DNA of 64,000 nucleotides from an uncultured Eubacteriales bacterium (GTDB lineage Bacteria; Bacillota; Clostridia; Christensenellales; Borkfalkiaceae). The translations under genes were made by a program, and so were the position numbers. Every line of letters starts with the position of its first letter. The first letter of the stretch is position 1. Under the pieces are notes generated by a model, which saw only the letters and a program-made list of their open reading frames with translations, searched no databases and was not told the DNA's origin. Shown here piece after piece: positions 1 through 64,000 of the stretch. Location of the stretch: the NCBI GenBank assembly GCA_900540805.1, contig UQHL01000004.1, forward strand, positions 101,323 through 165,322. The letters are read 5' to 3'.

Positions 1-222
1 AACGAGCACCGCGTCGATACTTTTGTCCTTCAGCAGCTCGCGGTAATCGGTATATACCTTATCCTCGGGTTTGCCGTAATCGGCGCGGGCTTTAACCGCC
101 CTTTCCTCGATCAGATCGCAGAACGCGACCATCTCCGCCGCGGGATTTCTCTTTTCCGCAGGCATGTGCTTGCCGTTGGCGATACCGCCGCAGCCGATAA
201 CGCCGATCCTTACTTTGTCCAT
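1..222 (-). CDS. Gfo/Idh/MocA family oxidoreductase, N-terminal part (gene runs off window start)
   Basis: rc translation from ATG (222..220) gives MDKVRIGVIGCGGIANGKHMPA..., a Rossmann GxGxxG N-terminus typical of the family. No stop codon before the window edge. Confidence 0.65.
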   Translation of the reverse strand, partial: MDKVRIGVIGCGGIANGKHMPAEKRNPAAEMVAFCDLIEERAVKARADYGKPEDKVYTDYRELLKDKSIDAVLV

Positions 223-274
223 GTTTCTTTTCTCCTTGTTTTTTATTGCCGCACGGGCCGAAACGCCGCGCCGT

Positions 275-1006
275 TCAGTTTCCCAGCTTCTTCATGTTTT
301 CAAAACTGCGGCTGAGATATTCCTGCTCGCCGCAGGGGAATTTCTCCACCTCTAAAACCGCCCATTCGATGCCTTGCCGCTTTGCCTCCGCGAATACGGC
401 GGGCATACCCACCGCGCCTTCGCCCACGACGGGCTGAGCCGCTTCCCGCGCGTTTTCCTTCGCCGCTTCCTTGATATGCACAAACGCGAGCTTTCCCTCG
501 AGTTCCTTCATTTTTCCGACGGCGTCCAGCCCCGCGACCGTCGCCCAAAATACGTCCAGCTCCGCTTTCAGGCCCGCGACGTCGTCCGTGATTTTTTTGA
601 GATAATCTTTTCCGTTTTCAAACTCGTGCGCGTGGTTATGATAGCCGAACCCCACGCCGCGCGCGTCGAGAAGCGCCTTTGCTTTTTTCGTTTCGGACAA
701 AAACTTTGCGTACTTTTCCGCCGACTCGAATTCCTCCGCTCCCGCCCAGGGAATAAATACGTATTTGATCCCCAAAGCGTCGATATAGGGAAGATTTTCT
801 TCCACCGCCTCGGGACGGATATGCGCCGAAATCCCGACAAGCTTGTATTTTTTCAACAGCTCTTTCATTTCTTCGGGCGTCCTGCCGTAAAAGCCTGCAA
901 ACTCCACGCCGTCGTAGCCCGCCTCGGATACCATCTGAAGTATCTTTTCCGCGCCCTCGCGCTCCGCCGTCTCCCTGAGGCTATATAATTGAACTCCGTA
1001 TTTCAT
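275..1006 (-). CDS. sugar phosphate isomerase/epimerase (xylose-isomerase-like TIM barrel)
   Basis: 243-aa ORF MKYGVQLYSLRE...GYDGVEF...HNHAHEFE. Characteristic TIM-barrel sugar isomerase motifs. Same strand as neighbours and tightly spaced. Confidence 0.75.
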   Translation of the reverse strand: MKYGVQLYSLRETAEREGAEKILQMVSEAGYDGVEFAGFYGRTPEEMKELLKKYKLVGISAHIRPEAVEENLPYIDALGIKYVFIPWAGAEEFESAEKYAKFLSETKKAKALLDARGVGFGYHNHAHEFENGKDYLKKITDDVAGLKAELDVFWATVAGLDAVGKMKELEGKLAFVHIKEAAKENAREAAQPVVGEGAVGMPAVFAEAKRQGIEWAVLEVEKFPCGEQEYLSRSFENMKKLGN

Positions 1007-1009
1007 GAT

Positions 1010-1981
1010 TTATGCCCACCACATATTTCCGTTGTTTTCGGTGATAATGCTCTCTTTCACCAGCCTGACCGCCTTTTCCAGCCCTTCCTTCGGGGACATC
1101 AGTCCGTCCTCGTGCTCGATCGAGATCGAATCGTCGTAGCCCGCCACCTTCAGCGCGGAGAAGATCTGTTTCCAAAGCCCGATATCGTGCCCGTAACCGA
1201 GGGTACGGAACGACCAGGCGCGGCCCGCCGCGTCGGTAAACGATTTGGTGTCCAAAACTCCGTTTTTGCGGATATTATGCTCGATGAGCTGGGTATCCTT
1301 CGCATGGAAATAATGAATGGCGTTCGCGGCGCCGAGGTCGCGTATGACCTCGAGAATGTCCATACCCTGCCAGAACAGGTGGGAAGGGTCGATGTTTGCG
1401 CCGACCATGTCGCCCGCCGCCGAACGCAGACGGAGCAAGGTTGCGGGATTATAGACGCAGAACCCGGGATGCAATTCGAGCGCGATCTTTTTCACGCCGT
1501 TGTCCGCCGCGAATTTCACCGCCTTTTTCCAATAGGGAATAAGCACCTCGTTCCACTGCCATTCCAGCACCCTCGGATAATCGGGCGGCCAGGCGCAGGT
1601 TACCCAGGAAGGTTCCTTGGCGTCGGGGTCCGACCCGGGACAGCCCGAAAAGGTGACCAGCCGATCGACGCCGAGCTGCCCAGCCAAAACGCACGCAGCC
1701 TCGAAATCGGCCTCGAATTTTTCCGCCGTAGCCTTGTCGGGGTGCACGCAGTTGCCGTGCACCGCAAGTGCGGAAATGCCCATATTGTAGCGTTTGAAGG
1801 TGTCCAACAATTCCTCGCGCGCCTTCTTGTCCTTGCTCAAGACAAGCGCGTCGGCATGCGCTTTTCCGGGATAGCCGCCCACCCCGAGTTCGAATTGATC
1901 CACGCCCAAAGACGAAAGATATTTCAGGCTTTCGTCCAGGGTGTAATCTCCGAGAATACCGCTTACTACGCTGATTTTCAT
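1010..1981 (-). CDS. sugar phosphate isomerase/epimerase family protein
   Basis: 323-aa ORF with xylose-isomerase-like TIM barrel features (VDQFELGVGGY..., IEHED...). Lies 4 nt after the upstream gene. Confidence 0.75.
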   Translation of the reverse strand: MKISVVSGILGDYTLDESLKYLSSLGVDQFELGVGGYPGKAHADALVLSKDKKAREELLDTFKRYNMGISALAVHGNCVHPDKATAEKFEADFEAACVLAGQLGVDRLVTFSGCPGSDPDAKEPSWVTCAWPPDYPRVLEWQWNEVLIPYWKKAVKFAADNGVKKIALELHPGFCVYNPATLLRLRSAAGDMVGANIDPSHLFWQGMDILEVIRDLGAANAIHYFHAKDTQLIEHNIRKNGVLDTKSFTDAAGRAWSFRTLGYGHDIGLWKQIFSALKVAGYDDSISIEHEDGLMSPKEGLEKAVRLVKESIITENNGNMWWA

Positions 1982-2001
1982 ACTTTAAGTACCCCTTTAT
2001 A

Positions 2002-3060
2002 TTAGATTTTTTCTTTAATGACGATATTTTCCGCCGCGGAACGCGCCGCCGCTTCCATAAGCTTATAGACGCGCACCACTTCTTCGCGTTTGATTGCTTT
2101 TTCCGCTTTGCCCGCACAGGCCGCCGCAAAATTTTTATAGAACGCGAACGGCTCCGCATGTACGAGCGGAAGAGGCTTTTCCTCCACCGAATCCCCCTCG
2201 CGCGGGGCCATGGTGCGGGTGAAGCCGTTTCCCGCCTTTATCCCCGCAGGCATGTCGCCCTCTTTCACCAAAACGCGGGTGATCCCGCCCGACAAATCCC
2301 AATCCGCCACGGTCGCCGTGCCTTTCGTGCCATAGACCTGCCAGCGGGGCAGGTTGCGGAAGCAGTCGGTCGCCACGACGATACGGTATTTGACGCCGTT
2401 TTCGAAATCGGCGGTGAGGCTGAACCCGTCGTCCACTTCCTCGCCGTAAATGTAGCTGTATTCGCAGTAAAGGCTCTTTACGGGCGATTTGATCATCAGA
2501 AGCATCTGATCGATCAGATGCACCCCCCAATCCAGCATCATGCCGCCGCCCCTTGCCCTTTCCTTGCGCCACGCGCCGGGAATGCCGTTGCCGCCCATGA
2601 CGCGGGATTCGATGAGATACGCCTCGCCCGCCAGCTCGTTATCTACGATGTTTTTGACGGTGAGATAATCGTCGTCCCAGCGGCGGTTTTGATGAACCTC
2701 GAAAACCACGCCCGCTTTTTCCGCCGCGTCGTACATTTCCTCCGCTTCTTTGACGCTCATGCCGATCGGCTTTTCGCAAATAATGTGTTTGCCCGCTTTG
2801 GCGGCCGCCTCCACGTACGCCGCGTGCACGTCGTTGGGCGTTGCGATCAGCACCGCGTCCACCGCTTTGTCCGCCCAGATCTCTTCGGGGCTTTTATAGG
2901 CCTTGTACCCCGCTTTTTCCCCGGCTGCGGCGCGTTCCGGGTCGATATCGTAAACCCCGACAACCTCGACGGGGGCCTCGGGAGCGCTTTCGGAATAGCT
3001 CTTCAAACACCCTGCATGATATCCGCCCATGCCGCCGTAACCGATAATGACAATCTTCAT
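2002..3060 (-). CDS. Gfo/Idh/MocA family oxidoreductase
   Basis: MKIVIIGYGGMGGYHAG... Rossmann N-terminus. C-terminal GFO_IDH_MocA_C-like region. RBS precedes the ATG at 3060. Confidence 0.85.
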   Translation of the reverse strand: MKIVIIGYGGMGGYHAGCLKSYSESAPEAPVEVVGVYDIDPERAAAGEKAGYKAYKSPEEIWADKAVDAVLIATPNDVHAAYVEAAAKAGKHIICEKPIGMSVKEAEEMYDAAEKAGVVFEVHQNRRWDDDYLTVKNIVDNELAGEAYLIESRVMGGNGIPGAWRKERARGGGMMLDWGVHLIDQMLLMIKSPVKSLYCEYSYIYGEEVDDGFSLTADFENGVKYRIVVATDCFRNLPRWQVYGTKGTATVADWDLSGGITRVLVKEGDMPAGIKAGNGFTRTMAPREGDSVEEKPLPLVHAEPFAFYKNFAAACAGKAEKAIKREEVVRVYKLMEAAARSAAENIVIKEKI

Positions 3061-3082
3061 AATGAAAATCTCCGTACATATA

Positions 3083-3116
3083 TTGACATTTTTGTCTTAT
3101 AGTGATATAATATCAC
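3083..3116 (+). promoter_or_regulatory. sigma-A-type promoter (TTGACA-17-TATAAT) overlapped by perfect 9-bp inverted repeat TAGTGATAT/ATATCACTA
   Basis: -35 at 3083-3088 and -10 at 3106-3111. The palindrome 3098-3116 spans the -10, i.e. a candidate operator. Divergent region between the oxidoreductase operon and the AraC gene. Confidence 0.5.
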
Positions 3117-3173
3117 TAAATATTGCGGATTTCCACTCAATTTTTCAGAAACATCTACCGAATATTGACATCT

Positions 3174-3968
3174 ATGAAAAAAGACATCTTTTACGAAGCA
3201 TTTCACGACAAAACGGATAAAGTAGAATTTTTCCAAAGCGCGCACGACGACACCTTCGTGCATTTTCACCGTTGCATCGAACTGATCTACGTCACCGACG
3301 GAGCGATCGACTGCGAAGTGGGCGAGGAAAAATTCCGCGCAAAAAAAGACGAGCTGATCTTTGCCAGAAAATGCGCCCCGCACGCCCTCGCAGCCGCGCC
3401 CGATTTCGTCAACTACGTGTTGATTATCGGCCAGAGGTATTCCGACGACTTTCTGGGCATCTTCCAGACGGAAACCCTGCCCGCGCACCTCGACGACGCA
3501 GAGTTCAACCGCAGCTTGCTCCCCCATTTCGAGGCGCTCAATCATTTGCGCGACACCGATTCGGAGCTGGTTAAAAAGGGCTATATCAATATCATTATCG
3601 GCAGCCTTCTGGCGCATTACAAGCGTATTCCCGTCCCTGCCACGCCGCAGATGGGCGTCGTTTTGGGCGCGCTGAATTATATTGACGAGCATTTTGCCGA
3701 GCCTATTTCCCTCGACTCAATTTCGTCGGTATTCGGCTACAACAAATATTACTTTTCCAGGCTGTTCAATACGTATATCGGGGAAAACCTGAATAATTAT
3801 ATCAATACGGTACGGATCAGAAATCTTGTCTCCGCCGCAAAAAAGACGGATAACCCCAACCTTTCGGAGTTGGTGTTTGGAAGCGGATTCGATTCGATGA
3901 CCACCTTTTACCGCAGCTTTTCAAGACTGTACGACCGACCGCCCACAGAGGTGTTTAAGAAGGACTAA
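3174..3968 (+). CDS. AraC family transcriptional regulator (cupin-like N-terminus + C-terminal HTH)
   Basis: C-terminal ...YYFSRLFNTYIGENLNNYINTVRIRN... AraC HTH signature. ATG at 3174 chosen because the track start at 3123 is a TTG. Exact start uncertain (no clear SD). Confidence 0.8.
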   Translation: MKKDIFYEAFHDKTDKVEFFQSAHDDTFVHFHRCIELIYVTDGAIDCEVGEEKFRAKKDELIFARKCAPHALAAAPDFVNYVLIIGQRYSDDFLGIFQTETLPAHLDDAEFNRSLLPHFEALNHLRDTDSELVKKGYINIIIGSLLAHYKRIPVPATPQMGVVLGALNYIDEHFAEPISLDSISSVFGYNKYYFSRLFNTYIGENLNNYINTVRIRNLVSAAKKTDNPNLSELVFGSGFDSMTTFYRSFSRLYDRPPTEVFKKD

Positions 3969-4085
3969 AATGAAACCGATGTGCGAGATTATGTCGGCGT
4001 TAAGGGATTTATGAAGGACTAAAATGAAACCGATGGCGAGATTATGTCGGCAGTAAGGGATTTATGAAGGATTAAAATCGAATGC
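3953..4085. repeat. tandem duplication (~55 bp x 2.4) of the 3' end of the AraC gene
   Basis: Unit aaggactaaaatgaaaccgatg(t)gcgagattatgtcggc(g/a)gtaagggatttatg is repeated head-to-tail starting inside the last codons of the AraC CDS. Confidence 0.6.
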
Positions 4086-4118
4086 CCCCCGAAGCAAAAA
4101 ACGCTTCGGGGGGCAATT
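4083..4118. terminator. rho-independent terminator (bidirectional)
   Basis: Perfect hairpin ccccccgaagc-aaaaaac-gcttcgggggg followed by a T-run. A-run on the other side. Confidence 0.7.
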
Positions 4119-4191
4119 TTAATGGAGAGGATAAGTGAAATAAAACGGCGGATCAGCCCGCGAAAACTATGCGCCCGCGCAACGGAAACCG

Positions 4192-5148
4192 TCAGCCCGC
4201 GACGACGGGAGCTGCCGTTTTCATACGGTTCATGTACTTCAGCCGTTCTTCGATGTCCGTCGCCAGACGAGATACCTCCTCGCCCGATACAAGCTCGGGA
4301 TTTTCCTCAGCAATGGCCTGTTTGTAGATTTCGAGGAAGCGCAGCGCACTGTGCCACGCGCCCGCCATTGCTTCCGAACGCCGAAGCGAGCCGAATATGT
4401 AACCGCATTGCGTCGCAAGTATGCAGAAAAAGTTAGTATATTTTATCGTGAACGCGTCCCACTTTTTCAGATCCTCAAGAGTCCAGGGTCTGTCGAGGAA
4501 CATGCGATAGAAAGACGCATACTGCGCGTAGTTTCTGTCGAAGAAAGATTCCTTCAGCTTGTTGAGGACGTCCGACTTACGGGAAAGAGAAACGTTTTCG
4601 ACGGGTTCCACCATGACGGCCGTCACCGCGTCGTTTTCGTGGCGCGCGCAATACCCATCGAAGGCGGCTTTGACTGTGGAGAAAGGCAGAGCCATTTCTT
4701 CAAAATTGAAAAGCGTGGTGCCCGTATCGCCGCTGAGATACACAATCTCCTTTTGGGGATCTACGCCGTAAATGAGCACGAAGTTGTCGGAATGCTTTTT
4801 ATTGAACTGTTTTCTGCGGAAAGGCAGATAAAACGCGTCCTGCCCGATAATCAAAGGAAACTCCGAACGGATACAGGTGGTAATACGCTTCCACAAATCG
4901 TCGGGACGCAGACTTCTGGGGCGCGCGCCCGTCAGCGCACGAAATTCTCCGTCGGTGAGAATCTCATGCTCGGAATAGACAATGTCTTTTCCAAGCTCAT
5001 AAGGCTCGACGTCTATAATGTAATTGCAAACGACATATTCCGCGGGAACGCCAAAAAAGCTGTACGCCGCGAGTAAGTGATGATAAAATTCATCTCTGAA
5101 CCAGCAAGTGTGATATTGACGAATGTTTTTTAATACTTTTTTCTGCAT
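4192..5148 (-). CDS. hypothetical protein, possibly BtrH_N/DUF4872-like (C39-fold) protein
   Basis: 318-aa ORF with an N-terminal Cys-containing segment (QYHTCW). The family guess is from recollection of BtrH_N/DUF4872 architecture, not from a search. 50 nt downstream of the anti-sigma-like gene. Confidence 0.55.
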   Translation of the reverse strand: MQKKVLKNIRQYHTCWFRDEFYHHLLAAYSFFGVPAEYVVCNYIIDVEPYELGKDIVYSEHEILTDGEFRALTGARPRSLRPDDLWKRITTCIRSEFPLIIGQDAFYLPFRRKQFNKKHSDNFVLIYGVDPQKEIVYLSGDTGTTLFNFEEMALPFSTVKAAFDGYCARHENDAVTAVMVEPVENVSLSRKSDVLNKLKESFFDRNYAQYASFYRMFLDRPWTLEDLKKWDAFTIKYTNFFCILATQCGYIFGSLRRSEAMAGAWHSALRFLEIYKQAIAEENPELVSGEEVSRLATDIEERLKYMNRMKTAAPVVAG

Positions 5149-5197
5149 AGTTTTCTCTTTGAGGTTTCCCCCATTTTTCCTTTCGTTTTATTTCTCT

Positions 5198-5884
5198 TTA
5201 ATTTTGTTGTGAGATCAACATGTTTACATATTTTTCGATTTTGCCCGTAGCGTCTTCCGTTTTTATCTCTAAATAATACGGAAAACCTTCATAGACAAAT
5301 TTTGCTTTTACCCTTTTTTCTTCTTGTTGAATAGAGTATTGAATAGCGATATCCGATACCGACATAGTCTCTGACAATGTTTCGTAAGGATCAAATGTTT
5401 CAAATCTGTCGTTTGGTTTCAACGATACCATTAAATTGACTGTATCCCAAGTATCGAAGCAGAACATACTCTGATAAATAATTGCCAATTCGTCTGTATC
5501 CTTTATTTTCCAAATTTGAGAGGTTACGGTTTCGTCATTATAATATTTTATCTGTAAATGGTTGGCTTCCACTACTTCGATAATATCGGCGTTTTCTTTG
5601 ATTATACTTCCATCATCGAAATACCTTTCTTCAGTGGAACTCGACGAACTATCGGGCGGAGTAATCGGACCGTTGCCGAGAGAACGAAAAGCAGGAATCA
5701 TAATCAACAACAAGCAACACGCGGCCAAGCTGCCCGCCACCGTTTGCCAGACGTGCACGTTGCGGCGGTGTGTCCTGCGCTCCTGCCGCATTGCGCTTTC
5801 GGCCTTTTTAATCAAATCGGGATTGACCTCATAATCCTGCGGGATTTCCGTTAGCTGTTCCCATTTATCCTTTTTTTCGTTCAT
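5198..5884 (-). CDS. anti-sigma-factor-like membrane protein (cytoplasmic N-terminus, single TM, extracytoplasmic domain)
   Basis: N-terminal charged segment, then hydrophobic AGSLAACCLLLIMIPAF, then a ~150-aa external domain. Follows the sigma factor and peptidase genes on the same strand. Confidence 0.5.
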   Translation of the reverse strand: MNEKKDKWEQLTEIPQDYEVNPDLIKKAESAMRQERRTHRRNVHVWQTVAGSLAACCLLLIMIPAFRSLGNGPITPPDSSSSSTEERYFDDGSIIKENADIIEVVEANHLQIKYYNDETVTSQIWKIKDTDELAIIYQSMFCFDTWDTVNLMVSLKPNDRFETFDPYETLSETMSVSDIAIQYSIQQEEKRVKAKFVYEGFPYYLEIKTEDATGKIEKYVNMLISQQN

Positions 5885-5915
5885 AGTACCTCCTCACTAT
5901 CTGAGAATTTTTTTG

Positions 5916-6830
5916 TTAAGCTATGGTCATCACCAAAGCATTGTTTATCTGCGAATAATCGTTCAACTGCATATATCCAGTCTCAGCGGCACCATATCCA
6001 CTGCATGTATAAAGGAAGGTATCCGTCTGGAAATTGACGCCGTCTTTATAATAGGCGATTGTTTTATAACCGTACACCATCATCATGTGGCCTGCGTCTC
6101 CGTTTTCTTTCGATACCCGTGTATAACCGTCATAATGCATAAGAGCATATACAAAATTGTATTTACTGCACATAACAAGGCCCACTTTGCCCGCATTGAT
6201 CGCGGTTTTCAATTTCGGCAGATCCACCATAGTAGCATTTTGATGAAAGGAGGTATAGGAAAGGCTGTAGCCCGCATTGGTGACGTATGTAGTTAACCCG
6301 CTCATAAATTCCGTTTCGGAAGTGCCGCCGCCGTTTACGTTGGTTTGCATTAAATTATACAAGCTTGCTATGGTGTTTTTTACAGGTTCGCGCGACATAT
6401 CGGGGTAGTACCTATAATTTCCCGATACCATTGCCCCAGGGGTATAATCGGGAATTAAATTGGGAGACCAGCGATCGTAATAGCCGACAATGTTCGTTCC
6501 CGCAACAGGCGCGCAAGTATTTGTCATACTGCTATCTCCGTTTCCGAAGGAAGGAACGCTGTAAAGAGAAACGTCCTCGACAATCGTTTTATAATCGTAA
6601 TAGACATCGTAGCTTGCCCCTACGATACCGCCCTGCCCGTCGTACGAAGGCTCGTCCCCCTCGTCCAGATACCGAGCTTCCCCTTCCGCGCAATAACGCG
6701 CTTCGGGCACGGGAGCCTCCGCTTTTGCCGCGGTCACCGAAAGGGAACCGAAGTTAATGAGCGCGAGAACGCCGCACAGTACAGGAACCGTAATTTTAGT
6801 AAAAAAGTTAACCTTATGTGCATTTTCCAT
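5916..6830 (-). CDS. secreted papain-like cysteine peptidase, C39-like (Peptidase_C39_2-type)
   Basis: Signal peptide (VPVLCGVLALINFGSLSVTAAKA). NTCAPVAGTNIVGYY (Cys motif) and GHMMMVYGY (His motif) resemble the catalytic dyad context of C39-like domains. Confidence 0.5.
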   Translation of the reverse strand: MENAHKVNFFTKITVPVLCGVLALINFGSLSVTAAKAEAPVPEARYCAEGEARYLDEGDEPSYDGQGGIVGASYDVYYDYKTIVEDVSLYSVPSFGNGDSSMTNTCAPVAGTNIVGYYDRWSPNLIPDYTPGAMVSGNYRYYPDMSREPVKNTIASLYNLMQTNVNGGGTSETEFMSGLTTYVTNAGYSLSYTSFHQNATMVDLPKLKTAINAGKVGLVMCSKYNFVYALMHYDGYTRVSKENGDAGHMMMVYGYKTIAYYKDGVNFQTDTFLYTCSGYGAAETGYMQLNDYSQINNALVMTIA

Positions 6831-6902
6831 AGAAATGCAACCTCCTTTGTAAATGCTTACATATATATAACATTTGAAAACGCCATTCGTACGAAATTTT
6901 TT

Positions 6903-7448
6903 TTATTTTATTCCTAAAATTTTTCTTCCACGGCGTTCGACCCTCTCGATTTGGCTTTGAATAGTACTTTTCGGCTTATTGTAAAGCAGAGCAATCTCGC
7001 CAAACGAATTATCAAACCACCAATGCAACATTACCAGATCTCTGTCGTAATCGTTGAGATGTTCAAATACTTTTCTTGTCAAAAGATAGTTTTCGATATA
7101 TTCTTCGCTCCCGCGCGAACTGTACATGCCCCTCCTTTCCAAACGGGCGTCTTCCATGCTCACTTCCCGCTTCTGTTTCTTCAATTTGGTAAAGATAATG
7201 CTTTTCAAAATACGAATAATCCAAGCGGAAGGATTTTCGTCCCGCTTATACGTATGTATCTCCAATACAATCCTTAAATAAGTATCTTCTAAAATGTCTT
7301 CCCGATCGGCTTCCTGCAAAAAGAAACCGCTTATTACCTTGCTCAGTCGGGACTCCAGCAGTAGCTGTATTCCGCCCAAAGCCTTCGCGTGTCCCTTTTT
7401 AATTTCCCCTAACAGCCTGCTTAACTGTTTGTTTATACTTTCTTCCAT
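6903..7448 (-). CDS. RNA polymerase sigma-70 family (ECF-type) sigma factor
   Basis: 181-aa ORF with region-2-like DILEDTYLRIV and a region-4 HTH (GEIALLYNKPKSTIQSQIERVERRGRKIL). Confidence 0.8.
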   Translation of the reverse strand: MEESINKQLSRLLGEIKKGHAKALGGIQLLLESRLSKVISGFFLQEADREDILEDTYLRIVLEIHTYKRDENPSAWIIRILKSIIFTKLKKQKREVSMEDARLERRGMYSSRGSEEYIENYLLTRKVFEHLNDYDRDLVMLHWWFDNSFGEIALLYNKPKSTIQSQIERVERRGRKILGIK

Positions 7449-7954
7449 TTTTTCGCCTTTGTATTCCTTATCCCAATATATTTTATTTCACGGCGTTTGC
7501 CGAGTCAAAATTTACATAATTTTATTAAGCATTAAAAATTATATCTATATCTTCCTTTTCCACTAAAAAATAGACTGTTTTTTTCGATTTTTCGAAGTGT
7601 CGGAATATTTCTACCTGCAATATTATTTTATCTGTTTTATATTATAACATATTCTTCACACAAGTCAACGCAATTTGACTTTCATTCGTTATTTTTTTCC
7701 AAATTTTTCCATTTATTCTTAAACCGAGTTCCCGATTTGCAGCGATGGAAGCAAAAAACAAAAAAATCGCCGCATATGCGACGATTTTCTATCTTGGGCT
7801 ATTTATACTTTTATTCTGCAAGTAATCCGTTCGCCTTTTCGCAGGTTTCGTACCTTGCGTCATATTTCCGTTCGGTCACGGGGTCGAGTTTCGCAGTTAT
7901 GGCCACCGTATAGCGCTGCGGCATTTACAAATTGTTAATTTTAAGCTTTTCGAT

Positions 7955-7995
7955 AAAAAAGAAGGGCTCCCTTTTAAGGAAGTCCTTCTTTTTGA
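7955..7995. terminator. hairpin + T-run, likely terminator of the DUF378 gene
   Basis: aaaagaagggctccctttt-aaggaagtccttcttttt, an imperfect stem flanked by A/T runs. Confidence 0.45.
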
Positions 7996-8008
7996 CGCCC
8001 GCGGCAAT

Positions 8009-8242
8009 TTAGTCGCCGTCAGAGCCTCTGTGTCCCATAAATAAGTTTCCGCGCGTTAAGAACGGGGAAATGATCAGCCAAATGGCCGCCGCCGTAATCA
8101 ACGTGTAGATGATGATGGAACCGATGCTCCGCGCGCCCGCAAAAATAGCGGAAACGAGGTTGAAATTGAAAATCCCGAAAAGACCCCAATTCACCGCGCC
8201 CAGCAAAACCAATATATAAGATAAAATATTGATAAAACGCAT
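8009..8242 (-). CDS. DUF378 family small membrane protein
   Basis: 77-aa ORF ...LVLLGAVNWGLFGIFNFNLVSAIFAG..., the characteristic DUF378 motif. AGGAGG RBS 6 nt upstream. Confidence 0.8.
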   Translation of the reverse strand: MRFINILSYILVLLGAVNWGLFGIFNFNLVSAIFAGARSIGSIIIYTLITAAAIWLIISPFLTRGNLFMGHRGSDGD

Positions 8243-8341
8243 GTTCTTTCCTCCTATTGACAGTATGGCTTCCCCTTCAAAAAATTATACATAAAAAATA
8301 TCCCCGCGGCCACATGCCGCGGGGATAAGCCGAATTTGGGA

Positions 8342-8863
8342 TTATTTCTTATACGCAGCCAGCGCAGGCAGGCCGGAAAGAAATCCGCCGATCACCATGA
8401 GAATGGGGCCGACCGACCAGCCGAATTTTCCGTCCGCAAGGTTGACGCCCGCAATCGAGAAAGAGAAGCCCGCGTTTTTGGAGCAGAACATGCACACGAA
8501 AACGATCAAAAGAATGGTGGAAAGGATCGTCAGAAGCCCCGCAAGCGCCGCCACCGGCTTTATGAGCTTCATGTTCAAAAATTTAGCCAGCGCAACCGAA
8601 GCAAATGACACAAGCGCCAGGATCATTGTGATATAGGCAAACGCATTCATTGCCCCGAACATCTTAAATCCGTTATCGCCCAAATTAGAATTGGTTTCCG
8701 CAAGGTCTTTCAGCGTGTATTGATACTCTTTATTAAGTAAAACCGATTCTACGCTGTATTTCGTCCAGTTGAGGAACAATCCCGTGATCGTCAACACCGC
8801 ACCCACAAGTGCAATCGCCGTTAAAATAATCGCACCTAAAGAAATCGACTTCTTTTTTGCCAT
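8342..8863 (-). CDS. hypothetical polytopic membrane protein
   Basis: 173 aa with 4-5 predicted TM helices. AGGAGG 4 nt upstream of the ATG. Confidence 0.7.
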   Translation of the reverse strand: MAKKKSISLGAIILTAIALVGAVLTITGLFLNWTKYSVESVLLNKEYQYTLKDLAETNSNLGDNGFKMFGAMNAFAYITMILALVSFASVALAKFLNMKLIKPVAALAGLLTILSTILLIVFVCMFCSKNAGFSFSIAGVNLADGKFGWSVGPILMVIGGFLSGLPALAAYKK

Positions 8864-8970
8864 ACATCCTCCTACGGAAAAAGTAATTTTTACAGCGCTC
8901 TGCGCCGCGTTTTTTCCGTTTCTGTCCTCTTTATTATACGATATACCTCGTATTTTGTCAACGGTTTACG

Positions 8971-9012
8971 CAAAAAAAGTCAGGTGTTTTTGTTACTAAA
9001 CAAAAACACCTG
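8971..9012 (-). terminator. rho-independent terminator of the alpha/beta hydrolase gene
   Basis: 12-bp perfect stem caggtgtttttg/caaaaacacctg followed (minus strand) by a U-run. Confidence 0.6.
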
Positions 9013-9062
9013 CAAAGGAGTTGGAAAAAATATATCGCGCTATAAAACAGGCAAACGAAAGT

Positions 9063-9980
9063 TCAGAGAGTGCGTGTAGAAAAGGCGAGCAGATCGCCGT
9101 AAACCTCTTCCTTATCTATCTCGTTTAATATTTCATGCCGCATCTGATGATAGAGTTTGCCCGAAACATTGCGGTAGCCGACGTCGCGCAGAAGCTGCTG
9201 TGCTTTCTGCCATTTATCTTCGTCGATCAGCACGGGATCGTCGCTGCCCGAAACGAAGAAAACGGGGAGCATGGGCTTCTTTACAAAATATCCGTTTTTA
9301 TCGTATGTCTTTTGCATGAGGCGGAAAAGGTTTTCAAAGCCGTTGCAGGTAAATGTAAAATTGCAGTGCGGATCGGCGTTATACGCTTCGACAACCGATT
9401 TATTGCGCGTCAGCCAGGCGCCCTTTCCTTCGCCGGGGAATTTCTTATCCCCGTTGCCCGTCGAAAGCTGTGCCAGGGTATCGCTTCTGTGCCGCTCACC
9501 CTTGACCAAAGCCACGCTTTTGGCCATTGCCACGCCCGCGGCCGCAAACGGATTTTTACTGGGCGAGCCGCACACGATCAGCCTGTCGATCTCGTCGTCA
9601 TAATTCTGGATATAGCAGCGCACCACCATAGAGCCCATGCTATGGCCGAATAAGGTGACGGGGAGGTTCGGATACCGTTCCTTGAGCTTTCGCGTCACCA
9701 GCACGGCGTCCTCGACGACCGCGCGGGCCTTTTTATCCCCAAACCAGCCGAGATCGGCTTCCTCCTTGACGCTTTTTCCGTGGCCGCGGTGATCGTGGGC
9801 CGCCGCTATAAGGCCGTTCTCCGCAAGAAAACGCATAAAGTCGTCGTAGCGTTCCTTATATTCGCACATGCCGTGAACAATCTGGAAAATCCCTTTCGGC
9901 TCGCCCTCGGGAAGATACGCACAGCAGGAAAGAGGCAGACTGTCATACAAAGAATTAAGGGTAAATTTTTCGATTTTCAT
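9063..9980 (-). CDS. alpha/beta hydrolase (lysophospholipase/monoacylglycerol lipase-like)
   Basis: GHSMGS nucleophile-elbow motif. HGMCEY...RGHGKS N-terminal lipase-like context. Good RBS. Confidence 0.85.
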   Translation of the reverse strand: MKIEKFTLNSLYDSLPLSCCAYLPEGEPKGIFQIVHGMCEYKERYDDFMRFLAENGLIAAAHDHRGHGKSVKEEADLGWFGDKKARAVVEDAVLVTRKLKERYPNLPVTLFGHSMGSMVVRCYIQNYDDEIDRLIVCGSPSKNPFAAAGVAMAKSVALVKGERHRSDTLAQLSTGNGDKKFPGEGKGAWLTRNKSVVEAYNADPHCNFTFTCNGFENLFRLMQKTYDKNGYFVKKPMLPVFFVSGSDDPVLIDEDKWQKAQQLLRDVGYRNVSGKLYHQMRHEILNEIDKEEVYGDLLAFSTRTL

Positions 9981-10136
9981 TTTTTCTCCTCATCGCCTTC
10001 GTTTTTCGGCCTCCGAAAGCTGTTTTCCATATAAAATTTTATACCCGAAACGGCGGCGTTTCAACCGCTTTTTCGTAAATTCGTTTTTTACGCAAAAAAG
10101 ACGCCGTTTTTAACGGCGTCCGCTATGACAACTTTT

Positions 10137-10367
10137 TTACGCTTTCGCAAAGATCAGATGCTTGAACAGCAGGCACCAAATCAGGTCTAACCAACCGAAC
10201 GCAAAGCCCGCAAACGTAACGAGAATCGCAAAAAGCAACGTCACAAGGCTTTTCGTATGCAAAAACGCCGACCAGCGAATGAGTATCTCCACTACCCAAT
10301 TGACGCCGGGAATGAGGAGCAGAAGGATCTGCACCAAACGGCTCTGCTTGTTGAACCAGACTGCCAT
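10137..10367 (-). CDS. small hydrophobic membrane protein (2 TM)
   Basis: 76-aa ORF. Terminator-like hairpin at 10093-10120 downstream. Confidence 0.5.
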   Translation of the reverse strand: MAVWFNKQSRLVQILLLLIPGVNWVVEILIRWSAFLHTKSLVTLLFAILVTFAGFAFGWLDLIWCLLFKHLIFAKA

Positions 10368-10411
10368 AACAAACCTCCTAAAGTAAAAATTATGCCGAAC
10401 GCAGACATGCG

Positions 10412-11116
10412 TTACTCGCCTTTGGTTATTTTACCGACCCCCGCGCCCTTTTTCTCCAAAAGGCAATCGCCGTAATAGGTTCCCTCATACGTTCCGTCGC
10501 AGGTGACGTCGAGCAGGGCGTTGCAGGTGACTTCAAACTTCAAAACGCCGTCGCAGTCGATGCGCACCGTGTCCGCCGCAAAACGTTTGCTGCCAAATCT
10601 CAAGGTACCGTCGCAATCGATTGTAAGCTGATCCGCAGAGCCTGAAAAGGACCCCTTCATATCCCCATCCACATCGAAAGCCAACAAACCGTACTCGCCC
10701 TGAAGGGTACAATCGATCTGCCCCTCTATATCCGCCGTAAGAGAGGCTATTTTATTTGCCGCAGGCACGACGATGTTTAAGGCCTTGCTCTTATAGTCGA
10801 GCAACGAACCGATCGTACGCCTCTGAACGACTACCAGGGTTTCGTCTTCGACGGAAAAGGTAAACTTCTCCTGCTCGCTCTCCGCATAGCTTACGGAAAA
10901 ATCGCCGCCGTAAGAAATAGATAAAGCGATCCCGCCTTTGGCGTCTATGCGTATTTTTGAAAATTCCGCCTCGACAGCGTACAGCTGCCCTTCGGTATAG
11001 CCCGCCTCCTTCTCCATACTGATATCGCAGGAGGAAAGCGCCGCCGCGGCGCTCAACGCGGACATGCCTGCTATTGCGCAGGCGGCAAAATGTTTTATTT
11101 GCCCTTTTTTAGCCAT
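10412..11116 (-). CDS. lipoprotein with DUF4097-like (putative adhesin) beta repeats
   Basis: Signal peptide + lipobox (AALSSC). Repetitive D/T/G-rich beta-strand repeats (TIDCDGTLRF, RIDCDGVLKF, DVTCDGTYEG). Start moved to MAKKG (GGAGA RBS 6 nt upstream). Confidence 0.7.
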   Translation of the reverse strand: MAKKGQIKHFAACAIAGMSALSAAAALSSCDISMEKEAGYTEGQLYAVEAEFSKIRIDAKGGIALSISYGGDFSVSYAESEQEKFTFSVEDETLVVVQRRTIGSLLDYKSKALNIVVPAANKIASLTADIEGQIDCTLQGEYGLLAFDVDGDMKGSFSGSADQLTIDCDGTLRFGSKRFAADTVRIDCDGVLKFEVTCNALLDVTCDGTYEGTYYGDCLLEKKGAGVGKITKGE

Positions 11117-11282
11117 ATTTTTCTCCAAGGTTCTTTAGATACCTGTTCATTGTACACTTTTTCAGATACCTTGTCAAGCCTTTTTTATGAAAAGAGCAAT
11201 TTCCCTTTATATTCAATCCATTGAATATGAACAAGTTAAGCGTTCAACGCGACCCGTCCCCCGCTATTTTCCATTTTTTTCC

Positions 11283-12698
11283 TTATTTTTTCCCGCCTTC
11301 TTTTTCAGAAAAATCCCTGTCCGCCCTCTCGAGCACTCCCTTTAGATATTCCGCTGTTTCCCGACAGAGCTTTTCGTCCTCCGACTCCGTCAAAATCCGA
11401 ACCACGGATTCGGTTCCCGAGGGGCGCAGAAGGAGCCGCCCGCCCTTTTCCTTTAAGCATTCCTCCGCGTCCGCCGCGGCAAAAGCGACCGCCAGCGAAT
11501 TGAGCGCGCCCGTTTTGTTTTTCACTTTTACATTGACGACCGCCTGCGGATAGCTCTCCATGCCTTCAAACAACAAAGAAAATTTGCACTTATTTTCCAC
11601 CGCCATTTCGGTCAGCTTGATCGCGGTGAGGATACCGTCTCCCGTCGTGGCATATCTGGAAAAAATAATATGCCCCGAGGGTTCCCCGCCCAGCGTCGCG
11701 CCCGTCTCCAGCATTTTTTCATACACAAAGCGGTCGCCCACGCGCGTCTTTTCGCCGTTCACGCCCAAGTTTTGCAGGGAGGAAAACAGTCCGCCGTTGG
11801 ACATCACCGTGGCGACTATCGTGTTTTTATCCAGCTCGCCCCGCGGCGAGAGATAGCGCGCGCAGGCATACAGAATATGGTCGCCGCTTAAAATCCTGCC
11901 CGTTTCGTCCACGCAGACGCACCGATCGCCGTCCCCGTCGAAGGCGAAGCCCATATCCAGCCCGTTCTCCGTTACGCACCGCGCCAGCGCTTCGGGGTGG
12001 ACGGAGCCGCAGCCCAGATTGATATTCCGGCCGTCGGGAGAGGCGTGAATGGCTTTCGTTGCGGCGCCGAGCGTATCGAATACGCTTTTTGCAATAAAAA
12101 AGGCGCTACCGTCCGCGCAGTCCAAGCCGATTTTCAGACCGCGGAAGGAGACCCTCGAAAGGGAAACGAGGTAGCCGATATAACGGTTGCGCCCGGCAAT
12201 AAAATCTACCGTGCGGCCGACGCTTCCGCCAGTCGCGTAGGGAAGCTCCGCCCGCCGTTGGTCGGCATCCACGGCGGCCAAATGCGTTTCGATGAGATCG
12301 ATCAGCCGTTCGTCCGCCTTGCCGCCCAACGCGTCAAAAATTTTAATTCCGTTGTCCGTATAGGGATTATGGCTGGCCGAAATCATGATTCCGCAATCAA
12401 AATCCTCCGTCCTGGTAACGTATGACACGGAAGGCGTGGTAGTGACGTGAAGCAGGCAGGCGTCCGCACCCGAAGCGGTCAGCCCTGCGCTCAACGCATA
12501 TTCGTACATATAGGACGACAGGCGGGGGTCCTTTCCGATCACTACCCGACTGCGTATCTCCCCGTCTTCGTTTTTTACGCCCCTGCGCTTTTTCGTAAAG
12601 TACCAGCCGATAAAACGGCCGATCTCATAGGCGTGGCGCGCCGTCAATGCGACGTTTACTTCGCCGCGGAATCCGTCCGTTCCGAAATATTTTCCCAT
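11283..12698 (-). CDS. glmM: phosphoglucosamine mutase (phosphohexomutase family)
   Basis: MGKYFGTDGFRGEVN... N-terminus and the SASHNP phosphoserine loop (ISASHNPYTDNGIK). Start set at MGKYF with AGAGGGA RBS. Confidence 0.8.
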   Translation of the reverse strand: MGKYFGTDGFRGEVNVALTARHAYEIGRFIGWYFTKKRRGVKNEDGEIRSRVVIGKDPRLSSYMYEYALSAGLTASGADACLLHVTTTPSVSYVTRTEDFDCGIMISASHNPYTDNGIKIFDALGGKADERLIDLIETHLAAVDADQRRAELPYATGGSVGRTVDFIAGRNRYIGYLVSLSRVSFRGLKIGLDCADGSAFFIAKSVFDTLGAATKAIHASPDGRNINLGCGSVHPEALARCVTENGLDMGFAFDGDGDRCVCVDETGRILSGDHILYACARYLSPRGELDKNTIVATVMSNGGLFSSLQNLGVNGEKTRVGDRFVYEKMLETGATLGGEPSGHIIFSRYATTGDGILTAIKLTEMAVENKCKFSLLFEGMESYPQAVVNVKVKNKTGALNSLAVAFAAADAEECLKEKGGRLLLRPSGTESVVRILTESEDEKLCRETAEYLKGVLERADRDFSEKEGGKK

Positions 12699-12708
12699 AG
12701 CCGTCCCT

Positions 12709-13464
12709 CTATTTTTCTTCGCGCGGACGCGCACGCTGCATTTCATTTTCGACGCCGTGTGTCGCTCCGCACTCTCTTTGAGCGGGGACCTTGGCGCCGT
12801 TTATGCCGCTTGCGCCCTCGATTCGGCTGTAAGCGCCCGCCACGCTGCCCGCCGTGAGACGGACAAAGGGCCCGACGTCGGCAAAGGCCTCCACGGCGCT
12901 TTCCTCGATCAGCGTATAGGGACGGATACGCGCCCCGCTTTTAACCACGCTTCTGCCCGAAATCGTCACGTCGTGAGAAAGAACGGCGCCGCTTTCCACA
13001 AACGCCGTGGCATCCACATAGACGCCGTCCGTATTTTCAATGATTACGCCGTGGCGGAGCAATTTTTTAAGTATCTCGTGCCGCAGACATTCCGCCACGA
13101 AAGGATAATCCGCGGACGAAAGCAACGCCGCGCCCGCCTTCAGAGGCACATATTTTGCCTCCGATTTATCTTCGCCGTTTACAAGCACCCAACCCGCGCC
13201 GAAAAAAATATTTTTCTTTTCCGATTCCGCACGCCATACCAACGCTTCCACAGCCGACCTCGGCAGGCAGGTATGAGACGAACGTAAAACCACCAAGGTC
13301 TCCCCTTCGGCATAGTCGGGAAAAGCTTCCACGATATCCGCCTCAAATTTTTCGGCCGTGTGTTCGGCAACCGTTCTGCCGAGAATCTTCCATTCGCAGT
13401 CGGGGATGCCCGCCGCCGTAAACAGCCTCTCTTTCCATACGTACCAACGCACTGCTTTCCGCAT
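12709..13464 (-). CDS. GlmU-like fragment (partial pyrophosphorylase fold + first turns of a left-handed beta-helix); possible remnant
   Basis: Aligns by eye to the middle of GlmU (ETLVVLRSS...; hexapeptide-like turns VESGAVLSHDVTISGRSVVKSGARI). Lacks the N-terminal LAAGxGTRM loop and the C-terminal acetyltransferase end. Overlaps glmM by ~38 nt. Confidence 0.45.
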   Translation of the reverse strand: MRKAVRWYVWKERLFTAAGIPDCEWKILGRTVAEHTAEKFEADIVEAFPDYAEGETLVVLRSSHTCLPRSAVEALVWRAESEKKNIFFGAGWVLVNGEDKSEAKYVPLKAGAALLSSADYPFVAECLRHEILKKLLRHGVIIENTDGVYVDATAFVESGAVLSHDVTISGRSVVKSGARIRPYTLIEESAVEAFADVGPFVRLTAGSVAGAYSRIEGASGINGAKVPAQRECGATHGVENEMQRARPREEK

Positions 13465-13575
13465 ACTTTTTACTCTCCGATTTTTTCGCTCCCTATAGTT
13501 TATGCCCCGCCCTCTTTCGTTGTTCACGTCGTTTTTTTGAAAATTTTTCAAATTCTCTTGCAAACGCCGCCAAGG

Positions 13576-13650
13576 TGTGTTATAATAAAAGCGGAAATGC
13601 GTAAGCACGAAGTATTTACAGGTATTTCCGCGCCTTATTCAAACATAACG
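13576..13650 (+). promoter_or_regulatory. recurrent promoter(-10 GTTATAATA)+stem-loop cassette, copy 1, reading toward the LRR lipoprotein gene
   Basis: TATAAT at 13581-13586, then hairpin GCGGAAATGC-N21-GtATTTCCGC at 13591-13631. Near-identical cores at 19405-19500 and 43167-43450. Confidence 0.45.
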
Positions 13651-13697
13651 CAAGTTATGTTATAATAAATATAGTTTATCATAGAGGAGAAAATGAT

Positions 13698-14531
13698 ATG
13701 AAAAAAAGCTTTCCTTTACTGATTGCGGGTTGCCTGATTTTCGTCTCCCTGTTCGGAGCGGCCGCCTGTTCCAAAGACGAGGACGCCGACCTGAAAAAGG
13801 ACGCGCACAAGATTTCCGCTTCCGCCGAAGACAATATTTGCGAACACTGCGGCAAAAAGCTTTACGAGGGAGAAATCGAATACACGCTTTCCGACAATCA
13901 AAAATATTATATCGCAGAAATCTCCAGAGCCGACGGCGACGTTATCGTTCCGGGATATTACAAAGACCTCGGCGAGGAAGACTATTTGCCTGTGCTGGAA
14001 GTAGCCGTACCCGAAAACTATGCTTCTTCTGCCTGTTCTTTCGACTCATTGGAATTTTCCGCCACCGTTGAACATATTTCAATCGTTCACCTGAGCGGAA
14101 ATTTTGCGGGAGAAATCAAAGTTCCCGAAAAAAACAAACATTATAAAAGTATAGACGGCGTATTGTTCAATAAAGCGGGAACGAAGCTTGTATATTATCC
14201 CTCGAATCTCGAACAAACGAGTTACACCGTGCCCGCAAGCGTGGAAGAAATCGGCAAGCTCGCTTTTTCCAGACCTGATAATTTGAAAAAGATCCAACTG
14301 TCCGAAAACGGTAATCTCAAAAAGATTTCTTCTCAAGCCTTTTACAGATGTGAAAAAGTCGAATCCATCATTATCCCGAAAAGTGTGGAAACTATAGAAA
14401 ACGAAGCATTCGCAACGTGGAGTTGGACTGTTTATGTACGCTTTAAGGAAAACGAAATTCCCGATGGCTGGGGAAACGTTTTCATTAACGGAAGCAATAC
14501 GAAAATCGTTTACGGATATACGGGAGAATGA
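13698..14531 (+). CDS. leucine-rich repeat (BspA/LRR_5-type) lipoprotein
   Basis: Signal peptide + lipobox (FGAAACS). Repeated xIPxSVxxIGxxAF motifs (SVEEIGKLAFS, SVETIENEAFA). Confidence 0.75.
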   Translation: MKKSFPLLIAGCLIFVSLFGAAACSKDEDADLKKDAHKISASAEDNICEHCGKKLYEGEIEYTLSDNQKYYIAEISRADGDVIVPGYYKDLGEEDYLPVLEVAVPENYASSACSFDSLEFSATVEHISIVHLSGNFAGEIKVPEKNKHYKSIDGVLFNKAGTKLVYYPSNLEQTSYTVPASVEEIGKLAFSRPDNLKKIQLSENGNLKKISSQAFYRCEKVESIIIPKSVETIENEAFATWSWTVYVRFKENEIPDGWGNVFINGSNTKIVYGYTGE

Positions 14532-14545
14532 CGGTTTCAAAAGTA

Positions 14546-14576
14546 AAACGCGGACTTTTCGTCCGCGTTTTTTATT
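14546..14576. terminator. rho-independent terminator (bidirectional)
   Basis: aaacgcggac-ttttc-gtccgcgttt stem followed by TTTTATT. Confidence 0.7.
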
Positions 14577-14583
14577 CGGCTTT

Positions 14584-15258
14584 TTAACTCAGCAATACGG
14601 AAAGCAGTTTTTCGCGCTCTTTACAGGGCGACGCATAGGGAGAAGGAAATTCCCGACGGTGAAGGGACACGTCGGCGGCAATTTTTCCCTTTTTCAAAAC
14701 GACGATCCTGTCCGCCAGCATTAAGGCCTCCTCGAGATCGTGCGTCACAAATATTGCCGTCCGCTTCTCCTCGGCCGAAGTCGTCCAAAGCTGTGCAAAC
14801 ACACCCATCAGGCGTATCTTCAAAGCCGTATCCAGCGAAGAAAACGGCTCGTCCATCAAGAGCAGCCGAGCCGGCGCCAAAAAGGCGCGGGCAATGGCCG
14901 CCCTTTGTTTTTCTCCGCCCGAAAGAGCGTCCGGACGTTTATCCGCGCACGCCGAAAGCTCCGTCCTTTCGAGAATTTCCCCGATTTTCTCGTGTCTGCC
15001 CGCGGCATACTCGAGATTTTGCCTTACCGTCAGATTGGGCAGGAGCCGCGCTTCCTGAAAAATATACGCCGCACGAGCGGGAACACCCGAAAGAGTACCC
15101 GAAAAATCCGTAAGTCCCGCCAGAATATTGAGCAGCGTGGTCTTTCCCCCGCCCGACTCTCCCAACACGCATAAAATTTTGCCCGTTTCGATTTCGAGCG
15201 TAAAATTTTCGAATATCCGCTGGTTTCCGTAAGCTTTAGAGATATTTTCCAGTTTCAT
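14584..15258 (-). CDS. ABC transporter ATP-binding protein (NitT/TauT family)
   Basis: Walker A GESGGGKTT, signature LSGGEKQR, Walker B LLLMDEP. Confidence 0.85.
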   Translation of the reverse strand: MKLENISKAYGNQRIFENFTLEIETGKILCVLGESGGGKTTLLNILAGLTDFSGTLSGVPARAAYIFQEARLLPNLTVRQNLEYAAGRHEKIGEILERTELSACADKRPDALSGGEKQRAAIARAFLAPARLLLMDEPFSSLDTALKIRLMGVFAQLWTTSAEEKRTAIFVTHDLEEALMLADRIVVLKKGKIAADVSLHRREFPSPYASPCKEREKLLSVLLS

Positions 15259-16037
15259 TACCGCCGCCCTCCCGCCAGCCTCGCCGCAAACGAACCCAGC
15301 CCCTCCAGCAGAAAGCCCGTCGCCAGCACGAGAATGGTGAGCGCGAACAGAGAGGGCATTTCCACGTACAGCTTTGCCTCCTGCAACATGCCGCCGAGGC
15401 TTTGATAGGTATTGGCCAGCACTTCGGCGGACACCGTCAGTTTAAGGGAAAAGGACAGCGCGGCCGACGCTTCGCGCAAGGCATAGGGCGCGGCCGAGGG
15501 AAGATACAGCCCGAAGATACGTTTACGGACAGGCACGCGGTAAACCCTGCTCATCTCCACAAGCTTGGGATCTACCGAAGCGAGCGCCGCGGAAATCCCC
15601 GCATAAAGCATGGGAAAAAGCGCAAGGAACGCAACGACGACGGGCGCCGTTTTCGGGGTGGTCCATACGAGAATAATGAGGATCACGGCCATCGTCGGCA
15701 GACTTCTCAAAACGGAGACGAGAGGGGCCAAAAATCGACCGACAGGCGGCACCAAGTATGCGACTACCGCCAAAACGGAAGCCCCGATAAAGGAAAGGAA
15801 AAACGCTGCGAGCGTGCGCAGAAACGTTCCTGAAAAGGCATGCCAAAAGTCTTTATCCATCAAAAGCCGCCCCGCTTCTCGCATGGAATCGCCGAACGAC
15901 GGAAAAAGGTAATCGTTTTTCACCAGCGCGTGAACCGCCAGCCACGCCGCCCACAAAAAAGCGACCGCGGCCAAAGACCAAAATAAATTTTTTACGAAAG
16001 GCGGAAACCTTTTCGCCGCCCGACGCCCGTCAGGCAT
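15258..16037 (-). CDS. ABC transporter permease (NitT/TauT family)
   Basis: Polytopic protein with BPD_transp_1-like loop. Start set at ATG 16037 (MPDGRR...), 2 nt after the stop of the binding-protein gene. Confidence 0.75.
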   Translation of the reverse strand: MPDGRRAAKRFPPFVKNLFWSLAAVAFLWAAWLAVHALVKNDYLFPSFGDSMREAGRLLMDKDFWHAFSGTFLRTLAAFFLSFIGASVLAVVAYLVPPVGRFLAPLVSVLRSLPTMAVILIILVWTTPKTAPVVVAFLALFPMLYAGISAALASVDPKLVEMSRVYRVPVRKRIFGLYLPSAAPYALREASAALSFSLKLTVSAEVLANTYQSLGGMLQEAKLYVEMPSLFALTILVLATGFLLEGLGSFAARLAGGRR

Positions 16038-17070
16038 GGTAATAAAACCCCTCGGCAACCTTCGCTGCGGAAACGGGACTGACGGCAATCATTTTATCGA
16101 GAAAAGCGTTGACTTCCGTCTTATAGCCCGCCGCCGTTTCAAAGCGTATCCCACAGTGGGAAATGACCGCTTGGGAAAGATTTTTTTCGGTGAAAGCGGG
16201 AGTCATTCCCTCGGTGAGATGTCGGGAAACAGCCGAAACGATCAGCGAAGGCTCCGCTGTCTTCAGCCATTCAGCCGCCCCCTCCATCTCCGATATAAAG
16301 CTGTTTATCCATTCCCCGTTTCCCTGTATAAAGCTCTTTTTCGCCACCAGAACCGCCTGGGGATATCCTTTCTCCCCGCCGTACAGCTTTTGAAGATCCC
16401 CCACGAAGCTCAAAGGCTTGGGGGCGTTCGCCGTCGCCGTTACTTTGAGGCTGGCCGCGGGTTCGGGCACCACGTAACAATCGAGCCCCGTTGAGGGCGC
16501 GACCTGGTTGGGATCGACCGCCTTCAGATTTACCTTATCCGCCGCAGGCGAAGCAGAATTTCCCAGCTCCTGCCAGGGAACATTGTTTTCCTCGAGTATC
16601 ACCTTAAACGTGAGGCCGGGAACATTGGGAAGCTGAACCACGCCCACCGTTTTCCCCTTAAGGGCCTCTAAATTTTCGGCCGTATATTGCAGGGAAGCGT
16701 CGGTGGAAAGCATAAACAGATTTCCGTGCGTCACCGTCCCCAGCATTTGGTAGGTCTCCCCCGTCCCCAGCAATTTGGAGGCAAGGTTCAAAGGCAAAAC
16801 GCAAAGGTCTGCTTTGGGAGCTTCGCCCGTGACATACGTCTGGATCGTCTGCGCATTTACAACGTAATAGTGTTTCGAGTCCCCTTCCCGGTCCCAATGG
16901 AGCTGTTCGGCCATCGCCAAAGCGGGCGCGCCGTCGGGCAGATAAATTTCCACATTCGACGGGCCAATGACCGAGGGGTCGGAAGACGACTCCTTTTCAC
17001 GGGAAACACAGCCCGTAGCCATAAATACGGCGCTCAAAACGGCGCAAAGTGCCAATGCGATCTTTTTCAT
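16030..17070 (-). CDS. ABC transporter substrate-binding lipoprotein (NMT1/sulfonate-nitrate-type)
   Basis: MKKIALALCAVLSAVFMATGC lipoprotein signal. Start at 17070 with AAGGAGA RBS. Confidence 0.75.
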   Translation of the reverse strand: MKKIALALCAVLSAVFMATGCVSREKESSSDPSVIGPSNVEIYLPDGAPALAMAEQLHWDREGDSKHYYVVNAQTIQTYVTGEAPKADLCVLPLNLASKLLGTGETYQMLGTVTHGNLFMLSTDASLQYTAENLEALKGKTVGVVQLPNVPGLTFKVILEENNVPWQELGNSASPAADKVNLKAVDPNQVAPSTGLDCYVVPEPAASLKVTATANAPKPLSFVGDLQKLYGGEKGYPQAVLVAKKSFIQGNGEWINSFISEMEGAAEWLKTAEPSLIVSAVSRHLTEGMTPAFTEKNLSQAVISHCGIRFETAAGYKTEVNAFLDKMIAVSPVSAAKVAEGFYYHA

Positions 17071-17104
17071 AAAAATTTTTTCTCCTTTTTTGCGCCTTGC
17101 TCTC

Positions 17105-17353
17105 TCATATTTTCCCGAACAGCGCCTTGACGGCGACATTTTCCAATTTTCCCAGCCTGCCCGTCAAAGCGTTGGTGATCTCCACGGGTGCGTCAAGGAC
17201 GACGGAAAGGACGGAGATATTCTTTTCCCGATAGGGTATCCCCATTCTTCCCAAAATATATTCGCCGTAGCGGGAAAGCAATTCGTTGATGCTTTCGCTG
17301 GCCGAGCGGTCGGATACGAGAATGCTGACAACGGCGATGCGTTTTTCGCTCAT
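17105..17353 (-). CDS. small ACT/NikR-C-like regulator, resembling the 'putative iron-only hydrogenase system regulator' family (TM1266-like)
   Basis: 82-aa ORF MSEKRIAVVSILVSD...VLSVVLDAPVEITNALTGRLGKL. AAAGGAG RBS. Family assignment from memory of TIGR03959-type proteins, not verified. Confidence 0.5.
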   Translation of the reverse strand: MSEKRIAVVSILVSDRSASESINELLSRYGEYILGRMGIPYREKNISVLSVVLDAPVEITNALTGRLGKLENVAVKALFGKI

Positions 17354-17558
17354 AAAAAAACTCCTTTGCCGAAAGCAAAAGAGTTTTGTCCCGCGCCTGC
17401 CGCGCGAAACCGTTTATTCCGATACAATCGTATGCTCCGCATCGGGGTAGGACTTCTCCTTCCTCTTTGCCGAATAATAGGTAATCTCGGATATTCTCTT
17501 TTGCCGTCGGAAATTTTCTTTCGGTTCAAGTTTTATTTTGACAATTCGGCGCTTTGTT

Positions 17559-19334
17559 TCAGCGTCTGAATTTTTTCATTCTTTTCAGCTTTCTGCGCTC
17601 CTTGCGGGAAAGCGTTTTGTGATAGGGCTCTGCCTCGCCGTCGGTTTCGTCTTCTGCGCCGACGTCTTCCGCTTCCGCGTTTTCCGTTTCGCCGTCGGAA
17701 GCGTTTTCTTCTCCCTCCTCCGAAATTTCCGATTTCGTTTCCGCAAGCGCAATTTCTTCCTCGGATTGGGCTACGGGCTCCTCCATGACGGCTTCGGCCG
17801 TCGTTTCTTCAAGGGTGCCTTCTTCGGGCGCAATTTCCTCGGAAACTGTTTCTTCGGCGTTATTTTCTTCGGACGCGGATTCTTCGGGAATTACTTTCTC
17901 GGACGAAACAACTTCTTCCGAAACGGCCTCTTCCGTTTCGGAAACGGGCTCTTCGCAAACCGCCTCTTCCTCAAACAGCTCCTCCAACGGTTCTTCCTCC
18001 GCGGCGAGATCTTCCGCGATATCCTCCGCGGCAAGCTCGATTTCCGTCTCATTTACGGAAAGCGCATCGCCGTTCGGTGCGGACAGTTCTTCCTCGGCCT
18101 CTTCCGCCGTCTCCACGGGAGCGTAAGGCTCCTCCGCCGCGGCTGTTTCCGTCTCTTCCTCGACAAGCGTTTCTTCCGTTTCTGCGGCTTGGGAAAGTTC
18201 CTCTGCGACGGGACATTCTTCGCTTTCGCAGGCTTCTTCTGTTTCCGTTGCGGCGGGAGGACAGAAAAACTTATTCGCCTCCTCGTTCAACTCGGGAGAG
18301 GTTATTTTGCAGCATTGATCGGCATAATAAAGCCCCGCGGCGCGCAGTTTCTCGGTTTCAACGTCGAGACAGGGCTGACCGCCGCCCGACACGCACCCGT
18401 CGGGACAAGCCGTCACTTCCACAAAGTCGTATTTCGCTTCGCCCGCGGCAATTTTCTCCGCCAGCTCGCCCGCGGCCTTTAAGCCGTAAACCACCGCGAT
18501 TTTCGCCCTCGTCTCCCCGACGGAGATCTCCGCTTCGCGCAGTTCCTTCGGGCCGCGGATGCCGCTGTAACGGAGCTTCGCCAGCGCGTCCTCCGATTTA
18601 TCGTCCGACAGCCGCCGCGCCGCCGCTTCCGCCACGCCGCCCGATACGCCCGTGAGAATGCCCGCGCCCGTATAATGTCCGAAAGGCTCGTCGGGAGCCT
18701 CCGCGGCGAGAAGACGCAGATTGAGTTCCGCTTTTTTGAACATTTCCGCAAGCTCGTCCGTCGTGAGCACGAGATCGACGGCAGGCGCGCCGTCGGAGGG
18801 AATTTCTTCACACTTTTCCGCCGCGCAGGGCATCAGCGCGATCACTTTCGTCTCTTTACCGTCCCCCAGCGCGTCGAAATGCGCTTTAAGCGCTTCTCCG
18901 AACGTACGCATGGGAGAGAGGCAAGACGAAAACGCCGCGGCGAGATCGGGATATTTACGCTGAACATAATGTACCCAAGCGGGACAGAAGGAGGAAAACA
19001 AGGGCAGATTTTCGCCCGTTTCCAGCCTTTCCTTCAGCTCGTCCGCTTCCCGCGCGACGAGGAAATCCGCGGCGAACGCTCCGTCCGCCACGATATCCGC
19101 ACCCAGCGTTTTGAGCCCCGCAACGATTTTTCCCATTGCGTTTTCTCCGCGCGCCATGCCGAATTTTTCGCCCAAAGCCACGCGGACGGCGGGCGCCACC
19201 TCGACGACCACGCGGGTCGTCTCTTTGTCCGATTGGAAAATCTCCCGCGCCTTGTCCGTTTCGTCCTTAATCGTCACGGCTCCCGTCGGGCAGACCGCCT
19301 CGCAGGTATCGCCGTCAATCACTATGTAACTCAC
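17559..19334 (-). CDS. [FeFe]-hydrogenase H-domain protein with degenerate L1 motif and a long polyacidic C-terminal tail (putative sensory/non-canonical)
   Basis: L1 FSSFCPAW (canonical TSCCPxW), L2 MPCAAEKCEE, L3 EVTACPDGCVSGGGQP. N-terminal CEAVCP remnant. ~230-aa E/A/T/S-rich tail ending KERRKLKRMKKFRR. Start assigned to GTG 19334 with AAGGAGG 11 nt upstream. Confidence 0.75.
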   Translation of the reverse strand: MSYIVIDGDTCEAVCPTGAVTIKDETDKAREIFQSDKETTRVVVEVAPAVRVALGEKFGMARGENAMGKIVAGLKTLGADIVADGAFAADFLVAREADELKERLETGENLPLFSSFCPAWVHYVQRKYPDLAAAFSSCLSPMRTFGEALKAHFDALGDGKETKVIALMPCAAEKCEEIPSDGAPAVDLVLTTDELAEMFKKAELNLRLLAAEAPDEPFGHYTGAGILTGVSGGVAEAAARRLSDDKSEDALAKLRYSGIRGPKELREAEISVGETRAKIAVVYGLKAAGELAEKIAAGEAKYDFVEVTACPDGCVSGGGQPCLDVETEKLRAAGLYYADQCCKITSPELNEEANKFFCPPAATETEEACESEECPVAEELSQAAETEETLVEEETETAAAEEPYAPVETAEEAEEELSAPNGDALSVNETEIELAAEDIAEDLAAEEEPLEELFEEEAVCEEPVSETEEAVSEEVVSSEKVIPEESASEENNAEETVSEEIAPEEGTLEETTAEAVMEEPVAQSEEEIALAETKSEISEEGEENASDGETENAEAEDVGAEDETDGEAEPYHKTLSRKERRKLKRMKKFRR

Positions 19335-19404
19335 CTTTCCTGAATCCTCCTTAACGTTATACGGAAGTTTTGAAACGCCAGAAAGCCAAAACCTCACGTT
19401 CCGA

Positions 19405-19500
19405 TTTTACGCAATGCTTGAATAGGGCGCGGAAATGCCTGTAAATACTCCGTGCTTACGCATTTCCGCTTCTATTATAAAATCATTATACCATAACGAC
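19405..19500 (-). promoter_or_regulatory. recurrent promoter+stem-loop cassette, copy 2, in the 5' leader of the hydrogenase-like gene
   Basis: Minus-strand reading: GGTATAATGATTTTATAAT, then GCGGAAATGC-N21-GCATTTCCGC perfect 10-bp stem-loop, then ~90-nt leader to the GTG start. Confidence 0.45.
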
Positions 19501-19580
19501 AAAGTTTTTTCAATAGCCTGTCGAAAAATTTTTTGGGTTTTTTTAACTTTTTTCCGCATAAATCCACGGCGAAGAAACGC

Positions 19581-20207
19581 TTACAGCCTTTTTACGGCCT
19601 CTTTCACCTCGGATATGCTCTTTACCGTCGCCGCGGGATTTTCCGCTGTCCCAAACCCGTAGGCGGCCCAGATAAAAGGAATGCCCGCCTTTTTGCAGGC
19701 CGTCTCGTCCATGCGGGTATCGCCGACATAGACGGAGTTTTTAAGTCCGTTCTTTTTCATGAGCGTCAGAAGGTTGTCCCCCTTGCCCTGTCCCGTCATG
19801 CCCGCGCATAAAAAATCCCCGACAAACGCGCCCATTCCCGTACTGCTCAGCAAAGCCTCGATATAACCGCACTCGCAGTTGCTGACGATATATATGCCGT
19901 AATTCGAAGACAGCTCCTCTATCGTCTCCTTTACCATGGGATACAGCTTACCGCCCTCGCGCTGTAAAAGAGCGTTTTGCGTGGTAAGGCAATCGTCGAT
20001 AATCTCTTTCTTTTCCTGCGGCGGGGTATCGGAAAAAATTTTTTCTTCTATCTCCTCGAGGGTCATTCCCATACACTCGCTCACTTCTTTTTCGGAAAAG
20101 CGGCGGGTCAGGCCGCGACGTTCATAGACGATATTCCAAGCCCTTGCGACGACCTCCGCCGAATCCCACAACGTGCCGTCCACGTCGAAAATAATATTTT
20201 CCGTCAT
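19581..20207 (-). CDS. HAD-IA family hydrolase (beta-phosphoglucomutase/phosphatase-like)
   Basis: Motif I FDVDGTLWDS and C-terminal GD motif (VYVGDTRMDE). Confidence 0.8.
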   Translation of the reverse strand: MTENIIFDVDGTLWDSAEVVARAWNIVYERRGLTRRFSEKEVSECMGMTLEEIEEKIFSDTPPQEKKEIIDDCLTTQNALLQREGGKLYPMVKETIEELSSNYGIYIVSNCECGYIEALLSSTGMGAFVGDFLCAGMTGQGKGDNLLTLMKKNGLKNSVYVGDTRMDETACKKAGIPFIWAAYGFGTAENPAATVKSISEVKEAVKRL

Positions 20208-20926
20208 TGGTCCCTTAACCCTTCCTTTTTCACCGCTCCGTCCCCGAACACAGCTTCGACAAAATAGATCGGCAGCCCCGCCGCCGCGAATTTGCTTTCG
20301 TATTCGGTGACGATGTTCTCCTCGGGCTTTCCGTCACGATGCAGATCATAGGAAATGTCTTTGAGGCGAAAGCCGCACGCGCGGTATTCCTCCAAAGAAA
20401 ATTCGAAAAAATCCTTATTGTCCGTCTTTTGCAGAATATGCCCGCCTTTTTTCAGTAATTTCTTATATATTTCCAAAAAATTGCGGTGGGTCAGCCGCTG
20501 CGTCGCATAGCCCAGCTTGGGAAGCGGCGTCGAAAAGTTGAGGTATATCGCTTCGAGGGAATTTTCGGGGATATAACAGGGCAGGCATTCGGCGCGGATA
20601 TTGAGAAAACGGACGTTTCCCAGCCCCAGCTTTTTTACTTCCTCCATGGGCGTCAACACGACGTTGCTCATTTTCTCCAGCGCCAGATAATTGACGCCTT
20701 TGTTCCGCGCGGCAAGCTCGCAGATAAAGCCGCCTTTGCCGCAGCCGATTTCCAGCTCCACAGGACGATTATTTCCGAATACTTTTGAAAAATCGACGAG
20801 GTCGCGGTAGTTTTCCGCCGCCTCTTTCATGTTGAGTATGCCCCCCGCCCCGCGCGCCAGAAGCAGGTCTTTGCAGGCGTCCATCCGCGTTTCGAAGTTG
20901 CGTTTTTTTCTCATTCTCATGGACAT
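20204..20926 (-). CDS. trmB: tRNA (guanine46-N7)-methyltransferase
   Basis: ELEIGCGKGGF SAM motif, LNFSTP, TEYESKFAAAGLPIY. Close by-eye alignment with B. subtilis TrmB. Confidence 0.8.
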   Translation of the reverse strand: MSMRMRKKRNFETRMDACKDLLLARGAGGILNMKEAAENYRDLVDFSKVFGNNRPVELEIGCGKGGFICELAARNKGVNYLALEKMSNVVLTPMEEVKKLGLGNVRFLNIRAECLPCYIPENSLEAIYLNFSTPLPKLGYATQRLTHRNFLEIYKKLLKKGGHILQKTDNKDFFEFSLEEYRACGFRLKDISYDLHRDGKPEENIVTEYESKFAAAGLPIYFVEAVFGDGAVKKEGLRDQ

Positions 20927-20940
20927 ACGCGGCCCGCCTT

Positions 20941-21381
20941 TTACGCCTTGCCCGTACTGCCGAAGCCGCCGCTGCCGCGCACGGTGTCCGACAGCTCGTC
21001 CGCCTCTTCAAATTCCGCTTTGAGAAAAGGCGCGATCACCAGCTGTGCGATGCGTTCGCCGCAATCGATCTTCTGCGCTTGAGTCGAATGGTTGTGCAGC
21101 GCCACGAGGATTTCCCCGCGGTAATCGGCGTCGATGACCCCGACCTTGTTGGCGGGAGCCAGCCCCCGCTTGGAGGCGAGGCCGCTTCGCGCATACACCA
21201 GGCCCGCAAACCCTTCGGGAATCTCCATGGAAAGCCCCGTATGAATCAGCCGCGTTTCCCCGGGCGCAAAGACGACCTCCCCGTCCGTCACCGCGTACAG
21301 ATCGGCCCCCGCCGCATAAGCGGAACCGTATTTGGGAAGAACCGCGCGTTCGTCCAGCTTTTTCACCGATATCGTAGGCAT
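20941..21381 (-). CDS. dut: dUTP diphosphatase
   Basis: 146 aa with AGADLYA, GLVYARSGLA, RGSGGFGSTG dUTPase motifs. Confidence 0.9.
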   Translation of the reverse strand: MPTISVKKLDERAVLPKYGSAYAAGADLYAVTDGEVVFAPGETRLIHTGLSMEIPEGFAGLVYARSGLASKRGLAPANKVGVIDADYRGEILVALHNHSTQAQKIDCGERIAQLVIAPFLKAEFEEADELSDTVRGSGGFGSTGKA

Positions 21382-21485
21382 AATTTTTTTCTCCCGTAAA
21401 TTTTTTCTTCGGGATTTATTATACCAAAAAACGCGCGAAAAAGCAAACGAAAGAGAGGCGCCGTTTTAAGTAAAATTATGTTTCG

Positions 21486-22253
21486 TCATCCCAAAGCCGT
21501 ATCGAGAAACATCATCAGCGCAAAGCCCAGCATCAGCCCGATAAGCGCCAGCGGTTTGTTTTCGGAAAAGCTTTCCGGAATAAGTTCCGCCGCGGTCACC
21601 GCGACCATCGCCCCCGCCGCAAACGCCAGTGCCCAGGGCATCAGGCTGGAAATAAACGTCGCAGCCACGGCGCCAAGCACCGCCGCGGGAATTTCCACCG
21701 CACCCGAAAGCGAGGAGAGAAAAAAGCTCTTTTTGCGGCTCATGCCGCGGGCGCGCAAAGGACAGGCGACGCACAGCCCTTCGGGCACGTTCTGCACGCC
21801 GATCCCCAACGCCAGCATGAGGGCGGGAAGAAATCCGCCGCCCGCAAACGCCACGCCGACGGCCATGCCCTCGGGAATATTATGCAGCGTCACCGCCGCA
21901 TATAAAAGTCGGCTTTTCCGATCCCCCTTCTCGGACATGCGCGCGGAACGGGCGAACAAGCGGTCGGTAAGAATGATCACTCCCCCGCCGATACAAAAAC
22001 CCAGCGTCACCGCGACGTAGGGAGGGATTGCGCAAGGATACTCAAACGCGGGGCTCAACAGCGAAAAGAAGGAGGCCGCCAGCATGATTCCCGCGGCGGA
22101 GCTCTCCGCGATCACCGAAAAGCTCTTTTTAGGCTTATCGGTAAAAAAAATCACAAACGCGCCCGCAGTCGTCATCAGACAGGTGAACAGCGAGGCGATC
22201 GTCGCCTGCCAGACAGGCGAAAGGTTCTGCAAAAAATTCATCGGTAAATTCAT
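21486..22253 (-). CDS. zupT: ZIP family divalent metal (zinc) transporter
   Basis: HNIPEGMAVGVAF and QNVPEGLCVA signature motifs. 8 TM. Confidence 0.85.
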   Translation of the reverse strand: MNLPMNFLQNLSPVWQATIASLFTCLMTTAGAFVIFFTDKPKKSFSVIAESSAAGIMLAASFFSLLSPAFEYPCAIPPYVAVTLGFCIGGGVIILTDRLFARSARMSEKGDRKSRLLYAAVTLHNIPEGMAVGVAFAGGGFLPALMLALGIGVQNVPEGLCVACPLRARGMSRKKSFFLSSLSGAVEIPAAVLGAVAATFISSLMPWALAFAAGAMVAVTAAELIPESFSENKPLALIGLMLGFALMMFLDTALG

Positions 22254-22431
22254 TCCTTTTTCATCTTGTCAGCGTCTGCCGCCTAAAAACGGCGGGGCAT
22301 CGCTTATAAGCAGTATATTCCCCGCAGCGTTTTTTGTTTCCCGTATCTCCCTTGCCTTACTTTCATATCTTCCGCTTATTTCCCCTGTCTGTTTTCGCTT
22401 TACCTCCTCTCTGTATTCCCGCTTTTTCCGC

Positions 22432-22476
22432 ACGCAAAAACGCGCCCGCGGACCCGCCGCAGACGCGCTTTTTATT
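22432..22476 (-). terminator. rho-independent terminator downstream of trpS
   Basis: Minus-strand RNA cgcgucugcgg-cgggu-ccgcgggcgcg (11 bp incl. 2 G-U) followed by UUUUU. Confidence 0.55.
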
Positions 22477-22483
22477 TTGCCTT

Positions 22484-23542
22484 TTATACGTTTTCCCGAT
22501 CGGAAAAATAGTCTATCTTCATCGCCTTTTTCACGTTTGCCAGGGTATCCGCCGCCACGGCGCGCGCTTCCCTGCTCCCCTCGTACAGAATATCCCACAC
22601 CGCGGGAATATCCTCCGCCAGCTTTTCGCGGCGCAAACGGATAGGCTCCAGCGTTTCCTGCAAAACGGCGTTGAGAAACTTCTTCACCTTCATGTCGCCC
22701 AACCCGCCCCGCTCGTAATGCGCTTTCATTTCCGCAAGGCAGGCGTAATCGGGCAGATAGCGCCCGAAATGCTCGTCGCGGCAGAAGGCGTCGAGATAGA
22801 TAAACGTCGGATTGTGCTGCGTATCTCCGGGGTCCGTCACCTTGAGGTGATTGGGATCGGTGTACATGCCCATGACCTTGCGCTTGATTTCGTCCGCGGA
22901 ATCGGATAAATAAATACAGTTGCCCAGCGATTTGCTCATCTTCGCCATGCCGTCCGTTCCGGGCAGGCGCAGGCAGGATTTGTTTTCGGGCAATACCGCT
23001 TTCGGTTCCGTCAGCGTTTCTCCGTAAAGTCCGTTGAAGCTCCTCACAATCTCCCGGGCCTGCTCCAGCATGGGCAGCTGGTCTTCGCCCACGGGCACCG
23101 TGTCCGCCTTAAACGCCGTAATGTCCGCCGTCTGCGAAACGGGATACGTCAAAAAGCCCATGGGCAGGGACAGCTCGAAGTTTTTCTGCTTGATCTCCGC
23201 CTTTACCGTCGGATTGCGTTCCAGCCGTGCCAGCGTGACGAGGTTCATATAATAAAACGTCAGCTCGGTCAGTTCCGACACGTAGGACTGTACGAAAACG
23301 GTGGATTTTTTTGGATCGATGCCGCAGGCAAGATAATCCAGCGCAACCTCGGTGATGTTGGCGCGTACCTTTTCGGGGGAGTCGAAATTATCCGTCAGCG
23401 CCTGCGCGTCCGCGATCATAATATAAATTTTTTCAAATTTTCCGCTGTTTTGCAGCTCCACCCGACGCTTCAGCGAGCCGACGTAATGCCCGATATGCAG
23501 TTTTCCCGTAGGGCGGTCGCCCGTCAGAATGATATTTTTCAT
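22484..23542 (-). CDS. trpS: tryptophan--tRNA ligase
   Basis: HIGH-type [10 protein letters not shown] and KMSKS motifs. 352 aa. Confidence 0.9.
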
Positions 23543-23618
23543 AAGAAAGGTCCTTCGTTTTTTTCCTTTTGGATATGAGGGGATTATACCACGCGCGCGG
23601 CGCGGTTGTCAAGGGTTT

Positions 23619-24131
23619 TTATACGAAACCGCCCTCAACGACCCAAACGTAAAGCTGCAGCCTTATTCTGCCGCCATAGCTGATTCCGCCGCTGCCTTTT
23701 TGGAGAGTGTCTATATCCAGCAAATCGCTGTCCGTAAAAGCATATTCTCCCTTTTGCTGTAACGGCAAATTGTTTGTCTGACAGTCCGTCCAGCCTTCCT
23801 CCTCCCGTTCGCGGTAAAGGGGTTGCCCCGGCAAAAAGATGATGTCTTTTTGGGCGACTCCCCGATAGCAGGCCACCACGTCGAGTTGGAGGATTCGGCC
23901 CGTATAAGCATATTCTATTTCTACCTTTCCCTCATTTTCAACGATTTCTTTCAAATCGTATTCCAAAAACGAACTTTTATCCCGCAGCCAGGCGCCTCTG
24001 AAACACAACGTCCAACCGTCTAAATTTTCCTCTGAAAGTTTTGGCGCCTGAACGTTTCCCGAGGAGCACCCCGCGCAGCACAAAGCTGCGAAAACCGTGC
24101 ACAAAGCGAGCAGAATCTTTTTTATTTTCAT
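23619..24131 (-). CDS. hypothetical lipoprotein
   Basis: Signal peptide + lipobox (LCCAGCS). 170 aa. Confidence 0.6.
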   Translation of the reverse strand: MKIKKILLALCTVFAALCCAGCSSGNVQAPKLSEENLDGWTLCFRGAWLRDKSSFLEYDLKEIVENEGKVEIEYAYTGRILQLDVVACYRGVAQKDIIFLPGQPLYREREEEGWTDCQTNNLPLQQKGEYAFTDSDLLDIDTLQKGSGGISYGGRIRLQLYVWVVEGGFV

Positions 24132-24146
24132 ATTTATTTTCCCTTT

Positions 24147-25205
24147 TCACCTGCGGACGCCGAACGCATAACGGGCGGCGAAGCGATACGTTTCTCCCGC
24201 GGGGAGTATCGACGAACCGTAAGCGGCGTACGCCTCCACGTTGACGTTGTTGGGGATCGCCTGCGTCTCGAGACAAAGGCCTCCGCAGCGGCCGTAACGG
24301 TGACCCTTTTTGCCCGTCTGATCGAGGCCGTTCCCCGCATAAAACTGCACGGCGGGCATATCCGTGTAGCATTTCATTTCAATGCCGCTCCTCGGGCTGT
24401 ACAATACGCCGTAGGGCTTGGACTTGTCGCGCGCCTTATCGAATACAAAGCAATGGTCGTACCCCCCGCCGTAGGACAAATTGACCTCCGTCGTCCTCAT
24501 GCCGTCGTCTTTCCCTACCGTTTTCGGCTTCGTGAAGTCGAACGGCGTACCCGCGACGGAGAGAAATTCGCCGTGAGGAATCAGCTCGTTGTCGGTCGGG
24601 GTGATATACGGCGCGTCGAGAAACAGCTCGTGATCGAGGATCGTGCAGCCGTCGCTTTCGCCGCTTAGATTGAAATAGGCGTGATTGGTGAGATTGACCG
24701 CCGTCTTTTTATCCGCAACGGCCGTATATTCGATCCCCAGCTCGCCTTCGGCAAAAGTATAGACGACCGTCACGTCGAGATTTCCGGGATAATTTTCCTC
24801 GCCGTCGGGCGAAAAAAGGGAAAGCACAAGTTTTTCCCCGTCGATCTTCGCATTCCAGAGCTTTTTGTCAAAGCCCTCTTTCCCGCCGTGCAGGTGGTTG
24901 CTTCTGTCGTTGATATACAGCTGATAAGTATTTCCGTCGATCGTCAGGCGGCCCTTGTCGATACGGTTTCCGAAACGGCCGATGAGCGCGCACAGATATC
25001 CGCCGTTTTCGAGGTATTCCGCCACGGTATCGTAGCCGAGCAATACATCGACGGGGTTCCCGTCTTTGTCGGGCACGACCAAACTATGGATAATGCCCCC
25101 CAAAGAAAGCACCTCCATCTTTCTCTTTCCGTCCTCGAACGTAAAGACATATACTTCCCTGCCGTCGGGCATATTTCCGAATACGGACTTTGCAATTTTC
25201 GTCAT
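24147..25205 (-). CDS. galM: aldose 1-epimerase (galactose mutarotase)
   Basis: NHLHGG motif, NLTNHAYFNL, FCLETQ. 352 aa. Confidence 0.8.
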   Translation of the reverse strand: MTKIAKSVFGNMPDGREVYVFTFEDGKRKMEVLSLGGIIHSLVVPDKDGNPVDVLLGYDTVAEYLENGGYLCALIGRFGNRIDKGRLTIDGNTYQLYINDRSNHLHGGKEGFDKKLWNAKIDGEKLVLSLFSPDGEENYPGNLDVTVVYTFAEGELGIEYTAVADKKTAVNLTNHAYFNLSGESDGCTILDHELFLDAPYITPTDNELIPHGEFLSVAGTPFDFTKPKTVGKDDGMRTTEVNLSYGGGYDHCFVFDKARDKSKPYGVLYSPRSGIEMKCYTDMPAVQFYAGNGLDQTGKKGHRYGRCGGLCLETQAIPNNVNVEAYAAYGSSILPAGETYRFAARYAFGVRR

Positions 25206-25235
25206 AAACTTCTCCTTATTTGAAATTTTTATTTT

Positions 25236-26462
25236 TTACACATCGACGCGGGCGGTTCCCATGCGCCGCACGGAAGCGGTAAACACGTTTTCCCTTCCGA
25301 ATATGCGGGCCATCTCGCGGGTGTAATTTTCCCTTTCCGCTTCCGAAACGCAGGCGATCACCGTCCCCGCGAATCCGCCGCCGTGCAGACGGCAGCCGCC
25401 CTGTTTCAATATTCTTTCCGAAAGCTTCAGCGCCAGGGAAACGGGCTGGACGGCGCTGCCCGGCACAAAACAGTTTTGCAGATACTTTTGACTGCTCTCC
25501 CCGCTCTCCTTCAGGCATTTCAAAAACGCAGGCATGTCCGAACGCTTTAGCGCCTCCGCCGCTCTGTCCACGCGGGCGTTTTCCTCAAAGAAATGAACGG
25601 ACCGCAGTATCGCCCGTTCGCTCACCCGTTTTTTAAGCGACGGAAAGGAACGAAAAAATTCGCTTTCGTTGACTTCGCGCAGAAACTTTTTTCCGAAAAA
25701 AGCCGCAACGGCCGCCATATCCTCGCGTATGGCCGTGTAATGCTGGGTAAGGCCCGAATGGGAGCCGCCCGTATTGGTGATGACCAGCGAATACCCTTTC
25801 GGTACGGGCAAGGGAGAGACGACGGGCGCGTCGGGCGTTTTGAAATCGATTTTGTTGAGGCCGCCGCAGGCGACGCCCGACTGGTCGAGCAGGCCGCAGG
25901 GCTTGCCGAAATATTCGTTTTCGGCAAAATGGCCGACCGCCGCCTTGTCTTTCGCCGTCAACCTTCCGCCCAGCCACAGATCGTTGAAGATCTCCGCGAT
26001 CAGCACCTCGAACGCGGCGGACGAGGACACGCCCGCGCCGCGGAACACCGTGCTTTCCGTATAGGCGGTAAATCCGCCGAAGCCTTTCAGGGAAAAACCC
26101 TTTTTTTCCAGCCCCGCCGCCACGCCGCGCGCAAGCGACGCGCTCCGCCCCGCCTCGTGACGTTTCGGCGCGGTATCCGCGATCCTGAACCGCACGGGGC
26201 GAAACCCCTTGGAGACGATCTCCGCAAGCCCGTCCGCCCGCCTCCCCACCGCCGCGACGATATCGCAGGAAACGGCCGCCACGATCACTTTGCCTAAATT
26301 GTGATCGGTATGGTTTCCGACGATCTCCGCACGTCCGGGCGAAGAATAAAAAACCTCCGGCGCTTTTCCGTTTAAAGCGCGAAAGCCTCCGCCGATCGAG
26401 CGATACCGCTCGAGGGGTTCCCGTTCGTCGGCCGTTTCCCCGTAAAGAGCGCGATAATCCAT
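25236..26462 (-). CDS. galK: galactokinase (GHMP kinase)
   Basis: GalK signature GRAEIVGNHTDHN. GHMP ATP loop (GAGVSSSAAFE). Confidence 0.8.
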   Translation of the reverse strand: MDYRALYGETADEREPLERYRSIGGGFRALNGKAPEVFYSSPGRAEIVGNHTDHNLGKVIVAAVSCDIVAAVGRRADGLAEIVSKGFRPVRFRIADTAPKRHEAGRSASLARGVAAGLEKKGFSLKGFGGFTAYTESTVFRGAGVSSSAAFEVLIAEIFNDLWLGGRLTAKDKAAVGHFAENEYFGKPCGLLDQSGVACGGLNKIDFKTPDAPVVSPLPVPKGYSLVITNTGGSHSGLTQHYTAIREDMAAVAAFFGKKFLREVNESEFFRSFPSLKKRVSERAILRSVHFFEENARVDRAAEALKRSDMPAFLKCLKESGESSQKYLQNCFVPGSAVQPVSLALKLSERILKQGGCRLHGGGFAGTVIACVSEAERENYTREMARIFGRENVFTASVRRMGTARVDV

Positions 26463-26696
26463 TTCCTTTTCTTCCTTTTTTATTATTATATCACACTTTT
26501 GAAGTTTTGTAAATATCGCGGAGAGATTTTACACAAAATATTTGTATGAAAAAGAATTTACTGCCCTTTGCGGCCTTTATGTTTTTATGCGCAGTATTTT
26601 TCGTGGCGGCGGGCGCGCTCCTGCTGTTTCCTCACCTTCCCGTCTCCGACCTTCCCGCCGTCCCCGCCTTTCTTCCCTTTCCGCCCTTCAACTAAA

Positions 26697-26757
26697 AAAA
26701 ACGGGCATACCGCAAAAAAGCCGATCGCTCTTTCGCGGTATGCCCGTGTGCTTTTCC
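26697..26757 (-). terminator. rho-independent terminator of the pyr operon
   Basis: 12-bp perfect stem cgggcataccgc/gcggtatgcccg. On the minus strand it is followed by an 8-nt U-run directly after the pyrE stop. Confidence 0.75.
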
Positions 26758-26759
26758 GC

Positions 26760-27422
26760 TTACTCCACGCCGTAGGTTTTGCGGTAGGCGTACATAGCGG
26801 GAAGATACTCCTTTCCCTCGATCACGCCCTTTTCAATCGCCCCGATGATGTCCGCCATCGTGACGATGGAATACACCTTTACGCCGAACTCCGCGTATGC
26901 TTCCTGCACGGCGGAGCGTTCGCTCTGCAAGCCCTTTTCCATTCTATCTACGGAGATGACCATTCCCGCGACCTCGACGTCGGCAGTCTCCTTCAGCTTG
27001 GGCAAAATTTCCCGAAGCGCCTTGCCCGAGGTCATCACGTCCTCGACGATAATCACCCGCTCGCCCGCTTCGAGAGCCTTTCCGACAAACAGTCCGCCTT
27101 CGCCGTGATCCTTGGCCTCTTTCCGATCGAAGCAGTAATTCATGTCCGCGCCGTACCTTTCATAAAGCGCGATCGCGGTGGTGACGGCGAGGGGAATCCC
27201 CTTGTAGGCGGGCCCGACGAGGGTATCCGCCTCTATGCCGTTATCGTGGATACAGGCCGCGTAATACTCTCCCAGCTTCGCCAGCTGCGCGCCCGTCTTA
27301 TAGTTGCCCGTATTGATGAAATAGGGAGCCTTCCGACCGCTCTTCAACGTAAATTCACCGAAGCGCAAAACGCCGTTTTCCACCATGAAACGGATAAACT
27401 TTTCCTTATAATTGAGTTCCAT
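26760..27422 (-). CDS. pyrE: orotate phosphoribosyltransferase
   Basis: FGEFTLKSGRKAPYFIN and the PRPP loop VIIVEDVMTSG. Confidence 0.9.
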   Translation of the reverse strand: MELNYKEKFIRFMVENGVLRFGEFTLKSGRKAPYFINTGNYKTGAQLAKLGEYYAACIHDNGIEADTLVGPAYKGIPLAVTTAIALYERYGADMNYCFDRKEAKDHGEGGLFVGKALEAGERVIIVEDVMTSGKALREILPKLKETADVEVAGMVISVDRMEKGLQSERSAVQEAYAEFGVKVYSIVTMADIIGAIEKGVIEGKEYLPAMYAYRKTYGVE

Positions 27423-27441
27423 TTTTTCTGTCCTCCCGAAT

Positions 27442-28353
27442 TTAATTGAGTTTGAGCGCGCCCGTCAGCTCGCCGATGTTCTTTACGCCGTGCGCGTCGC
27501 ACCAGGCGTCGAGTCCGTCGATGATCTTCGGACACGCGGACGTATCCGTGAAATTGGCCGTACCCACCTGAACGGCGACGGCGCCCGCCAGAAGAAACTC
27601 CACGGCGTCCTCCGCGCAGGTGATACCGCCCATGCCCACGACGGGGATCTTTACCGCATGCGCCGCCTCGAACACCATGCGCACCGCAATCGGCTTAATC
27701 CCCGCGCCCGATACGCCGCCCGTATTGTTGGCCAGCACGGGACGGCGGCGTTCGATATCGATCGCCATGCCCGTAAAGGTATTGACGAGGGAAACCGCGT
27801 CCGCGCCGCCCTCTTCCGCCGCCCGCGCGTTGGCGGCGACGCTTTCGACGTTTGGCGAAAGCTTGACCATCAAAGGCGTTTTTTTCAGCGCGGCCTTGGA
27901 TACGCGCGTCACTTCCCTTACGCTTTCGGGACGAATTCCGAACGCCATGCCGCCGCAGCGGACATTGGGGCAGGAGATATTCAGCTCGATCATGTCCGCA
28001 AGCCCGTCCAGCCGCGCGCAGATCGCCGCGTACTCCTCGAGCGTCTTGCCCGCGACGTTGGCGATCACCGCCGTGCCCGTCCCCTTCAGCCACTCGAGAT
28101 CGTGCGCGATAAAATGCTCCGCTCCGGGGTTTTGCAGGCCGACGGCGTTGAGAATGACGCCGCGGGATTCCGCGATACGGGGCGTGGGATTGCCGAGACG
28201 CGGCTCCAGAGTAAGCCCTTTCGTCGATACGCCGCCGAGGCGGCCGATATCGTACAGCTCGTTATATTCGCGGCCGAAGCCGAAGGTACCCGACGCGGCG
28301 ACGACGGGATTTTTCAGCGTCACGCCGCAAAGATTTACCGATAAATTGGCCAT
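27442..28353 (-). CDS. pyrD: dihydroorotate dehydrogenase catalytic subunit (class 1B)
   Basis: NPVVAASGTFGFG, ELNISCPN, GGI motifs. Followed by pyrE and preceded by pyrK. Confidence 0.9.
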   Translation of the reverse strand: MANLSVNLCGVTLKNPVVAASGTFGFGREYNELYDIGRLGGVSTKGLTLEPRLGNPTPRIAESRGVILNAVGLQNPGAEHFIAHDLEWLKGTGTAVIANVAGKTLEEYAAICARLDGLADMIELNISCPNVRCGGMAFGIRPESVREVTRVSKAALKKTPLMVKLSPNVESVAANARAAEEGGADAVSLVNTFTGMAIDIERRRPVLANNTGGVSGAGIKPIAVRMVFEAAHAVKIPVVGMGGITCAEDAVEFLLAGAVAVQVGTANFTDTSACPKIIDGLDAWCDAHGVKNIGELTGALKLN

Positions 28354-28437
28354 GATGTTTTTCCTTATTGTCTTTCTAAAGCTTGCCTTGCAAAACCGTT
28401 TTTAAGGTCTTTTCCTTATCTTACGCTTAAAATTCCG

Positions 28438-29193
28438 TTATAAAACCACTTCCCCGATCCCGAACACGGGGCCGTCCTTACAGACGCGGGCGTGTTCGCC
28501 GTTCGTCTTCTCGCACACGCAGACGAGGCAGGCGCCGATCCCGCACCCCATGCGTTCCTCCAAAGAAACATAACAGGGAATATCCCTGCCCTCGAGCACC
28601 GTTTTCAGAGCCCGAAGCATGGGCAGCGGCCCGCAGGAAAGCACGACGTCGGGGCGTTCTCCCGCCTCTAAATCCGCGGCGAAGGCCTGCACGGCGTTCA
28701 TTTTTTCCCCGAAACTTCCGTCGTCCGTCACGGCGGTCAGCTTTTTCGCCCGTTTAAGTTCCTCAAGCCCGCATACCGCGCCTTTGTTGCGGAACCCGAT
28801 ATAGGCGGAAATTTCCTTTTCCGCCGCGTATTCCCCGATGACGGAAATCATGGGGAAGATCCCTACGCCGCCGCCCACGAGGGCGATCTTTTTTTCGTTT
28901 TCTTTGAGATAAAAGCCGTTGCCGAGAGGCAGGAGCGCGTCGAGCGTTTCCCCCGCCTTCCTTTCGGACAGCAGCTTTGTGCCCTCGCCCCTGATCTGAT
29001 AACAGACCGTGACTTTTTCCCCGTCCGCTTTGCATACCGCCAGAGGACGCTTCAAAAGGTGCGCCCCGCCCACCGAAAGGTCGGCAAACTGCCCCGCGCG
29101 TATCTTCACCGCCTCGGGAAGCGCCAATGTCAAAGAATAGATATTTTCCGCCGCGGGCTTATTTTCGAGAATCGTCGCTTGGTATTCCCTCAT
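28438..29193 (-). CDS. pyrK: dihydroorotate dehydrogenase electron-transfer subunit
   Basis: FAD/NAD-binding fold plus C-terminal 2Fe-2S Cys cluster (CGIGACLVCVC). Confidence 0.85.
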   Translation of the reverse strand: MREYQATILENKPAAENIYSLTLALPEAVKIRAGQFADLSVGGAHLLKRPLAVCKADGEKVTVCYQIRGEGTKLLSERKAGETLDALLPLGNGFYLKENEKKIALVGGGVGIFPMISVIGEYAAEKEISAYIGFRNKGAVCGLEELKRAKKLTAVTDDGSFGEKMNAVQAFAADLEAGERPDVVLSCGPLPMLRALKTVLEGRDIPCYVSLEERMGCGIGACLVCVCEKTNGEHARVCKDGPVFGIGEVVL

Positions 29194-29197
29194 GATT

Positions 29198-30106
29198 TCA
29201 CTTCCCCATTCTGCCGATGGTTTCGGACAGGTCCTTTTTCATGGCGAGCGCCGCCGCGCGCGCCGCTTCGTAATAGGTTCCGCCCGTTTTCTTATAGGCG
29301 CATATGATCCCGCGCGAATTGTTGACCACGCCGCCGAGACCGTTTTTCCCGAAACAGCATTTCAGCATTTCGGCGTTTGCGCCCTGCGCGCCGTAGCCGG
29401 GAATGAGGAAAAAGGTATGCGGCAGCTTTGCCCGCAGGGAAGCCGCTTCCGCGGGATGCGTGGCGCCCACCACCGCGCCCACCGCCGAATAGCCGTATCT
29501 GCCCGCCGTAGGCTCGCCCCACTTTTCCACGAGGCCGCCCATGTATTCATAAACGGGCGTTCCGTTTTCGAGCAGGAGGTTCTGCAGCTCGCCGCTCGAG
29601 GGATTGGAGGTTTTGACCAGCACAAAAATCCCCTTGCCGCGCTTCGCGCAGTCCTCGACGAAGGGCGCAATTCCGTCCGTGCCGAGATACCCGTTGACGG
29701 TCAGAAAATCGGACGGAAACGCGGAAAACCGCGCGCCGTTCACCTCCGTTTCGCCGAGAAAGGCTTTCGAATAGCAGGCCGCAGTGGAACCGATGTCGTT
29801 GCGTTTTGCGTCCGCGATGACGACGAGGCCCTTTTCCGCGGCGTATTTCAGGGTAGCCTCGTAGGCTTTCAGCCCCTCCGCGCCGTACATTTCGTAATAG
29901 GCGATCTGCACTTTTACGGACGGAACGACGTCGTAAAGCGTGTCGATGAGTTTTTTATTGAAATCGAAAATGCGCTCCGCGACGTCGGAAAAATTTTTCG
30001 CGCCCGCGCGCATATCGTCGGGAAGATAGTCGAAAGAGGTGTCCAGCCCCACGCAGGTGGGATTTTGCAGCTCGATAATGCGTTCGATCAGCCGATCCGT
30101 AATCAT
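29198..30106 (-). CDS. pyrF: orotidine-5'-phosphate decarboxylase (type 2, long form)
   Basis: CVGLDTS...ADAKRNDIGST motifs. Confidence 0.85.
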   Translation of the reverse strand: MITDRLIERIIELQNPTCVGLDTSFDYLPDDMRAGAKNFSDVAERIFDFNKKLIDTLYDVVPSVKVQIAYYEMYGAEGLKAYEATLKYAAEKGLVVIADAKRNDIGSTAACYSKAFLGETEVNGARFSAFPSDFLTVNGYLGTDGIAPFVEDCAKRGKGIFVLVKTSNPSSGELQNLLLENGTPVYEYMGGLVEKWGEPTAGRYGYSAVGAVVGATHPAEAASLRAKLPHTFFLIPGYGAQGANAEMLKCCFGKNGLGGVVNNSRGIICAYKKTGGTYYEAARAAALAMKKDLSETIGRMGK

Positions 30107-30120
30107 GTCCGTTTCTCCTT

Positions 30121-31386
30121 TTACGCTTTGTATTTCACGTCGCCGTCAACCAGCGTGTATTTCACGACGCCCGAAAGCCTGCGGCCGTTGAAGGGCGTGT
30201 TTTTGCCCTTGGAAACAAATTTTGCGGAATCGACGACAAATTCCTCGTTCAGGTCCGCAATCGTGAGGTCGGCCGCCCCGCCCGCCTCGATCTTCCCGCC
30301 GCCTAAATTTAATATATCGGAGGGATTGCGGCTCATTTTGTCCGCGATTTCGCTGAGCGTCAAGGCGCCCGCCTTATATAAATAAGTGATTGCAAAGGCG
30401 AAGGAGGTCTCGATTCCGCTGATTCCGAACGCCGCCAAATTGTATTCCACATCCTTGTCGTTGGCGTGATGCGGCGCGTGGTCGGTGACGATTGCGTCCA
30501 GCGTTCCATCCTTCAATCCTTCGATAATCGCAACCCTGTCCCGCTCCTCGCGGATCGGCGGGTTGACTTTGGTATTGGTGTCGAAGCCCGTGATGAGATC
30601 GTCCGTCGCGGCGAAATAGTGCGGGCAGGTCTCCGCCGTTACCTTGACGCCCGCGCGTTTGGCGTCGCGGATCAGCCGCACGCCGCTGTACGTCGAAACG
30701 TGACAGATATGCACGGGCACGCCGAGGCTTTCGGCAAGGCAAAGCTCGCGCGCGATGCTCACGTCCTCCGCCGCGCGGGGAATCCCTTTCAGCCCCGCCA
30801 GCGTGGAATTGTAGCCCTCGTTGACCACGCCGCCGTCGGCCAGCTCCTTATCCTCGCAGTGGCAAAGGCATTTCATACCGAAGCCGCTCGCGTATTCCAT
30901 CGCCAGGCGCATGAGGCGGGAGCTCGCCACCGCTTTTCCGTCGTCGGAGATCGCCACCGCGCCCGCCTTTTTCATCTCTCCGATGTCCGCCAGCTGTTCG
31001 CCGTTTTCCCCTTTGGTGATCGCGCCGATCGGGCGGATTTTGCACAGCCCCGCCTCTTCGCCGCGATGGCGGATATAGCTGATCACCACCTTATTGTCCG
31101 CGACGGGCTGCGTGTTGGGCATGCAGCAAACCTGCGTGAAGCCCCCTTTCACCGCCGCCCTCGAACCGCTTTCGATGTCCTCTTTGTACTCGAAGCCCGG
31201 TTCTCTCAGATGTACGTGCATGTCGATCAGCCCGGGAAACACGTGCAGCCCCGCCGCGTCGATCACAGCCTCGCCCTTTTCGGGCGCAATCGTCTCTGCG
31301 ATTTTTTCGATTTTTCCGTCCGCGATACGAATGTCCTTTTTCTCCACCGTGTCCTTAAAAACCACGTTTCCGTTTTGGATAATCAT
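30121..31386 (-). CDS. pyrC: dihydroorotase
   Basis: DMHVHLREPG metal-binding motif. 421 aa. Confidence 0.9.
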   Translation of the reverse strand: MIIQNGNVVFKDTVEKKDIRIADGKIEKIAETIAPEKGEAVIDAAGLHVFPGLIDMHVHLREPGFEYKEDIESGSRAAVKGGFTQVCCMPNTQPVADNKVVISYIRHRGEEAGLCKIRPIGAITKGENGEQLADIGEMKKAGAVAISDDGKAVASSRLMRLAMEYASGFGMKCLCHCEDKELADGGVVNEGYNSTLAGLKGIPRAAEDVSIARELCLAESLGVPVHICHVSTYSGVRLIRDAKRAGVKVTAETCPHYFAATDDLITGFDTNTKVNPPIREERDRVAIIEGLKDGTLDAIVTDHAPHHANDKDVEYNLAAFGISGIETSFAFAITYLYKAGALTLSEIADKMSRNPSDILNLGGGKIEAGGAADLTIADLNEEFVVDSAKFVSKGKNTPFNGRRLSGVVKYTLVDGDVKYKA

Positions 31387-31402
31387 TTTCTTTACACCTC
31401 GC

Positions 31403-32332
31403 TTATTTACCCGATTTTCTGAATTGTTCCAACAGGAACAAAAGCGCCATTCTCACCGCCACGCCCGACAGCACCTGATCCTCGATACGGCTTTTCCCGT
31501 CGTCTATCACCGCGCTCGTCAGCTCCACGCCGCGGTTTACGGGGCCGGGGTGCATGACGATCGCGTCCGGCGAAGCCAGGGACAGCACCTTTTCGTTTAC
31601 GCCGTAAAATTCCGCGTACTCGTTGAGGGAGGGGAAGTTGCCCGCCTGCTGACGCTCCAGCTGAATGCGCAGCCCCATGACGACGTCCGCGCCCTCCACC
31701 GCCTCCTCACGGGAGGCGCACAGCTTCGCGCCCAATCGGTCGATCCCTTTCGGAATCAGCGTTTCGGGCGCGAACATTTTGACCTCCGCGCCCAATTTCG
31801 TCAGGCCGAACAGATCCGATTTCGCCACGCGGGAATGCTTGATATCCCCGAGAATCGCCACCTTCAGTCCCTCTATCTTCCCGAACCGCTCCCGCATGGT
31901 GCACATGTCGAGGAGCGCCTGCGTGGGGTGCTCGTTCATGCCGTCGCCCGCGTTCAGAACGCTCGCCTTCACCGTTTTTGCAAGCAGATAGGGCGCGCCG
32001 CCCATGGGGTGGCGAATGATGATGAAGTCGTTTTTCATGGCGTCCAGCGTCTTTCCCGTATCGACGAGCGTTTCGCCCTTGGCTACGGAGGAGGAGCTTG
32101 CGGCGATGTTGATCGTGCTCGCGCCCATATACTTCGCCGCCAGCTCGAAGCTGGTGCGCGTGCGCGTGCTGTTTTCATAAAAGAGAATGGTCGCCGTACA
32201 GCCCTCGAGGTGGGGTAGTTTTTTAATCCCCTGCTTCAGCAGCTTTTTCATGTTCGCGGCGGTGTCGAGAATCTCGCTGATCTCTTCCGCCGTCGCGTCG
32301 ATCAGCCCCAGCATGTCCTTTCTTTTAATCAT
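31403..32332 (-). CDS. pyrB: aspartate carbamoyltransferase catalytic subunit
   Basis: STRTR and HPxQ-type motifs (ENSTRTRTSFE, HPGPVNRG). Confidence 0.9.
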   Translation of the reverse strand: MIKRKDMLGLIDATAEEISEILDTAANMKKLLKQGIKKLPHLEGCTATILFYENSTRTRTSFELAAKYMGASTINIAASSSSVAKGETLVDTGKTLDAMKNDFIIIRHPMGGAPYLLAKTVKASVLNAGDGMNEHPTQALLDMCTMRERFGKIEGLKVAILGDIKHSRVAKSDLFGLTKLGAEVKMFAPETLIPKGIDRLGAKLCASREEAVEGADVVMGLRIQLERQQAGNFPSLNEYAEFYGVNEKVLSLASPDAIVMHPGPVNRGVELTSAVIDDGKSRIEDQVLSGVAVRMALLFLLEQFRKSGK

Positions 32333-32873
32333 TTGCGTCCTCCTTTCCGATCACGATCCTGTCCTCCGCCGCGCCCAGCTCGGTAAAATACGCTTCGACG
32401 TATTCGCTGCGGGAAGTGGGGACGTTTTTGCCCACGAAATCGGCGCGGATCGGCAATTCCCTGCCCCCGCGGTCGATCAGCTCGAGCAGCTGTATTTCCC
32501 GCGGCCGTCCGATTTTGAAGATCGCTTCGAGCGCCGCGCGCACGCTTCGGCCCGTGTTCAGCACGTCGTCGCACAGCACCGCAATTTTGTTTTCTATCGA
32601 AAAATCGGGCCGCTCCGCCGTATAGTCGGGCACAAAAAAAGCGGAAACCAGGTCGTCGCGCTGCATACCGATATCTATCCCGAAGGAAGGCACGGCGATC
32701 CCTTCCGCCTCGGAAAGACGCTCCCGTATGCGGTCCGCCACAACCTCGCCGCCGCGCTTGATGCCCAAAAGCACTACGTCGTTTAAGTTTTCGTTTCGCT
32801 CCGCGATTTCGTGCGCCAGACGGACGAGCGTCCGACGCATGCCGCCTGCGTCCATGATAACGTGTTCTGCCAT
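32325..32873 (-). CDS. pyrR: bifunctional pyrimidine operon regulator/uracil phosphoribosyltransferase PyrR
   Basis: Start set at MAEHVIMDAGG (GGAGA RBS). PRTase loop VLCDDVLNTGRS. Overlaps pyrB start. Confidence 0.85.
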   Translation of the reverse strand: MAEHVIMDAGGMRRTLVRLAHEIAERNENLNDVVLLGIKRGGEVVADRIRERLSEAEGIAVPSFGIDIGMQRDDLVSAFFVPDYTAERPDFSIENKIAVLCDDVLNTGRSVRAALEAIFKIGRPREIQLLELIDRGGRELPIRADFVGKNVPTSRSEYVEAYFTELGAAEDRIVIGKEDAND

Positions 32874-32887
32874 GCGTTTTTTCTCCG

Positions 32888-33065
32888 AAAATAAAAAGCG
32901 GCCTCGGACCGTCGCCCAAGACCGCAAATGCTTTCTCTGTTCTCCTCCCCCGCAAAAGGCGTGCGGAAAAGTCCGAAGAATATTCGTTTGCTTTATCGTC
33001 TTGTCGGCATCACGGTACCGCTCTTAAAGATACTTCAATTATAGCACACTCTTTTCCGCTTGTAA
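32888..33065 (-). promoter_or_regulatory. pyr operon promoter (TTACAA-16-TATAAT) and leader with intrinsic attenuator terminator just upstream of pyrR
   Basis: Minus-strand -35/-10 at 33060-33065/33038-33043. Terminator gcggucuugg-gcgacggu-ccgaggccgc + UUUUUAUUUU at 32888-32925. A clear PyrR box (ARUCCNGNGAGG) was not recognised by eye. Confidence 0.5.
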
Positions 33066-33095
33066 AGGGATCGGGAGGCGTTTTCCGATATTTTT

Positions 33096-33791
33096 TCAAT
33101 AGATTTTCACCAGCTTGAAATCCGTCTTATCGCAGGAGGTGAGGTGATATTCCACGCCGTTTTTTTCGGAAGAGAGAGGGAAAAACACGGGGCCGTGCAG
33201 ATGTCCGAAGATTACTTTATCCACGCCGTTGTTTTCGAAAAGCGAGGTAAACAGGCTGTCCTCGCGCTTGAGGTTGAAGGGCGGATAATGGATCAGCGCA
33301 ATCGTTTTGTCCCCCTCCTGCCGCAGCGGCTTCACCGTTTCGAAAGCGAGGCGGAAGCGCTCCGCTTCGCGAAGGTACAGCTTTTGGTCCTGTTCGGTGT
33401 AATCGGGGCTGCCCGGACACGTCCACCCGCGGGAACCGACGATCACGTATTCCCCGAGCCGCACTCCGTCCGTCTGTAAAAAGAAAAACGAGGGATCGGG
33501 CGCGCGGTCGCGCAGACGGGTAATCCCGTTCCACCAATAGTCGTGATTGCCGCGGATAAACACCTTTTTTCCGGGCAAGGGGGAAAGCGAACGCAAATCC
33601 TCCATCGCGCCGTCCATCTTCATCGCCCAGCTGATGTCTCCCGCAATGAGAACCGCGTCCTCCTCCGTCACCTTTTCCCGCCAGTCGGCTTTTATTTTTT
33701 CGAAATGCCCCTCCCAGTTTCCGCCGAATACGTCCATGGGCTTTTCGGCGTTTGCGGAAAGGTGCAGATCGCTGATCGCGTAAATATTCAT
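33096..33791 (-). CDS. metallophosphoesterase (calcineurin-like)
   Basis: DLHL, GDIS, GNHDYW motif series. Confidence 0.8.
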   Translation of the reverse strand: MNIYAISDLHLSANAEKPMDVFGGNWEGHFEKIKADWREKVTEEDAVLIAGDISWAMKMDGAMEDLRSLSPLPGKKVFIRGNHDYWWNGITRLRDRAPDPSFFFLQTDGVRLGEYVIVGSRGWTCPGSPDYTEQDQKLYLREAERFRLAFETVKPLRQEGDKTIALIHYPPFNLKREDSLFTSLFENNGVDKVIFGHLHGPVFFPLSSEKNGVEYHLTSCDKTDFKLVKIY

Positions 33792-33891
33792 GCCAACAGT
33801 ATAGCAGATTTTTCCCGAAAAGGCAAGATTTTCATGCCGTTTCGGCCGAAAGATAAATTTTTAATAATGAGCCCGAAAGCGATTAAATTTT

Positions 33892-34224
33892 TTATTCTTT
33901 TCGGTCGTCTCGATCTTCCTCATCAATTTTATTTATAAATATTTGCATGCGTTTACGTATGAAAATGGAAAATGGAACCCACATAATTCCCACAAGTATA
34001 AGAATAATTCCGATACCTATAAATTGCAGATTATGATGATACTCAATAAGCGAATATATCCCCAAAGCTACAAATATAGGCAAAAAAATAATCGGCAATG
34101 CTATTGCAGCGTGATAAGTAAACTTATAACCTTTTTTCAAGTCTTCTTTAAATTTTTTATTCATAACTTCCTCAGCTAGTATTATATTATACTTTTTATA
34201 ACTTAGCAAGTCTTTTTCGAGCAA
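33892..34224 (-). CDS. small membrane protein in an AT-rich islet
   Basis: 110 aa with 2 TM and a K/E-rich tail. Local GC ~30% versus ~60% flanks. Confidence 0.5.
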   Translation of the reverse strand: MLEKDLLSYKKYNIILAEEVMNKKFKEDLKKGYKFTYHAAIALPIIFLPIFVALGIYSLIEYHHNLQFIGIGIILILVGIMWVPFSIFIRKRMQIFINKIDEEDRDDRKE

Positions 34225-34240
34225 ATATTAATAGGTTTTT

Positions 34241-34272
34241 ACAAAAAAATCCCTCCCGCGTTTCGCGGAAGG
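34241..34272 (-). terminator. terminator downstream of the Cys-rich protein gene
   Basis: ccuuccgcg-aaac-gcgggagg followed by a U-run on the minus strand. Confidence 0.5.
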
Positions 34273-34319
34273 AACTTTCGTTTATTTGGGAAACATATCC
34301 GGACGCGGAGCGGCGGACG

Positions 34320-34991
34320 TCAGCAGCGTCCCTCGCCGCCCTTGCAGGCGCAGGCCCGTGCCTGAGGATAAAGCGGAAGCTCGAAGAAGCCCGTGCAGAC
34401 CTCGCGGGAGTATTCCTGTGCGGGGGGAATGGCGCAATAGCCGTAGGACGGCACCAGCAATTCCACCTGCATGGCGATCTTGAGAATAACGGTAGTACAC
34501 ATGCTGACGGTAAACGTGTTGTTGGCCGCGTTGAAGGTGCCCTCGGGGGCCACGGCGCTGACCACGCCTTTCACCGTGAAGGGCATGATGGAAGGAGACG
34601 GAACGAAGAGGAGAACGTCCTCGTTCATCGTCACGGATGAGGTCGCCTTGCCTTCGACGCCCGCCGCGTCCATATACAACACCTCGACGGGTATCGTGAC
34701 GGACGCCTGAACGCGGGCGCACTGTTTGTCGGACTGGCGATCTATATTGAGATTGGAAACGGTCGCCTCGGAAGAGAGAGACCTCGCGCTGATAAACGTG
34801 AGCGGATATGTAGGATTTGCGGGAACGAAGTCGGTAAGTTCCAACGTATAGTTTTCAAGCTGCGTCTGCTTGATGCAGGCGTCGAATATCTTTTCCGCCT
34901 GAATGCATACCTTTTCCGTCAAGCCGTTCAACGGATTGCCCGTAATCGTTCCGGGACATTTATCCGATTGAAAATTAGAAAAAAACGACAT
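34320..34991 (-). CDS. hypothetical protein with Cys-rich termini (possible sporulation-associated)
   Basis: 223-aa ORF with a CPGT...C...C N-terminus and an ...ARACACKGGEGRC C-terminus. Sits next to LysM and SpoVB-like genes. No family recognised. Confidence 0.55.
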   Translation of the reverse strand: MSFFSNFQSDKCPGTITGNPLNGLTEKVCIQAEKIFDACIKQTQLENYTLELTDFVPANPTYPLTFISARSLSSEATVSNLNIDRQSDKQCARVQASVTIPVEVLYMDAAGVEGKATSSVTMNEDVLLFVPSPSIMPFTVKGVVSAVAPEGTFNAANNTFTVSMCTTVILKIAMQVELLVPSYGYCAIPPAQEYSREVCTGFFELPLYPQARACACKGGEGRC

Positions 34992-35048
34992 TTTTTACCT
35001 CCGTAATTAATTACTTATTATATCTTATGTTTTACCCTGCGCTTTTCG

Positions 35049-35336
35049 TTACGCCTGCAATAATACTTTCATGCCCGGATAGAGCAGAGAAGTCATATTT
35101 TTTTGCTCGAAGTTTTCCTCGCTCCCCGAAAGCAAGGTTTTGGTGTCTCCCGCGCGCACGGTATAAAGGTTTCCCCGAAGTTTCGGGATACGCAGGATCT
35201 GCCCTTCCCACAACTCCGTTTTCAGCGAGTTGAAGCCGACGATCGCACATTCGGGCAGGGAGAACGCCTCCGCGACGGCTCTCAGCGTCTGTCCGCGTTT
35301 GACCTTATAAAATTGAGGAATCACATTTTTTAACAT
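35049..35336 (-). CDS. LysM domain protein
   Basis: YKVKRGQTLRAVAEAF...GQILRIP and YTVRAGDT LysM motifs. Start set at MLKNV to leave a divergent promoter region for the neighbouring gene. Confidence 0.55.
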   Translation of the reverse strand: MLKNVIPQFYKVKRGQTLRAVAEAFSLPECAIVGFNSLKTELWEGQILRIPKLRGNLYTVRAGDTKTLLSGSEENFEQKNMTSLLYPGMKVLLQA

Positions 35337-35405
35337 CACTCCATTATATGCGGCGGGAAAAGAAATTATCCTCATAATTCCGCAGGAAGGCCCGTACAAT
35401 AAATT

Positions 35406-36905
35406 ATGAAAAAAAATATCTATCGCACCGCCGCCGTCGTAACGGGCCTCTCCATTGCGGAACGGGCACTCGGATTTTTATATCGCATCGTTTTGTCCCG
35501 TCTGATCGGCGCCGAAGGGCTGGGCCTCTATCAGGTGGCTCTGTCCGTATTCTCCGTCTTTATCACGCTGGGCACGGGCGGCATCCCCATCACCGTCTCC
35601 CGCCTCATCTCCAAAAACAAGGCGGGCGGCAGCGCCAAAGGCGAAAGCGGCGCCGTTACGGCGGGCCTGCTCGGCTCGCTCGCGCTCACCCTGCCCGTCT
35701 GCCTTATCTTCGTCCTTTTCGGGAGCAAATTCACCTTTCTCTTCTCCGACGAAAGGTGCTTAAGCCTCTTTTCCATTCTTTTGATCGGGCTGGTCTTTTC
35801 CTCGGTTTATGCCGTCGTAAGGGGCAGCTTCTGGGGCAACAAACAATTCCTCGCCCCCTCTATCCTCGAACTGGTGGAGGAGAGCGTCATGGTCATCGCG
35901 GGCGTCCTTCTCCTGCGCGGCGTCTCCGACGTGTTCGAAGGCGCGCGGCTCGCCTGTATCGCAGTCATCATCTCCTATTTCGTCTCCTTCTCCTCGTCCG
36001 CAATCTGTTTCTTCGCCCGCGGCGGCAGGCTCTCCTCCCCCCGCGGACAGCTAAAGCCGCTCTTTTCCTCCGCCATGCCCATCACGGCCGTGCGTGCGGG
36101 CGGGTCGCTCGTCGGCTCGGCCGTGGCGGTGCTTCTGCCCGCCATGCTTATCCGCGCGGGCGCCACGCGGACGCAGGCGCTCCAGATGTTCGGCGTCGTC
36201 TCGGGCATGGCGATCCCCATTCTTTCCATTCCCTCGACGATCATCGGCTCCATTTCCCTCGTCCTCGTCCCCGAACTGTCCGAGGACTTCTATCGCAAAC
36301 GCTTTAAGCATATGGCGAAAAATATCGAGCGGGGGCTTTCCACCACCGTTTTGATCGCCTGCACCCTCATCCCGCTGTTTTTCGTGCTCGGGGACGACGT
36401 CGGGCGGGTGCTGTATTCGGACGCCAGCGCGGGCGAAATGATACGCAAATGCTGCTTTATCCTGCTGCCGATGAGCCTGACCATGATCTCCACGGGCATA
36501 CTCAATTCGCTGAATTTCGAAAAGCAGACGCTCGTCTTTTATTTTATCGGCGCGGCGCTGATGCTGGGCGCGGTTCTCCTGCTGCCGAAATACATCGGGG
36601 TTTATGCCTATCCCGTCGGGCTCGCCTTAAGCTATCTGGTCTGTTCGGTGTGCAATCTCATATTTTTATGTAAAAAATGCCCCCTGCCTTCCTCCCTGCT
36701 GAAAAAGAGCCTCATCGTCTGCGCGCTGATGCTGCCGATCTCTCTGATCGGGCAATTTATCTGCGTGGCGCTGAAAAAATATCTCAGCGCGCTGGGCGCA
36801 ATGGGCCTCACTGCACTCGCCATGCTGGCAATCACTTTCGTTCTTTACTTTTTTTGTCACATTTTTTCCCCGAAGCCCTTCAAAAAGCTTTTATTTGAAA
36901 AATAG
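35406..36905 (+). CDS. MOP-superfamily flippase, SpoVB-like (stage V sporulation protein B family)
   Basis: 499 aa with ~14 TM. N-terminus TAAVVTGLSIAERALGFLYRIVLSRLIGAEGLGLYQVA typical of SpoVB/polysaccharide biosynthesis flippases. Confidence 0.75.
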   Translation: MKKNIYRTAAVVTGLSIAERALGFLYRIVLSRLIGAEGLGLYQVALSVFSVFITLGTGGIPITVSRLISKNKAGGSAKGESGAVTAGLLGSLALTLPVCLIFVLFGSKFTFLFSDERCLSLFSILLIGLVFSSVYAVVRGSFWGNKQFLAPSILELVEESVMVIAGVLLLRGVSDVFEGARLACIAVIISYFVSFSSSAICFFARGGRLSSPRGQLKPLFSSAMPITAVRAGGSLVGSAVAVLLPAMLIRAGATRTQALQMFGVVSGMAIPILSIPSTIIGSISLVLVPELSEDFYRKRFKHMAKNIERGLSTTVLIACTLIPLFFVLGDDVGRVLYSDASAGEMIRKCCFILLPMSLTMISTGILNSLNFEKQTLVFYFIGAALMLGAVLLLPKYIGVYAYPVGLALSYLVCSVCNLIFLCKKCPLPSSLLKKSLIVCALMLPISLIGQFICVALKKYLSALGAMGLTALAMLAITFVLYFFCHIFSPKPFKKLLFEK

Positions 36906-36926
36906 AGAGATTTCCCCCCGCAATCC

Positions 36927-36955
36927 TTGACAGAAGCTCTTTTTTGTTTTACAAT
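36927..36955 (+). promoter_or_regulatory. sigma-A promoter TTGACA-17-TACAAT upstream of pgi
   Basis: Consensus hexamers with 17-nt spacer, 37 nt upstream of the pgi ATG. Confidence 0.55.
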
Positions 36956-36991
36956 ATGAGTGCAAAAACTTTCTCATCGGAGGAATAGACA

Positions 36992-38425
36992 ATGGGCTAT
37001 AAAACCAAAGAATGGCGCGACAGCATGCGCGTTACGTTAGACTACAACAACATGACCGAAAAATTTCTCGGCGACAAGGGCTTCTCTCCCAAGAAGCTAA
37101 CTTCCTACAATGCGGTGGCCGCCGCGGCCTTCAATTACGTGAAGGAAAACAGGGGCAGGGACGACCTTTACATGGGTTGGACGGAGCTTCCTTACAATCA
37201 GAAAGAGATCGTTGCCGACATTGCGGCCACGGCGAGAAACGTGCGCAGAAAATTTCAGTATTTCGTCGTGCTCGGGATCGGCGGCAGCGCCCTCGGCCCC
37301 ATCATGGCGTTTAACGCGCTCTGCCATCTTCACTATAACGACCTCCCCAAATCGGTGAGAAAAGGCCCCAAATTTTACGTGGAGGACAACGTCGATCCCG
37401 TCAGAATGAGAGACCTTCTCGACGTAATCGACCCCGCCAAGACTTGCTTCAACGTCATTTCCAAATCGGGCGCCACCAGCGAGACGATGACGCAATACCT
37501 CATCATTCTCGACCTGCTGAAAAAAGCGGGCGTCAGCGTCAAGGACAACGTGATCTTCACCACGGACGCCGCAAAGGGAAACCTCAAAAAGATCTCCGAC
37601 GAGGAAGGCGGAATCAAGAGCTACGTGCTTCCCGACGGCGTCGGCGGAAGATTCTCCCAGCTCTGCCCCGTGGGGCTTCTCCCCGCGGCGGTGCTCGGCA
37701 TAGACATCAACGGCCTGCTCGCGGGCGCGGCGTATATGGATAACGTCTGCCGCTATCCTTCCCCCGCCAAAAACCCCGCCCTCATGTGCGCGGTGCTTCA
37801 GGTCGCGGCGATGGAACAGGGCAAAAATGTCGGCGTCATGATGCCCTACTCCGACAACCTCAAATATCTCGCGGATTGGTACTGCCAGCTTTGGGCGGAA
37901 TCTCTCGGCAAAAACGTCACACTCGACGGCAAGCCCTGCAACGTCGGCCAGACCCCCGTCAAATCGCTGGGCGTCACCGATCAGCATTCGCAGGTACAGC
38001 TCTATACGGAGGGGCCGTTCGATAAGGTGGTCACCTTCCTTTCCCTTAAAAAATACGCTTGCGAAATGCCCATTCCCCACGGCTGCGAAAACATTCCCGA
38101 CGTGGCGTTCCTCGGCGGACATACCATGCAGGAACTTATTCAGGCGGAAAACGAGGCCACCGCTTACGCGCTTACGAAGGCGGGCCGAATGAACTATACC
38201 CTCTGGATTCCCGAGCTCAACGCCTTCACCCTCGGCCAGTTGCTCTTTTTGTTCGAGCTTCAGACCGCCTACGCGGGCGCCATGCTGAACATCGACACTT
38301 TCAACCAGCCGGGCGTCGAAGAGGGCAAAAAGGCGACCTTCGCCCTGCTCGGCAAAGCGGGGTACGACTCCAAAAAAGCCGAACTCGACGCTCAACCTGC
38401 GAAAGACGGCAAATATATCATCTGA
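36992..38425 (+). CDS. pgi: glucose-6-phosphate isomerase
   Basis: PGI family motifs (VLGIGGSALGP, SKSGATSET, sugar-isomerase C-terminal region). GGAGG RBS. Confidence 0.85.
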   Translation: MGYKTKEWRDSMRVTLDYNNMTEKFLGDKGFSPKKLTSYNAVAAAAFNYVKENRGRDDLYMGWTELPYNQKEIVADIAATARNVRRKFQYFVVLGIGGSALGPIMAFNALCHLHYNDLPKSVRKGPKFYVEDNVDPVRMRDLLDVIDPAKTCFNVISKSGATSETMTQYLIILDLLKKAGVSVKDNVIFTTDAAKGNLKKISDEEGGIKSYVLPDGVGGRFSQLCPVGLLPAAVLGIDINGLLAGAAYMDNVCRYPSPAKNPALMCAVLQVAAMEQGKNVGVMMPYSDNLKYLADWYCQLWAESLGKNVTLDGKPCNVGQTPVKSLGVTDQHSQVQLYTEGPFDKVVTFLSLKKYACEMPIPHGCENIPDVAFLGGHTMQELIQAENEATAYALTKAGRMNYTLWIPELNAFTLGQLLFLFELQTAYAGAMLNIDTFNQPGVEEGKKATFALLGKAGYDSKKAELDAQPAKDGKYII

Positions 38426-38452
38426 CTTTCTCAATAAACGGAAAACGCGCTT

Positions 38453-38489
38453 CCCCTCGGGCCTCAAACGACCCGGGGGGAATTTTTTC
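38453..38489 (+). terminator. rho-independent terminator after pgi
   Basis: ccccucggg...cccgggggg (9 bp, 1 G-U) + AATTTTTT. Confidence 0.6.
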
Positions 38490-38543
38490 CAAAAAACGCG
38501 CGCGGCCTTGTATAAAACGCGGCCTCGGCGGGAATACTTCCTA

Positions 38544-38573
38544 TTGAACAGGAAAAGCTCGCCTTTACATATA
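38544..38573 (+). promoter_or_regulatory. candidate promoter (TTGAAC-18-TATAAT) for the mazF/ndoA gene
   Basis: Hexamers about 40 nt upstream of the ATG at 38615. Confidence 0.4.
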
Positions 38574-38614
38574 ATGCACTAAGGGAGTCTTTTCTTACGC
38601 AAGAGGTGTTTTAT

Positions 38615-38965
38615 ATGAATGTCAAACGAGGGGAACTTTACTACGCCGACTTATCGCCGGTGGTCGGCAGCGAACAGGGCGGCATACGTCCCGTTTTGGT
38701 GGTGCAGAACGATGTCGGGAACAAATACTCCCCCACCGTCATCGCCGCTGCCGTCACCAGTAAGATCAACAAAGCGAAGCTTCCCACTCACATAGAGCTG
38801 CCCTCCGCCTACGGGCTGGCCAAGGACAGCGTGATTCTTCTCGAGCAGATCCGTACCATCGACAAGCGCCGTCTCAAGGAGCGCATAGGCGAACTTCCGC
38901 CCTCCACGATGAATCGGGTCAATAAGGCGATTCTCATCAGCCTCGGCTTCACGCAGAATCCCTGA
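38615..38965 (+). CDS. mazF: type II toxin endoribonuclease MazF/PemK family (B. subtilis EndoA/NdoA-like)
   Basis: [61 protein letters not shown] is near-identical in pattern to B. subtilis EndoA. Start at MNVKRG. Confidence 0.85.
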
Positions 38966-39212
38966 ATTCCGTTTTTTGCCTATCCGATGTTTTTCATCAT
39001 CTTCCCCCCATACGGCCGCAGCGGCCTCGGAGCAGTCCGATCCCCTGCGACGCAGCAAAACGGCACGAGGCGTTTTTTGCCCCGCGCCGTTTTTGCCGTC
39101 TCGGGCGCGGTTTCGCGCGGGAAAGCCAAAATGACGCAAAATCAGCCAAATTCCGCGGCCGCGTTTTTGTTATAGTGATTTCCGAAAGACCTATAAGCCA
39201 TCGGAGGCTGCT

Positions 39213-41519
39213 ATGAACGAACGCAAAAAGTTCAATTTTTCCACCGTTCTCCTTTACATACTTCTCTTTATCGCCATGTTTGCGCTGTACTACGTCGGCG
39301 GAAACGGCGAGCCCTTTTCCCTCGCGCTCCTGTACGCCATGCTGGCGGCGGGGCTGAACCCCGTCGTGTCCTGCCTTTTGTACGCGCTTTCTGGGCTGTC
39401 GGGCTTTACCCTGCATTTCCTGCCCGTCTATGCGGGACAGGCGGCCATCCTCTGCATCGTCTTTTGCGTCTATGCGAAATTGAAGAAAAAGGCCTCCGTG
39501 CTTCCGCTCGCCTGCGTCGCCCTGTCGCTGGCGCTTTTCGTGGCCTTTTCGCCCTTCACCCCCTACAATATCCCGCTCAAGCTACCCTTCTCGTTGGGCG
39601 CAATCACGCAGAAAATCATTCTTTCGGGACTCATCCTGCTGCTTTCCGCCATGTTCACCGTGGCGCTTAAAGCCCTCTTGAACAAACTGCTCCGCTGTCG
39701 TCTCAAGGCGGAAGAGATTATCTTTTCCGTTCTCTTCTTCGTTCTCTGCGGCGTGGGTATCTGTCGTATCGCAAGCGTCACCGCTTACATGGGTATCGCG
39801 TTTCTCGTCCTGCTGCTCTTTGCCTGCGCGACGAAAGACGCCTCCGCCCTCGTGTGCGCCTTCGCGCTGAGTCTGCCGCCCGCCTTTGTCGGCGGCGTTT
39901 CGCCCGAACGCTTTTTTATCTATGGGATCGCCGTGGTCTTGTTTATCAAAATGGGCCGACTGCCCGCCGTGCTCGCGCTGTTAGCGGTATTTTTCGCCTA
40001 CGGCTATTTCGACGGCATCTACGCCTTAAAGACCTCCCTTCTCGTACAATCCATTCTTTCCGCGCTCATTCCCTCCCTTCTTTTTCTGCTCATTCCCTCT
40101 CCGTTGGTCAGAAAAATGGAAAACAAGCTTGTCTTTTATCGGGAAAAGCACCTTTCACGGATCGCCATCAATCGCAACCGCGCGGCCATCGGTGAACAGC
40201 TTTTCGAGATTTCGGGCGTATTCAGGGAGATACAGACCACTTTTGCCGCCCTGAGCACCAACGAGGCCGAGGAGGGCGCCAAGGAATACATACGCGGCTG
40301 CGTAATCGAAAGCGTCTGCAAATCGTGCGCCAACTACCGCACGTGTATGGCGCGAGGCTTGGAAAACGGCCTCAACAAGCTGATCGACGTCGGGTGCGCA
40401 AAAGGAAAAACAAGCCTCATAGATATTCCCTCCGATCTGGCCGAATCGTGCGTCAATCAAAGCGGCGTCTTATATGCGGTCAACCGACAGATCGGGGACT
40501 ATCGAAAATACATGCTGGAGACGGAAAACGCGGCTTCGGGCCGGCAACTGCTCGCCAACCAGGCGCAGGGCGTCAGCGAGATTCTCAAAAATATAGCACT
40601 CGAACAGAGCGAGCCTTTAACTATCTATTCCGAAAAAGAAAAACAGCTCAACGTCGCGCTTTTGAAGGCAGGAATCGTCTGCTCCGAGGTGCTGATCGCG
40701 GGCGACGAGGACAGCCTCACCCTCTCCCTCGTCACTTTCGGCAAAGCGGACGTAAAAAAGATAGCCGCAATCGCCTCCCACGTGCTCGCCGCGCCGTTGA
40801 TTATCTCCGAACGGCTGACGTTGAGCAAGGACAAGTTTTGCTGTATTCTGCACAGAAAACCCTATTTCGACGCGGCGTTCGGCGTGGCGACTCTCACCAA
40901 GACGGGCGAAATCGCCAGCGGCGACACGCATTCCGTCATCAAGATAGACGAAAGACGGTTTATGATCGCCCTTTCCGACGGCATGGGCAGCGGCGAATAC
41001 GCGCGCCGTATCTCCGAAAGCACGATATCCCTGCTGGAGAGCTTCTACCGCGCGAAAATGCCCTCCTCGCTTGTGCTTTCCACCATCAATAAGCTGCTGA
41101 CCTTCAGCCGCGAAGAAACCTTCGCCTGCGTGGATATCGCGGTGGTCGATCTCGACAACGGGGAGGCGGACATCGTAAAGATCGGCTCGCCCATGGGCTT
41201 CATTCTCTCGGGAAATGCTCTGCATATCCTCGAAAGCGCGTCTCTGCCGCTCGGTATCCTCGAATCCCTTCACCCCGACACCTCCTCCTATACCCTGCAG
41301 GAGGACGACGTACTTCTGTTTTTAAGCGACGGAATCACCTCCGCCTTCGGCTCCTCGTCGGATCTCTACGAGACACTGAAAAATATTCCCGCTTCCAATC
41401 CCCAGCAATTGGCGGACGCGCTGCTCGCCAAGGCGGTGGCGCTCTACGGCGGGACGGCAAAGGACGACATGACTGTACTGGCCGTAAGGCTGTTCAAAAG
41501 TCTTTCGGAAGCGGTATAA
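39213..41519 (+). CDS. spoIIE: stage II sporulation protein E (PP2C phosphatase with N-terminal polytopic membrane domain)
   Basis: ~10 N-terminal TM helices. C-terminal PP2C motifs (SDGMGSG, LSDG). 768 aa. Confidence 0.9.
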   Translation: MNERKKFNFSTVLLYILLFIAMFALYYVGGNGEPFSLALLYAMLAAGLNPVVSCLLYALSGLSGFTLHFLPVYAGQAAILCIVFCVYAKLKKKASVLPLACVALSLALFVAFSPFTPYNIPLKLPFSLGAITQKIILSGLILLLSAMFTVALKALLNKLLRCRLKAEEIIFSVLFFVLCGVGICRIASVTAYMGIAFLVLLLFACATKDASALVCAFALSLPPAFVGGVSPERFFIYGIAVVLFIKMGRLPAVLALLAVFFAYGYFDGIYALKTSLLVQSILSALIPSLLFLLIPSPLVRKMENKLVFYREKHLSRIAINRNRAAIGEQLFEISGVFREIQTTFAALSTNEAEEGAKEYIRGCVIESVCKSCANYRTCMARGLENGLNKLIDVGCAKGKTSLIDIPSDLAESCVNQSGVLYAVNRQIGDYRKYMLETENAASGRQLLANQAQGVSEILKNIALEQSEPLTIYSEKEKQLNVALLKAGIVCSEVLIAGDEDSLTLSLVTFGKADVKKIAAIASHVLAAPLIISERLTLSKDKFCCILHRKPYFDAAFGVATLTKTGEIASGDTHSVIKIDERRFMIALSDGMGSGEYARRISESTISLLESFYRAKMPSSLVLSTINKLLTFSREETFACVDIAVVDLDNGEADIVKIGSPMGFILSGNALHILESASLPLGILESLHPDTSSYTLQEDDVLLFLSDGITSAFGSSSDLYETLKNIPASNPQQLADALLAKAVALYGGTAKDDMTVLAVRLFKSLSEAV

Positions 41520-41584
41520 CGAAAAAATGTGAACAGTAAAATCGAAAAAGCCCTCCTGTTTTCGGAGAGCTTTTCTTTTTTTGT

Positions 41585-43012
41585 TTATAGAGCGGCGGCC
41601 AGAATCATCATCGCCAGCGAGTAATATACGCAAACGGCCACCATGTCGTTGATCGTCGTGATCAGCGGCCCCGAAGCGACGGCAGGATCGATCTTCATTT
41701 TTTTGAAGAGCATAGGGATAATCGTCCCGAAGAAGCTGGATACGACCATAGCCACGGCCATGGCGGCGGATATGCACAGCGCGGCAAGCAGCGGCTGAGG
41801 GGTGCTTTTCGCAATGAACAGATAGAGCGCGGAGGAAGCGAACGACAATGCGCCCACGATGAGGCCGTTAAAAAATCCGACGCGTATTTCCTTAAAGACG
41901 AGTTTCGCCATCGTCTTGCCGTCCACGTCGTCGGCCAGCACGCGGATCGTCACGGCCAGAGACTGGGTGCCCACGTTGCCCGCCATGTCGAGAATCATCG
42001 ATTGAAAGAAAACGAGATAGGCCAGCCTGTCGATCACGTGATCGAACAACCCGACCACCGTCGATACGCCCAGCCCCAAAAAGAGCAGAATAATCAGCCA
42101 GGGAAGCCGCTTGCGCACGGATTTTGCCGTGGATTCGGAAAGATCCTCCTCCTCGGTCAAGCCGCCGAGCTTTGCGTAATCCTCACCCATTTCCTCATCG
42201 ACCGCCTCGACAATATCCGCGCTGGTAATGACGCCGAGGATACGATTTTCGTTATCGAGAACGGGAATGGAATCCTCGGAATATTCCTTAAGCTTCTCGA
42301 TACAATCGGCGATATCCTCCGCCGCATAAACATACGGATAAGATTCGGTGATAATTTCTTTCAAATCCTGCGTGGAGCGGGCAATCACCAGGTCCCGCAA
42401 ATCGATAGCGCCGCGGAAAGCGCCCTGTTCGTCCGTCGCGTAAATGGTGGAGATGTTATCGTTTTCGGCCGCCTGATCGATAACGCTCTTCATCGCCTGT
42501 TTAACCGAATAGTTGTCGGGCACGGAAATGAAATTGGTGGTCATGCGGCTGCCGACCGTATTTTCGCCGTAGGAGGAGATCATTTCGATATCCTCCACGG
42601 CCTCGTCGTCCATGAGGTCGATGATCTCGTTTCGGGTGTCGTCCTCCAGCTCGTCGAGTACGTCCACCGCGTCGTCCGCGTCCATGCTTTCGATGATGTC
42701 GGCGGCCTTTTCCGCGTCCAGCTCGGCGATATAGTCCTCGACGTTGTCGAGATAGCTGAAGATATCGGAAATCTCGTCGTCGGACAGGATATGATAAAGC
42801 TTTCTGCGGTTGGCTTGCGTCAGCTCGCCGAACACCGAAGCGATATCGTTATCGTGATAATCGGTCAGCTTTTCGCGTATTTCCTCGGACGGGAGATCGC
42901 TTTGAATAATTGCAAGAAGCTCCTCCTCGTAATCGCGTTTGTTCGGTACGGAAAAATCATTCTCCTTCGGCGGCGTTTCCGCCGCGTTATTGCCTCTGTT
43001 TTTCTCTTCCAT
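41585..43012 (-). CDS. mgtE: magnesium transporter MgtE
   Basis: N-terminal MgtE_N acidic domain, tandem CBS domains, C-terminal 5-TM MgtE domain. Confidence 0.9.
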   Translation of the reverse strand: MEEKNRGNNAAETPPKENDFSVPNKRDYEEELLAIIQSDLPSEEIREKLTDYHDNDIASVFGELTQANRRKLYHILSDDEISDIFSYLDNVEDYIAELDAEKAADIIESMDADDAVDVLDELEDDTRNEIIDLMDDEAVEDIEMISSYGENTVGSRMTTNFISVPDNYSVKQAMKSVIDQAAENDNISTIYATDEQGAFRGAIDLRDLVIARSTQDLKEIITESYPYVYAAEDIADCIEKLKEYSEDSIPVLDNENRILGVITSADIVEAVDEEMGEDYAKLGGLTEEEDLSESTAKSVRKRLPWLIILLFLGLGVSTVVGLFDHVIDRLAYLVFFQSMILDMAGNVGTQSLAVTIRVLADDVDGKTMAKLVFKEIRVGFFNGLIVGALSFASSALYLFIAKSTPQPLLAALCISAAMAVAMVVSSFFGTIIPMLFKKMKIDPAVASGPLITTINDMVAVCVYYSLAMMILAAAL

Positions 43013-43140
43013 GGGCAGCTCTCCTTCGTTTGGAATTTTTAAGTATTTTCCGACCGATCAAAAAAGTTATCAACCGATATCCGTTTCCTCGTCTTCTAAA
43101 TTCTTACTTTACGGCTTCCGCCGTTTACTTACACGCCACT

Positions 43141-43166
43141 ATAGCATTGCAGCTGTAATGCTATAA
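43141..43166. promoter_or_regulatory. palindrome TATAGCATT-N8-AATGCTATA upstream of mgtE (candidate operator)
   Basis: Perfect 9-bp inverted arms around GCAGCTGT, ~130 nt upstream of the mgtE start. Adjacent to the tandem cassette array. Confidence 0.4.
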
Positions 43167-43450
43167 TATTGCGCAAAAATACTTGTACTTGCTTCAAGCT
43201 TCCGTGTTTTTCTTATAGTATAACTTAACCGACGTTATGTTTGAATAGGGTACAAAAATACTTGCTTCAAACTTCCGCATTTTCGCTTTTATGATAACAT
43301 GGACAAGCCATATTTTACGGCACAAAAATACACTCGAATACTTCGCGTTCCGTATTTTCGTTTGTATTATAACATAACTGACGTTATGTTTGAATACTGC
43401 GCAAAAATGCCTGTAAATACTCCGTGCTTCCGCACTTTTGCTTGTATTAT
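43167..43450 (-). repeat. four tandem degenerate copies (~70-85 bp) of the promoter+stem-loop cassette, upstream of mgtE
   Basis: Units each end in TAT(T/A)ATAAC and contain CTTCCG...TTTT cores. The last unit (43409-43450) is near-identical to the cores at 13591-13631 and 19427-19467. Confidence 0.6.
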
Positions 43451-43591
43451 AACACTTATCTCCTCATTTTTCAAGCCCCTGCCGCAGAAGAATTTTTCTG
43501 TTACTTTTTAACATTTTATTTTTCGGGACAAAAAATGAAAGGGCGCTTCCAAACGGAGACGCCCTTCCTTCAGAGTTGCTTCGGATATGCT

Positions 43592-45778
43592 TTATTTATT
43601 TTCTTCGGAAATCTGGTTCTGCTTCGATCTGAATATCTTGCGGAGCTGGAACACGCCGCCGCATTCGGGGCAGCGATAGGCAAACGCGCCTTCCTTCACC
43701 GTCAGCTTCGTCGCGCAGTCGGGACAGGTTACCGACCATTTCTTGGGCGGAAGAGGTTTGGAAAGGTCGTCCTCCGTCAAGTCGTCCGCTTCAGGATATG
43801 CAGGCAGTTTATTTTCCTTTCGGGGCTGCTGATAGGCATACGTCTCCATCACCGCTTCCCTGGGAAGAGGCTCTTGGGCGGGTGCGTAAGCGGGCACCAA
43901 AGCTTTGGTCTCCGCCTTCTCAGCGGACGTTTTTGCCTCCTCTGCGTGCACGGGCGCTTCGGCTGCCGTTTCAGCCGCAGGCGCGGGCATTACGGGCGTT
44001 TCAGCGGGCGCAGCAGCAGCCGCAATCCCCGTTTCTTCCGTCACGGGCTGTTTGGCCTTGCGCATCCACTTTTCCGCCAACGCTCTCTCCACGGCGGCCC
44101 GTTCTGCGGCCGTGCGGGTTTCTTTCTTCGCCATAGCCGCTTCCGCGCGGCGCGCTTTCTTATCCGCCGCAGGCGCTTTTACAGCCTCCTCGGTTTTCTT
44201 TTCCGCTTCGGACGAAGCGGACGCCGCCGCAGGTGCAACGGATTCCACAGTCGCGGCGGGTTCCTCCGTTTTCGCTTCCGTGACTATGGGCTCTTCCGTG
44301 GGTTCCTGAACATACTGATACGGGTTAAAGGGACGATACGGACGGCCGTTCACCCATTCCTGGTTGCCGTATCCGTAAGGATTGGGATAGGGATTCATAT
44401 AAGGATTGTTATAGGCATAGCCGTAAGCGGGCTGATTGCCGTCGGGCATGGCGTTTGCGGCAGGCATCGGCGCAGGCGGCATCATCTGCGGCCCTGCAAT
44501 CATAGGCATTACCATCACGGGCTGACCGTTCGGCTGCATAAATACCGCGGGCTGCGTGATGCACTGCAGAGGAACATGGTACATTGCAGGCACATTTGCA
44601 GGCGTTTCCTGCGCCGCTGCGGCGGGCGATTCCTCAACGCGATCCGCCGAAGCCATATTATACGAATCGGGATCGAAATCCAGCTCGTCTTCGTTCTCCG
44701 AAAGGGTCTCTCCGACGGGTTCCTCAACTTTGCCCTTGACGTTGGGCAAACGGCACATACAAAATTCTTCTATCATCGCCGCCAAAGCAATCACGGCGAT
44801 GTAAAGCGTACCCATCGAGGGCACGATGCCGTCGCGTTTCTTACTTGCCACGATCAAGAGAATAAACAGAGCAGCCGACGTAACGAGAAGGAAAATTGAG
44901 AAGATTCTGAAATTCTTCATGCCGTCTCCTTCCTTGCCGTAACGATTGAACTCGGTGTCGGCAGTGGCATGCTTCAACAGCACCAGCGTCCAGACGCAGG
45001 CGAGAAGCTGAACGAAAGGGATCACCCCGTAAACGAAAACGTCCATTTTCGCCTTGAACAATTCGGTGAAAGCGCCTTTTTCCATCCATTTCAACGCATT
45101 GAGCATAAGGTTTGTACGGGAGATAAAATACATGATCAGCCCGACGAACACCAGCTGGGCGAGATTGCGGAAGAAAGGCGCCCATCTGCCGACCAGTCTC
45201 TTTTCTTCCTCGAGCGTGTCGCCCGTGGTAAACCAGCTGACGTTTCCGCCGACGAGCCCGCACCAGAAATGGAAAATCAGCCCTATCGCCACGGCGATAT
45301 AAAACAGATTGGAGAAGCCCGCGCCCGAGATGAGATGAATCATAAACGGGAAGGCGATAAATACGCAATATGTACCCGAGAAAATTTTTCCCATCCGCTC
45401 CATCGCCAGCAGATTGCGGTTATATCCGTTTACCCGCGAAGCCTTTTTCTTGAACAGGCGGCTCAGACGGGACAGCGACTTGATTACGTTGATGACGAGG
45501 GTGAGAAGCATGACGGCGTAAATCAGCGCGACAAACACGTTGACGGAAACCGCGATCGGGGAGGCCTTGATATTTTTAAGCTCGAGAAAGGGCTTCCAAA
45601 AGGTCTTTACCCACATGTCTCCCACGGATGTCCCGTAGAGCATGGGAAAGAAAGCGACCGCAGCGAGAAAAATCGTGGCGATCAGATAGAGCATACCGAC
45701 AAATTCCGCTTTGGAATGTGTTCTGGCAATGCGTTTTTTCAGAGAGACGGGCTTCGTTTCTTTTATATTTTCTTTCAT
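43592..45778 (-). CDS. large membrane protein: N-terminal polytopic domain, P/A/Y/N-rich low-complexity linker, C-terminal CxxC...CxxC zinc ribbon
   Basis: 728 aa. ~9 TM in first 330 aa. Linker with NPYMNPYPNPYGYGN. C-terminal CPDCATKLTVKEGAFAYRCPECGG. Confidence 0.7.
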   Translation of the reverse strand: MKENIKETKPVSLKKRIARTHSKAEFVGMLYLIATIFLAAVAFFPMLYGTSVGDMWVKTFWKPFLELKNIKASPIAVSVNVFVALIYAVMLLTLVINVIKSLSRLSRLFKKKASRVNGYNRNLLAMERMGKIFSGTYCVFIAFPFMIHLISGAGFSNLFYIAVAIGLIFHFWCGLVGGNVSWFTTGDTLEEEKRLVGRWAPFFRNLAQLVFVGLIMYFISRTNLMLNALKWMEKGAFTELFKAKMDVFVYGVIPFVQLLACVWTLVLLKHATADTEFNRYGKEGDGMKNFRIFSIFLLVTSAALFILLIVASKKRDGIVPSMGTLYIAVIALAAMIEEFCMCRLPNVKGKVEEPVGETLSENEDELDFDPDSYNMASADRVEESPAAAAQETPANVPAMYHVPLQCITQPAVFMQPNGQPVMVMPMIAGPQMMPPAPMPAANAMPDGNQPAYGYAYNNPYMNPYPNPYGYGNQEWVNGRPYRPFNPYQYVQEPTEEPIVTEAKTEEPAATVESVAPAAASASSEAEKKTEEAVKAPAADKKARRAEAAMAKKETRTAAERAAVERALAEKWMRKAKQPVTEETGIAAAAAPAETPVMPAPAAETAAEAPVHAEEAKTSAEKAETKALVPAYAPAQEPLPREAVMETYAYQQPRKENKLPAYPEADDLTEDDLSKPLPPKKWSVTCPDCATKLTVKEGAFAYRCPECGGVFQLRKIFRSKQNQISEENK

Positions 45779-46665
45779 TATTTCGCCTCCATAGCCTTCT
45801 TCAGCGAATCGGGCAGGCTGACCTTGGTATTGTTCAGGTTAGAATAGGAAAATACGATAGTTTGCGTCATTTTCGATATCGGGGACGAAACATTCTTCGG
45901 ATCGGTCACGCTTGTCGTATAACGCACGGTCGGACGGCATCCCACCGTAAACCGACATTCGGCTTCGTATTTATCTGCGGCCTGGGCGGGGCCCTTAAAG
46001 CTATATTCCCCCGTCGCGCCGATCAATATCTTGTTTTCCGAAGCGCCGAACTCAAAGATTTCGGCCATGCCTCCAAATGCTTCATAGACCCCATATAAAA
46101 GCAGCTCCGTCCCGTCGATAACGTCGTCTTCGAAAGCCCTTTCAGTCCATTTCGCCTTGTCGCCGAGAACGGAATCGGAAGGATTCGACAAAGCCGTATA
46201 TGTATTCGAGCGGACGTAATATCGATCGCTTTTAGGCTTGGAAAAAGCGTATTCGGCAGCCGTTACCGAATAAGTACGCCCCGACAACGTCGTACTGCTT
46301 ATTTTGATATAGGAATAATCGGCGTCCGTATAAATCATGCCTTCGGTATTTACATCGCTTACCTCTTGTCCCGTTTCCGTTTTATACGTTATGGAATAAG
46401 AAGCATTAAAAGACAGCGTATAAGATTTATATTTTGCGTCTTTATTTGTCCCTTCAAACACCCCTTCCGTCTCATCGACCAGCTTTTTCGTCTCGTCAAA
46501 CCCCTTACGATTAAACACGCTGCCCGTCGTTGCGGCGCCGAAGGGCTTTTCCGCCTTTCCCACGGCGTTTTTGTCGAACATCGTGCCGTAAACCACGGTG
46601 CCGCCCGCCAGTGCGAGAGAAAGAATCAACCCGATCGTCCCGCAGATTCTGCCTTTCTTTTTCAT
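45778..46665 (-). CDS. membrane-anchored/secreted hypothetical beta-rich protein
   Basis: N-terminal signal/anchor MKKKGRICGTIGLILSLALAGG. AGGAGG RBS. Stop overlaps the start of the downstream gene (ATGA). Confidence 0.65.
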   Translation of the reverse strand: MKKKGRICGTIGLILSLALAGGTVVYGTMFDKNAVGKAEKPFGAATTGSVFNRKGFDETKKLVDETEGVFEGTNKDAKYKSYTLSFNASYSITYKTETGQEVSDVNTEGMIYTDADYSYIKISSTTLSGRTYSVTAAEYAFSKPKSDRYYVRSNTYTALSNPSDSVLGDKAKWTERAFEDDVIDGTELLLYGVYEAFGGMAEIFEFGASENKILIGATGEYSFKGPAQAADKYEAECRFTVGCRPTVRYTTSVTDPKNVSSPISKMTQTIVFSYSNLNNTKVSLPDSLKKAMEAK

Positions 46666-46856
46666 CCGAAGCCTCCTGATATTTTTTCATTTTTTATCGG
46701 TCTTATATTTATTTGAAACTTACAAATATTTACACCGATTTTTATTCCTTTCTATTATAACCTGTTTTTTCCATATTGTCAATATTCTTTTCCAAATTTT
46801 TCTCCGTAATTCCCCAATATTTTTTGTATTTTCGCTTTCGTCAACCCCGCGTTTAA

Positions 46857-47368
46857 TCATTCCGTTTTTATTTGGCACGAACGCATGGCTTTAATCGCCC
46901 TTTCGTGGCTTTCGGGGGTAACGCCCGCGCAACAGGAAGCGTCCACGGCGATCTCCGTTTCGGGACAAAATGCCTTCGCCAGCATGGCATTGGAAATCAC
47001 GCAGATATCGGTGCATACGCCGACAAATTCCACCCGTCCAAACTCTCCGTCCCGAATAAACTCCGCGAGAGAAAGGCTGCCGAAAGTCGGCTTATCAAAC
47101 ACCCTGTCCCCTTTCAGACAAAGCCCTTCGACGATTTGCCAGCCTTCTGTTCCGCGGATACAGTGAGGCACGGGCAAATTTCTCCCCTCCTGCGTCGAAA
47201 GATAATCGGCGCCGTGCGTGTCCCTCGTAAAAACAATGGTCTTTCCCGCCGTCCGCGCCCCGTCGATTTTTTGTTTTAGCTTCGGCAAAACCGCCCGTGC
47301 CTCGGCGCTTCCCAAAACGCCCGTCACGAAATCGTTCTGCATGTCCACCACGATAAGCAGCTCTTTCA
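46857..47368 (-). CDS. isochorismatase-family cysteine hydrolase (nicotinamidase-like)
   Basis: LLIVVDMQNDF motif and catalytic Cys context (VGVCTDICV). Start at MKELL with GGGAGGAAAAG RBS. Confidence 0.8.
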
Positions 47369-47517
47369 TTTTTTCTTTTCCTCCCGCTTTATATTCCATG
47401 CTCGGCCGCAGGCCTTTATGCCTTCTTCTACGCGCATATCATGTCGAATTTTAGATTAAATATCCTTCTTCAAAACGTATATTCCAAAGAATTTTATGCA
47501 GCTTTTCTAAATTTTAT

Positions 47518-48048
47518 TTACTTGCCGAACTTATCTTTATACATAGAAATACACTTGTTTATAATTTCCACGGCTTCGTCTCTATGACAGATTTCCTTAA
47601 CCGTCGTCTGTTTATGTTCGAGCGTTTTATAAACCTCGAAAAAGTGCATCATTTCGTCGAATACGTGATTGGGTAATTCATGGATATCGTAATAGCCGTT
47701 ATAGGTCGGGTCTTTGAAGGGAATGGCGATCACTTTCTCGTCCAGGGAACCGCCGTCGATCATTTTGATCACACCGATGGGATAACAGTTGATGAGGGTC
47801 ATGGGATAAATCGTTTCCCCGCAAAGCACCAACACGTCCAGCGGGTCGCCGTCCTCGGCAAGCGTTCGGGGAATAAAGCCATAATTGGCGGGATACACCG
47901 TAGAGGTATAGAGAACGCGGTCCAGCTTCAGAAGGCCCGTTTCCTTATCTAATTCGTACTTTACTTTACAGCCTTTCGGGATCTCGATCAGCGCCTCGAA
48001 GCTTTTCGCTTTTATCCGTTCTTCGGAAATATCGTGCCAGATATTCAT
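47518..48048 (-). CDS. ppa: inorganic pyrophosphatase (family I)
   Basis: EIPKGxKVKYE and DGDPLDVLV motifs. Start at MNIWHDI with AAAGGAG RBS. Confidence 0.85.
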
Positions 48049-48297
48049 AATTAAATCACTCCTTTGGGACGGTCCGTTTATTTGTCTTTTATAATAATAT
48101 TGTATCATACTTTCCGATTTTTCGCAAGAGTTGGAAATAAGCTTTCAAAAATTTCCCCGACGGATATCCCGAAAAAAGACTTTTATAGGTTTACCGTTTT
48201 ACGCGAAAAGGGCAAAAGGCTTTTAATCAGTTGTTTTTTTCAAAAAAACATGCTATAATGGGAACGCTTACCTTAAATCGTTTTTATCGGAGAAACT

Positions 48298-49569
48298 ATG
48301 CTGAAAGAGAAGATGAAAAATTTCGGAAGCAGTATAAAAAGTGCGGTTAAAAATTTCTTTAAGAGAAAAAATCCCGCCCAATTTTTTATCGCGATGATGG
48401 CGTTGAGCCTTATTATATGGCTCGTCAGTTCGCTCATCGTCGGAGAAAAATTTTTCACGGGAATCTTTTTTAATAACGGCACCGACCTTTTTATGGATTA
48501 TTTTAATTCGATCAGAGATGTTTTTCAGGGCATAGGCGTCTATACCGAACGACATGTTATCTATCCGCCTATGGCGAATCTGATTTTTCTTTTGTGCCTG
48601 CGTTTTGTCCCGGACGAATATGCCGCAACTTCTTTTAACGATCGTTATCTATGGGTCAATTATCCTTCGGCAATTTTGTCCTGTTTATTGTTTATACTTA
48701 TTTTTGCCGTTCTGTTTTTATTGCTTTGTCAACGGTATATGCGCTTTAACGGGAAAACAAAGCTCCTTTTTTCTTTTTTCCTGTTGGCCAACGTGCCCAT
48801 GCTTTACCTATTGGAGCGCGGAAATATTATTTTGATTTCCACCCTTTTTACAGGTATCTATATTTTTACTTATGACAGCAAAAGTAAGCTCGCCCGAGAA
48901 ATAGGGCTTTTCTCTCTTGCATTCGCCTTTTCCATTAAATTATACCCCGCCGCGTTAGGTTGGATGCTGATCGCAGATAAGCGCTATAAAGAGGCCTTAC
49001 GGTGCGTAATTTATGGAATTTTACTGCTGATTATCCCCTCGTTTTTTTTCGGTGGGCCGAAATGCCTTATTTGGATGATGGAAAATATATTTTCCTTTTC
49101 GTCGGGAAATAGTGGTTGGGACACAATTTCTCATGCAGTGCATATTCCCGTAATCGTTTTGAAAATAATATTTTATATCGGAATAGTAACCTGCATCGTC
49201 TTTTTTATTCTTTCGTCTTTTTTTCAAAAAGAGCGTTGGAAGGTCTGGACGTTTGCTTGTGCATTATTTATGGCCGCCCCGCCGTTGCATGCCGTTTACG
49301 GTTGGAATCTTTTTCTCATTCCCCTTATTTTACTTTGCAATGAAAAAACATTAAACGGAAAAAATCTTCTATATTTCCTTTTCATTGCTTTTCCGTTTTT
49401 ATTTATTCCCGGGGTCTTTCCTCCCGGCATCTCCAATTCGAATATCACAATAAATGAAGTCGTCATTCTTTTATGTCTTATCGCCCTTCTTATACTTTGC
49501 ATTGTCGATACGTTTTCGGCAATTACAATCAGGCAAAAAGAAAAAAATAATGTTTCCGCTGATTTTTAA
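48298..49569 (+). CDS. polytopic membrane protein, GT-C-like putative glycosyltransferase/polymerase
   Basis: 423 aa with ~11 TM. Loop with acidic residues (TDLFMDYFNS) after TM1. Low-GC. No family confidently recognised. Confidence 0.55.
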   Translation: MLKEKMKNFGSSIKSAVKNFFKRKNPAQFFIAMMALSLIIWLVSSLIVGEKFFTGIFFNNGTDLFMDYFNSIRDVFQGIGVYTERHVIYPPMANLIFLLCLRFVPDEYAATSFNDRYLWVNYPSAILSCLLFILIFAVLFLLLCQRYMRFNGKTKLLFSFFLLANVPMLYLLERGNIILISTLFTGIYIFTYDSKSKLAREIGLFSLAFAFSIKLYPAALGWMLIADKRYKEALRCVIYGILLLIIPSFFFGGPKCLIWMMENIFSFSSGNSGWDTISHAVHIPVIVLKIIFYIGIVTCIVFFILSSFFQKERWKVWTFACALFMAAPPLHAVYGWNLFLIPLILLCNEKTLNGKNLLYFLFIAFPFLFIPGVFPPGISNSNITINEVVILLCLIALLILCIVDTFSAITIRQKEKNNVSADF

Positions 49570-49603
49570 CTGAAGAAACAAACAAGGAAGTCAATTTTCT
49601 ATT

Positions 49604-50662
49604 ATGTACTATGTAAATGAAAATATTAAAAACACAAAAAGAATTTTTCCTCAACAGGGCAGATATGCGTATAAGAGATATGATATGAACGAAAATCCCG
49701 AGGGCCTTCCCAAAGCTTTTGTCGATTCAGTCCTCAAGGAAATCACGCCCGAATTTTTGTCCGTTTATCCCGAGCCTGACCGTTTTCTAAACAAATACGC
49801 TTCTTTTGTCGGGGTAAGCTACGACAATGTCCTTACGACAAACGGTTCCGACACGGCGATACGATATCTTCTCGAAACTTTCGGAGAAACGAAAAAAGAA
49901 GTTGTAACCGTCTCTCCTTCCTTTGAAATGTATGGGGTAAACTGTAACATACTCGGTTTGAAGCACGTCCCGGTCTCCTATGAAAAGGATCTGACGATAA
50001 ATATTGAAAATATTTTGCGCGCGATTACTTCCGATACCCGTGTTGTTGTTCTTTTGAACCCTAATAATCCAATAGGAAACGTTTATACCCGGGAAGAAGC
50101 GGAACAAGTGATTATCAAGGCACAACAAGTCGGAGCAATCGTTATTATAGATGAAGCTTATCACTACTTTTATAGACATACCTTTCTCGATTTTATCGAG
50201 CGCTATGACAACGTAGTTATTTTAAGAACTTTTTCAAAGCTTTTTTCGCTCGCCGCTTGTCGATTGGGGGTAATACTCGGCAATCCGGCGTTGATTTCTT
50301 ACGTAAAAAATGCCCGGTTGACATTTGACGTCAACTCCGTCGCTTTACTTTTCGGTGAACGGATTTTAGAGCGTCCCGAGTTGATTGAGTATTTAATAAA
50401 ACGGCAGGAAGAAGGAAAGAGTTACACGCTTAACCGCTTGAAGGAATATGGTTATGAATATCGGGACTGTAAAGGGAATTTTATCTTTATCAAGCCTTTG
50501 CATGACGCAAGGACTATCGCGGAAAAGCTGCGTGAAGAAAAAAAAGTTTTAGTCCACGCTTACGGCAATCCCCTATTAAAGGACTATATACGTGTTTCCG
50601 TCGGATCAATCGACGCAATGAAGATATTTCTAAATGCGTTCTTCGAGGTCGATCACAAATAG
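49604..50662 (+). CDS. class I/II PLP-dependent aminotransferase (histidinol-phosphate aminotransferase-like)
   Basis: LNPNNPIGN and the PLP-lysine context FSKLFSLAACRLG, characteristic of HisC/CobD-like enzymes. Confidence 0.8.
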   Translation: MYYVNENIKNTKRIFPQQGRYAYKRYDMNENPEGLPKAFVDSVLKEITPEFLSVYPEPDRFLNKYASFVGVSYDNVLTTNGSDTAIRYLLETFGETKKEVVTVSPSFEMYGVNCNILGLKHVPVSYEKDLTINIENILRAITSDTRVVVLLNPNNPIGNVYTREEAEQVIIKAQQVGAIVIIDEAYHYFYRHTFLDFIERYDNVVILRTFSKLFSLAACRLGVILGNPALISYVKNARLTFDVNSVALLFGERILERPELIEYLIKRQEEGKSYTLNRLKEYGYEYRDCKGNFIFIKPLHDARTIAEKLREEKKVLVHAYGNPLLKDYIRVSVGSIDAMKIFLNAFFEVDHK

Positions 50663-50692
50663 CTTTTGCTATAGGATAAGGGAAAACAAAAG

Positions 50693-52021
50693 ATGAAAAA
50701 AGTAATAACTTACGGTACGTTTGACATGCTTCATATTGGTCATATCCGTTTGCTGGAAAGAGCAAAGGCTTTAGGCGATTATCTGATTGTAGGGATTACG
50801 TCCGCAGGCTTCGATATGGCACGGGGAAAACTGAATGTCCGGCAAACTTTGACCGAGCGCATAAAAGCCGTTATGAATTTAGGAATAGCCGACGAAGTCA
50901 TTGCCGAAGAGTACGAAGGCCAAAAAATCGACGACATCAAACGCTATAACATTGATATTTTCGCTATCGGTTCCGATTGGGAAGGAAAATTTGATTATTT
51001 GAAAAACTATTGCGAAGTAGTGTATCTCGAAAGAACAAGGGGAATTTCAAGTACGGAAATCCGTTCCCGCAACGTTATACGAATGGGTATTGTAGGATAT
51101 TCTTCAATGTCGGAAAAATTTATTGAAGAATGCAAATATGTAAACGGCATAGAAGTACAGGCTATTTATACAAAATCTTACCCTCCTCCCGCTGCTTTGA
51201 GTTTTAAGGAGGCAAATGCCTGTTATCTCTTTGACGACTACGAAAAATTTCTTTCTGAAATTGACGCCGTCTATATCGTCTCCGATCCAAAGACGCGATA
51301 CGGCTACATTAAAAAAGCACTCATTGAGAAAAAGCACGTTTTGTGCGAATCTCCCGTTTCTTTAAGCCGTGAACAAACCATCGAACTGATCACGTTGGCA
51401 CAGTCGAAAAATCTCATTCTTTTTGAAGGCATAAAAACAGCCTACGTCCTTGCCTTCTCTCGACTTATTTCGCTTGTTCGCAGCGGAATTATAGGGGCAG
51501 TTAAATCCATCGATTCTACTTGCACCAGTTTAAGAAGCACTTCGGAAAATAACTGGGGAAGTCTGCTCGATTGGGGCGCGATCGCCATACTTCCGATTTT
51601 TGAAATTCTCGGTACGGAGTATATAAAAAAAGATATCATTTCCTATTTCGGCAATGCCGACGATATCGATCTGTTCACGAAAGTATCTTTTATTTATCCA
51701 AAAGCAACTGCGTCCTTAAAGGTCGGCATAGGCGTCAAATCGGAAGGAGAATTGGTTATTTCGGGAACGCGCGGTTATGTCTATGTTCCCGCTCCCTGGT
51801 GGAAAACGGAATATTTTGAAATCCGTTTTGAAAATCCTGCTGAAAACAAGAGATACTTCTATTCGCTGCATGGCGAAGGCATAAGATACGAGATATCCGC
51901 CTTTTCTGAAATCATTCAGAGAAAAACGGAAAATTATTATATTAATAACGATATTACCATTGCGATCAGCGGATTAATGGAAGATTACTGTAATAAAAAA
52001 GACGTAACGCTTATTTGCTAA
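50693..52021 (+). CDS. bifunctional protein: N-terminal TagD-like cytidylyltransferase fused to Gfo/Idh/MocA oxidoreductase
   Basis: N-terminus YGTFDMLHIGHIRLLERAK (HxGH nucleotidyltransferase motif). Residues ~130-440 carry a Gfo/Idh/MocA Rossmann + C-terminal fold. Confidence 0.75.
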   Translation: MKKVITYGTFDMLHIGHIRLLERAKALGDYLIVGITSAGFDMARGKLNVRQTLTERIKAVMNLGIADEVIAEEYEGQKIDDIKRYNIDIFAIGSDWEGKFDYLKNYCEVVYLERTRGISSTEIRSRNVIRMGIVGYSSMSEKFIEECKYVNGIEVQAIYTKSYPPPAALSFKEANACYLFDDYEKFLSEIDAVYIVSDPKTRYGYIKKALIEKKHVLCESPVSLSREQTIELITLAQSKNLILFEGIKTAYVLAFSRLISLVRSGIIGAVKSIDSTCTSLRSTSENNWGSLLDWGAIAILPIFEILGTEYIKKDIISYFGNADDIDLFTKVSFIYPKATASLKVGIGVKSEGELVISGTRGYVYVPAPWWKTEYFEIRFENPAENKRYFYSLHGEGIRYEISAFSEIIQRKTENYYINNDITIAISGLMEDYCNKKDVTLIC

Positions 52022-52067
52022 ATTGTTTGCCCTTCAATCGCACTGCGTTTTTTACAAAGGAGAAAGT

Positions 52068-52871
52068 ATGGAAAAGCTGGAAAAAATTCATTCGGTTCTT
52101 TTCGATATGTTGAGAGAAATCGCCTCTTTATGCGATAAATATGAGATCGAATATTTTTTAGATTCGGGGACGTTATTGGGTGCGGTAAGGCATCAGGATT
52201 TTATTCCTTGGGACGACGATGCCGATATCGCAATGAAAAGAAGCGAATATGAAAAATTTCTAAAGGTAGCGGACGAGCTTCCCAAGCCCTATCTTTTGAT
52301 TCAACCGCAAGATTATGGCGGATACTTTTTTGATTTTGCGCCGCGCGTCCTCAATATGGATGAACCTTTACATACGGAAACACACGAAGACATTGCACAA
52401 AATAACTATCAAAATCGTATGGCCGTCGATATTTTTTTATTGGACAATGCCCCTGATGACTTAAAAGCATTCCACAAGATGGTATTAAAGCAAAAAATCT
52501 TTTACGGATATGCAATGGCGCATCGTTTCAATAAAAAAATGCATTCGCATTCTTTAAGTGAAAAGCTGAAAATTTTTATTTTATCTTTTCTGGGAAAATT
52601 CCATTCTCTTAAAAACATTTTGAAAAAGCAAGAATGCTTAAGCACTGCTTACAACAAAAAAGACACCAACTACTATTGTTTTACAAACGTTATTCTTAAA
52701 GAAATCGGGAATCGTTATTCAAAAGAATGGTTTGATTCCTCCGTGAAGCTTCCTATACGCGACGCTCTCTTTACCTGTCCCGCGGGATACGATAAAACGC
52801 TGACTGCTTTATACGGCGACTATATGACGCCTCTGCCTCCGGAAGAACGCTATCCCTCTCATATCGATTAA
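52068..52871 (+). CDS. LicD family phospho-alcohol transferase (uses CDP-activated alcohols)
   Basis: FLDSGTLLGAVRHQDFIPWDDDADIAM, the hallmark LicD motif. AAGGAGA RBS. Confidence 0.8.
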   Translation: MEKLEKIHSVLFDMLREIASLCDKYEIEYFLDSGTLLGAVRHQDFIPWDDDADIAMKRSEYEKFLKVADELPKPYLLIQPQDYGGYFFDFAPRVLNMDEPLHTETHEDIAQNNYQNRMAVDIFLLDNAPDDLKAFHKMVLKQKIFYGYAMAHRFNKKMHSHSLSEKLKIFILSFLGKFHSLKNILKKQECLSTAYNKKDTNYYCFTNVILKEIGNRYSKEWFDSSVKLPIRDALFTCPAGYDKTLTALYGDYMTPLPPEERYPSHID

Positions 52872-52936
52872 ATTTAGATAAGGAAAAAACCGCTGCATTT
52901 TGCTATTATCAGCAGTAATTCAAAGGAGGAAATTAG

Positions 52937-53400
52937 TGGATAAAATCGCCGTGCTCGTTCCCTGCTACAACGAAAGCAACACGATCGAAAAGGTAGTAAA
53001 CGACTTCCGCCGCGTCCTTCCCGACGCGATCATTTACGTGTATGACAATAATTCCACCGACGACACCGCGGCCATTGCTCTTGCAGCCGGAGCGGTAGTT
53101 CTGCACGAATACATGCAGTGAACAGGAAACGTGATCCGAAGGATGTTTCGGGAAATCGACGCCGAATGCTATATTATGGTGGACGGAAACGATACGTATC
53201 CCGCGGAAGCCGCGCCCGAAATGGTGCGTAACGTTTTGGAAAAAAACAGCGATATGGTCGTCGGCGATCGCCCTGATCATGTGGTTCGGAGTAAATATCT
53301 GTCACGGAAATTATAAACTGATAAAAATCATTTCCACCGCCGTCGTTATGGTGTTCAACTTCGTCACAAAAAAATTGACTCTCTCTAAAAGATAAACTTT
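52937..53400 (+). pseudogene. family 2 glycosyltransferase (DPM1/GtrB-like), disrupted: in-frame TGA after ...VLHEYMQ plus internal deletion/frameshift
   Basis: 52937..53121 encodes VDKIAVLVPCYNESNTIEKVV...DNNSTDDT. An in-frame TGA is then followed by ...NVIRRMFREIDAECYIMVDGNDTYPAE... (53131..53316). A C-terminal TM remnant (ISTAVVMVFNFVTKK) sits in another frame. Confidence 0.6.
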
Positions 53401-53435
53401 TTCCAAAATTTCGGTAAAGGCCTCGTCGATTAAAT

Positions 53436-54686
53436 ATGAAATTTAACTCTCTGTTTGAAAAAGAAAATAGAAAAAAGATGGGCGACCTTTTTCTGAACAT
53501 CGGGGCGACCGCCCTGTTCAATCTCGTCATTCAGTTTGCTCTGTATCCCTATCTGAATAAAACGTTGGGAAAAGAAATGTACGGGACTGCGCTTTTTATG
53601 CTCTCTCTCGTCGCCATAGCCTCGGGCTCCTGCGGAACCGCGGCCAATTATTCGCGGTTAGTGAGCGAAAAAACGCTTCGTCCCTCCAACGGAGACTACA
53701 ATCTTTTTCTGCTTGTCGGCGGAATACTTTGCGCCGCAGTCGGTCTTTTTTATCTTTGGTGGATAAAGCTTCTCACCCCTATAACGGCAATTCTTTTCGC
53801 GGCGCTTCTCATCGTCACCGCTTTCCGTTATTATTCCGATGTGGAGTTTAAGTTAAAGACCTCTTTCGTCCGCTATTTTTTCTTTTATCTCGCCATTTCC
53901 GTCGGATATCTTCTCGGGCTTCTCGTCTATCGAAAGACAAATCAATGGATGACCGCCCTTCTGACGGGCGAAATTTTCGGCCTCGTCTATGCGGCCTTTG
54001 CAAGCAGGATCTACCGTCATCCCCTCTTGCGCCCCTCTCAAAGCTTCGGACTCGTCCTGAAAAGCATTTCTTTTCTTCTCCTTTCCAACCTTCTGGAAAA
54101 CCTCACGTTAAACGCCGACCGCCTGCTCCTATATTCTTTCGTGGACGGAACGGCGGTCTCCGTCTATTATACGGCGTCTCTTTTCGGAAAAGTCGTAGCG
54201 CTGCTCACCGTCCCCGTCAATTCGGTAATCATCAGCTATCTGATCCGCTACGACAAGGAGCTGTCGAAAAAAATGTGGAGCGTCTTTACCATCGGCGGAA
54301 TTGTCTGCGGCGCAATCTGTTTAGGCGCATGTCTCCTGTTTTCGGGGCTTATTCTGCCGCATTTCTACAACGACTTATACGCCGCCTCTAAGCCCTATCT
54401 GTTCCCCGCCATTCTCAGCCAGATTCTCTATTTCGTTTCGGGCGTGCTGTTGGTGGTGCTGCTGCGCTTCCGCGGCGAAAAGAAACAATTTTTTCTCAAT
54501 CTGGGCTATGCGATCGTATTTTTTGCGCTCACCTTAATCGCCACTTATCTTTTCGGCCTGAACGGCTTTGTGTGGGCCTCCCTGTTGGCTAACGCCCTCC
54601 GACTGGCCGTCGTCATTCCCTGGGGCTTTTTGCCGCCCCGCCGAAAGGCGGCTCCGCCTCCGCCGGAAGAAACCGAGCAATCTTAA
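53436..54686 (+). CDS. oligosaccharide flippase (Wzx/MOP family)
   Basis: 416 aa with ~12 TM. N-terminal GDLFLNIGATALFNLVIQFALYPYLNKTLGKEMYG typical of polysaccharide biosynthesis flippases. Start ambiguous (53436 or 53478). Confidence 0.7.
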   Translation: MKFNSLFEKENRKKMGDLFLNIGATALFNLVIQFALYPYLNKTLGKEMYGTALFMLSLVAIASGSCGTAANYSRLVSEKTLRPSNGDYNLFLLVGGILCAAVGLFYLWWIKLLTPITAILFAALLIVTAFRYYSDVEFKLKTSFVRYFFFYLAISVGYLLGLLVYRKTNQWMTALLTGEIFGLVYAAFASRIYRHPLLRPSQSFGLVLKSISFLLLSNLLENLTLNADRLLLYSFVDGTAVSVYYTASLFGKVVALLTVPVNSVIISYLIRYDKELSKKMWSVFTIGGIVCGAICLGACLLFSGLILPHFYNDLYAASKPYLFPAILSQILYFVSGVLLVVLLRFRGEKKQFFLNLGYAIVFFALTLIATYLFGLNGFVWASLLANALRLAVVIPWGFLPPRRKAAPPPPEETEQS

Positions 54687-54742
54687 AAAACGCCGCCCGA
54701 GCTTTTGGTTCTGGCGGTGTTGTTGCTTTATTTATACCAAAA

Positions 54743-54776
54743 GAGGATAAGCATACCGCTTACCCTCTTTTTTTAT
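54743..54776. terminator. rho-independent terminator (bidirectional) between the flippase and helicase genes
   Basis: agaggataagc-atac-gcttaccctct (11 bp, one mismatch) + TTTTTTT. Confidence 0.6.
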
Positions 54777-54842
54777 ACGCTAAAACAGCGGTCGGCCATT
54801 TGACGGTTCGATACAAGAAAGTTTTATTCTCTTTTTCTATCG

Positions 54843-57800
54843 TCAAAATAATGACAATTGCTGTGCCCACGGCTTTTCGAGTGCTTTTTCTCTCTTTACA
54901 TTCGAAGGCAATTCCGCAAGAAACGGCGAAGGATCGCCTCTGGTTGTCAAAACGAGCTCCTCTATTGCGCGGGTAATGCCCACGTAAAACAGGCGGCGTT
55001 CCTCTTCCTCGTCCGTTTCCCGCGAAGAAACGAGCGGCAGTACCTTTTCGGTAAGTCCGCAGAGGAATACGACGGGGAACTCCAACCCCTTGGCGCCGTG
55101 CAGCGTAGCCAGTCTCACGGCTCCCGCGGCCGCGTTTCCGCTGGGGAGCAAAACGTCGCCCTCCTTGCCCAGATACACCGCGTCGAGAAATTCGTCCATG
55201 GCCGCGTAATGCGCGGCTTTTATCAGTTCTTCAAATTCCGCGGAAGTTAAATGCAGATATTCCTTCCAGGCCGTCAAAATTTTTCTCGGTCTGCCTCCGA
55301 TAAGCGGCAGAAATTTTTCTTTCGCCGCTTCAAAATTTTCGCGCCCGCCCATAAATTCCAACGCCTGCGCTTCAGCCGCTTCGTTCTGCGCGAGCAGGGC
55401 GGCAAAAAACGCAAGGGTACCGCTCACCGCGGGCGCTTCGAGAAATTCCGTCTTACCCGAAACGACGCAGGGAATGTCGTCTCTCCTTAAACAATGCTCG
55501 ATTTGGGAAAGCTGGCGATGCGTGCGCGCAAGCACCGCAATCTCTCCAAATTCCCGCAGCCCTTCCTCCCTGCCTTTGCCGAGCATGTCCAGCCCGCCCG
55601 TCATGCGCGCGATTTCTTTGGCCACAAATATCCCCTCGGAAAGCTCCGAAGCGCAATCGACCAAACGAACGGCCGCCCCCGACGGCTTGCACGCCTCGAG
55701 CACGCGCGCGCCCGAATTATGCGAAACGACGTTCAGCGCGCAATCGATCACCTCGGGCGTCGAGCGGTAATTTTTCGTCAGCCGCACGGTAAGCGCGTCG
55801 GGATAATCCGCCGCCAGCATTGAAAAACAATCGGACGCGGCGCCGCGGAAGGAATAAATGGCCTGATCGGGATCGCCGATCGCAAACAGCCGCCCCTCTT
55901 CGCCCAGCCACAGGCGGATCAGCTCGTACTGCGCGGGATTGACGTCCTGAAATTCGTCCACGTGCAGATAACGGAATTGTTTTCCCTTTATCTTTCGCTT
56001 CAGCGCTTCGGAGATGAGATCGTCGTAATCCAGCATTCCCGCCGCCCTCAAGCGTCGGTTATATTCCGCCGCCGCGTCCGTTTCCGTCTCTTTGCCGTTT
56101 TTCACGGCGGATACATGATTCAAAAATTTGCGGGGAGCAAGCTTTATCCCGTATTCCGCGACGACCTCGGCCGCGGTTTTCAGCATAAAAGCAGGGTTCG
56201 CCAAAGCGAATTCGTCTTTCAAAAAGGAAAAACAAATTGAGTGAAAGGTGCCCACGGTAATCTTTTCCGCCGCTTTTTTCAACCGCGCCGAAAGCCTTTC
56301 GCGCATTTCGGCCGCGGCTTTGACCGTGAACGTCACCGCGGTAATCTCCGCAGGCTTCACGCCGCTTTCCACCAGGCGCACGATCCGCTCTACCAGCGTA
56401 AACGTCTTGCCCGTGCCGGGGCCGGCGACGACCGCCGTCACGCGCGCTTTGCTGTCCGCCGCGGCTTCCTGTTCGGCGTTTATTCCGCGAGGGTCTCTCT
56501 CCCCGCTTTCGTTTTCGTTTTTTTCTTCTTTCCCCTTTTTGAATTTTTCCCCACGGTCGGTTTCCCCGTCCCGCGCGGCCGCAAGGGGTAAGTCGCTTAA
56601 AAAAGACATCTGCCCGCTTGCGTTTTTCAGCTCGTCGGGGGTAAAGAGAGCTATTTTACCGTATTCTCCGTCATATCCCGCCGTTTTGATAACCCGTTCC
56701 TCGCGCAGCCGCCTTATGCCTTCGGCTATCCTCTCGCCGCCGGCCTTCTCAATATCGCCGAGCGAGCGGACGCGCAGGATTTCCGCCTCCGCCCCCAGCT
56801 TTGAAAGCAGCTTACAATATACCCGTTCCGCCTTATCGCCCGACGCGGAAATCCCCAGCGACGCGGCAATCACTTCGGGCAGGGGCATGAGATACTCGAA
56901 ACGTTTTTCTTTTTCGGAAATATATGTCTCGTCCCGTTCCGCCAACTGCTCCAGCCTGTTGAGTACCCCGATCGTGATTTTTTTACCGCAAACGGGACAT
57001 TTCCCCCCCAGCGCCCGCGTCTCCTGCGGGGTCAGTCTGAGATGACAGGCTCTGTGCCCGTCCAGATGGTATTTACCCTCCTCGGGAAAAAACTCGACGG
57101 TGCCGAGGAAGCCTTCCCCCGTATCGAGCGTCCGCTTAAGTGCGGGGTAGGAAAGCTCCGCATCTATCAGATTGCTTTCCCTGCCGAGCTTGGCGGGAGA
57201 ATGAGCGTCGGAATTGGAGACCAGCGTGTAGCGGTCCAACTGCGGAACGCGCCGATTCATGCGGGGATCGGAGGAAAGCCCCGTCTCCATGGCGCGGATA
57301 TGCGGCGCCAGGTCTCCGAAGCATTCTTCGACAGTATCGAAGCCCGAAAAAGCGCCGAACATAGAAAAATGCGGCGTCCAGATATGGGCGGGAATAAAGA
57401 TCGCTTCGGGGCATATTTCCAGCGTTATTGCGAGGAGGTCTTTCGACGACAACCCGAGTATCGGCCTCCCGTCCGAACGGATATTTCCGATAGTCTCCAG
57501 CTTCAGTGCCAGGCGTTCGGCGGCGTCGAGAGAGGGCAGCAGAATCAGATTATGAACCTTCCGCACCTTTCCGTCCTGCTTATAAATACAGCTGATCTCC
57601 CCCGATACCACGAAACGGGGTTCTATGGAAAAGTCGCAAAAATCCTTCAACCGTTTTTCAGGCTTGATACGATACAACCCCTCTTCCGCGGGTTCCAGCG
57701 TATCGGCCATCTCCCCGCGCCAGGCGGGATGCGTAAAATCGCCCGTTCCCACCAGCTCTATCCCTTTCCGACGCGCCCAAAAATCCAGATTGGGAATGTC

Positions 57801-57860
57801 TCCGTTTTTGCTTGTCGCTCTCGAATATTTCGAGTGAATGTGTAAGTCCGCTATATACAT
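54843..57860 (-). CDS. fusion protein: N-terminal EndoQ-like PHP-domain nuclease with zinc finger + C-terminal compact UvrD/PcrA-type SF1 helicase
   Basis: N-terminus MYIADLHIHSKYSRATSK..., SNSDAHSP, CPVCGKK (EndoQ/TIGR00375-like). C-terminus has Walker A AGPGTGKTF, DEFQD, YRST and GAKGLEFPVV helicase motifs. Start set at 57860 after promoter TTTACA-17-TATAAT. Confidence 0.75.
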   Translation of the reverse strand: MYIADLHIHSKYSRATSKNGDIPNLDFWARRKGIELVGTGDFTHPAWRGEMADTLEPAEEGLYRIKPEKRLKDFCDFSIEPRFVVSGEISCIYKQDGKVRKVHNLILLPSLDAAERLALKLETIGNIRSDGRPILGLSSKDLLAITLEICPEAIFIPAHIWTPHFSMFGAFSGFDTVEECFGDLAPHIRAMETGLSSDPRMNRRVPQLDRYTLVSNSDAHSPAKLGRESNLIDAELSYPALKRTLDTGEGFLGTVEFFPEEGKYHLDGHRACHLRLTPQETRALGGKCPVCGKKITIGVLNRLEQLAERDETYISEKEKRFEYLMPLPEVIAASLGISASGDKAERVYCKLLSKLGAEAEILRVRSLGDIEKAGGERIAEGIRRLREERVIKTAGYDGEYGKIALFTPDELKNASGQMSFLSDLPLAAARDGETDRGEKFKKGKEEKNENESGERDPRGINAEQEAAADSKARVTAVVAGPGTGKTFTLVERIVRLVESGVKPAEITAVTFTVKAAAEMRERLSARLKKAAEKITVGTFHSICFSFLKDEFALANPAFMLKTAAEVVAEYGIKLAPRKFLNHVSAVKNGKETETDAAAEYNRRLRAAGMLDYDDLISEALKRKIKGKQFRYLHVDEFQDVNPAQYELIRLWLGEEGRLFAIGDPDQAIYSFRGAASDCFSMLAADYPDALTVRLTKNYRSTPEVIDCALNVVSHNSGARVLEACKPSGAAVRLVDCASELSEGIFVAKEIARMTGGLDMLGKGREEGLREFGEIAVLARTHRQLSQIEHCLRRDDIPCVVSGKTEFLEAPAVSGTLAFFAALLAQNEAAEAQALEFMGGRENFEAAKEKFLPLIGGRPRKILTAWKEYLHLTSAEFEELIKAAHYAAMDEFLDAVYLGKEGDVLLPSGNAAAGAVRLATLHGAKGLEFPVVFLCGLTEKVLPLVSSRETDEEEERRLFYVGITRAIEELVLTTRGDPSPFLAELPSNVKREKALEKPWAQQLSLF

Positions 57861-57865
57861 ACTTT

Positions 57866-57894
57866 CATTATAACCTTGTTTTTCGGATTTGTAA
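57866..57894 (-). promoter_or_regulatory. promoter TTTACA-17-TATAAT for the nuclease-helicase gene
   Basis: Minus-strand hexamers immediately upstream of the ATG at 57860. Confidence 0.45.
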
Positions 57895-58062
57895 AGAATA
57901 CAAACGGTTTTCGGCAGGATTTTTTTAATAAATTTTATAAAACCGATCAAAAGTCAAAACCCCTTACCTCCCCTTCCGCAAATAACCCTATCCGTCGAAA
58001 AAATCAAAAGCCGACGACATACTTTTTCCAAAAAAACACCGACGTGAAAATTATTTTGTTGC

Positions 58063-58089
58063 ATGAAAATTTTTTCACAAAATTTTCAT
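58063..58089. promoter_or_regulatory. perfect 11-bp inverted repeat ATGAAAATTTT-TTCAC-AAAATTTTCAT (candidate operator)
   Basis: Exact palindrome in the AT-rich region at the left edge of the low-GC island. 18 nt upstream of a consensus promoter. Confidence 0.4.
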
Positions 58090-58106
58090 TTTTCTTAAAA
58101 ACCCGC

Positions 58107-58135
58107 TTGACAAATCTTTTAGAAAGGGATAGAAT
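58107..58135 (+). promoter_or_regulatory. consensus sigma-A promoter TTGACA-17-TAGAAT with no obvious sense-strand gene
   Basis: Would transcribe antisense through the 58241..58513 gene toward the XRE regulator. Target unclear. Confidence 0.4.
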
Positions 58136-58240
58136 AAATTCATAAAAATGTTTACACATCCAAATAAATTTTGTGAGAAGTCGTACTTCGCGAGAGGTAC
58201 GGCTTTTCTTTATGAGAGACAGTCTGCTTTGATGATAATT

Positions 58241-58513
58241 TTAATTTTCTTCATAGTCCGCGCCCTCCGCAGCCTCTAATCCCATAAGCAACCCAAATTT
58301 GAAGCCTTCCAAATAATGATTATCTTCCGCCTCACAATTCAAAAAGTCAAGAGCTGTGGTCGCGTTTTTGTATAAGTCCAATAAATGAGGAAATTCGGAA
58401 AGCTGCGCCCTCATTTCCTCGTCTTTTTTAACAAATTCCTCTAAAAGTCTGAAATATTCGTCGCTGCACGGCACCTTTTCAAAATTTCCTCTCTCCGTGT
58501 AGTACATTTGCAT
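58241..58513 (-). CDS. hypothetical small acidic protein (divergent partner of XRE regulator)
   Basis: ~90 aa starting MQMYYTERGNFEKV (AAAAGGAAA RBS). No recognisable family. Confidence 0.5.
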   Translation of the reverse strand: MQMYYTERGNFEKVPCSDEYFRLLEEFVKKDEEMRAQLSEFPHLLDLYKNATTALDFLNCEAEDNHYLEGFKFGLLMGLEAAEGADYEEN

Positions 58514-58641
58514 AATTGCCGATTTCCTTTTCATAAATTACCTCTTTACTTTATTTAATCACAATCGTGATTATTTATATTATAGCAACCGCGATTGGTG
58601 TTTGTCAAGCATTTTAATCACGTTTGTGGTAAAATAGTAAC

Positions 58642-58845
58642 ATGGAAAAATTTATCGAAAGATTAAAAGAGTTACGCGCTCAAAAAGGATTGTCTCAGGC
58701 ACAGCTTGCCAAAGCGACGGGGCTGAGCCAAAGCGCCATAACTTATTGGGAAACGGGAAAGAGAATCCCCAACGCATATGCAGTGATTATTCTTGCAAGA
58801 TTTTTTGATGTATCAACAGATTACCTATTGGGTGAAGAAGATTAA
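58642..58845 (+). CDS. XRE-family (Cro/C1-type HTH) transcriptional regulator
   Basis: 67 aa, LSQAQLAKATGLSQSAITYWETGKRIPN helix-turn-helix. Confidence 0.8.
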   Translation: MEKFIERLKELRAQKGLSQAQLAKATGLSQSAITYWETGKRIPNAYAVIILARFFDVSTDYLLGEED

Positions 58846-58888
58846 TTTTTCCGCTGCGGAATAACGAACGGGCTTTTTATACGCAAAA

Positions 58889-58931
58889 AAAGGACTTAGG
58901 CTGATGGTGTTCAACCTAAGTCCTTTTTTTG
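58889..58931 (+). terminator. rho-independent terminator after the XRE gene
   Basis: aaggacttagg...cctaagtcctt 11-bp stem + TTTTTTT. Confidence 0.65.
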
Positions 58932-59230
58932 TTCTGGCGCAGAAGGCGGGATTTTCTACAATACTATATATTGTGTTTATTTTGAGAATATAACCACTAT
59001 ATATTGTATATTTTTGCCTTTAGTAACATTTTAGTAATATATCAAATTGTTTTTACTCTAATATAGTGCGGTTCTACGGAGCCGCTTTTTCGTTAAAAAG
59101 AGGGCCGAACCTATAAAAGTCCGACCCTCTCTCCTTTGTTCTTAACCGCGTTTAACGAGATAATTATATCACTTTCATGTTGAGTTGACAAGCGTTTTTG
59201 CTGTTGAGGGGAAAAATTAGTCAAAAACAT

Positions 59231-59650
59231 CTATTTGCTCTCAGTTGGAGCATTATCAACTAAGGCATTTACATCAATAGGTTGGAGCAAAATAGGGGTT
59301 AAACCAGGTTGAGTAGTTAATAAAGAAACTTGGCTACGAATAAACGGCATCATAATTGCTACCGTATTCTTTTTTAAAATCTCATTAGCAATTTCTTCAC
59401 TAAAATTTTCTCTTTCCAGTCTAAAAAATCCTAAAGCAGTTAAACTTAAATCAAAATTTTTCTCTTCATCAAATATTGTTGTGACTATTTGAATTTTTAC
59501 TTGATTTCTATCATCATCTTTTTCCGCATAGTCAATATTATAAGTTGACAATAATTTTAACGGTTTACCGTTTCCTTTAAATTTGAAAGAATACGCCGGA
59601 AAATAGAAACTGATCATTTCCAGCTTACTCTTGAACTCATTATCACCCAT
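59231..59650 (-). CDS. SecB-like chaperone (third component of a toxin-antitoxin-chaperone module)
   Basis: C-terminal half VAIMMPFIRSQVSLLTTQPGLTPILLQPIDVNAL matches the SecB signature region (cf. E. coli ...LFPYARE...FPxLNLxPVNFDAL). Confidence 0.6.
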   Translation of the reverse strand: MGDNEFKSKLEMISFYFPAYSFKFKGNGKPLKLLSTYNIDYAEKDDDRNQVKIQIVTTIFDEEKNFDLSLTALGFFRLERENFSEEIANEILKKNTVAIMMPFIRSQVSLLTTQPGLTPILLQPIDVNALVDNAPTESK

Positions 59651-59674
59651 TATAAGGTCTCCTTTTTTGTAATT

Positions 59675-60076
59675 TTAGGCAGCCGTCTCAACCGTATCAA
59701 TGAGCGTATAACTCCCTGATAGGTCGTAACATCCCTTCATCTCTACCGGTAATTGCATCTTTATCGGCGAAAATGCAGTTTGAAAATCTTTCTCTTCTCC
59801 GTTTTTATCGACCACTGTTACTTTTCGAATTTTTTCTAACAACTCTGGATTCTCGGAAATAAGAGAAAACAAAACCGCGCTACTTCCAACAACCTTATTA
59901 GTCCCCTGTTCCCATTTTTCTACTGCTTTTTTAGTAACTCCCATCACGTTCGCTAAAGCAATCTGGGTTAATTTAAATTTCTTTCTGAAATCTTTAACAA
60001 ATTTACTGCTAATATCAATTTCAAGATAAGAAACAACCACCCGCTCACTGTTCATTAGTCCATTAATGTTGATCAC
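59675..60076 (-). CDS. HTH (XRE/HigA-MqsA-like) antitoxin with C-terminal extension (putative chaperone-addiction segment)
   Basis: LTQIALANVMGVTKKAVEKWEQG HTH. ~60 extra C-terminal residues. 4-nt overlap with the toxin gene. Confidence 0.6.
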   Translation of the reverse strand: MININGLMNSERVVVSYLEIDISSKFVKDFRKKFKLTQIALANVMGVTKKAVEKWEQGTNKVVGSSAVLFSLISENPELLEKIRKVTVVDKNGEEKDFQTAFSPIKMQLPVEMKGCYDLSGSYTLIDTVETAA

Positions 60077-60510
60077 TTTTGGCCTCCATTTAACTCTTTA
60101 ATATATTCATCCACAAGCTCTTTTAATTTATTCCGATCGCTTGCGGAAATATTCTCGTTTTCGCCGTGTCCATGTCTATATATATGTAAAAGATATCCGA
60201 AATGGTTAATGTTATCTACAAGGACTATACAACGATATCCGTATGATTTTCCTTCTCCTCTTTCTTTATCATCGCTTCTAAGCTTCGAATAGTTTGCCTT
60301 TCTTTCTTCCCCCCAATAAATAACTTGATAAGAAGGTCTGTTTTCTCCCATCTTTAATTCTTCAGCAATATTTTGCGCAATTCTTGCCAATTCCTCTTTC
60401 CGTAATTTCTGTCTTTTTATATCTTTGATTATATTATAGGGAGTAAAAGGTTTAAATTCTTCCTGTATTTCTTCAAAATTAAGGCTGACTTTATATTCTA
60501 CATACCCCAT
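60073..60510 (-). CDS. putative RelE/ParE-superfamily toxin (HigB/Gp49-like)
   Basis: C-terminal ...YGYRCIVLVDNINHFGYLLHIYRHGHGEN...RNKLKEL resembles HigB-type toxins (cf. M. tuberculosis HigB1 ...HEANNHFRVLFFRWG). First gene of the toxin-antitoxin-chaperone order. Confidence 0.45.
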   Translation of the reverse strand: MGYVEYKVSLNFEEIQEEFKPFTPYNIIKDIKRQKLRKEELARIAQNIAEELKMGENRPSYQVIYWGEERKANYSKLRSDDKERGEGKSYGYRCIVLVDNINHFGYLLHIYRHGHGENENISASDRNKLKELVDEYIKELNGGQK

Positions 60511-60828
60511 ATACTTCTCCCAATCTTTTGTACCCTACATAATAGGGTATATCCAATATACTACAAATTAATCTTTTTGTCAACAGTTTTGGTAAAAATA
60601 TTTTTTAAATCACTACATTGATTATTTGATTTCGTTTCAATAGCAAAAAACGGAATTGATAATATTATAGCCCATAAATAGCCTGTGTCAACCCTTTACT
60701 GCCAACTTTTTTCTAAAAAGCACAAAAAACCCCGACAAAGCAGTATTACCTGCCCTGTCGGGGTGTTCTTCAATCATCATAATCATGCGAAGCAAGCACG
60801 GCTACGAGCCAAATCAGAAATATCGTAA

Positions 60829-61743
60829 TCATGCGTTCTCCTTCGGATTCGCTTTGCACCACTTTTCGCACGCTTCGGCTTCAGAAGCTCTCAACTCGTT
60901 TCTCTTGATTTCTTTTCGAGAGATATTCCAGCCAAACGAGGTCTTGAATGCAATATAAATCATCATTGTAATAATCTTTATTACAGCCGCGATAATCACT
61001 TCTTTTGACAGATTTAGTACCACGTCCGAAACCAAAGAACACACGAACACTGAAGAGATAAGCGTCGTAAATATAGACTTCACCGTATCCAACCTATCCT
61101 CACGCTCTGTGTTATACATCTCCGACGGAGATTTGCTGCTGTCTATCTCGCTTTTGAATGAAAGGATAAAGTTCGGATCATATGGCTTTACGCGAATTTT
61201 ATCACACCTGCGAATTGCCTTATACTGCTTTTGGTTTATCTCTCCGTTTTTTATCAGGGCACGGAGTTCTCGGCTTTCCAAACCTATAAAACGTTTTTCA
61301 TAGTCCTGAACGGTCAATCCCACAACGCTTAAATACTGTGTCCGCGCTCGTCTTATCACTTTTTCCGTATATTCTTCGCAATACCGCGGCACCTGTCCCA
61401 CATACTCGGAATCGCTTAACTTCTTTATAGCCTCATTCGCCTTTTTATCTGCGTCGTTATATTCTTCCGTACTTCGTCCCTTATCTCTGGCTATCTTCTT
61501 CGTCAGCATTCCTACCGACACCGTACCCGCGGCAAACCACAACGTATTGAACGTAATTTCCTTAATGCTGAAGCTTCCCGACATATCAAATACGATCAGA
61601 TAGGACGCTATCAAGGCGGTAAAAATAATAACGTCTATGATAGTCAGCAAGCCGTCCACAAATGCATTTTCTTTCTTTTCCTTAATCCTCGGCGCGTAAA
61701 TAAAAGGCGCTTCTTCTTTCTTATCTTCTATTTTCTTCATCAT
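60829..61743 (-). CDS. hypothetical membrane protein (2+2 TM with large central cytoplasmic domain)
   Basis: 304 aa. Last gene of a 5-gene translationally coupled operon. Low-GC. Confidence 0.6.
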   Translation of the reverse strand: MMKKIEDKKEEAPFIYAPRIKEKKENAFVDGLLTIIDVIIFTALIASYLIVFDMSGSFSIKEITFNTLWFAAGTVSVGMLTKKIARDKGRSTEEYNDADKKANEAIKKLSDSEYVGQVPRYCEEYTEKVIRRARTQYLSVVGLTVQDYEKRFIGLESRELRALIKNGEINQKQYKAIRRCDKIRVKPYDPNFILSFKSEIDSSKSPSEMYNTEREDRLDTVKSIFTTLISSVFVCSLVSDVVLNLSKEVIIAAVIKIITMMIYIAFKTSFGWNISRKEIKRNELRASEAEACEKWCKANPKENA

Positions 61744-62189
61744 TTGCTTTCACCTCTCAATCGTTCGTTTACAACCTCCACCTGTCCACAGTGCCGCCAC
61801 AATTCCTCAAACTCTTTGGACAGCTTGAAGCAGATCGCCCCGAGCGTATTCCCGATCGCCGCAAACGCAAAGACGAACGTCAAGCCCTCTATCGTGGCTT
61901 TCTCCATGGAATTGACCAGCGCCATAAGTCCGAACAGTACCCAGCAGATCACCGCGGCGTTAGGGCTTTTCATGACCTTTATGAGCGCTTTATACAGCGG
62001 CAGCGCGGCGCATACCACGACGACCACGAACACCCCCGACAGTGTGCTGTCCGCGTCTTTAACCACGATTACGGGCAATTTCAATATCCCTGCTATTAAA
62101 GTAGGCACGACGCAAAACGCCATGCCCACCCAATACGCGATTAATCTTGCGTTGTAGTACCACTCTTTAGAGTGCTTGATCTTCTTCAT
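61740..62189 (-). CDS. hypothetical 4-TM membrane protein
   Basis: 149 aa. ATGA overlap with the downstream gene. Confidence 0.6.
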   Translation of the reverse strand: MKKIKHSKEWYYNARLIAYWVGMAFCVVPTLIAGILKLPVIVVKDADSTLSGVFVVVVVCAALPLYKALIKVMKSPNAAVICWVLFGLMALVNSMEKATIEGLTFVFAFAAIGNTLGAICFKLSKEFEELWRHCGQVEVVNERLRGESK

Positions 62190-62862
62190 CGGATTTCTCC
62201 TTTGTCTCGCCGTCTATCTCCCGGATCGCCGCGTTTAGATCGTGCTTGATCGCCTCTTTGCTTGCCGCTCCGATATTCGTTCGGTCGATAAACTGCATAA
62301 ACGCTTTCGCATGAAATACCATAGCTTTCGTCAGCGCTTCCACGTCCTTTTTCGTGCTATCGCCCGTCTGCCCGTTGTGGTTGCTCTCGTCTATTAAACC
62401 GTTGGTGCCTTTAAGCTGTAGATCCAGCTTCTCGGAAACTTCTTTGAGCTGCTTCTTCAGTTTCCCGTTCTTGACGTTGGTATAGATGAGATAAACGACG
62501 AACACGAGAAGTTGCGCCACGCTCGCCACGGTGGAGATCGTCACTTGCTTTTCGGAAGCGGCCGCTTTTATCGCCTCCACCGCTTTTGCGTATTCGCTCC
62601 CTATCCCCGCTTGGTCCGCGTACTTTTGGACCCAGGCGAGAAATGCGTCTAAATCGAACTCGGGGTCGGGCGCGGGTGTTTCCTCGACCGTTTCGCTATC
62701 GTCGCTTGTAGCCTCGTTTGCGCTGTCCTGCGGGGCTTCTATCGACGTTTCCTCTGCGGCTGCCGAATATGTACTCGTGCCAAAAATCAGACCTATACAC
62801 ACACTCAAAAGCGCGACTAAAATCACGACAATCAACACGTTTATAATCCTTTTCTTTTTCAT
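62167..62862 (-). CDS. hypothetical 2-TM membrane protein with acidic spacer and coiled-coil tail
   Basis: 231 aa. N-terminal TM IINVLIVVILVALLSVCIGLIF. Second TM ~100-125. Overlaps the neighbouring genes. Confidence 0.6.
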   Translation of the reverse strand: MKKKRIINVLIVVILVALLSVCIGLIFGTSTYSAAAEETSIEAPQDSANEATSDDSETVEETPAPDPEFDLDAFLAWVQKYADQAGIGSEYAKAVEAIKAAASEKQVTISTVASVAQLLVFVVYLIYTNVKNGKLKKQLKEVSEKLDLQLKGTNGLIDESNHNGQTGDSTKKDVEALTKAMVFHAKAFMQFIDRTNIGAASKEAIKHDLNAAIREIDGETKEKSDEEDQAL

Positions 62863-63515
62863 CTTTCCGTCTCCTTAAAAGTTACTTCTGCGCCGTTATC
62901 GACGTATTCTTGCATTTTTGCCAATACCCTATCCGATGTCGCGGAAACTTGTTCTAAATCTATTCGACAACTTTCCAACTCACCCGCCACACCGCTTTTG
63001 AAACTCTCTATCGTTTCATTAAAAGTAGATATACTTGTTTCTAATCTTTCCTCGAAGCCCGCCAAATCGCTCGCCACGGCGTTTCTGTGCGTGTCCAAGG
63101 CCTCGTTTAATTCTTCCCGTAACGCCGCCACTTTGTCTATCAGTTCCTGAATTATAGAAGTCACCGCGAAACAGCCTTCTTCCGCCGTCACTATGCACGG
63201 TTCGATCATATACCCGCCGTTAATGAGCTTCGTTCCCATATCGTTGTACTGCTTCAGCGAAAATTCCAGATACTCCGTCCCGCCCTGTTTCAACCACTCG
63301 CAAGGCAACGTCGCCACGGGTTCTTTCTGCGTAAACGCAAACGTATAGACAGGCGCGCCGCCGTGACGCACGAATAAACGGAATAACCCGCTCTTGTTTT
63401 TCAGCCCCGATAAATCGAGGGCGATTCTTAAATCCGAGTTCTCCGACAAAACAAATGACGGAACGTCTAACCGTCCCGTCATTCCTGTAAATGCTATCGT
63501 ACGTTGTTCCGTCAT
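62859..63515 (-). CDS. hypothetical soluble protein (beta-rich N-domain + coiled-coil C-terminus)
   Basis: 218 aa. ATGA overlaps on both sides. Confidence 0.6.
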   Translation of the reverse strand: MTEQRTIAFTGMTGRLDVPSFVLSENSDLRIALDLSGLKNKSGLFRLFVRHGGAPVYTFAFTQKEPVATLPCEWLKQGGTEYLEFSLKQYNDMGTKLINGGYMIEPCIVTAEEGCFAVTSIIQELIDKVAALREELNEALDTHRNAVASDLAGFEERLETSISTFNETIESFKSGVAGELESCRIDLEQVSATSDRVLAKMQEYVDNGAEVTFKETER

Positions 63516-63844
63516 AAGATCGCCTCCTGAAGTTTCGCTTCCAGGGCGTTTATCTCGTCACGCCAGGCCTGGCGCTGCGCTTTCGTCTCCGCGTATTCCG
63601 CTTCGCTCAAAAAGCCTTCCGCGTATTTTAGCGCCTTGTAATCCGTTTCTTTAAGCTTGTTTTTTAACTCGGATATCTTAAATACCGTCGTTTCCTGCTC
63701 CGTAGCCTCGACTTTCGTGCAATAGTAATTTTCGGGATCGTCGTCCATTATCATGTATTCGTTTTCGTTACACCATGCCGCCCATTCTGAATATTCTTGC
63801 GCTTTTTCTTCTTCTAAAGGCTTTGACATTCTTTTATTTTTCAT
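63512..63844 (-). CDS. hypothetical protein, possibly phage XkdX-like C-terminal segment
   Basis: 110 aa. AAGGAGG RBS. C-terminal ...TDYKALKYAEGFLSEAEYAETK... loosely reminiscent of small phage tail-region proteins. Confidence 0.5.
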   Translation of the reverse strand: MKNKRMSKPLEEEKAQEYSEWAAWCNENEYMIMDDDPENYYCTKVEATEQETTVFKISELKNKLKETDYKALKYAEGFLSEAEYAETKAQRQAWRDEINALEAKLQEAIL

Positions 63845-64000
63845 TTTTCAACCTCCTTAATATCCGATTGCAAACCAACAAAAAATTTCATCCGCATATG
63901 CGACTGCACCGGCGGAATTAGTATAACTACAATATGCCGTAAAACCTGTCGCTGACTTTGCGCTTGCCTTAAAACTTAAAAGCGTTGTTGTCGGTTGAGC

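Follow-up and report, generated by a model that had tools for sequence, protein, structure and literature searches.

A tailed HydA-like protein of uncultured gut Clostridia, probably a non-catalytic paralogue of group A [FeFe] hydrogenases

The closest described relatives of the protein reported here are the group A M3 (HydABC-type) hydrogenases, e.g. T. kivui HydA1 (8a6t) and CpI. The canonical H-domain displays the motifs L1 (TSCCP), L2, which is defined as MPCxxKxxE (PMC6085437), and L3 (ExMACxxGCxxGGGxP with M497). The Lys of L2, K358, contacts the distal CN (PMC10147833). Sensory enzymes of groups C and D (TmHydS, TamHydS) have changes at C299, M353 and M497, but preserve the ligands of the cluster and the hydrogen-bonding partners of the [2Fe] subcluster. 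In addition they have two N-terminal [4Fe-4S] clusters, a further cluster of the type Cx2Cx4Cx16C at the C-terminus and PAS or kinase outputs, a PAS domain being frequent (PMC8163306, PMC10055695). Contacts of the K358 type are kept in these sensors and the group A proton path is absent. HylA (HylABC-Fdh) and the eukaryotic Nar1/CIAO3 are HydA homologues without conserved L1–L3 that do not produce H2 (PMC6085437, PMC12621388). These retain N-terminal Fe-S domains and act in defined complexes (HylBC/Fdh and CIA, respectively). The TM1266 family (TIGR03959/PF21699, structure 2nzc) carries the name of a putative iron-only hydrogenase system regulator.

The window is the whole stretch of DNA that was analyzed, 64,000 nucleotides from an uncultured Eubacteriales bacterium. 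Features of the locus are given in Table 1. Its HydA-like gene probably encodes a non-catalytic paralogue of the group A (M3, HydABC-type) [FeFe] hydrogenases, i.e. a "pseudo-hydrogenase" with a basic helix and the folded scaffold as working parts.

Table 1. Features of the HydA-like locus, in window coordinates
Feature	Position	Strand	Basis
Sigma-70-type promoter, TTGAAA-17 nt-TATAAT plus TG extension	19485..19513	(-)	11/12 consensus matches
5′ leader hairpin, 10-bp perfect stem GCGGAAATGC/GCATTTCCGC, 21-nt loop	19429..19469	(-)	sequence and fold
HydA-like putative pseudo-hydrogenase CDS, 591 aa plus stop	17559..19334	(-)	ORF; GTG start
N-terminal remnant, residues 1–21, MSYIVIDGDTCEAVCPTGAVT	19272..19334	(-)	pLDDT <50
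H-domain, residues 22–358	18261..19271	(-)	AF2 pLDDT mostly >90; Foldseek; dN/dS
L1, SSFCPAW; C299 to Phe116, C300 retained	18975..18995	(-)	CpI alignment
L2, MPCAAEKCE; C355 retained, K358 to Glu173	18807..18833	(-)	CpI alignment, canonical relatives
L3, EVTACPDGCVSGGGQP; M497 to Thr308, C499 and C503 retained	18372..18419	(-)	CpI alignment, canonical relatives
Polyacidic disordered tail, residues 359–567	17634..18260	(-)	36% Glu, net charge -80, pLDDT <50
C-terminal basic motif EPYHKTLSRKERRKLKRMKKFRR, residues 568–591	17562..17633	(-)	predicted helix, pLDDT 73–90
Conserved leader RNA hairpin: P1 4 bp, AA/GA internal loop, P2 3 bp plus loop, 3′ flank GCAAAAGAG	17493..17532	(-)	CM, covariation
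GC-rich hairpin (17388–17410), then terminator-like hairpin (17357–17387)	17357..17410	(-)	205-nt spacer fold, z = -2.9
TM1266-like ACT-fold protein, 82 aa	17105..17353	(-)	TIGR03959, PF21699, PDB 2nzc
Lipoprotein substrate-binding protein (SBP), 346 aa	16030..17070	(-)	AF2 pLDDT 90, fold match
ABC permease, 259 aa	15258..16037	(-)	PF00528; overlaps SBP stop by 8 nt
ABC ATPase, 224 aa	14584..15258	(-)	PF00005; overlaps permease stop by 1 nt

The only Pfam domain detected in the HydA-like protein is Fe_hyd_lg_C (PF02906, 246 bits), found by the HMM search that the preliminary description had proposed. The protein scores under all NCBIfam hydrogenase cutoffs, i.e. TIGR02512 (291 vs 406), NF040763 (321 vs 765) and NF040762 (247 vs 900). 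It shares the H-domain fold of group A M3 enzymes; the top Foldseek match is T. kivui HydA1 (8a6t_A, E 1e-32, 42% identity) and CpI is matched as well. Phylogenetically, its place among the [FeFe] groups is also group A-derived (M3, HydABC-type). The start codon position is shared with the orthologous loci L001, where it is GTG, and L010, where it is ATG.

Motif positions are in CpI numbering and come from an explicit HMMER alignment to CpI. The alignment agrees with the earlier reading of L1, where the proton-relay Cys is replaced by Phe; there is no intact TSCCP. L2 and L3 had also been described as intact, which they are not: K358 is Glu in L2, with a Lys shifted one position past the K358 site, and L3 does not match the canonical form as it has Thr at 497. 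F417 is also Thr. The H-domain is assigned with confidence, but the reading of three H-cluster motifs was only partly right. The 86 nearest canonical relatives show no variation at C299, M353, P354, F417 and M497, and all but one of them have K358 (85/86). The Cys residues that ligate the [4Fe-4S]H cubane in group A M3 enzymes (C300, C355, C499 and C503) are all present, and none of the four varies across the window subclade and L010. The group A proton-path residues E279, E282, R286 and S319 are likewise retained in the window subclade.

As judged from the sequence, the [2Fe] subcluster pocket has been dismantled (C299F, K358E, F417T, M497T). The [4Fe-4S] cubane may still be bound, because its four Cys ligands are retained. 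Binding or turnover of H2 is improbable, and catalytic hydrogenase activity appears very unlikely. Given the four Cys ligands and the proton-path residues, a non-canonical or weakly bound cofactor is conceivable in the window subclade. No hydE, hydF or hydG gene was found among 26 window ORFs scanned against Pfam (the larger ORFs, covering part of the 64 kb). Automated pipelines would score the gene as a hydrogenase or H2 sensor, and surveys of H2 metabolism in gut metagenomes that are based on Fe_hyd_lg_C would give inflated counts for these uncultured Clostridia, which are common.

The electron-relay domains of M3 enzymes have all been deleted. The CEAVCP remnant noted earlier at the N-terminus is present and is the product of an internal deletion. 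Its two aligned pieces correspond, in M3 hydrogenases, to the first strand of the 2Fe-2S domain and the final Cys-Pro of the ferredoxin domain. The intervening stretch of about 185 residues, i.e. the whole F-domain, is missing, and two Cys are left.

The end of the SSU-like C-terminal segment of M3 enzymes is replaced by a tail of 233 residues. Disorder and charge profiles bear out the description of a polyacidic tail ending in a basic patch: 209 aa at net charge -80 are followed by 24 aa at +10, which are predicted to form an amphipathic helix. The acidic part contains the subclade motif EEPLEELFEE. The number of tail repeats differs between strains, giving protein lengths of 571–682 aa, and dN/dS of this part is 0.2–0.66. 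The C-terminal motif has a dN/dS of 0.03–0.16 in divergent pairs and the family consensus KRDPYYRRLSxKERRKLKR, with an invariant Ser. An exhaustive profile search of 1.84 billion representatives found the motif only in members of the HydA-like family or their fragments, and a Pfam search with 33 C-terminal motifs gave nothing significant. A relationship to ribosomal protein bS21 (FYEKPSxKRKK) was ruled out (hhalign probability 0.2%). In line with the preliminary description, no fusion of an H-domain to a long acidic tail came up in literature searches, and the NCBI name of the protein is "hypothetical protein". It had been considered that the tail might be a common feature of catalytic enzymes in this lineage; it is common in the lineage, yet it is found only on degenerate paralogues. 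The hydrogenases of 502–510 aa that sister genomes encode nearby are tailless and contain TSCCP.

The HydA-like family has no name. It comprises about 114 clusters at 90% identity from uncultured gut Clostridia, including Candidatus Scatosoma; the set was gathered by word-indexed searches and may be incomplete. In a GTDB scan single-protein patterns were too specific and gave no matches, and an alignment-based scan recovered relatives. All full-length members display the polyacidic disordered tail and a C-terminal PYYRRLSxKERRKLKR. Among 144 family sequences position 299 is never Cys, position 417 is never Phe and position 497 is Met in four. The cluster ligands have also changed, with Gly for C355 in 50 sequences, Gln for C503 in 41 and loss of C300 and C499 in dozens. 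In most members of the wider family one to three cubane ligands are gone, and the tail and gene context persist.

The nearest catalytic relatives are M3 enzymes of 565 aa with 48% identity, which lie past a drop in score from 522 to 325 bits. L010 (P0359) retains the full F-domain, yet already has SSFCPAW, TPCAAAKYE and the tail. In a NJ tree the canonical sequences form one clade, attached beside the window subclade and L010. The tail and its near-invariant basic helix were acquired once in the family, before the pocket losses and the F-domain deletion, and the window branch is the least decayed. The H-domain has a dN/dS of 0.07–0.20, which shows that the fold is retained under purifying selection; this and the intact ORFs in more than 100 clusters rule out a decaying pseudogene. 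Stepwise loss of the H-cluster can be followed through the family as a natural series, from a full M3 enzyme with a tail, through deletion of the F-domain, to loss of cubane ligands, and this reveals which parts of the fold persist for a non-catalytic role.

The 82 aa protein encoded downstream belongs, as had been suggested, to the TM1266 family. It passes the curated cutoffs (TIGR03959 at 104.7 bits, cutoff 60.8; PF21699 also matched) with a full-length alignment, and matches PDB 2nzc_A at 2e-12 over residues 3–77. The assignment of the following genes to a NitT/TauT-type importer is also sound, the SBP having an NMT1/SsuA-like class II fold next to the Pfam-matched permease and ATPase. The SBP has no Pfam and no PDB match by sequence, and its relatives came from a fold search with the AF2 model (3hn0, ThiY-like thiamin/FAMP/PQQ binders, SsuA and TauA; E 1e-10 to 1e-16). 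The permease gene call is supported by the 98%-identical locus L005. The TM1266-like gene is not translationally linked to the importer as had been stated, since a gap of 34 nt separates it from the SBP gene, which has its own RBS; overlaps are found only at SBP/permease and permease/ATPase.

A TM1266-like gene is upstream in 58 of 63 SBP loci, a HydA-like gene in only 7 of 41. Here and in those 58 related loci the TM1266-like gene is the first gene of the SBP-permease-ATPase cassette, behind a conserved leader RNA, and is not beside hydE/F/G. The name "hydrogenase regulator" does not fit this gene context, in which the family is better seen as heading an ABC-importer cassette. TM1266-SBP-permease-ATPase is a widespread independent cassette, usually without a HydA-like gene upstream.

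The spacer between the HydA-like and TM1266-like genes contains a structured attenuator-like leader that the preliminary description did not mention. Its conserved hairpin matches the covariance model at 39.5 bits (E 8e-7); 89% of cells are paired vs 74% in shuffles, and double changes occur at 7/7 pairs. The terminator-like hairpin further downstream sequesters the SD of the TM1266-like gene in the fold, with U7 and then the ATG next. The 5′ arm of this hairpin, CUCUUUUGC, is perfectly complementary to GCAAAAGAG at 17496–17504, which is conserved in eight aligned loci, and the pairing would work as an antiterminator. Rfam 15 gave only sub-threshold noise on the 5′ leader and the spacer, i.e. 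the leader RNA is absent from Rfam; it is a candidate riboswitch or protein-dependent attenuator. The covarying RNA co-occurs strictly with TM1266-like genes. It is mostly found in loci without a HydA-like gene, and HydA-like genes also occur without it. Binding of the adjacent leader by the basic helix, as an arginine-rich peptide, is thus ruled out as a general mechanism.

The protein had been proposed to be an H2-sensing or regulatory module. Such a sensor would bind the H-cluster with its proton relay disabled and report H2 to the TM1266-like regulator, which would control the importer. Like TmHydS and TamHydS, the protein has a non-Cys residue at 299 and a non-Met residue at 497, and its sister clade also lacks Met at 353; these are the same three positions that differ in HydS enzymes (PMC10055695, PMC8163306). 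In sensory enzymes, C299A/S and changes at M353 and M497 do not by themselves prevent [2Fe] binding (PMC10055695). The four Cys ligands and a neighbour from a family named for hydrogenase regulation fit as well, and in Bacteroidales a TM1266-like gene lies near hydB-hydA-hydS-rex, including a HydS-histidine kinase fusion (HydS-HisKA-HATPase in L015). However, K358 and F417 are replaced, whereas sensory enzymes retain the residues that hydrogen bond to the cofactor (PMC10055695). The window protein is group A-derived and has no N-terminal clusters, PAS domain or kinase output; nor does it have Cx2Cx4Cx16C, and the Cys residues after its H-domain are not conserved in the sister clade. The tail and gene context persist in relatives with two or more Cys ligands lost, TM1266-like genes and the leader are mostly found in loci that have no HydA-like gene, and some HydA-like genes in turn lack a TM1266-like gene. 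No hydE/F/G was found among the larger window ORFs scanned. On balance, an H2 sensor is very doubtful. A protein binding the cubane only, in the manner of Nar1/CIAO3, aconitase/IRP1 or HylA, would serve as an Fe-S carrier or as a switch responding to redox, oxygen or iron status, the cluster state setting exposure of the basic helix. There are precedents for HydA homologues without L1–L3 in electron or cluster transfer (HylA and Nar-like, PMC6085437; Nar1, PMC12621388), no ligand is substituted in the window subclade or in L010, L010 retains its F-clusters too, and a rex-hydrogenase/adhE block follows the cassette in related genomes. This is nevertheless unlikely: a cluster cannot be the family-wide mechanism, because most members of the wider family have lost one to three ligands. 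HylB, HylC and Fdh genes or CIA-type partners were not found nearby, and the family differs from HylA and Nar1 in usually having no accessory clusters or such neighbour genes and in its polyacidic tail and unique C-terminal motif.

FtsY has an acidic A-domain and a basic lipid-binding helix. By analogy, the HydA-like protein could be an accessory subunit of the adjacent importer, tethered to the membrane or the ATPase by its amphipathic, strongly basic helix. A functional tie to the importer is possible because the order HydA-like gene, SBP, permease holds in every species-level locus examined (about 13), and the spacers are short and on the same strand in several loci (37–95 nt in L021 and L022). 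The synteny of dut and trmB upstream is as strong, though, and gene order may be mere inheritance; the window neighbours are a HAD hydrolase, trmB, dut, the TM1266-like gene and the ABC genes. The cassette occurs much more widely than HydA-like genes do, a terminator and promoter-like sequence lie between the HydA-like and importer genes in L021, L023 and L024, the ATPase gene is absent at the locus in some lineages, and exact motif conservation is atypical of generic lipid anchors. An importer subunit is thus highly improbable. A P22-portal-like cluster is found upstream of dut in L021–L024; the scan of window ORFs revealed no such cluster and housekeeping genes intervene, and a role as cargo of a phage-like capsid is not supported.

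For the non-catalytic paralogue, which is the preferred reading, we suggest that the basic helix docks onto a conserved anionic partner. This would be a defined macromolecule or the protein's own H-domain in preference to generic lipid, because conservation of the helix is sequence-specific and includes the invariant Ser and an Asp/Glu. The poly-Glu linker may be a spacer or an electrostatic competitor. A bolder and rather unlikely proposal is that the family is a new pseudoenzyme class, in which the H-domain would be a ligand- or cluster-dependent switch and the helix a "ball-and-chain" held by a polyglutamate tether and binding to a conserved cellular polyanion or protein. In the window subclade the retained cubane and the remodelled, acidic pocket (Glu at 358) would then sense a cue other than H2, e.g. 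redox state or a metal ion. Independently of this, the leader RNA might define a new riboswitch class, or might act together with the TM1266-like protein as a new RNA-binding attenuation system that responds to a ligand; either would control a widespread importer.

The promoter block is conserved in the orthologous loci L001, L010, L011 and L012, and no Rex operator is obvious in it by eye. The HydA-like gene would be transcribed from this strong promoter of its own, and transcription would then reach the attenuator-type leader that gates the TM1266-like/importer cassette. The perfect stem-loop described earlier in the 5′ leader is present downstream of the promoter, about 9 nt from the predicted transcript start (whole-leader fold z = -1.7), and may act as a 5′ stabiliser of the mRNA. 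Other species have a hairpin of different sequence at the same place, and in L005 it is duplicated with compensating changes.

The HydA-like gene encodes a predicted 591 amino acid protein that displays an [FeFe]-hydrogenase H-domain followed by a polyacidic tail. The GTG at position 19334 is the actual start codon. It is preceded by the ribosome-binding-site-like sequence AAGGAGG, and the start codon position is common to the Candidatus Scatosoma orthologue (L010, ATG at the same codon) and to the sister species (GTG); thus the coding sequence of the preliminary description, 17559..19334, is correct. Pfam finds a single domain in the open reading frame, Fe_hyd_lg_C (246 bits, ORF residues 62–339). 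The protein is also matched by the NCBIfam hydrogenase models for group A, A6, clostridial and B1 enzymes, each time far under the curated cutoff. Almost the whole of residues 22–358 has an AlphaFold pLDDT above 90, and by structure as well as by sequence the best match is bifurcating HydA1 from Thermoanaerobacter kivui.

The register of the H-cluster motifs was set by HMMER alignment of the protein to CpI, whose numbering is used here. L1 reads SSFCPAW, as was reported before, with C299 replaced by Phe116 and C300 retained. L2 (MPCAAEKCE) retains C355, and L3 (EVTACPDGCVSGGGQP) retains C499 and C503. These two motifs had been considered intact, which is wrong where it matters: K358 is Glu173, with a Lys one position further on, and M497 is Thr308. 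In addition, F417 is Thr228. The altered residues are near-invariant in the 86 closest canonical hydrogenases, where C299, M353, P354, F417 and M497 do not vary and K358 is found in 85. The [2Fe] subcluster has its distal CN in contact with K358 and lies in a cavity lined by P354 and F417 (PMC10147833). E279, E282, R286 and S319, which belong to the group A proton path, are kept.

Residues 1–12 (MSYIVIDGDTCE) align to the first strand of the 2Fe-2S domain of M3 hydrogenases, and AVCPTGA aligns to the last Cys-Pro of their second ferredoxin motif, with about 185 residues deleted between these two relics. Residues 1–21 have a pLDDT below 50. The tail at residues 359–567 is 36% Glu with a net charge of −80 and is disordered by prediction; residues 568–591 have a net charge of +10 and form a predicted helix (pLDDT 73–90). 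The reading frame of the tail is genuine, since different species keep the C-terminal motif in frame and differ in length by whole repeats of the EEPVEEPTEEVVEAAETV kind. The long antisense open reading frames opposite the tail-coding region, 17538–18482 (+) and 17785–18126 (+), are GAA-rich low-complexity artefacts and not genes.

Family membership was drawn from word-indexed searches. The first search gave about 34 clusters of 66–99% identity and identical architecture; the next matches, ordinary 565 aa M3 hydrogenases, score 325 bits against 522 before them. A profile search gave 114 family clusters at E < 1e-30, with PF02906 only and chain lengths of 331–735 aa. The few named members are annotated as "hypothetical protein [Clostridia bacterium]" or belong to Candidatus Scatosoma pullicola. 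All full-length members have an acidic C-terminal region (25–49% Asp+Glu over the last 200 residues) and terminate in KRDPYYRRLSxKERRKLKR, where the Ser is invariant. The motif has no model in Pfam, and when 1.84 billion representatives were searched exhaustively with a profile it turned up only in family members or their fragments.

None of 144 family sequences has Cys at the C299 position, which is E, S, A, K, R or F instead. C355 is Gly in 50 and C503 is Gln in 41 of them, and C300 and C499 are each missing in dozens. Among GTDB loci, L010 displays a complete M3 N-terminus together with SSFCPAW, TPCAAAKYE and the tail, and in L012 both C355 and C499 are gone and the tail is retained. In a neighbor-joining tree all canonical enzymes group together, and their clade is joined beside the window subclade and L010; thus the window protein counts as one of the least decayed members. 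Loss of the F-domain (the N-terminal Fe-S region) and of the cubane ligands came after the tail and the pocket changes. The dN/dS is 0.07–0.20 for the H-domain, 0.2–0.66 for the tail and, in divergent pairs, 0.03–0.16 for the C-terminal motif. These values show that the HydA-like gene is functional.

The reading best supported by these sequence comparisons is a non-catalytic H-domain protein. A catalytic hydrogenase is very unlikely in view of the changes at C299, K358, F417 and M497, the lack of any electron relay and the scores under the curated HMM cutoffs. No maturases were found among the scanned ORFs, which cover part of the 64-kb window. An H2-sensing or regulatory module had been proposed. 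Sensory groups C/D retain the cofactor-contacting residues and carry accessory clusters as well as output domains (PMC8163306, PMC10055695). In contrast, the window protein has changes at these residues and has neither accessory clusters nor output domains, and loss of cubane ligands is tolerated in its family; the sensor proposal therefore fails. A genuine sensory hydrogenase is exemplified by the Bacteroidales locus L015, where the product of positions 11141–13129 joins a sensory-type hydrogenase to a histidine kinase (Fer4, H-domain, FeS, HisKA, HATPase). An M3 HydA gene lies on one side of it; on the other are genes for a hybrid kinase/response regulator, rex, ribF and a TM1266-like protein.

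The closest precedents for a non-catalytic protein of this kind are HylA and Nar1, HydA homologues without L1–L3 (PMC6085437, PMC12621388). Those two proteins keep their Fe-S domains and have defined partners. What is new and conserved in the present family is its polyanionic tether together with a basic helix of specific sequence; the [4Fe-4S] cubane may persist in the window subclade. Candidate targets of the helix are the membrane, nucleic acid, its own H-domain and the importer components. A specific macromolecular partner seems a likelier target than generic lipid, given the residue-by-residue conservation of the C-terminal motif.

Features of the HydA-like gene and the downstream leader RNA
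Feature	Position	Strand	Remarks
HydA-like ORF	17559..19397	minus	612 codons
Promoter	19513..19485	minus	TTGAAA-17-TATAAT with TG extension, near-consensus; 5′ of HydA-like gene
5′ leader hairpin	19469..19429		10 bp, perfect
Leader RNA, whole	17355–17535	minus	also L025:5628–5745, L043:296–400 and ~60 other loci
Conserved leader hairpin	17493..17532	minus	first of three spacer elements
GC-rich hairpin	in 205-nt spacer	minus	second spacer element; variable among loci
SD-sequestering terminator-like hairpin	in 205-nt spacer	minus	covers TM1266-like Shine-Dalgarno, then U7 + ATG

The hairpin noted earlier in the 5′ leader of the HydA-like gene is present. The leaders of relatives have a hairpin at the equivalent place with unrelated sequence. 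In L005, a 98%-identical strain, the −10 box and the hairpin are in tandem duplicate (L005:9940–10000 versus window 19400–19480), and the second hairpin copy has compensating stem changes, GCGAAAATAC/GTATTTTCGC. We infer that this element would act as an mRNA 5′-stabilising hairpin rather than as a sequence-specific element.

The 205-nt spacer between the HydA-like and TM1266-like genes has a good fold (z = −2.9). The 3′ flank of its conserved hairpin, GCAAAAGAG, is a perfect complement of the 5′ arm of the SD-sequestering hairpin, and this antiterminator/terminator complementarity is kept in 8 aligned loci. As judged from the pairing, the spacer appears to follow classic antiterminator/terminator logic. 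The first part of the leader has the form CCUGA-P1-AA-P2(tetraloop)-GA-P1′-AAAGG. Over 39 distinct sequences, 28 of them picked by a pattern demanding P1 pairing, 89% of cells pair versus 74% in shuffles, a value that none of 500 shuffles attains. Double changes are found in 7/7 leader pairs; slid controls give 17–47%. A covariance model gives a single match per locus, always just 5′ of the TM1266-like gene, non-seed loci included, and nothing elsewhere at E < 1e-3 on both strands of 809 kb; a few weaker matches (E ~0.002) fall where the SBP gene begins. Counted over loci that were not de-replicated, the TM1266-like gene and the motif are both present in 74 and both absent in 10, with the gene alone in 4 and the motif alone in 0. 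The leader RNA has no match in Rfam 15 and is a candidate for a new riboswitch or protein-dependent attenuator. The strict co-occurrence suggests that the TM1266-like protein could be the factor acting on it. Since the spacer carries a leader of this type, what had been called an operon is more aptly seen as a HydA-like gene under a strong promoter with a gated cassette after it; such an arrangement predicts a single transcription start near 19478 and conditional termination at about 17355.

The 82 amino acid product of the first cassette gene, previously likened to hydrogenase system regulators, is a bona fide member of the TM1266 family; the family name "iron-only hydrogenase system regulator" may mislead. 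The SBP has no match by sequence in Pfam or PDB. Its model (pLDDT 90) displays a fold of the NMT1/SsuA/TauA/ThiY class, thus the label "NitT/TauT-type" holds at the level of the fold. The SBP, permease and ATPase genes overlap in succession, but the TM1266-like gene, proposed to be translationally linked to them, is separated from the SBP gene by 34 nt.

All species-level loci examined display the order dut-trmB-(HAD)-HydA-like-(TM1266)-SBP-permease-(ATPase)-rex-hydrogenase/adhE, and the TM1266-like or ATPase gene is missing from some. Several lineages (L023, L024, L108, L109) have no ATPase gene after the permease, with rex directly next; in others the TM1266-like gene and the leader are both gone. 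The locus appears to be in reductive evolution. The neighboring hydrogenases of 502–510 aa have TSCCP and no tail. The SBP family is far larger than the HydA-like family (1867 matches). Among 80 metagenome loci, the TM1266-like gene is immediately 5′ of the SBP gene in 58/63, and the HydA-like gene is found in only 7/41 SBP loci. Thus the cassette is an independent unit, preceded by the HydA-like gene in just one lineage. Two examples, L025 and L026, have it 3′ of tig-clpP-clpX; across these and L031–L106 the TM1266-like gene heads the SBP-permease-ATPase genes at the rate just given (58/63), usually without a hydrogenase gene close by. In Bacteroidales the TM1266-like gene is found near hydB-hydA-hydS::kinase-rex without an SBP gene. 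Because synteny is generally high in the lineage, conserved gene order by itself says little about function.

Directly 5′ of dut-trmB-HydA-like, L021:1–5189, L022:1–5437, L023:1–5165, L024:1–5278, L107 and L109 have a conserved block in which a P22/SU10-type portal gene precedes five genes without a Pfam match (about 215–300, 385–391, 183–220, 444–454 and 160–167 aa). The block, shared by several species, may represent a phage head module that has been domesticated; the ORFs scanned in the window did not include it. A SpoIIE homologue (SpoIIE_N and PP2C-like SpoIIE domain) is encoded at 39213–41519 (+) of the window, and the source organism is probably a spore former. The G+C content is 34–40% at 58000–61000 and 48000–53000, compared with 50–60% in the remainder of the window. 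The 48–53 kb stretch has glycosyltransferase, aminotransferase and cytidylyltransferase-type genes and is possibly a horizontally acquired surface-polysaccharide island.

Follow-up and report, generated by a model that had tools for sequence, protein, structure and literature searches.

A low-GC gene cassette predicted to prepare a phospho-amino-alcohol and transfer it to a surface glycan in a gut-type Firmicute

In CDP-alditol synthases of the TagD/TarIJ/Bcs1 type a cytidylyltransferase is paired with the reductase that supplies its alditol phosphate (a single protein in Bcs1), and the products serve TagF-type or LicD-type transferases. WchX and Gtp1/Gtp2/Gtp3 of S. pneumoniae were reportedly connected with CDP-2-glycerol by Wang et al. 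in 2010. In the annotation of the pneumococcal 23F locus, wchX encodes a glycerol phosphotransferase, gtp1 a dehydrogenase, gtp2 a nucleotidyl transferase and gtp3 a phosphotransferase (PMC3493582). In the phosphonate version of the LicABCD/PntC-LicD systems, an aminotransferase makes the amine just ahead of cytidylylation (Rice et al. 2019, PMC6697681). Small amino-alcohol phosphates also arise by HisC-type chemistry, as Cj1437 of C. jejuni makes (S)-serinol-P from dihydroxyacetone phosphate (DHAP) (PMC11800397), and the N-terminal domain of Bradyrhizobium RtxA likewise converts DHAP to serinol-P (PMC3222319).

The window analyzed here is a stretch of 64,000 nucleotides from an uncultured Eubacteriales bacterium. 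Every gene named in the original prediction was found where it had been placed, and the locus reads as follows.

48298 to 49569, + strand: GT87-like GT-C polytopic membrane glycosyltransferase, 423 aa; cassette gene 1, GC 0.38
49604 to 50662, + strand: HisC-like class I/II PLP aminotransferase, 352 aa (Aminotran_1_2)
50693 to 51073, + strand: TagD-type cytidylyltransferase domain of the fusion, residues 1-127 (CTP_transf_like)
51074 to 52021, + strand: Gfo/Idh/MocA-fold domain of the same ORF, residues 128-442 (GFO_IDH_MocA), with ESP for EKP
52068 to 52871, + strand: LicD-family phosphotransferase, 267 aa from ATG 52068 (PF04991)
52936 to 53395, + strand: GT2 glycosyltransferase pseudogene with a GtrA-like C-terminal remnant (in-frame TGA, Glycos_transf_2)
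53436 to 54686, + strand: Wzx-like MOP-superfamily flippase, 416 aa, assigned from its AlphaFold model against PDB folds and from homologue names

The expected drop to about 40% GC was borne out, with 0.38-0.41 over 47.5-53.5 kb as against 0.53-0.59 on either flank (1-kb windows). Per-gene composition confines the foreign-looking part to the four genes at 48298-52871 (GC3 0.40-0.44; GC 0.38-0.41 versus ∼0.55 for the genome). The low-GC island therefore holds for these four genes but not for the GT2 fragment and flippase, which look host-like (GC 0.50-0.52; flippase GC3 0.61). The four-gene cassette was most likely acquired horizontally by its host, a gut-type Firmicute that forms spores. The fusion, aminotransferase, LicD, GT87-like and MOP-like genes co-occur again in L087, an unrelated MAG. 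We give about even chances to the reading that the acquired cassette and the resident Wzx-like flippase together decorate a cell-envelope glycan with a phospho-amino-alcohol.

The aminotransferase matched Aminotran_1_2 (Pfam, E 4e-44), and its PLP motifs NPNNP.G, DEAY and RTFSK(212), aligned to those of T. maritima HisC, were invariant among 20 homologues. It could be hypothesized that the enzyme is an ordinary HisC of histidine biosynthesis that lies beside surface-glycan genes by chance, as its top-scoring named family is hisC and its top PDB matches are all histidinol-phosphate aminotransferases. However, its 239.7 bits against TIGR01141 hisC fall under the equivalog cut-off of 276.55, true HisC representatives share just 31-36% identity with it, and the gene sits among surface-glycan genes in a 40% GC cassette of a 55% GC genome. 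Moreover, conservation within its own family runs at 62-76%, a nucleotidyltransferase accompanies the gene in 73 of 80 species loci, and no his genes were seen in those loci with annotated neighbours. Score, cassette composition, linkage and low identity effectively refute a histidine-pathway role, to which we assign a negligible probability; as the original prediction had supposed, this is no housekeeping HisC.

The same fold group includes CobD, and the score against the CobD model was 149 bits. The PLP enzyme might then be a phospho-amino acid decarboxylase, as are CobD and C. jejuni Cj1436, giving ethanolamine or aminopropanol phosphate for cytidylylation and LicD transfer. Cj1436, from a capsule locus, decarboxylates L-serine phosphate to ethanolamine-P (PMC11800397), and the human ethanolamine-phosphate cytidylyltransferase 3elb is homologous to the cytidylyltransferase domain of the cassette (E 8e-15). 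We nevertheless consider this very unlikely, since the enzyme is far nearer to HisC (239.7 bits) than to the CobD-type decarboxylases 6oux (57 bits) and 1lc5 (48 bits). Sister loci, in addition, replace it with a PhnW-like class V transaminase, which makes transamination the shared chemistry. We predict a transaminase that would convert DHAP to serinol phosphate.

Linkage was assessed in 80 species-representative loci carrying a member of the aminotransferase family (62-74% identity), drawn from 359 species hits. The cytidylyltransferase-oxidoreductase fusion lay within 150 bp of the aminotransferase in 58 loci and within 1.3 kb in 4 more, so that the pairing (62/80), which had been thought unusual, is the rule. 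Of the 18 loci lacking the fusion, 11 carried a nucleotidyltransferase of the LicC/MobA type no more than 1.5 kb away; contig ends interrupted 5 of the 7 that had neither type. Altogether the aminotransferase adjoined some nucleotidyltransferase in 73 of the 80 loci, and a LicD or TagF-type transferase was nearby in 39. The 11 LicC-type variants combine the same aminotransferase family (∼65% identity) with the LicC-type nucleotidyltransferase and LicD and have no oxidoreductase. These data support the view that aminotransferase, cytidylyltransferase and LicD form a conserved, putatively functional module.

The fusion itself is one gene, as predicted, and not a plain TagD followed by a separate gene: an unbroken 442-aa ORF carries CTP_transf_like at residues 5-126 and GFO_IDH_MocA at 129-246. 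The first domain (Pfam, E 4e-18) is ∼50% identical to TagD (PDB 1coz, E 4e-37), scored 116.9 bits against TIGR01518 (cut-off 165.4), and has invariant HxGH (H14, H17) and R114-T115-x-G117-x-S119-S120 motifs. Nor is such a fusion unusual, as had been claimed, since at least 8000 protein clusters match it at E <= 0.001; we are dealing with an uncharacterized module that is very common among gut bacteria. Its carriers include the cultured strains Ruminococcus albus 7, Acidaminococcus intestini DSM 21505, Centipeda periodontii DSM 2778 and Anaerosacchariphilus hominis NSJ-68. In a sample of eight fusions drawn independently of the aminotransferase, seven lay beside an aminotransferase gene, which was of class V (PhnW-like, 161-166 bits) in six cases and HisC-like in one; the neighbours of the eighth were a TPP enzyme and an SDR. 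Partner type did not separate the fusions: the last common node of the six class-V-partnered ones also takes in 39 that are HisC-partnered, and the cytidylyltransferase domain is 70-75% identical between fusions of any partner type. A GNAT acetyltransferase adjoins the aminotransferase-fusion pair in R. albus 7 pRUMAL01 and in locus L095, and an opine dehydrogenase does so in L104. Because both aminotransferase and nucleotidyltransferase have been replaced non-homologously, and because of these neighbours, the module product would appear to be an amine-bearing, nucleotide-activated alcohol phosphate.

The oxidoreductase domain (Pfam, E 1e-16; model pLDDT 83) has Gfo/Idh/MocA enzymes as its best fold matches, and its structural neighbours include the KijD10 3-ketoreductase and the UDP-GlcNAc 3-dehydrogenase GnnA, both enzymes of nucleotide-linked sugars. 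Its canonical catalytic lysine is replaced, with ESP where PDB homologues have EKP, and conservation is likewise missing from the Asp/Tyr-His motif downstream. Among 185 Firmicute fusions the E-X-P residue was S in 142, T in 13, A in 10 and K in 5, and in this protein and ∼95% of the 185 the lysine is S/T/A/G/F/Y. The loss makes a redox role doubtful, and the domain probably does not carry out canonical hydride transfer now. Yet the TagD-type version of the module never lacks it, and conservation is high in its C-terminal half, with 46 invariant positions, which implies some function outside our model; a part in substrate binding or assembly may explain its retention. A few HisC-partnered fusions (L048, L056, L090, L091) keep EKP, so the redox step may be ancestral or still in use there. 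Of the proposed trio, the logic of aminotransferase and cytidylyltransferase feeding LicD is supported, while the oxidoreductase step is undermined by ESP for EKP and by the LicC-type variants that do without it.

These results bear on a glycerol-phosphate donor pathway, a counterpart of pneumococcal Gtp1/Gtp2/Gtp3 with WchX or of TarIJ, in which the oxidoreductase would make glycerol (phosphate) by reducing dihydroxyacetone (phosphate), the cytidylyltransferase would form CDP-glycerol or CDP-2-glycerol, LicD would transfer glycerol phosphate, and the aminotransferase would be auxiliary or act elsewhere. The annotated roles of wchX-gtp1-gtp2-gtp3 match three of the four genes, with glycerol-2-phosphate and no amine as product (PMC3493582, PMC1391919), and the resemblance to TagD fits as well. 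In an E. coli O-antigen/capsule-type locus (E04), a fusion 48% identical to ours has intact motifs (GTGRIA, CEKP, ELGSY) and has a HAD-IB hydrolase and a TagF-type transferase, but no aminotransferase, as neighbours; the fusion can thus work without one. This EKP-intact, HAD-IB-associated type looks like the closer counterpart of the pneumococcal system. We hold the glycerol route to be rather unlikely for this locus, given the lost lysine and unconserved downstream motif, the sub-cut-off TagD equivalog score, the aminotransferases of two unrelated families beside seven of eight sampled fusions, the amine implied by the GNAT and opine-dehydrogenase neighbours, and the annotation of gtp3 as a phosphotransferase rather than an aminotransferase.

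The same end product could also be reached by nucleotide-level chemistry in the manner of amino-sugar pathways: CDP-glycerol would be oxidized at C2 by the Gfo/Idh/MocA domain to a CDP-dihydroxyacetone hub, which the aminotransferase would turn into CDP-serinol and a YerE-like TPP enzyme with an SDR would branch in other variants. A constant core with varying partners (HisC-like, class V, or ALS/YerE-like TPP enzyme plus SDR) and no phylogenetic segregation fits this scheme, as do the structural neighbours KijD10 and GnnA, the EKP of some aminotransferase-partnered fusions and the top PDB hit for the TPP enzyme, 5ahk, which we take to be the YerE homologue from Pseudomonas protegens that accepts ketones. 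An obligatory oxidation is, however, hard to reconcile with a lysine lost or variable in most fusions, including this one. The 11 LicC-type loci without an oxidoreductase argue that the aminotransferase substrate is a free central metabolite, and to our knowledge HisC- and PhnW-type enzymes act on small phosph(on)ates and not on nucleotide-linked substrates. We therefore judge this route distinctly unlikely.

Returning to transamination ahead of cytidylylation, we infer substrates, step order and acceptor as follows. The aminotransferase would turn a small keto-phosphate, most plausibly DHAP, into an amino-alcohol phosphate, for which serinol phosphate is our best guess. Family and context suggest that the TagD-type domain would use CTP to form a CDP-amino-alcohol such as CDP-serinol. 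LicD (PF04991, 131.8 bits over the whole model length, E 5e-38; the mechanical ORF begins at TTG 52023, conspecific contigs call the 267-aa version) would, by its family, act in the cytoplasm and pass the phospho-amino-alcohol carried by the CDP donor on to a sugar hydroxyl, either of a lipid-linked glycan or of a nascent one. Judging from co-occurrence, the Wzx-like protein may then flip the lipid-linked unit across the membrane, on whose outer side it may be joined to a wall polymer by the GT-C enzyme. Literature searches turned up no biochemical or structural-chemistry evidence that these organisms carry serinol phosphate, or any other amino-alcohol phosphate, on their glycans.

The GT-C protein has ∼9 hydrophobic segments and scored 22.5 bits against Pfam GT87 (cut-off 25), whereas its L087 orthologue reached 47.3 bits, above the cut-off. 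The flippase ORF had no Pfam match; its AlphaFold model (pLDDT 88) has the WzxE lipid III flippase as best PDB match (TM 0.66-0.69), its homologues are named O-antigen/teichoic acid export proteins, distant ones with PF01943, and its orthologue adjoins the cassette genes in L087. The GT2 fragment (52936-53280) has an in-frame TGA at 53119-53121 and has lost its C-terminal half; joined, it gave 46.5 bits against Glycos_transf_2, and its tail 19 bits against the last 35 model positions of GtrA_DPMS_TM. Its 61-aa fragment recurs in three conspecific contigs. Since this possible acceptor primer is a pseudogene, the lineage may have lost part of the system's function.

Set against known systems, the locus resembles GtrABC/CsbB-YfhO three-component glycosylation in combining a flippase and a GT-C enzyme with a GT2 whose tail is GtrA-like, but its GT2 is a pseudogene and the cassette brings a CDP-alcohol branch that Gtr systems lack. 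Relative to the TagD/TarIJ/Bcs1 synthases, the reductase partner belongs to another fold family and has lost its canonical catalytic lysine, and an aminotransferase is the conserved partner. The pneumococcal WchX and Gtp1-3 also unite a LicD-type transferase, a dehydrogenase and a nucleotidyl transferase in a flippase-adjacent glycan locus (PMC3493582, PMC1391919); compared by annotated roles, the genes fused here are separate there, the fourth encodes a phosphotransferase instead of an aminotransferase, and the product is glycerol-2-phosphate. Cj1437 and RtxA, likened by reaction, perform the predicted first step, in a surface-polysaccharide or secondary-metabolite locus (PMC11800397, PMC3222319), but in C. 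jejuni serinol-P is amide-linked to glucuronate by an ATP-dependent ligase and then dephosphorylated, without CDP or LicD. In LicABCD phosphocholine and PntC-LicD 2-aminoethylphosphonate tailoring a small charged head group is likewise activated by CTP and transferred to a surface glycan by a LicD-family enzyme (PMC6697681), and the present module has LicC-type variants too. The cassette differs from these in having no choline kinase, transporter, PEP mutase or phosphonopyruvate decarboxylase, in its TagD-type nucleotidyltransferase fused to Gfo/Idh/MocA, in its HisC-like aminotransferase, and in its predicted head group, a C3 amino-alcohol phosphate ester.

Between 47.5 and 53.5 kb of the window the GC content, taken in 1-kb steps, lies at 0.38-0.41, with 0.53-0.59 on either flank. 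The original prediction described a low-GC island running from a membrane glycosyltransferase to a flippase. The drop is real, and all the genes that it named were found in the window, but the low GC is confined to four consecutive plus-strand genes, which alone look foreign by per-gene composition (GC3 0.40-0.44; host 0.56-0.65). The GT2 fragment (GC 0.52) and the flippase (GC 0.50, GC3 0.61), together with ppa and the flanking genes, are host-like. The cassette and its immediate surroundings read as follows:

47518-48108, minus strand: ppa, inorganic pyrophosphatase, directly upstream of the cassette
48298-49569, plus strand: GT87-like GT-C membrane protein, GC 0.38
49604-50662, plus strand: HisC-like PLP aminotransferase, GC 0.41
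50693-52021, plus strand: cytidylyltransferase-oxidoreductase fusion, GC 0.40
52068-52871, plus strand: LicD phosphotransferase, GC 0.38
52936-53395: GT2 pseudogene
53436-54686: Wzx-like flippase

The host is a spore-forming Firmicute of ~55% GC, marked by SpoIIE upstream of the cassette. The GT2 gene carries an in-frame TGA at 53119-53121, has lost its C-terminal half and retains a short GtrA-like tail remnant; because three conspecific metagenome contigs share an arrangement identical to that of the window, this fragment included, the pseudogene is fixed in the lineage. We considered ppa as a cassette member and rejected it: it has host-like GC3, and every conspecific contig carries it as a core neighbour. 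Given this composition it is probably there by chance, although an enzyme of this activity would still draw forward the cytidylyltransferase reaction, which releases PPi.

Several features elsewhere in the window are recorded here in their own right. The cassette region is directly flanked by a minus-strand gene (54843-57950) for a 1035-aa protein with an N-terminal TIGR00375 (PHP-like) region and a UvrD/PcrA-type helicase. The stretch at 57.5-61.5 kb has a GC content of 34-36% and holds three consecutive small genes:

59231-59650, minus strand: SecB-like chaperone (PF02556, 38 bits)
59675-60076, minus strand: MqsA/HTH antitoxin-like
60073-60510, minus strand: RelE-like, weak match

Their order (59231-60510) fits toxin-antitoxin-chaperone (TAC) systems, and the region varies among conspecific contigs, of which L100 has PPK/Ppx there, and L101 and L102 have an integrase/Bro-N block of prophage type. 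Two minus-strand ORFs with overlapping stop (43592-46665; 728 aa and 295 aa) are kept in conspecific contigs and have no Pfam or NCBIfam match. A further lower-GC stretch (0.42) lies at ~4-9 kb.

The aminotransferase belongs to class I/II of the PLP enzymes by domain search and keeps the fold-type I motifs N152-P-N-N-P156, D183-E-A-Y186 and S211-K212, which are invariant in 20 homologues and align with those of T. maritima HisC. On the TIGR01141 HisC equivalog it scores 239.7 bits, below the cut-off of 276.55, and it shares only 31-36% identity with genuine HisC representatives. Its own family is tight (62-76% identity) and was found by genome scan in 359 species representatives, with a best match of 74% identity; the window species' own representative was absent from the matches. 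The hosts include Lachnospiraceae, Oscillospiraceae, Erysipelotrichaceae and Anaeroplasma-type Mollicutes, as well as the Negativicutes Centipeda, Acidaminococcus and Mitsuokella. The gut archaeon Methanomethylophilus alvi has an annotated relative at 49% identity (protein cluster of P0243), which suggests inter-domain transfer of the module. The representative-library search and the cluster names yielded metagenome proteins, M. alvi and Paenibacillus only, with no streptococcal relative, and tblastn with the aminotransferase against the plasmid collection gave no match.

Linkage was assessed in 80 species loci centred on the aminotransferase, retrieved out of the 359 representatives. In 58 of them no more than 150 bp separate the fusion from the aminotransferase, and in 4 more the distance is up to 1.3 kb. 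Eleven of the 18 loci without it carry a nucleotidyltransferase of LicC/MobA type within 1.5 kb, as in the LicD-aminotransferase-nucleotidyltransferase arrangement of Centipeda periodontii, and five of the remaining seven are cut by contig ends. A LicD or TagF-type phosphotransferase is near in 39 of 80 loci, and no his genes were seen in those loci whose neighbours were annotated. That the enzyme is a bona fide HisC, stray or ordinary, is effectively excluded by its sub-cut-off score, its low identity to true HisC and this conserved linkage. The original prediction had assigned it to an amino-alcohol pathway, and the neighbours are indeed conserved together, a nucleotidyltransferase of either type standing beside it in 73 of the 80 species loci.

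The next gene is one uninterrupted ORF of 442 aa, in which a TagD-like cytidylyltransferase domain is joined to a Gfo/Idh/MocA domain; the proposed single-gene fusion thus stands, as opposed to a plain TagD with a separate gene downstream. The cytidylyltransferase domain scores 116.9 bits on the TIGR01518 TagD equivalog, below 165.4, matches PDB 1coz (E 4e-37), and has intact, invariant HxGH (H14, G16, H17) and RTxGISS (R114, T115, G117, S119, S120) motifs. As both cut-offs are missed, aminotransferase and cytidylyltransferase are placed by their sequence scores outside the HisC and TagD equivalog families. The fusion and its pairing with an aminotransferase had been thought unusual. Neither is: the fusion occurs in at least 8000 protein clusters (all 8000 scored matches have E <= 0.001), and an aminotransferase is its constant partner. 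Its nearest non-conspecific relatives are 55-61% identical among the matches listed, and a scan of viral contigs with the fusion found none there. The window carries an ordinary example of what is a very widespread module.

The oxidoreductase domain (PF01408, 61.7 bits) has the two-domain Rossmann plus alpha/beta fold of the Gfo/Idh/MocA family, and its best Foldseek matches are 4had, 3e9m, KijD10, 4iq0 and GnnA (target TM 0.8-0.85). The catalytic motif of the family is lost. Residues 219-221 read ESP at the position where PDB homologues have EKP, and K is the middle residue of E-X-P in only 5 of 185 fusions, against S in 142, T in 13 and A in 10. The downstream motif GGGxxx[DE]xGx[YH] is replaced by WNSLxxWGPTALLP, and the alignment has 10 invariant positions in the Rossmann half and 46 in the C-terminal half, including a PAPWWKT.YFE.RFE block. 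A 48%-identical fusion in E. coli strain E04 retains GTGRIA, CEKP and ELGSY, and its nearest relatives are the few HisC-partnered fusions still with EKP. The E04 locus (NZ_CM143912.1 880671-884087) is IS-flanked and of polysaccharide type; the fusion in it adjoins a TagF-type glycerophosphotransferase and a HAD-IB hydrolase, beside dTDP-3-amino-sugar genes and with no aminotransferase next to it, and the pneumococcal Gtp1-3 pathway may have its true counterpart here. We infer that the fusion of the window descends from an active reductase-cytidylyltransferase of TarIJ- or Gtp-like kind that came to serve a pathway dependent on an aminotransferase. Canonical hydride transfer would no longer have been needed there, and the domain would have been retained for some other role, for instance in binding a ligand or in assembly. 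It may possibly work by a non-canonical redox mechanism instead. A degenerate domain of this kind would clearly exemplify a dehydrogenase fold that outlived the loss of its catalytic residues.

The pneumococcal CDP-2-glycerol pathway (Gtp1, Gtp2, Gtp3 and WchX), reportedly the subject of Wang et al. 2010, offers a different reading, in which the cassette would be an equivalent route to a glycerol-phosphate donor. Compared by annotation only, its roles fit three of the four genes. However, the catalytic Lys is missing from the oxidoreductase domain, an aminotransferase is the constant partner of the fusion, and amine-modifying genes adjoin some module variants; we consider this reading unlikely. 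A published table lists Gtp3 as a phosphotransferase (PMC3493582), so that an aminotransferase-like Gtp3 is not assumed here.

Two lines of evidence support an amine-bearing product. First, the partner of the fusion can be exchanged. Our census combined eight fusions sampled independently of the aminotransferase with the 80 aminotransferase-centred loci. In six of the eight the neighbour is a PhnW-like class V aminotransferase (357-358 aa; 161-166 bits, below cut-off), in one it is the HisC-like enzyme, and in one an acetolactate-synthase-like TPP enzyme together with an SDR. In six Lachnospiraceae contigs (L001-L006, genes 6249-10073) TPP enzyme and SDR flank the fusion in place of an aminotransferase. 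The best PDB match of this TPP enzyme is 5ahk, which we take to be a YerE homologue; by analogy with the branched-chain logic of YerE/YerF, the variant may make a C-branched CDP-alditol. Identity to the window protein is alike whatever the partner (70-75% in the cytidylyltransferase domain, ~50% in the oxidoreductase domain), and in a neighbour-joining tree the last common node of the six class-V-partnered fusions also holds 39 HisC-partnered ones. Aminotransferase and nucleotidyltransferase have therefore each been swapped for a non-homologous one, with the pairing itself kept. Secondly, genes acting on amines adjoin some aminotransferase-fusion pairs: an opine dehydrogenase in L104 (3693-7350), a GNAT accompanied by FkbH, ACP, MaoC and SDR genes in L095 (4890-11310), and a GNAT in R. 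albus 7 pRUMAL01 (7040-12810), a locus that also has three LicD paralogues. These extra tailoring genes imply N-carboxyalkylated or N-acylated derivatives. Partner replacement and amine-acting neighbours together lead us to argue, from gene content, that the module would make an amine-bearing alcohol phosphate and activate it with CTP.

The same product could be reached at the nucleotide level, from CDP-glycerol over CDP-dihydroxyacetone to CDP-serinol, a route to which the constancy of the fusion core with swappable downstream enzymes and the existence of the YerE-like variant lend appeal; with the Lys lost from the oxidoreductase domain and LicC-type module variants lacking that domain, we regard this route as quite unlikely. 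A decarboxylase role, with phosphoserine or phosphothreonine turned into ethanolamine-P or aminopropanol-P, is very unlikely, because the aminotransferase stands far nearer to HisC than to enzymes of CobD type and what replaces it in sister loci is a transaminase. A phosphonate (AEP) pathway was also considered and rejected, neither PEP mutase nor phosphonopyruvate decarboxylase being present in the window or sister loci.

For the cassette, all function beyond domain identity and linkage is what we infer. HisC chemistry interconverts R-CH2-C(=O)-CH2-OP with the 2-amine. The HisC-like enzyme would thus transaminate a small keto-phosphate, presumably DHAP to serinol phosphate, DHAP being chosen because it is the simplest abundant compound of this shape. 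[quoted passage not shown] From its family and linkage, the TagD-type domain would then form a CDP-amino-alcohol. LicD matches PF04991 over its full length and above the gathering cut-off (131.8 bits, model positions 1-227 of 227). Members of this family use CDP-alcohol donors, with which the cytidylyltransferase gene directly upstream is consistent, and by family LicD would move the phospho-amino-alcohol onto a glycan.

Judging from co-occurrence, the flippase may export the decorated lipid-linked unit and the GT-C protein may attach it outside the membrane. Both genes travel with aminotransferase, fusion and LicD in another genome, L087, whose GT-C orthologue scores 47.3 bits on Pfam GT87, well above threshold; the window protein, with ~9 predicted hydrophobic segments, scores 22.5 (cut-off 25). 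The flippase has no Pfam match, and distant homologues carry PF01943. Its AlphaFold model (pLDDT 88) is closest to the WzxE lipid III flippase (TM 0.66-0.69), then to MurJ and MATE transporters, and these matches place it by fold in the MOP superfamily, which is defined by two 6-helix bundles. A second, Polysacc_synt-type flippase (35406-36905) adjoins phosphoglucose isomerase (region 35406-38425). The GT2-GtrA gene, now dead, may once have primed the lipid-linked sugar; an acceptor may come from another source, or decay may have affected part of the system.

The literature searched, whose coverage was incomplete, held no paper on this gene pair or on a CDP-amino-alcohol donor of such kind, and assigned no product to the module. 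We tentatively propose, as a possibility short of probable, that CDP-serinol or a close CDP-amino-alcohol is an unrecognised nucleotide-activated donor, and that in gut Firmicutes, Negativicutes and some archaea phospho-serinol widely decorates cell-wall and capsular glycans, forming zwitterions. The donor would be made by a two-gene core, the aminotransferase and the cytidylyltransferase/pseudo-dehydrogenase fusion, that repeatedly takes on other partners (a class V aminotransferase, a LicC-type transferase) and further steps (N-acylation, opine-type N-carboxyalkylation, C-branching). Positive or zwitterionic head groups on surface polymers, such as D-alanine, phosphocholine, phosphoethanolamine and aminoethylphosphonate, govern cationic-peptide resistance, autolysin and phage binding, and host immune recognition. 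With the module in 359 gut species among the representatives scanned and the fusion protein in thousands of clusters, a phospho-amino-alcohol, if that is what it installs, would add a new surface chemistry, and a common one, to the gut microbiota of humans and animals, along with a CDP-activated metabolite that is likewise new.

In its logic, a head group made, cytidylylated and transferred by LicD, the module is like the LicC/LicD phosphocholine and the PntC/LicD aminoethylphosphonate systems. Its proposed first step resembles Cj1437, and in architecture the fusion is akin to the reductase-cytidylyltransferase pairs that make CDP-ribitol and CDP-2-glycerol.

Follow-up and report, generated by a model that had tools for sequence, protein, structure and literature searches.

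The window, the 64,000-nucleotide stretch of DNA analyzed here, carried one unbroken open reading frame (ORF) of 1005 amino acids on the minus strand at positions 54843..57860, starting with ATG at 57860, ending with a stop codon at 54843-54845, and having no internal stop codons. The sequence-only reading of this DNA, which did not give the strand, had proposed a single 1005-aa polypeptide joining an EndoQ-like nuclease to a helicase, and the ORF bore this out. The peptides quoted in that reading were all found in the translation, namely MYIADLHIHSKYSRATSK (residues 1–18), SNSDAHSP (215–222), and CPVCGKK (288–294) in the nuclease half, and GPGTGKTF (480–487), DEFQD (635–639), YRST (698–701), and GAKGLEFPVV (922–931) in the helicase half. 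Full-length homologues of the protein showed 52–78% identity. The same fusion ORF was unsplit in all of the 80 best species-genome loci, with matches mostly spanning residues 1–1005, and independent assemblies likewise encoded this protein without interruption. Furthermore, a helicase was present in 124 of 124 diverged long sequences, each being the representative of a 50%-identity cluster, at least 950 aa in length, and matched by the N-terminal module. An assembly or annotation artefact, in which a sequencing error would have fused two adjacent genes, had also been raised in the sequence-only reading; it could appeal to the unusual length alone and is refuted by the unbroken ORFs here and in these relatives, so that we give it practically no probability.

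Start codon, promoter, and gene surroundings

Some gene callers chose an alternative TTG start upstream at 57950, which would give a protein of 1035 aa. This start was dropped in favor of ATG 57860, because nearly all homologues start with M-Y-I-A-D-L-H and because the 30-codon TTG extension overlaps a near-consensus promoter. This sigma-70-like promoter, TTTACA-17-TATAAT at 57867..57895 on the minus strand, matched the consensus at 11 of 12 positions. Since only 6 nt separated the end of its -10 box from the ATG, the mRNA of the fusion gene is probably leaderless; no Shine-Dalgarno sequence was found ahead of ATG 57860. The layout was kept in the closest relatives (loci L001, L002, and L016), and other clades had a -10 box near -39 plus a Shine-Dalgarno sequence.

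The neighbors of the gene in the window encoded a membrane protein and a DUF6809 protein. When 828 ORFs from the 80 loci were clustered, every family was confined to 12 loci or fewer and none was fixed in position; the fusion gene has no operon partner. It stands alone under its own promoter and behaves like a chromosomal housekeeping gene. A mobile-element insertion site adjoined the gene in the window, the element being strain-variable and the gene constant.

EndoQ nuclease half

The nuclease half comprised residues 4–413, over which Pyrococcus furiosus EndoQ (PfuEndoQ; PDB ID: 5zb8) was matched with an E value of 1.4e-44. TIGR00375 matched the same half over its full length (E 3.7e-46), and comparison of the predicted structure with 5zb8 by Foldseek gave an E value of 3.6e-26 and a target-normalized TM-score of 0.83. 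The N-terminal half is accordingly of the EndoQ type, as had been read from the sequence, and aligned to EndoQ instead of a polymerase-type PHP domain or histidinol phosphatase. The TIGR00375 score (158–162 bits) was under the curated cut-off of 326.6 bits; because a protein named by NCBI as an 'endonuclease Q family protein' likewise fell below it, with 264 bits, this cut-off marks close equivalogs and not the family boundary. A local Pfam search with residues 1–460 gave no match, PHP included, and the assignment is based on the NCBIfam, PDB sequence, and fold matches.

Residue-by-residue alignment with PfuEndoQ placed the PHP-type catalytic domain at residues 1–257 (57090..57860, minus strand). 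The metal ligands H7, H9, E88, H103, H159, D218, and H220 aligned with H8, H10, E76, H84, H139, and D193 (and H195) of PfuEndoQ, and were invariant or present in 120 of 121 sequences. For the lesion pocket, the set compared was H139, T142, E167, L168, G169, L170, S171, N191, and D193 of PfuEndoQ, whose residue functions were taken from published work (PMC5961232 and PMC8307549); W144 of PfuEndoQ is its proposed intercalating wedge residue. The pocket counterparts here included T162, E192-T-G194-L195-S196, and N216; H159, T162, E192, G194, L195, S196, and D218 were invariant or nearly so in the 121 sequences. L168 was replaced by T193, invariant in all 121, and N191 corresponded to N216, a variable position occupied by N, H, or D in different family members. 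The place of the wedge W144 was taken by H164, a residue shared by 120 of the 121 sequences, with an invariant W161 three residues earlier. Given H164, T193, and the variable N216, the substrate range may differ from that of PfuEndoQ.

The zinc-binding domain, delimited by the same alignment and the CPVCG motif, occupied residues 258–300 (56961..57089, minus strand). Its ligands H269, C272, C288, and C291 were invariant in 121 sequences and formed an H-C-C-C variant of the four-Cys site of PfuEndoQ, the first Cys being replaced by His. The C-terminal helical domain followed at residues 301–405 (56646..56960, minus strand), where the PfuEndoQ alignment extended to residue 388/400 and the fold match (TM 0.83) applied; a weak precomputed Pfam match to PF27218 (MJ0043_C) lay on it.

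Like archaeal EndoQ (P. furiosus PF1551; PDB IDs: 5zb8 and 7k30-7k33), the nuclease half was built from three domains, had every metal ligand and most residues of the pocket, contained the CPxCG zinc finger, and was followed, directly after the helical domain, by a putative clamp-binding motif. It differed in having only 27–28% identity, in the three substitutions described above (W144 to His, L168 to Thr, and the first zinc Cys to His), in carrying a beta-clamp motif of the bacterial type where the archaeal enzyme has a PIP box, and in the appended helicase of approximately 550 aa. Short-form bacterial EndoQs of the Bacillus pumilus/subtilis type belong to the same family, TIGR00375, and nicking at dU, dI, and AP sites has been reported for B. 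pumilus EndoQ. The short form of Brevibacillus laterosporus (WP_031414379, an 'endonuclease Q family protein'; 26% identity) consists of 393 aa, has no helicase, and ends right after the EndoQ fold.

Helicase half

Residues 459–985 (54906..56486, minus strand) constituted an SF1A helicase of the UvrD/PcrA/Rep type. Pfam matched UvrD-helicase (E 8.9e-55) and UvrD_C (E 2.4e-36), and the PDB matches were to PcrA, both by sequence (1pjr, E 1.5e-62) and by Foldseek (3pjr, E 3.6e-38). The Q motif and motifs I, Ia, II, III, IV, V, and VI, located at Q464, G480–T486, T510–T512, D635–D639, G662–G673, Y698–R699, H921–F928, and V960–A965, were all invariant in 53 sequences. The full set of SF1 motifs noted previously was therefore confirmed, and Pfam, NCBIfam, and PDB matches agreed on the PcrA/UvrD/Rep type.

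The description of the scaffold as shortened also proved correct, since the 2B subdomain was about half its usual size and the C-terminal domain of PcrA was missing. The PcrA alignment and the structure model placed a reduced, all-helical 2B-like subdomain at residues 805–897 (55170..55448, minus strand), in which 69 residues lay between the PcrA-aligned blocks, as against 132 (402–534) in PcrA; this remnant had six helices in the model and a poorly conserved sequence. Relative to PcrA, UvrD, and Rep (1pjr/3pjr, 2is1, and 1uaa), with which identity was approximately 25–30%, the protein kept all of the helicase motifs and the RecA-like 1A and 2A cores, which aligned to PcrA, whereas the 1B region was shorter and the alignment stopped at PcrA residue 620/724, the remainder (residues ~620–724) being replaced by approximately 30 residues ending in QLSLF. 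Its scores were far under the equivalog cut-offs, with 287 bits against a cut-off of 911 for TIGR01073 (PcrA equivalog). In UvrD, PcrA, and Rep the 2B subdomain has a regulatory role and contacts duplex DNA. Because 2B is halved here, the helicase may behave atypically. How the nuclease and helicase modules are oriented to each other was predicted only with low confidence (pTM 0.58).

Linker and predicted clamp-binding motifs

Between the two modules, a disordered, charged linker was delimited at residues 422–458 (56487..56597, minus strand) by low pLDDT (<50 over residues 417–457) and a drop in identity. Mean identity to the query was 10% in the linker, compared with 72% in the nuclease module and 57% in the helicase module; judged from these alignments, both modules are under purifying selection and the linker drifts freely.

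Behind the nuclease module, where the predicted disordered linker begins, there was an internal clamp-binding-like motif, GQMSFL, at residues 416–421 (56598..56615, minus strand). Its position corresponded to that of the C-terminal clamp motif in short-form bacterial EndoQs, and it was conserved as G-Q-[LIMTV]-S-[LF]-[FL] in 119 of 121 homologues. A looser form, Qxx[LF][FL], occurred at an identical offset in 83 out of 121 diverse representatives. The protein ended with a predicted beta-clamp-binding motif, QLSLF, at residues 1001–1005 (54846..54860, minus strand), which is a textbook motif of this kind. Nearly all homologues (119/120) ended with Q[LIVMF]x[LIVMF][FLWY], the preceding ~15 residues being unconserved, and the C-terminal motif was kept in 92 of the 124 diverse long representatives. 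Both copies were thus conserved within otherwise unconserved, disordered sequence; the chance expectation for such motifs is approximately 0.1 per protein. In archaeal EndoQ, the C-terminal PIP box and PCNA interact with a KD of 55 nM and cleavage is stimulated, and bacterial EndoQ homologues with QL[D/S]LF have been tabulated (PMC4858679, Suppl. Fig. S1). GQMSFL and QLSLF are two candidate clamp-binding motifs in one EndoQ-helicase protein.

Distribution and relation to known EndoQ proteins

Relatives of the protein were encoded in at least 596 species genomes, mostly of gut Clostridia; Enterocloster bolteae was among the carriers. This survey, which the sequence-only reading had suggested, showed that the fusion family is common rather than unusual. 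No match was found among 50,697 phage records or among 2.9 million viral contigs, and the plasmid collection contained no fusion, its sole match, from a Brevibacillus megaplasmid, being a standalone EndoQ.

Shiraishi et al. (2016, Sci Rep 6:25532; PMC4858679, Suppl. Fig. S1) listed bacterial 'EndoQ homologs' of ~950–1250 aa with a C-terminal clamp motif, such as WP_008716654 of Clostridiales bacterium 1_7_47FAA, with 1117 aa and a QLSLF C-terminus; the word 'helicase' is never used in that paper, and only the C-terminal motif was tabulated. In N-terminal EndoQ homology, length, the last five residues QL[D/S]LF, and occurrence in Clostridia, the present protein agreed with these long forms, as compared by tabulated length and C-terminal motif. 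From these features, we assign it to the catalogued long-form EndoQ family. A later paper (Shiraishi et al. 2017, Biosci Biotechnol Biochem 81:931; PMID 28095753) defines three EndoQ families 'by domain organization', and its 'family 3' may correspond to the present fusion. Our search of accessible texts found no paper on an EndoQ-helicase fusion and no biochemistry of the long form. The earlier statement that the fusion had not been characterized consequently held for biochemistry in the accessible literature, but not for the existence of long EndoQ homologues, which had been tabulated in 2016. The present analysis describes the second motif inside the protein, the reduction of the 2B domain, and the conservation of individual residues.

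Proposed function and alternatives

We consider it probable that the protein is a clamp-tethered repair enzyme, which would cut the DNA on the 5' side of a deaminated or abasic base and then unwind from the resulting nick. From the conserved residues, the EndoQ module would flip a dU, dI, dX, or AP-site nucleotide into its pocket and cleave the phosphodiester bond directly on the 5' side of that nucleotide, so that a 3'-OH would remain on one end and a 5'-phosphate on the end with the lesion. Through the flexible linker of about 40 residues, the nuclease would be connected to a compact SF1A (3'-to-5') helicase of the UvrD/PcrA type, which, by analogy with UvrD and PcrA, would load at the nick and track 3'-to-5' on the undamaged strand, so that the strand with the lesion would be displaced, either as a 5' flap or as a single strand. 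Extension of the 3'-OH could next be taken over by a clamp-bound polymerase, and the repair would be completed by a 5' nuclease and a ligase. GQMSFL and QLSLF would recruit the enzyme to beta clamps on DNA, in parallel with the PIP box and PCNA in archaeal EndoQ. The unwinding and resynthesis steps are modeled on UvrD in nucleotide-excision and mismatch repair and on PcrA with a plasmid nicking initiator; which strand the helicase would load on, and whether it would unwind rather than merely translocate or recycle the nuclease, is pure conjecture.

Nickases also act in trans with a UvrD-type helicase: UvrC with UvrD in nucleotide-excision repair, MutH-MutL with UvrD in mismatch repair, and RepC or RepD with PcrA in rolling-circle replication. 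These pairs follow the same logic, in which a site-specific nick is the starting point for 3'-to-5' unwinding by the helicase and resynthesis depends on the clamp, whereas here nickase and helicase are joined in one polypeptide and the lesion would be recognized by EndoQ. The discoverers of EndoQ, which nicks 5' of dU, dI, and AP sites, proposed that strand-displacement synthesis or removal by a helicase follows the nick (PMC4357722).

Among the alternatives, the helicase might serve mainly as an ATP-driven single-stranded DNA translocase or as a recycling motor that moves or releases clamp-tethered EndoQ at replication forks, where uracil or hypoxanthine in nascent or template DNA would be cut and the damaged strand would not be displaced. 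[quoted passage not shown] However, the sequence does not separate such a scanner from strand displacement, the residues for coupled translocation and unwinding were all conserved, and nicking of single-stranded template at a fork would lead to double-strand breaks, and we regard this role as unlikely. A role of the enzyme as the organism's own PcrA, bearing an accessory N-terminal domain and performing the essential functions of RecA removal and resolution of replication-transcription conflicts, seems very improbable to us: although PcrA was the top-scoring NCBIfam and PDB helicase match and one source calls a homologue 'ATP-dependent DNA helicase pcrA', the score was less than a third of the PcrA equivalog cut-off, the last ~100 residues of PcrA (past 620) were absent, and 2B was halved.

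Restriction of phage or other foreign DNA, in which DNA containing uracil or other non-canonical bases would be cut and then unwound or degraded, as with the UvrD-like GajB in Gabija, is in our view improbable. The helicase half did match PADLOC GajB models (best E 1.3e-69), but these matches spanned only generic UvrD sequence and the nuclease half had no match to any defence model in PADLOC; they were rejected as evidence of defence. A review has suggested that bacterial EndoQ may join antiviral defence (PMC8307549). Neither GajA, the OLD-family ATPase/TOPRIM nuclease encoded beside GajB in Gabija, nor any other conserved partner was found in the 80 loci, and motifs for clamp binding are characteristic of proteins that work in replication and repair. 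[quoted passage not shown]

Returning to nicking followed by unwinding, a broader proposal, which we put forward only tentatively, is that the helicase-fused, doubly clamp-tethered form is a major bacterial type of EndoQ, which would nick, unwind, and hand over to a clamp-bound polymerase; its two motifs could fill both pockets of one beta dimer. If this were true, the fusion would provide the step that has been missing after the nick in alternative excision repair initiated by EndoQ, and a UvrD-type helicase would be the natural partner of EndoQ. The question of what follows the EndoQ nick has stood since 2015. A fusion conserved over hundreds of bacterial species is 'Rosetta-stone' evidence for a UvrD/PcrA-type helicase and the sliding clamp as working partners, and it offers a single mesophilic, easily expressed protein for reconstituting the whole step. 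The database labels 'PcrA' and 'UvrD-helicase domain-containing protein' omit the lesion-specific nuclease half of these proteins in abundant gut Clostridia.

Open reading frame and translation start

The fusion gene (54843–57860, minus strand) is a single ORF running from an ATG at 57860 to a stop codon at 54843–54845. Its 1005 codons contain no internal stop, indicating one continuous fused polypeptide as proposed in the sequence-only reading, and all of the peptides quoted there were found in the ORF in the order stated. Some gene callers use an alternative TTG start at 57950, which gives the 1035-aa form in the databases (P0001). This form was rejected because nearly all homologues start with M-Y-I-A-D-L-H and because the 30-codon extension overlaps a near-consensus promoter, TTTACA-17-TATAAT (57895–57867, minus strand); from these sequence features, translation of the extension is very unlikely. 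The −10 box is separated from the ATG by 6 nt that contain no Shine-Dalgarno sequence, which implies a leaderless mRNA for the fusion gene (57860–57895, minus strand). This layout was kept only in the closest clade (loci L001, L002, and L016), and in other clades the gene has a short leader of the usual kind that includes a Shine-Dalgarno sequence.

The endonuclease Q module

Residues 1–460 had no family match in the local Pfam copy, and a weak match to the newer Pfam family PF27218 ("MJ0043_C") was recorded on the fusion protein. NCBIfam TIGR00375 was matched end to end (residues 4–403 against model positions 2–374 of 374, E = 3.7e-46), and residues 4–413 aligned with residues 5–388 of P. furiosus endonuclease Q (PfuEndoQ; PDB ID: 5zb8) with an E-value of 1.4e-44. 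When the AlphaFold2 model of the fusion protein (mean pLDDT 80.6) was superimposed on 5zb8, the target-normalised TM-score was 0.83, so that all three EndoQ domains (PHP, zinc-binding, and helical) are retained. The sequence and fold matches thus agreed with the earlier assignment of the N-terminal half to the EndoQ type. The TIGR00375 score was 158 bits, below the cut-off of 326.6, as was that of a Brevibacillus protein named "endonuclease Q family protein" by NCBI (264 bits). Because the module showed only 26–28% identity with archaeal and Bacillus-type enzymes alike, its sequence places it on a separate branch of the EndoQ family.

Residues needed by PfuEndoQ, as defined by mutagenesis and the crystal structure (PMC5961232, PMC8307549), were mapped onto the module. 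The metal ligands H8, H10, E76, H84, H139, D193, and H195 of PfuEndoQ corresponded to H7, H9, E88, H103, H159, D218, and H220, respectively, and were invariant or kept in 120/121 sequences at identities down to 52%. The pocket residues T162, E192, G194, L195, and S196 (T142, E167, G169, L170, and S171 in PfuEndoQ) were invariant in the 121-sequence set. However, pocket residue L168 of PfuEndoQ was replaced by Thr, the N191 position was N, H, or D across the fusion homologues, and the proposed wedge W144 was replaced by an almost invariant histidine, H164. The zinc finger noted from the sequence was an H-C-C-C variant, with all four ligands (H269, C272, C288, and C291) invariant.

The helicase module

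The C-terminal half matched the Pfam families UvrD-helicase (E = 8.9e-55), UvrD_C, and AAA_19 and the sequence of PcrA 1pjr (E = 1.5e-62), and its top Foldseek structures were PcrA, UvrD, and Rep (E of about 1e-37). The Q motif and motifs I, Ia, II, III, IV, V, and VI were invariant in a 53-sequence alignment, in agreement with the other matches and with the proposed SF1 helicase carrying all motifs. The shortened UvrD-like scaffold was likewise borne out: the helicase is compact, since the fusion protein has 69 residues where the 2B domain of PcrA (residues 402–534) has 132, and since the alignment ends at PcrA residue 620 of 724.

Putative clamp-binding motifs

The consensus for bacterial beta-clamp binding is QL[S/D]LF, and the last five residues of the fusion protein, QLSLF, match it. 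A C-terminal Q[LIVMF]x[LIVMF][FLWY] was found in 119/120 homologues, the exception being a shorter protein of 862 aa. The approximately 15 preceding residues were unconserved, and the tail was disordered in the AlphaFold2 model. The motif was kept in 92 of 124 much more diverged long representatives, with QxxLF variants in many others. A second putative clamp motif, GQMSFL (residues 416–421), lies 15 residues beyond the EndoQ fold, where a disordered linker begins; G-Q-[LIMTV]-S-[LF]-[FL] was present in 119/121 close homologues and a looser form in 83/121 diverged homologues, with a chance level of about 0.1 per protein in shuffled sequences. The rest of the linker (422–458) is a charged stretch whose length varies and whose mean identity was only 10%, against 72% for the nuclease module and 57% for the helicase module. 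Since the position of the internal motif coincides with that of the C-terminal motifs of short bacterial forms (401–464; table in PMC4858679 Suppl. Fig. S1), its sequence context suggests that a clamp-binding short EndoQ was joined to a helicase with its own clamp motif.

Distribution and gene context

A full HMMER scan in which the nuclease module was the query gave 3592 cluster representatives, 1031 of them at E ≤ 1e-30. The best 150 were mostly 1000–1250 aa, and a helicase was present in all 124 of these with a length of at least 950 aa. In a scan using one genome per species, relatives were found in at least 596 genomes, and the best 80 all carried the fusion (80/80), extending the proposed survey mainly across Clostridia: Oscillospiraceae, Ruminococcaceae, Christensenellaceae, Peptostreptococcaceae, Acetivibrio, and Lachnospiraceae (Blautia, Enterocloster bolteae, Hungatella, Dorea, and Eisenbergiella), with one Treponema MAG. 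The source of the window is probably a gut MAG resembling Christensenellaceae. Shorter pieces of the fusion (P0121, P0124, P0125, P0132, and P0142; 229–766 aa) fell in the same 90% clusters, annotated for example as "3'-5' exonuclease" or "ATP-dependent helicase"; they appear to be artefacts of contig ends or start sites that mask the fusion in database annotation.

No conserved gene family adjoined the fusion in the 80 best loci, and many of these loci had a −10 box and a ribosome-binding site of their own immediately upstream; the gene is therefore autonomous. The fusion was found neither in 50,697 phage records nor in 2.9 million viral contigs, and the only match on plasmids was a standalone EndoQ.

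Relation to published work

Bacterial EndoQ homologues were noted by Shiraishi et al. 2015 (PMC4357722), who proposed that the nick is followed either by strand-displacement synthesis or by "removal by helicase activity". Archaeal EndoQ binds PCNA through its C-terminal PIP box (KD 55 nM), which is needed for stimulation, and beta-clamp motifs were stated for bacterial homologues (Shiraishi et al. 2016, PMC4858679). Suppl. Fig. S1 of that paper, which never mentions a helicase, lists short forms of 405–464 aa and many long forms of 945–1244 aa, each ending QL[D/S]LF, from Desulfobacterota, Myxococcota, Actinobacteria, Chloroflexi, Bacteroidetes, Verrucomicrobia, Spirochaetes, Alphaproteobacteria, and "Clostridiales bacterium 1_7_47FAA"; the long form with its C-terminal clamp motif is therefore already catalogued. 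A full-text literature search found no publication on an EndoQ–helicase fusion, although the helicase domain may be named in a 2017 paper that, in the words of a passage in Miyazono et al. 2018 (PMC5961232), divides EndoQ into three families "based on the domain organization". The assayed EndoQs appear to be short forms only (P. furiosus, T. kodakarensis, M. acetivorans, and B. pumilus/subtilis). The earlier statement that the fusion was uncharacterised thus holds for biochemistry, none having been found on the long form, but not for its listing in the literature.

The observation and domain interpretation of the sequence-only reading were correct, and the protein belongs, as an ordinary member, to a long-form EndoQ family that is very widespread and consistently under-annotated and that appears biochemically uncharacterised. 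The fusion would not surprise an EndoQ specialist; it offers a clean, testable handle on the downstream step of EndoQ-initiated repair. This analysis adds that both modules are intact at residue level, that the 2B domain is reduced, that a partner gene or mobile-element association is lacking, and that there is a second, internal clamp motif; neither clamp motif was seen in the earlier reading.

Proposed mechanism and alternatives

The EndoQ active site and pocket are intact in this protein, as is the SF1A motor; a flexible tether connects the modules, two clamp-type motifs are conserved, and the gene is autonomous, chromosomal, and widely conserved. By analogy, UvrD acts after incision by UvrC or MutH, and PcrA after a plasmid nicking initiator. 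We consider it probable that the beta clamp would recruit the enzyme, which would nick 5' of dU, dI, or AP sites; the helicase would then take the nick and, moving 3'-to-5' on the intact strand, displace the strand whose 5' end bears the lesion. Synthesis from the 3'-OH would fall to a clamp-bound polymerase, and repair would be completed by a 5' nuclease and a ligase. The specific choice of strand is held with less confidence.

A fork-associated scanner or nuclease-recycling motor is an unlikely alternative use of the same modules. A restriction or defence enzyme is quite improbable: matches to GajB were generic, no partner gene was present in the 80 loci, and the gene is a widespread conserved chromosomal one. 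Some records name a fusion homologue PcrA, but it is very improbable that the protein is a genuine PcrA carrying an additional domain, as the equivalog score was 287 bits against a cut-off of 911 and the C-terminal region of PcrA is absent; with this score the protein should not be named PcrA. The chance that the fusion is an assembly or annotation artefact is negligible. Clamp-recruited nicking followed by strand displacement remains our preferred reading.

Other genes in the window

The upstream DNA (approximately 58600–64000) differed among strains with an identical fusion protein (compared at loci L081–L084), with ppk/ppx/pfk in one assembly and differing integrase-, Bro-N-, or ERF-bearing elements in others; the small unannotated genes at 59–64 kb therefore probably make up a mobile element that is specific to the strain and occupies a hot spot for insertion. 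An HTH gene (58642–58845) and a DUF6809 gene (58241–58534) were constant between strains. Three consecutive small minus-strand genes (59231–60510) look like a tripartite toxin-antitoxin-chaperone module, with a weakly matched RelE-like toxin (60073–60510), an MqsA/HTH_3-type antitoxin (59675–60076), and a SecB-like chaperone (59231–59650).

Convergent with the fusion gene is a LicD-type cluster (49604–54686, plus strand) encoding an aminotransferase, a fused cytidylyltransferase/GFO-IDH-MocA oxidoreductase, LicD, and a 416-aa multi-pass membrane protein without a Pfam match; this composition suggests a phosphocholine or teichoic-acid-like surface decoration. A 728-aa protein (43592–45778, minus strand), also without a Pfam match, has N-terminal transmembrane segments, a long Pro/Ala/Glu-rich low-complexity region, and a zinc-ribbon-like C-terminal CxxC...CxxC. 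The SpoIIE sporulation phosphatase encoded at 39213–41519 (plus strand), with SpoIIE_N and SpoIIE domains, suggests that the source organism is an endospore former or the descendant of one.
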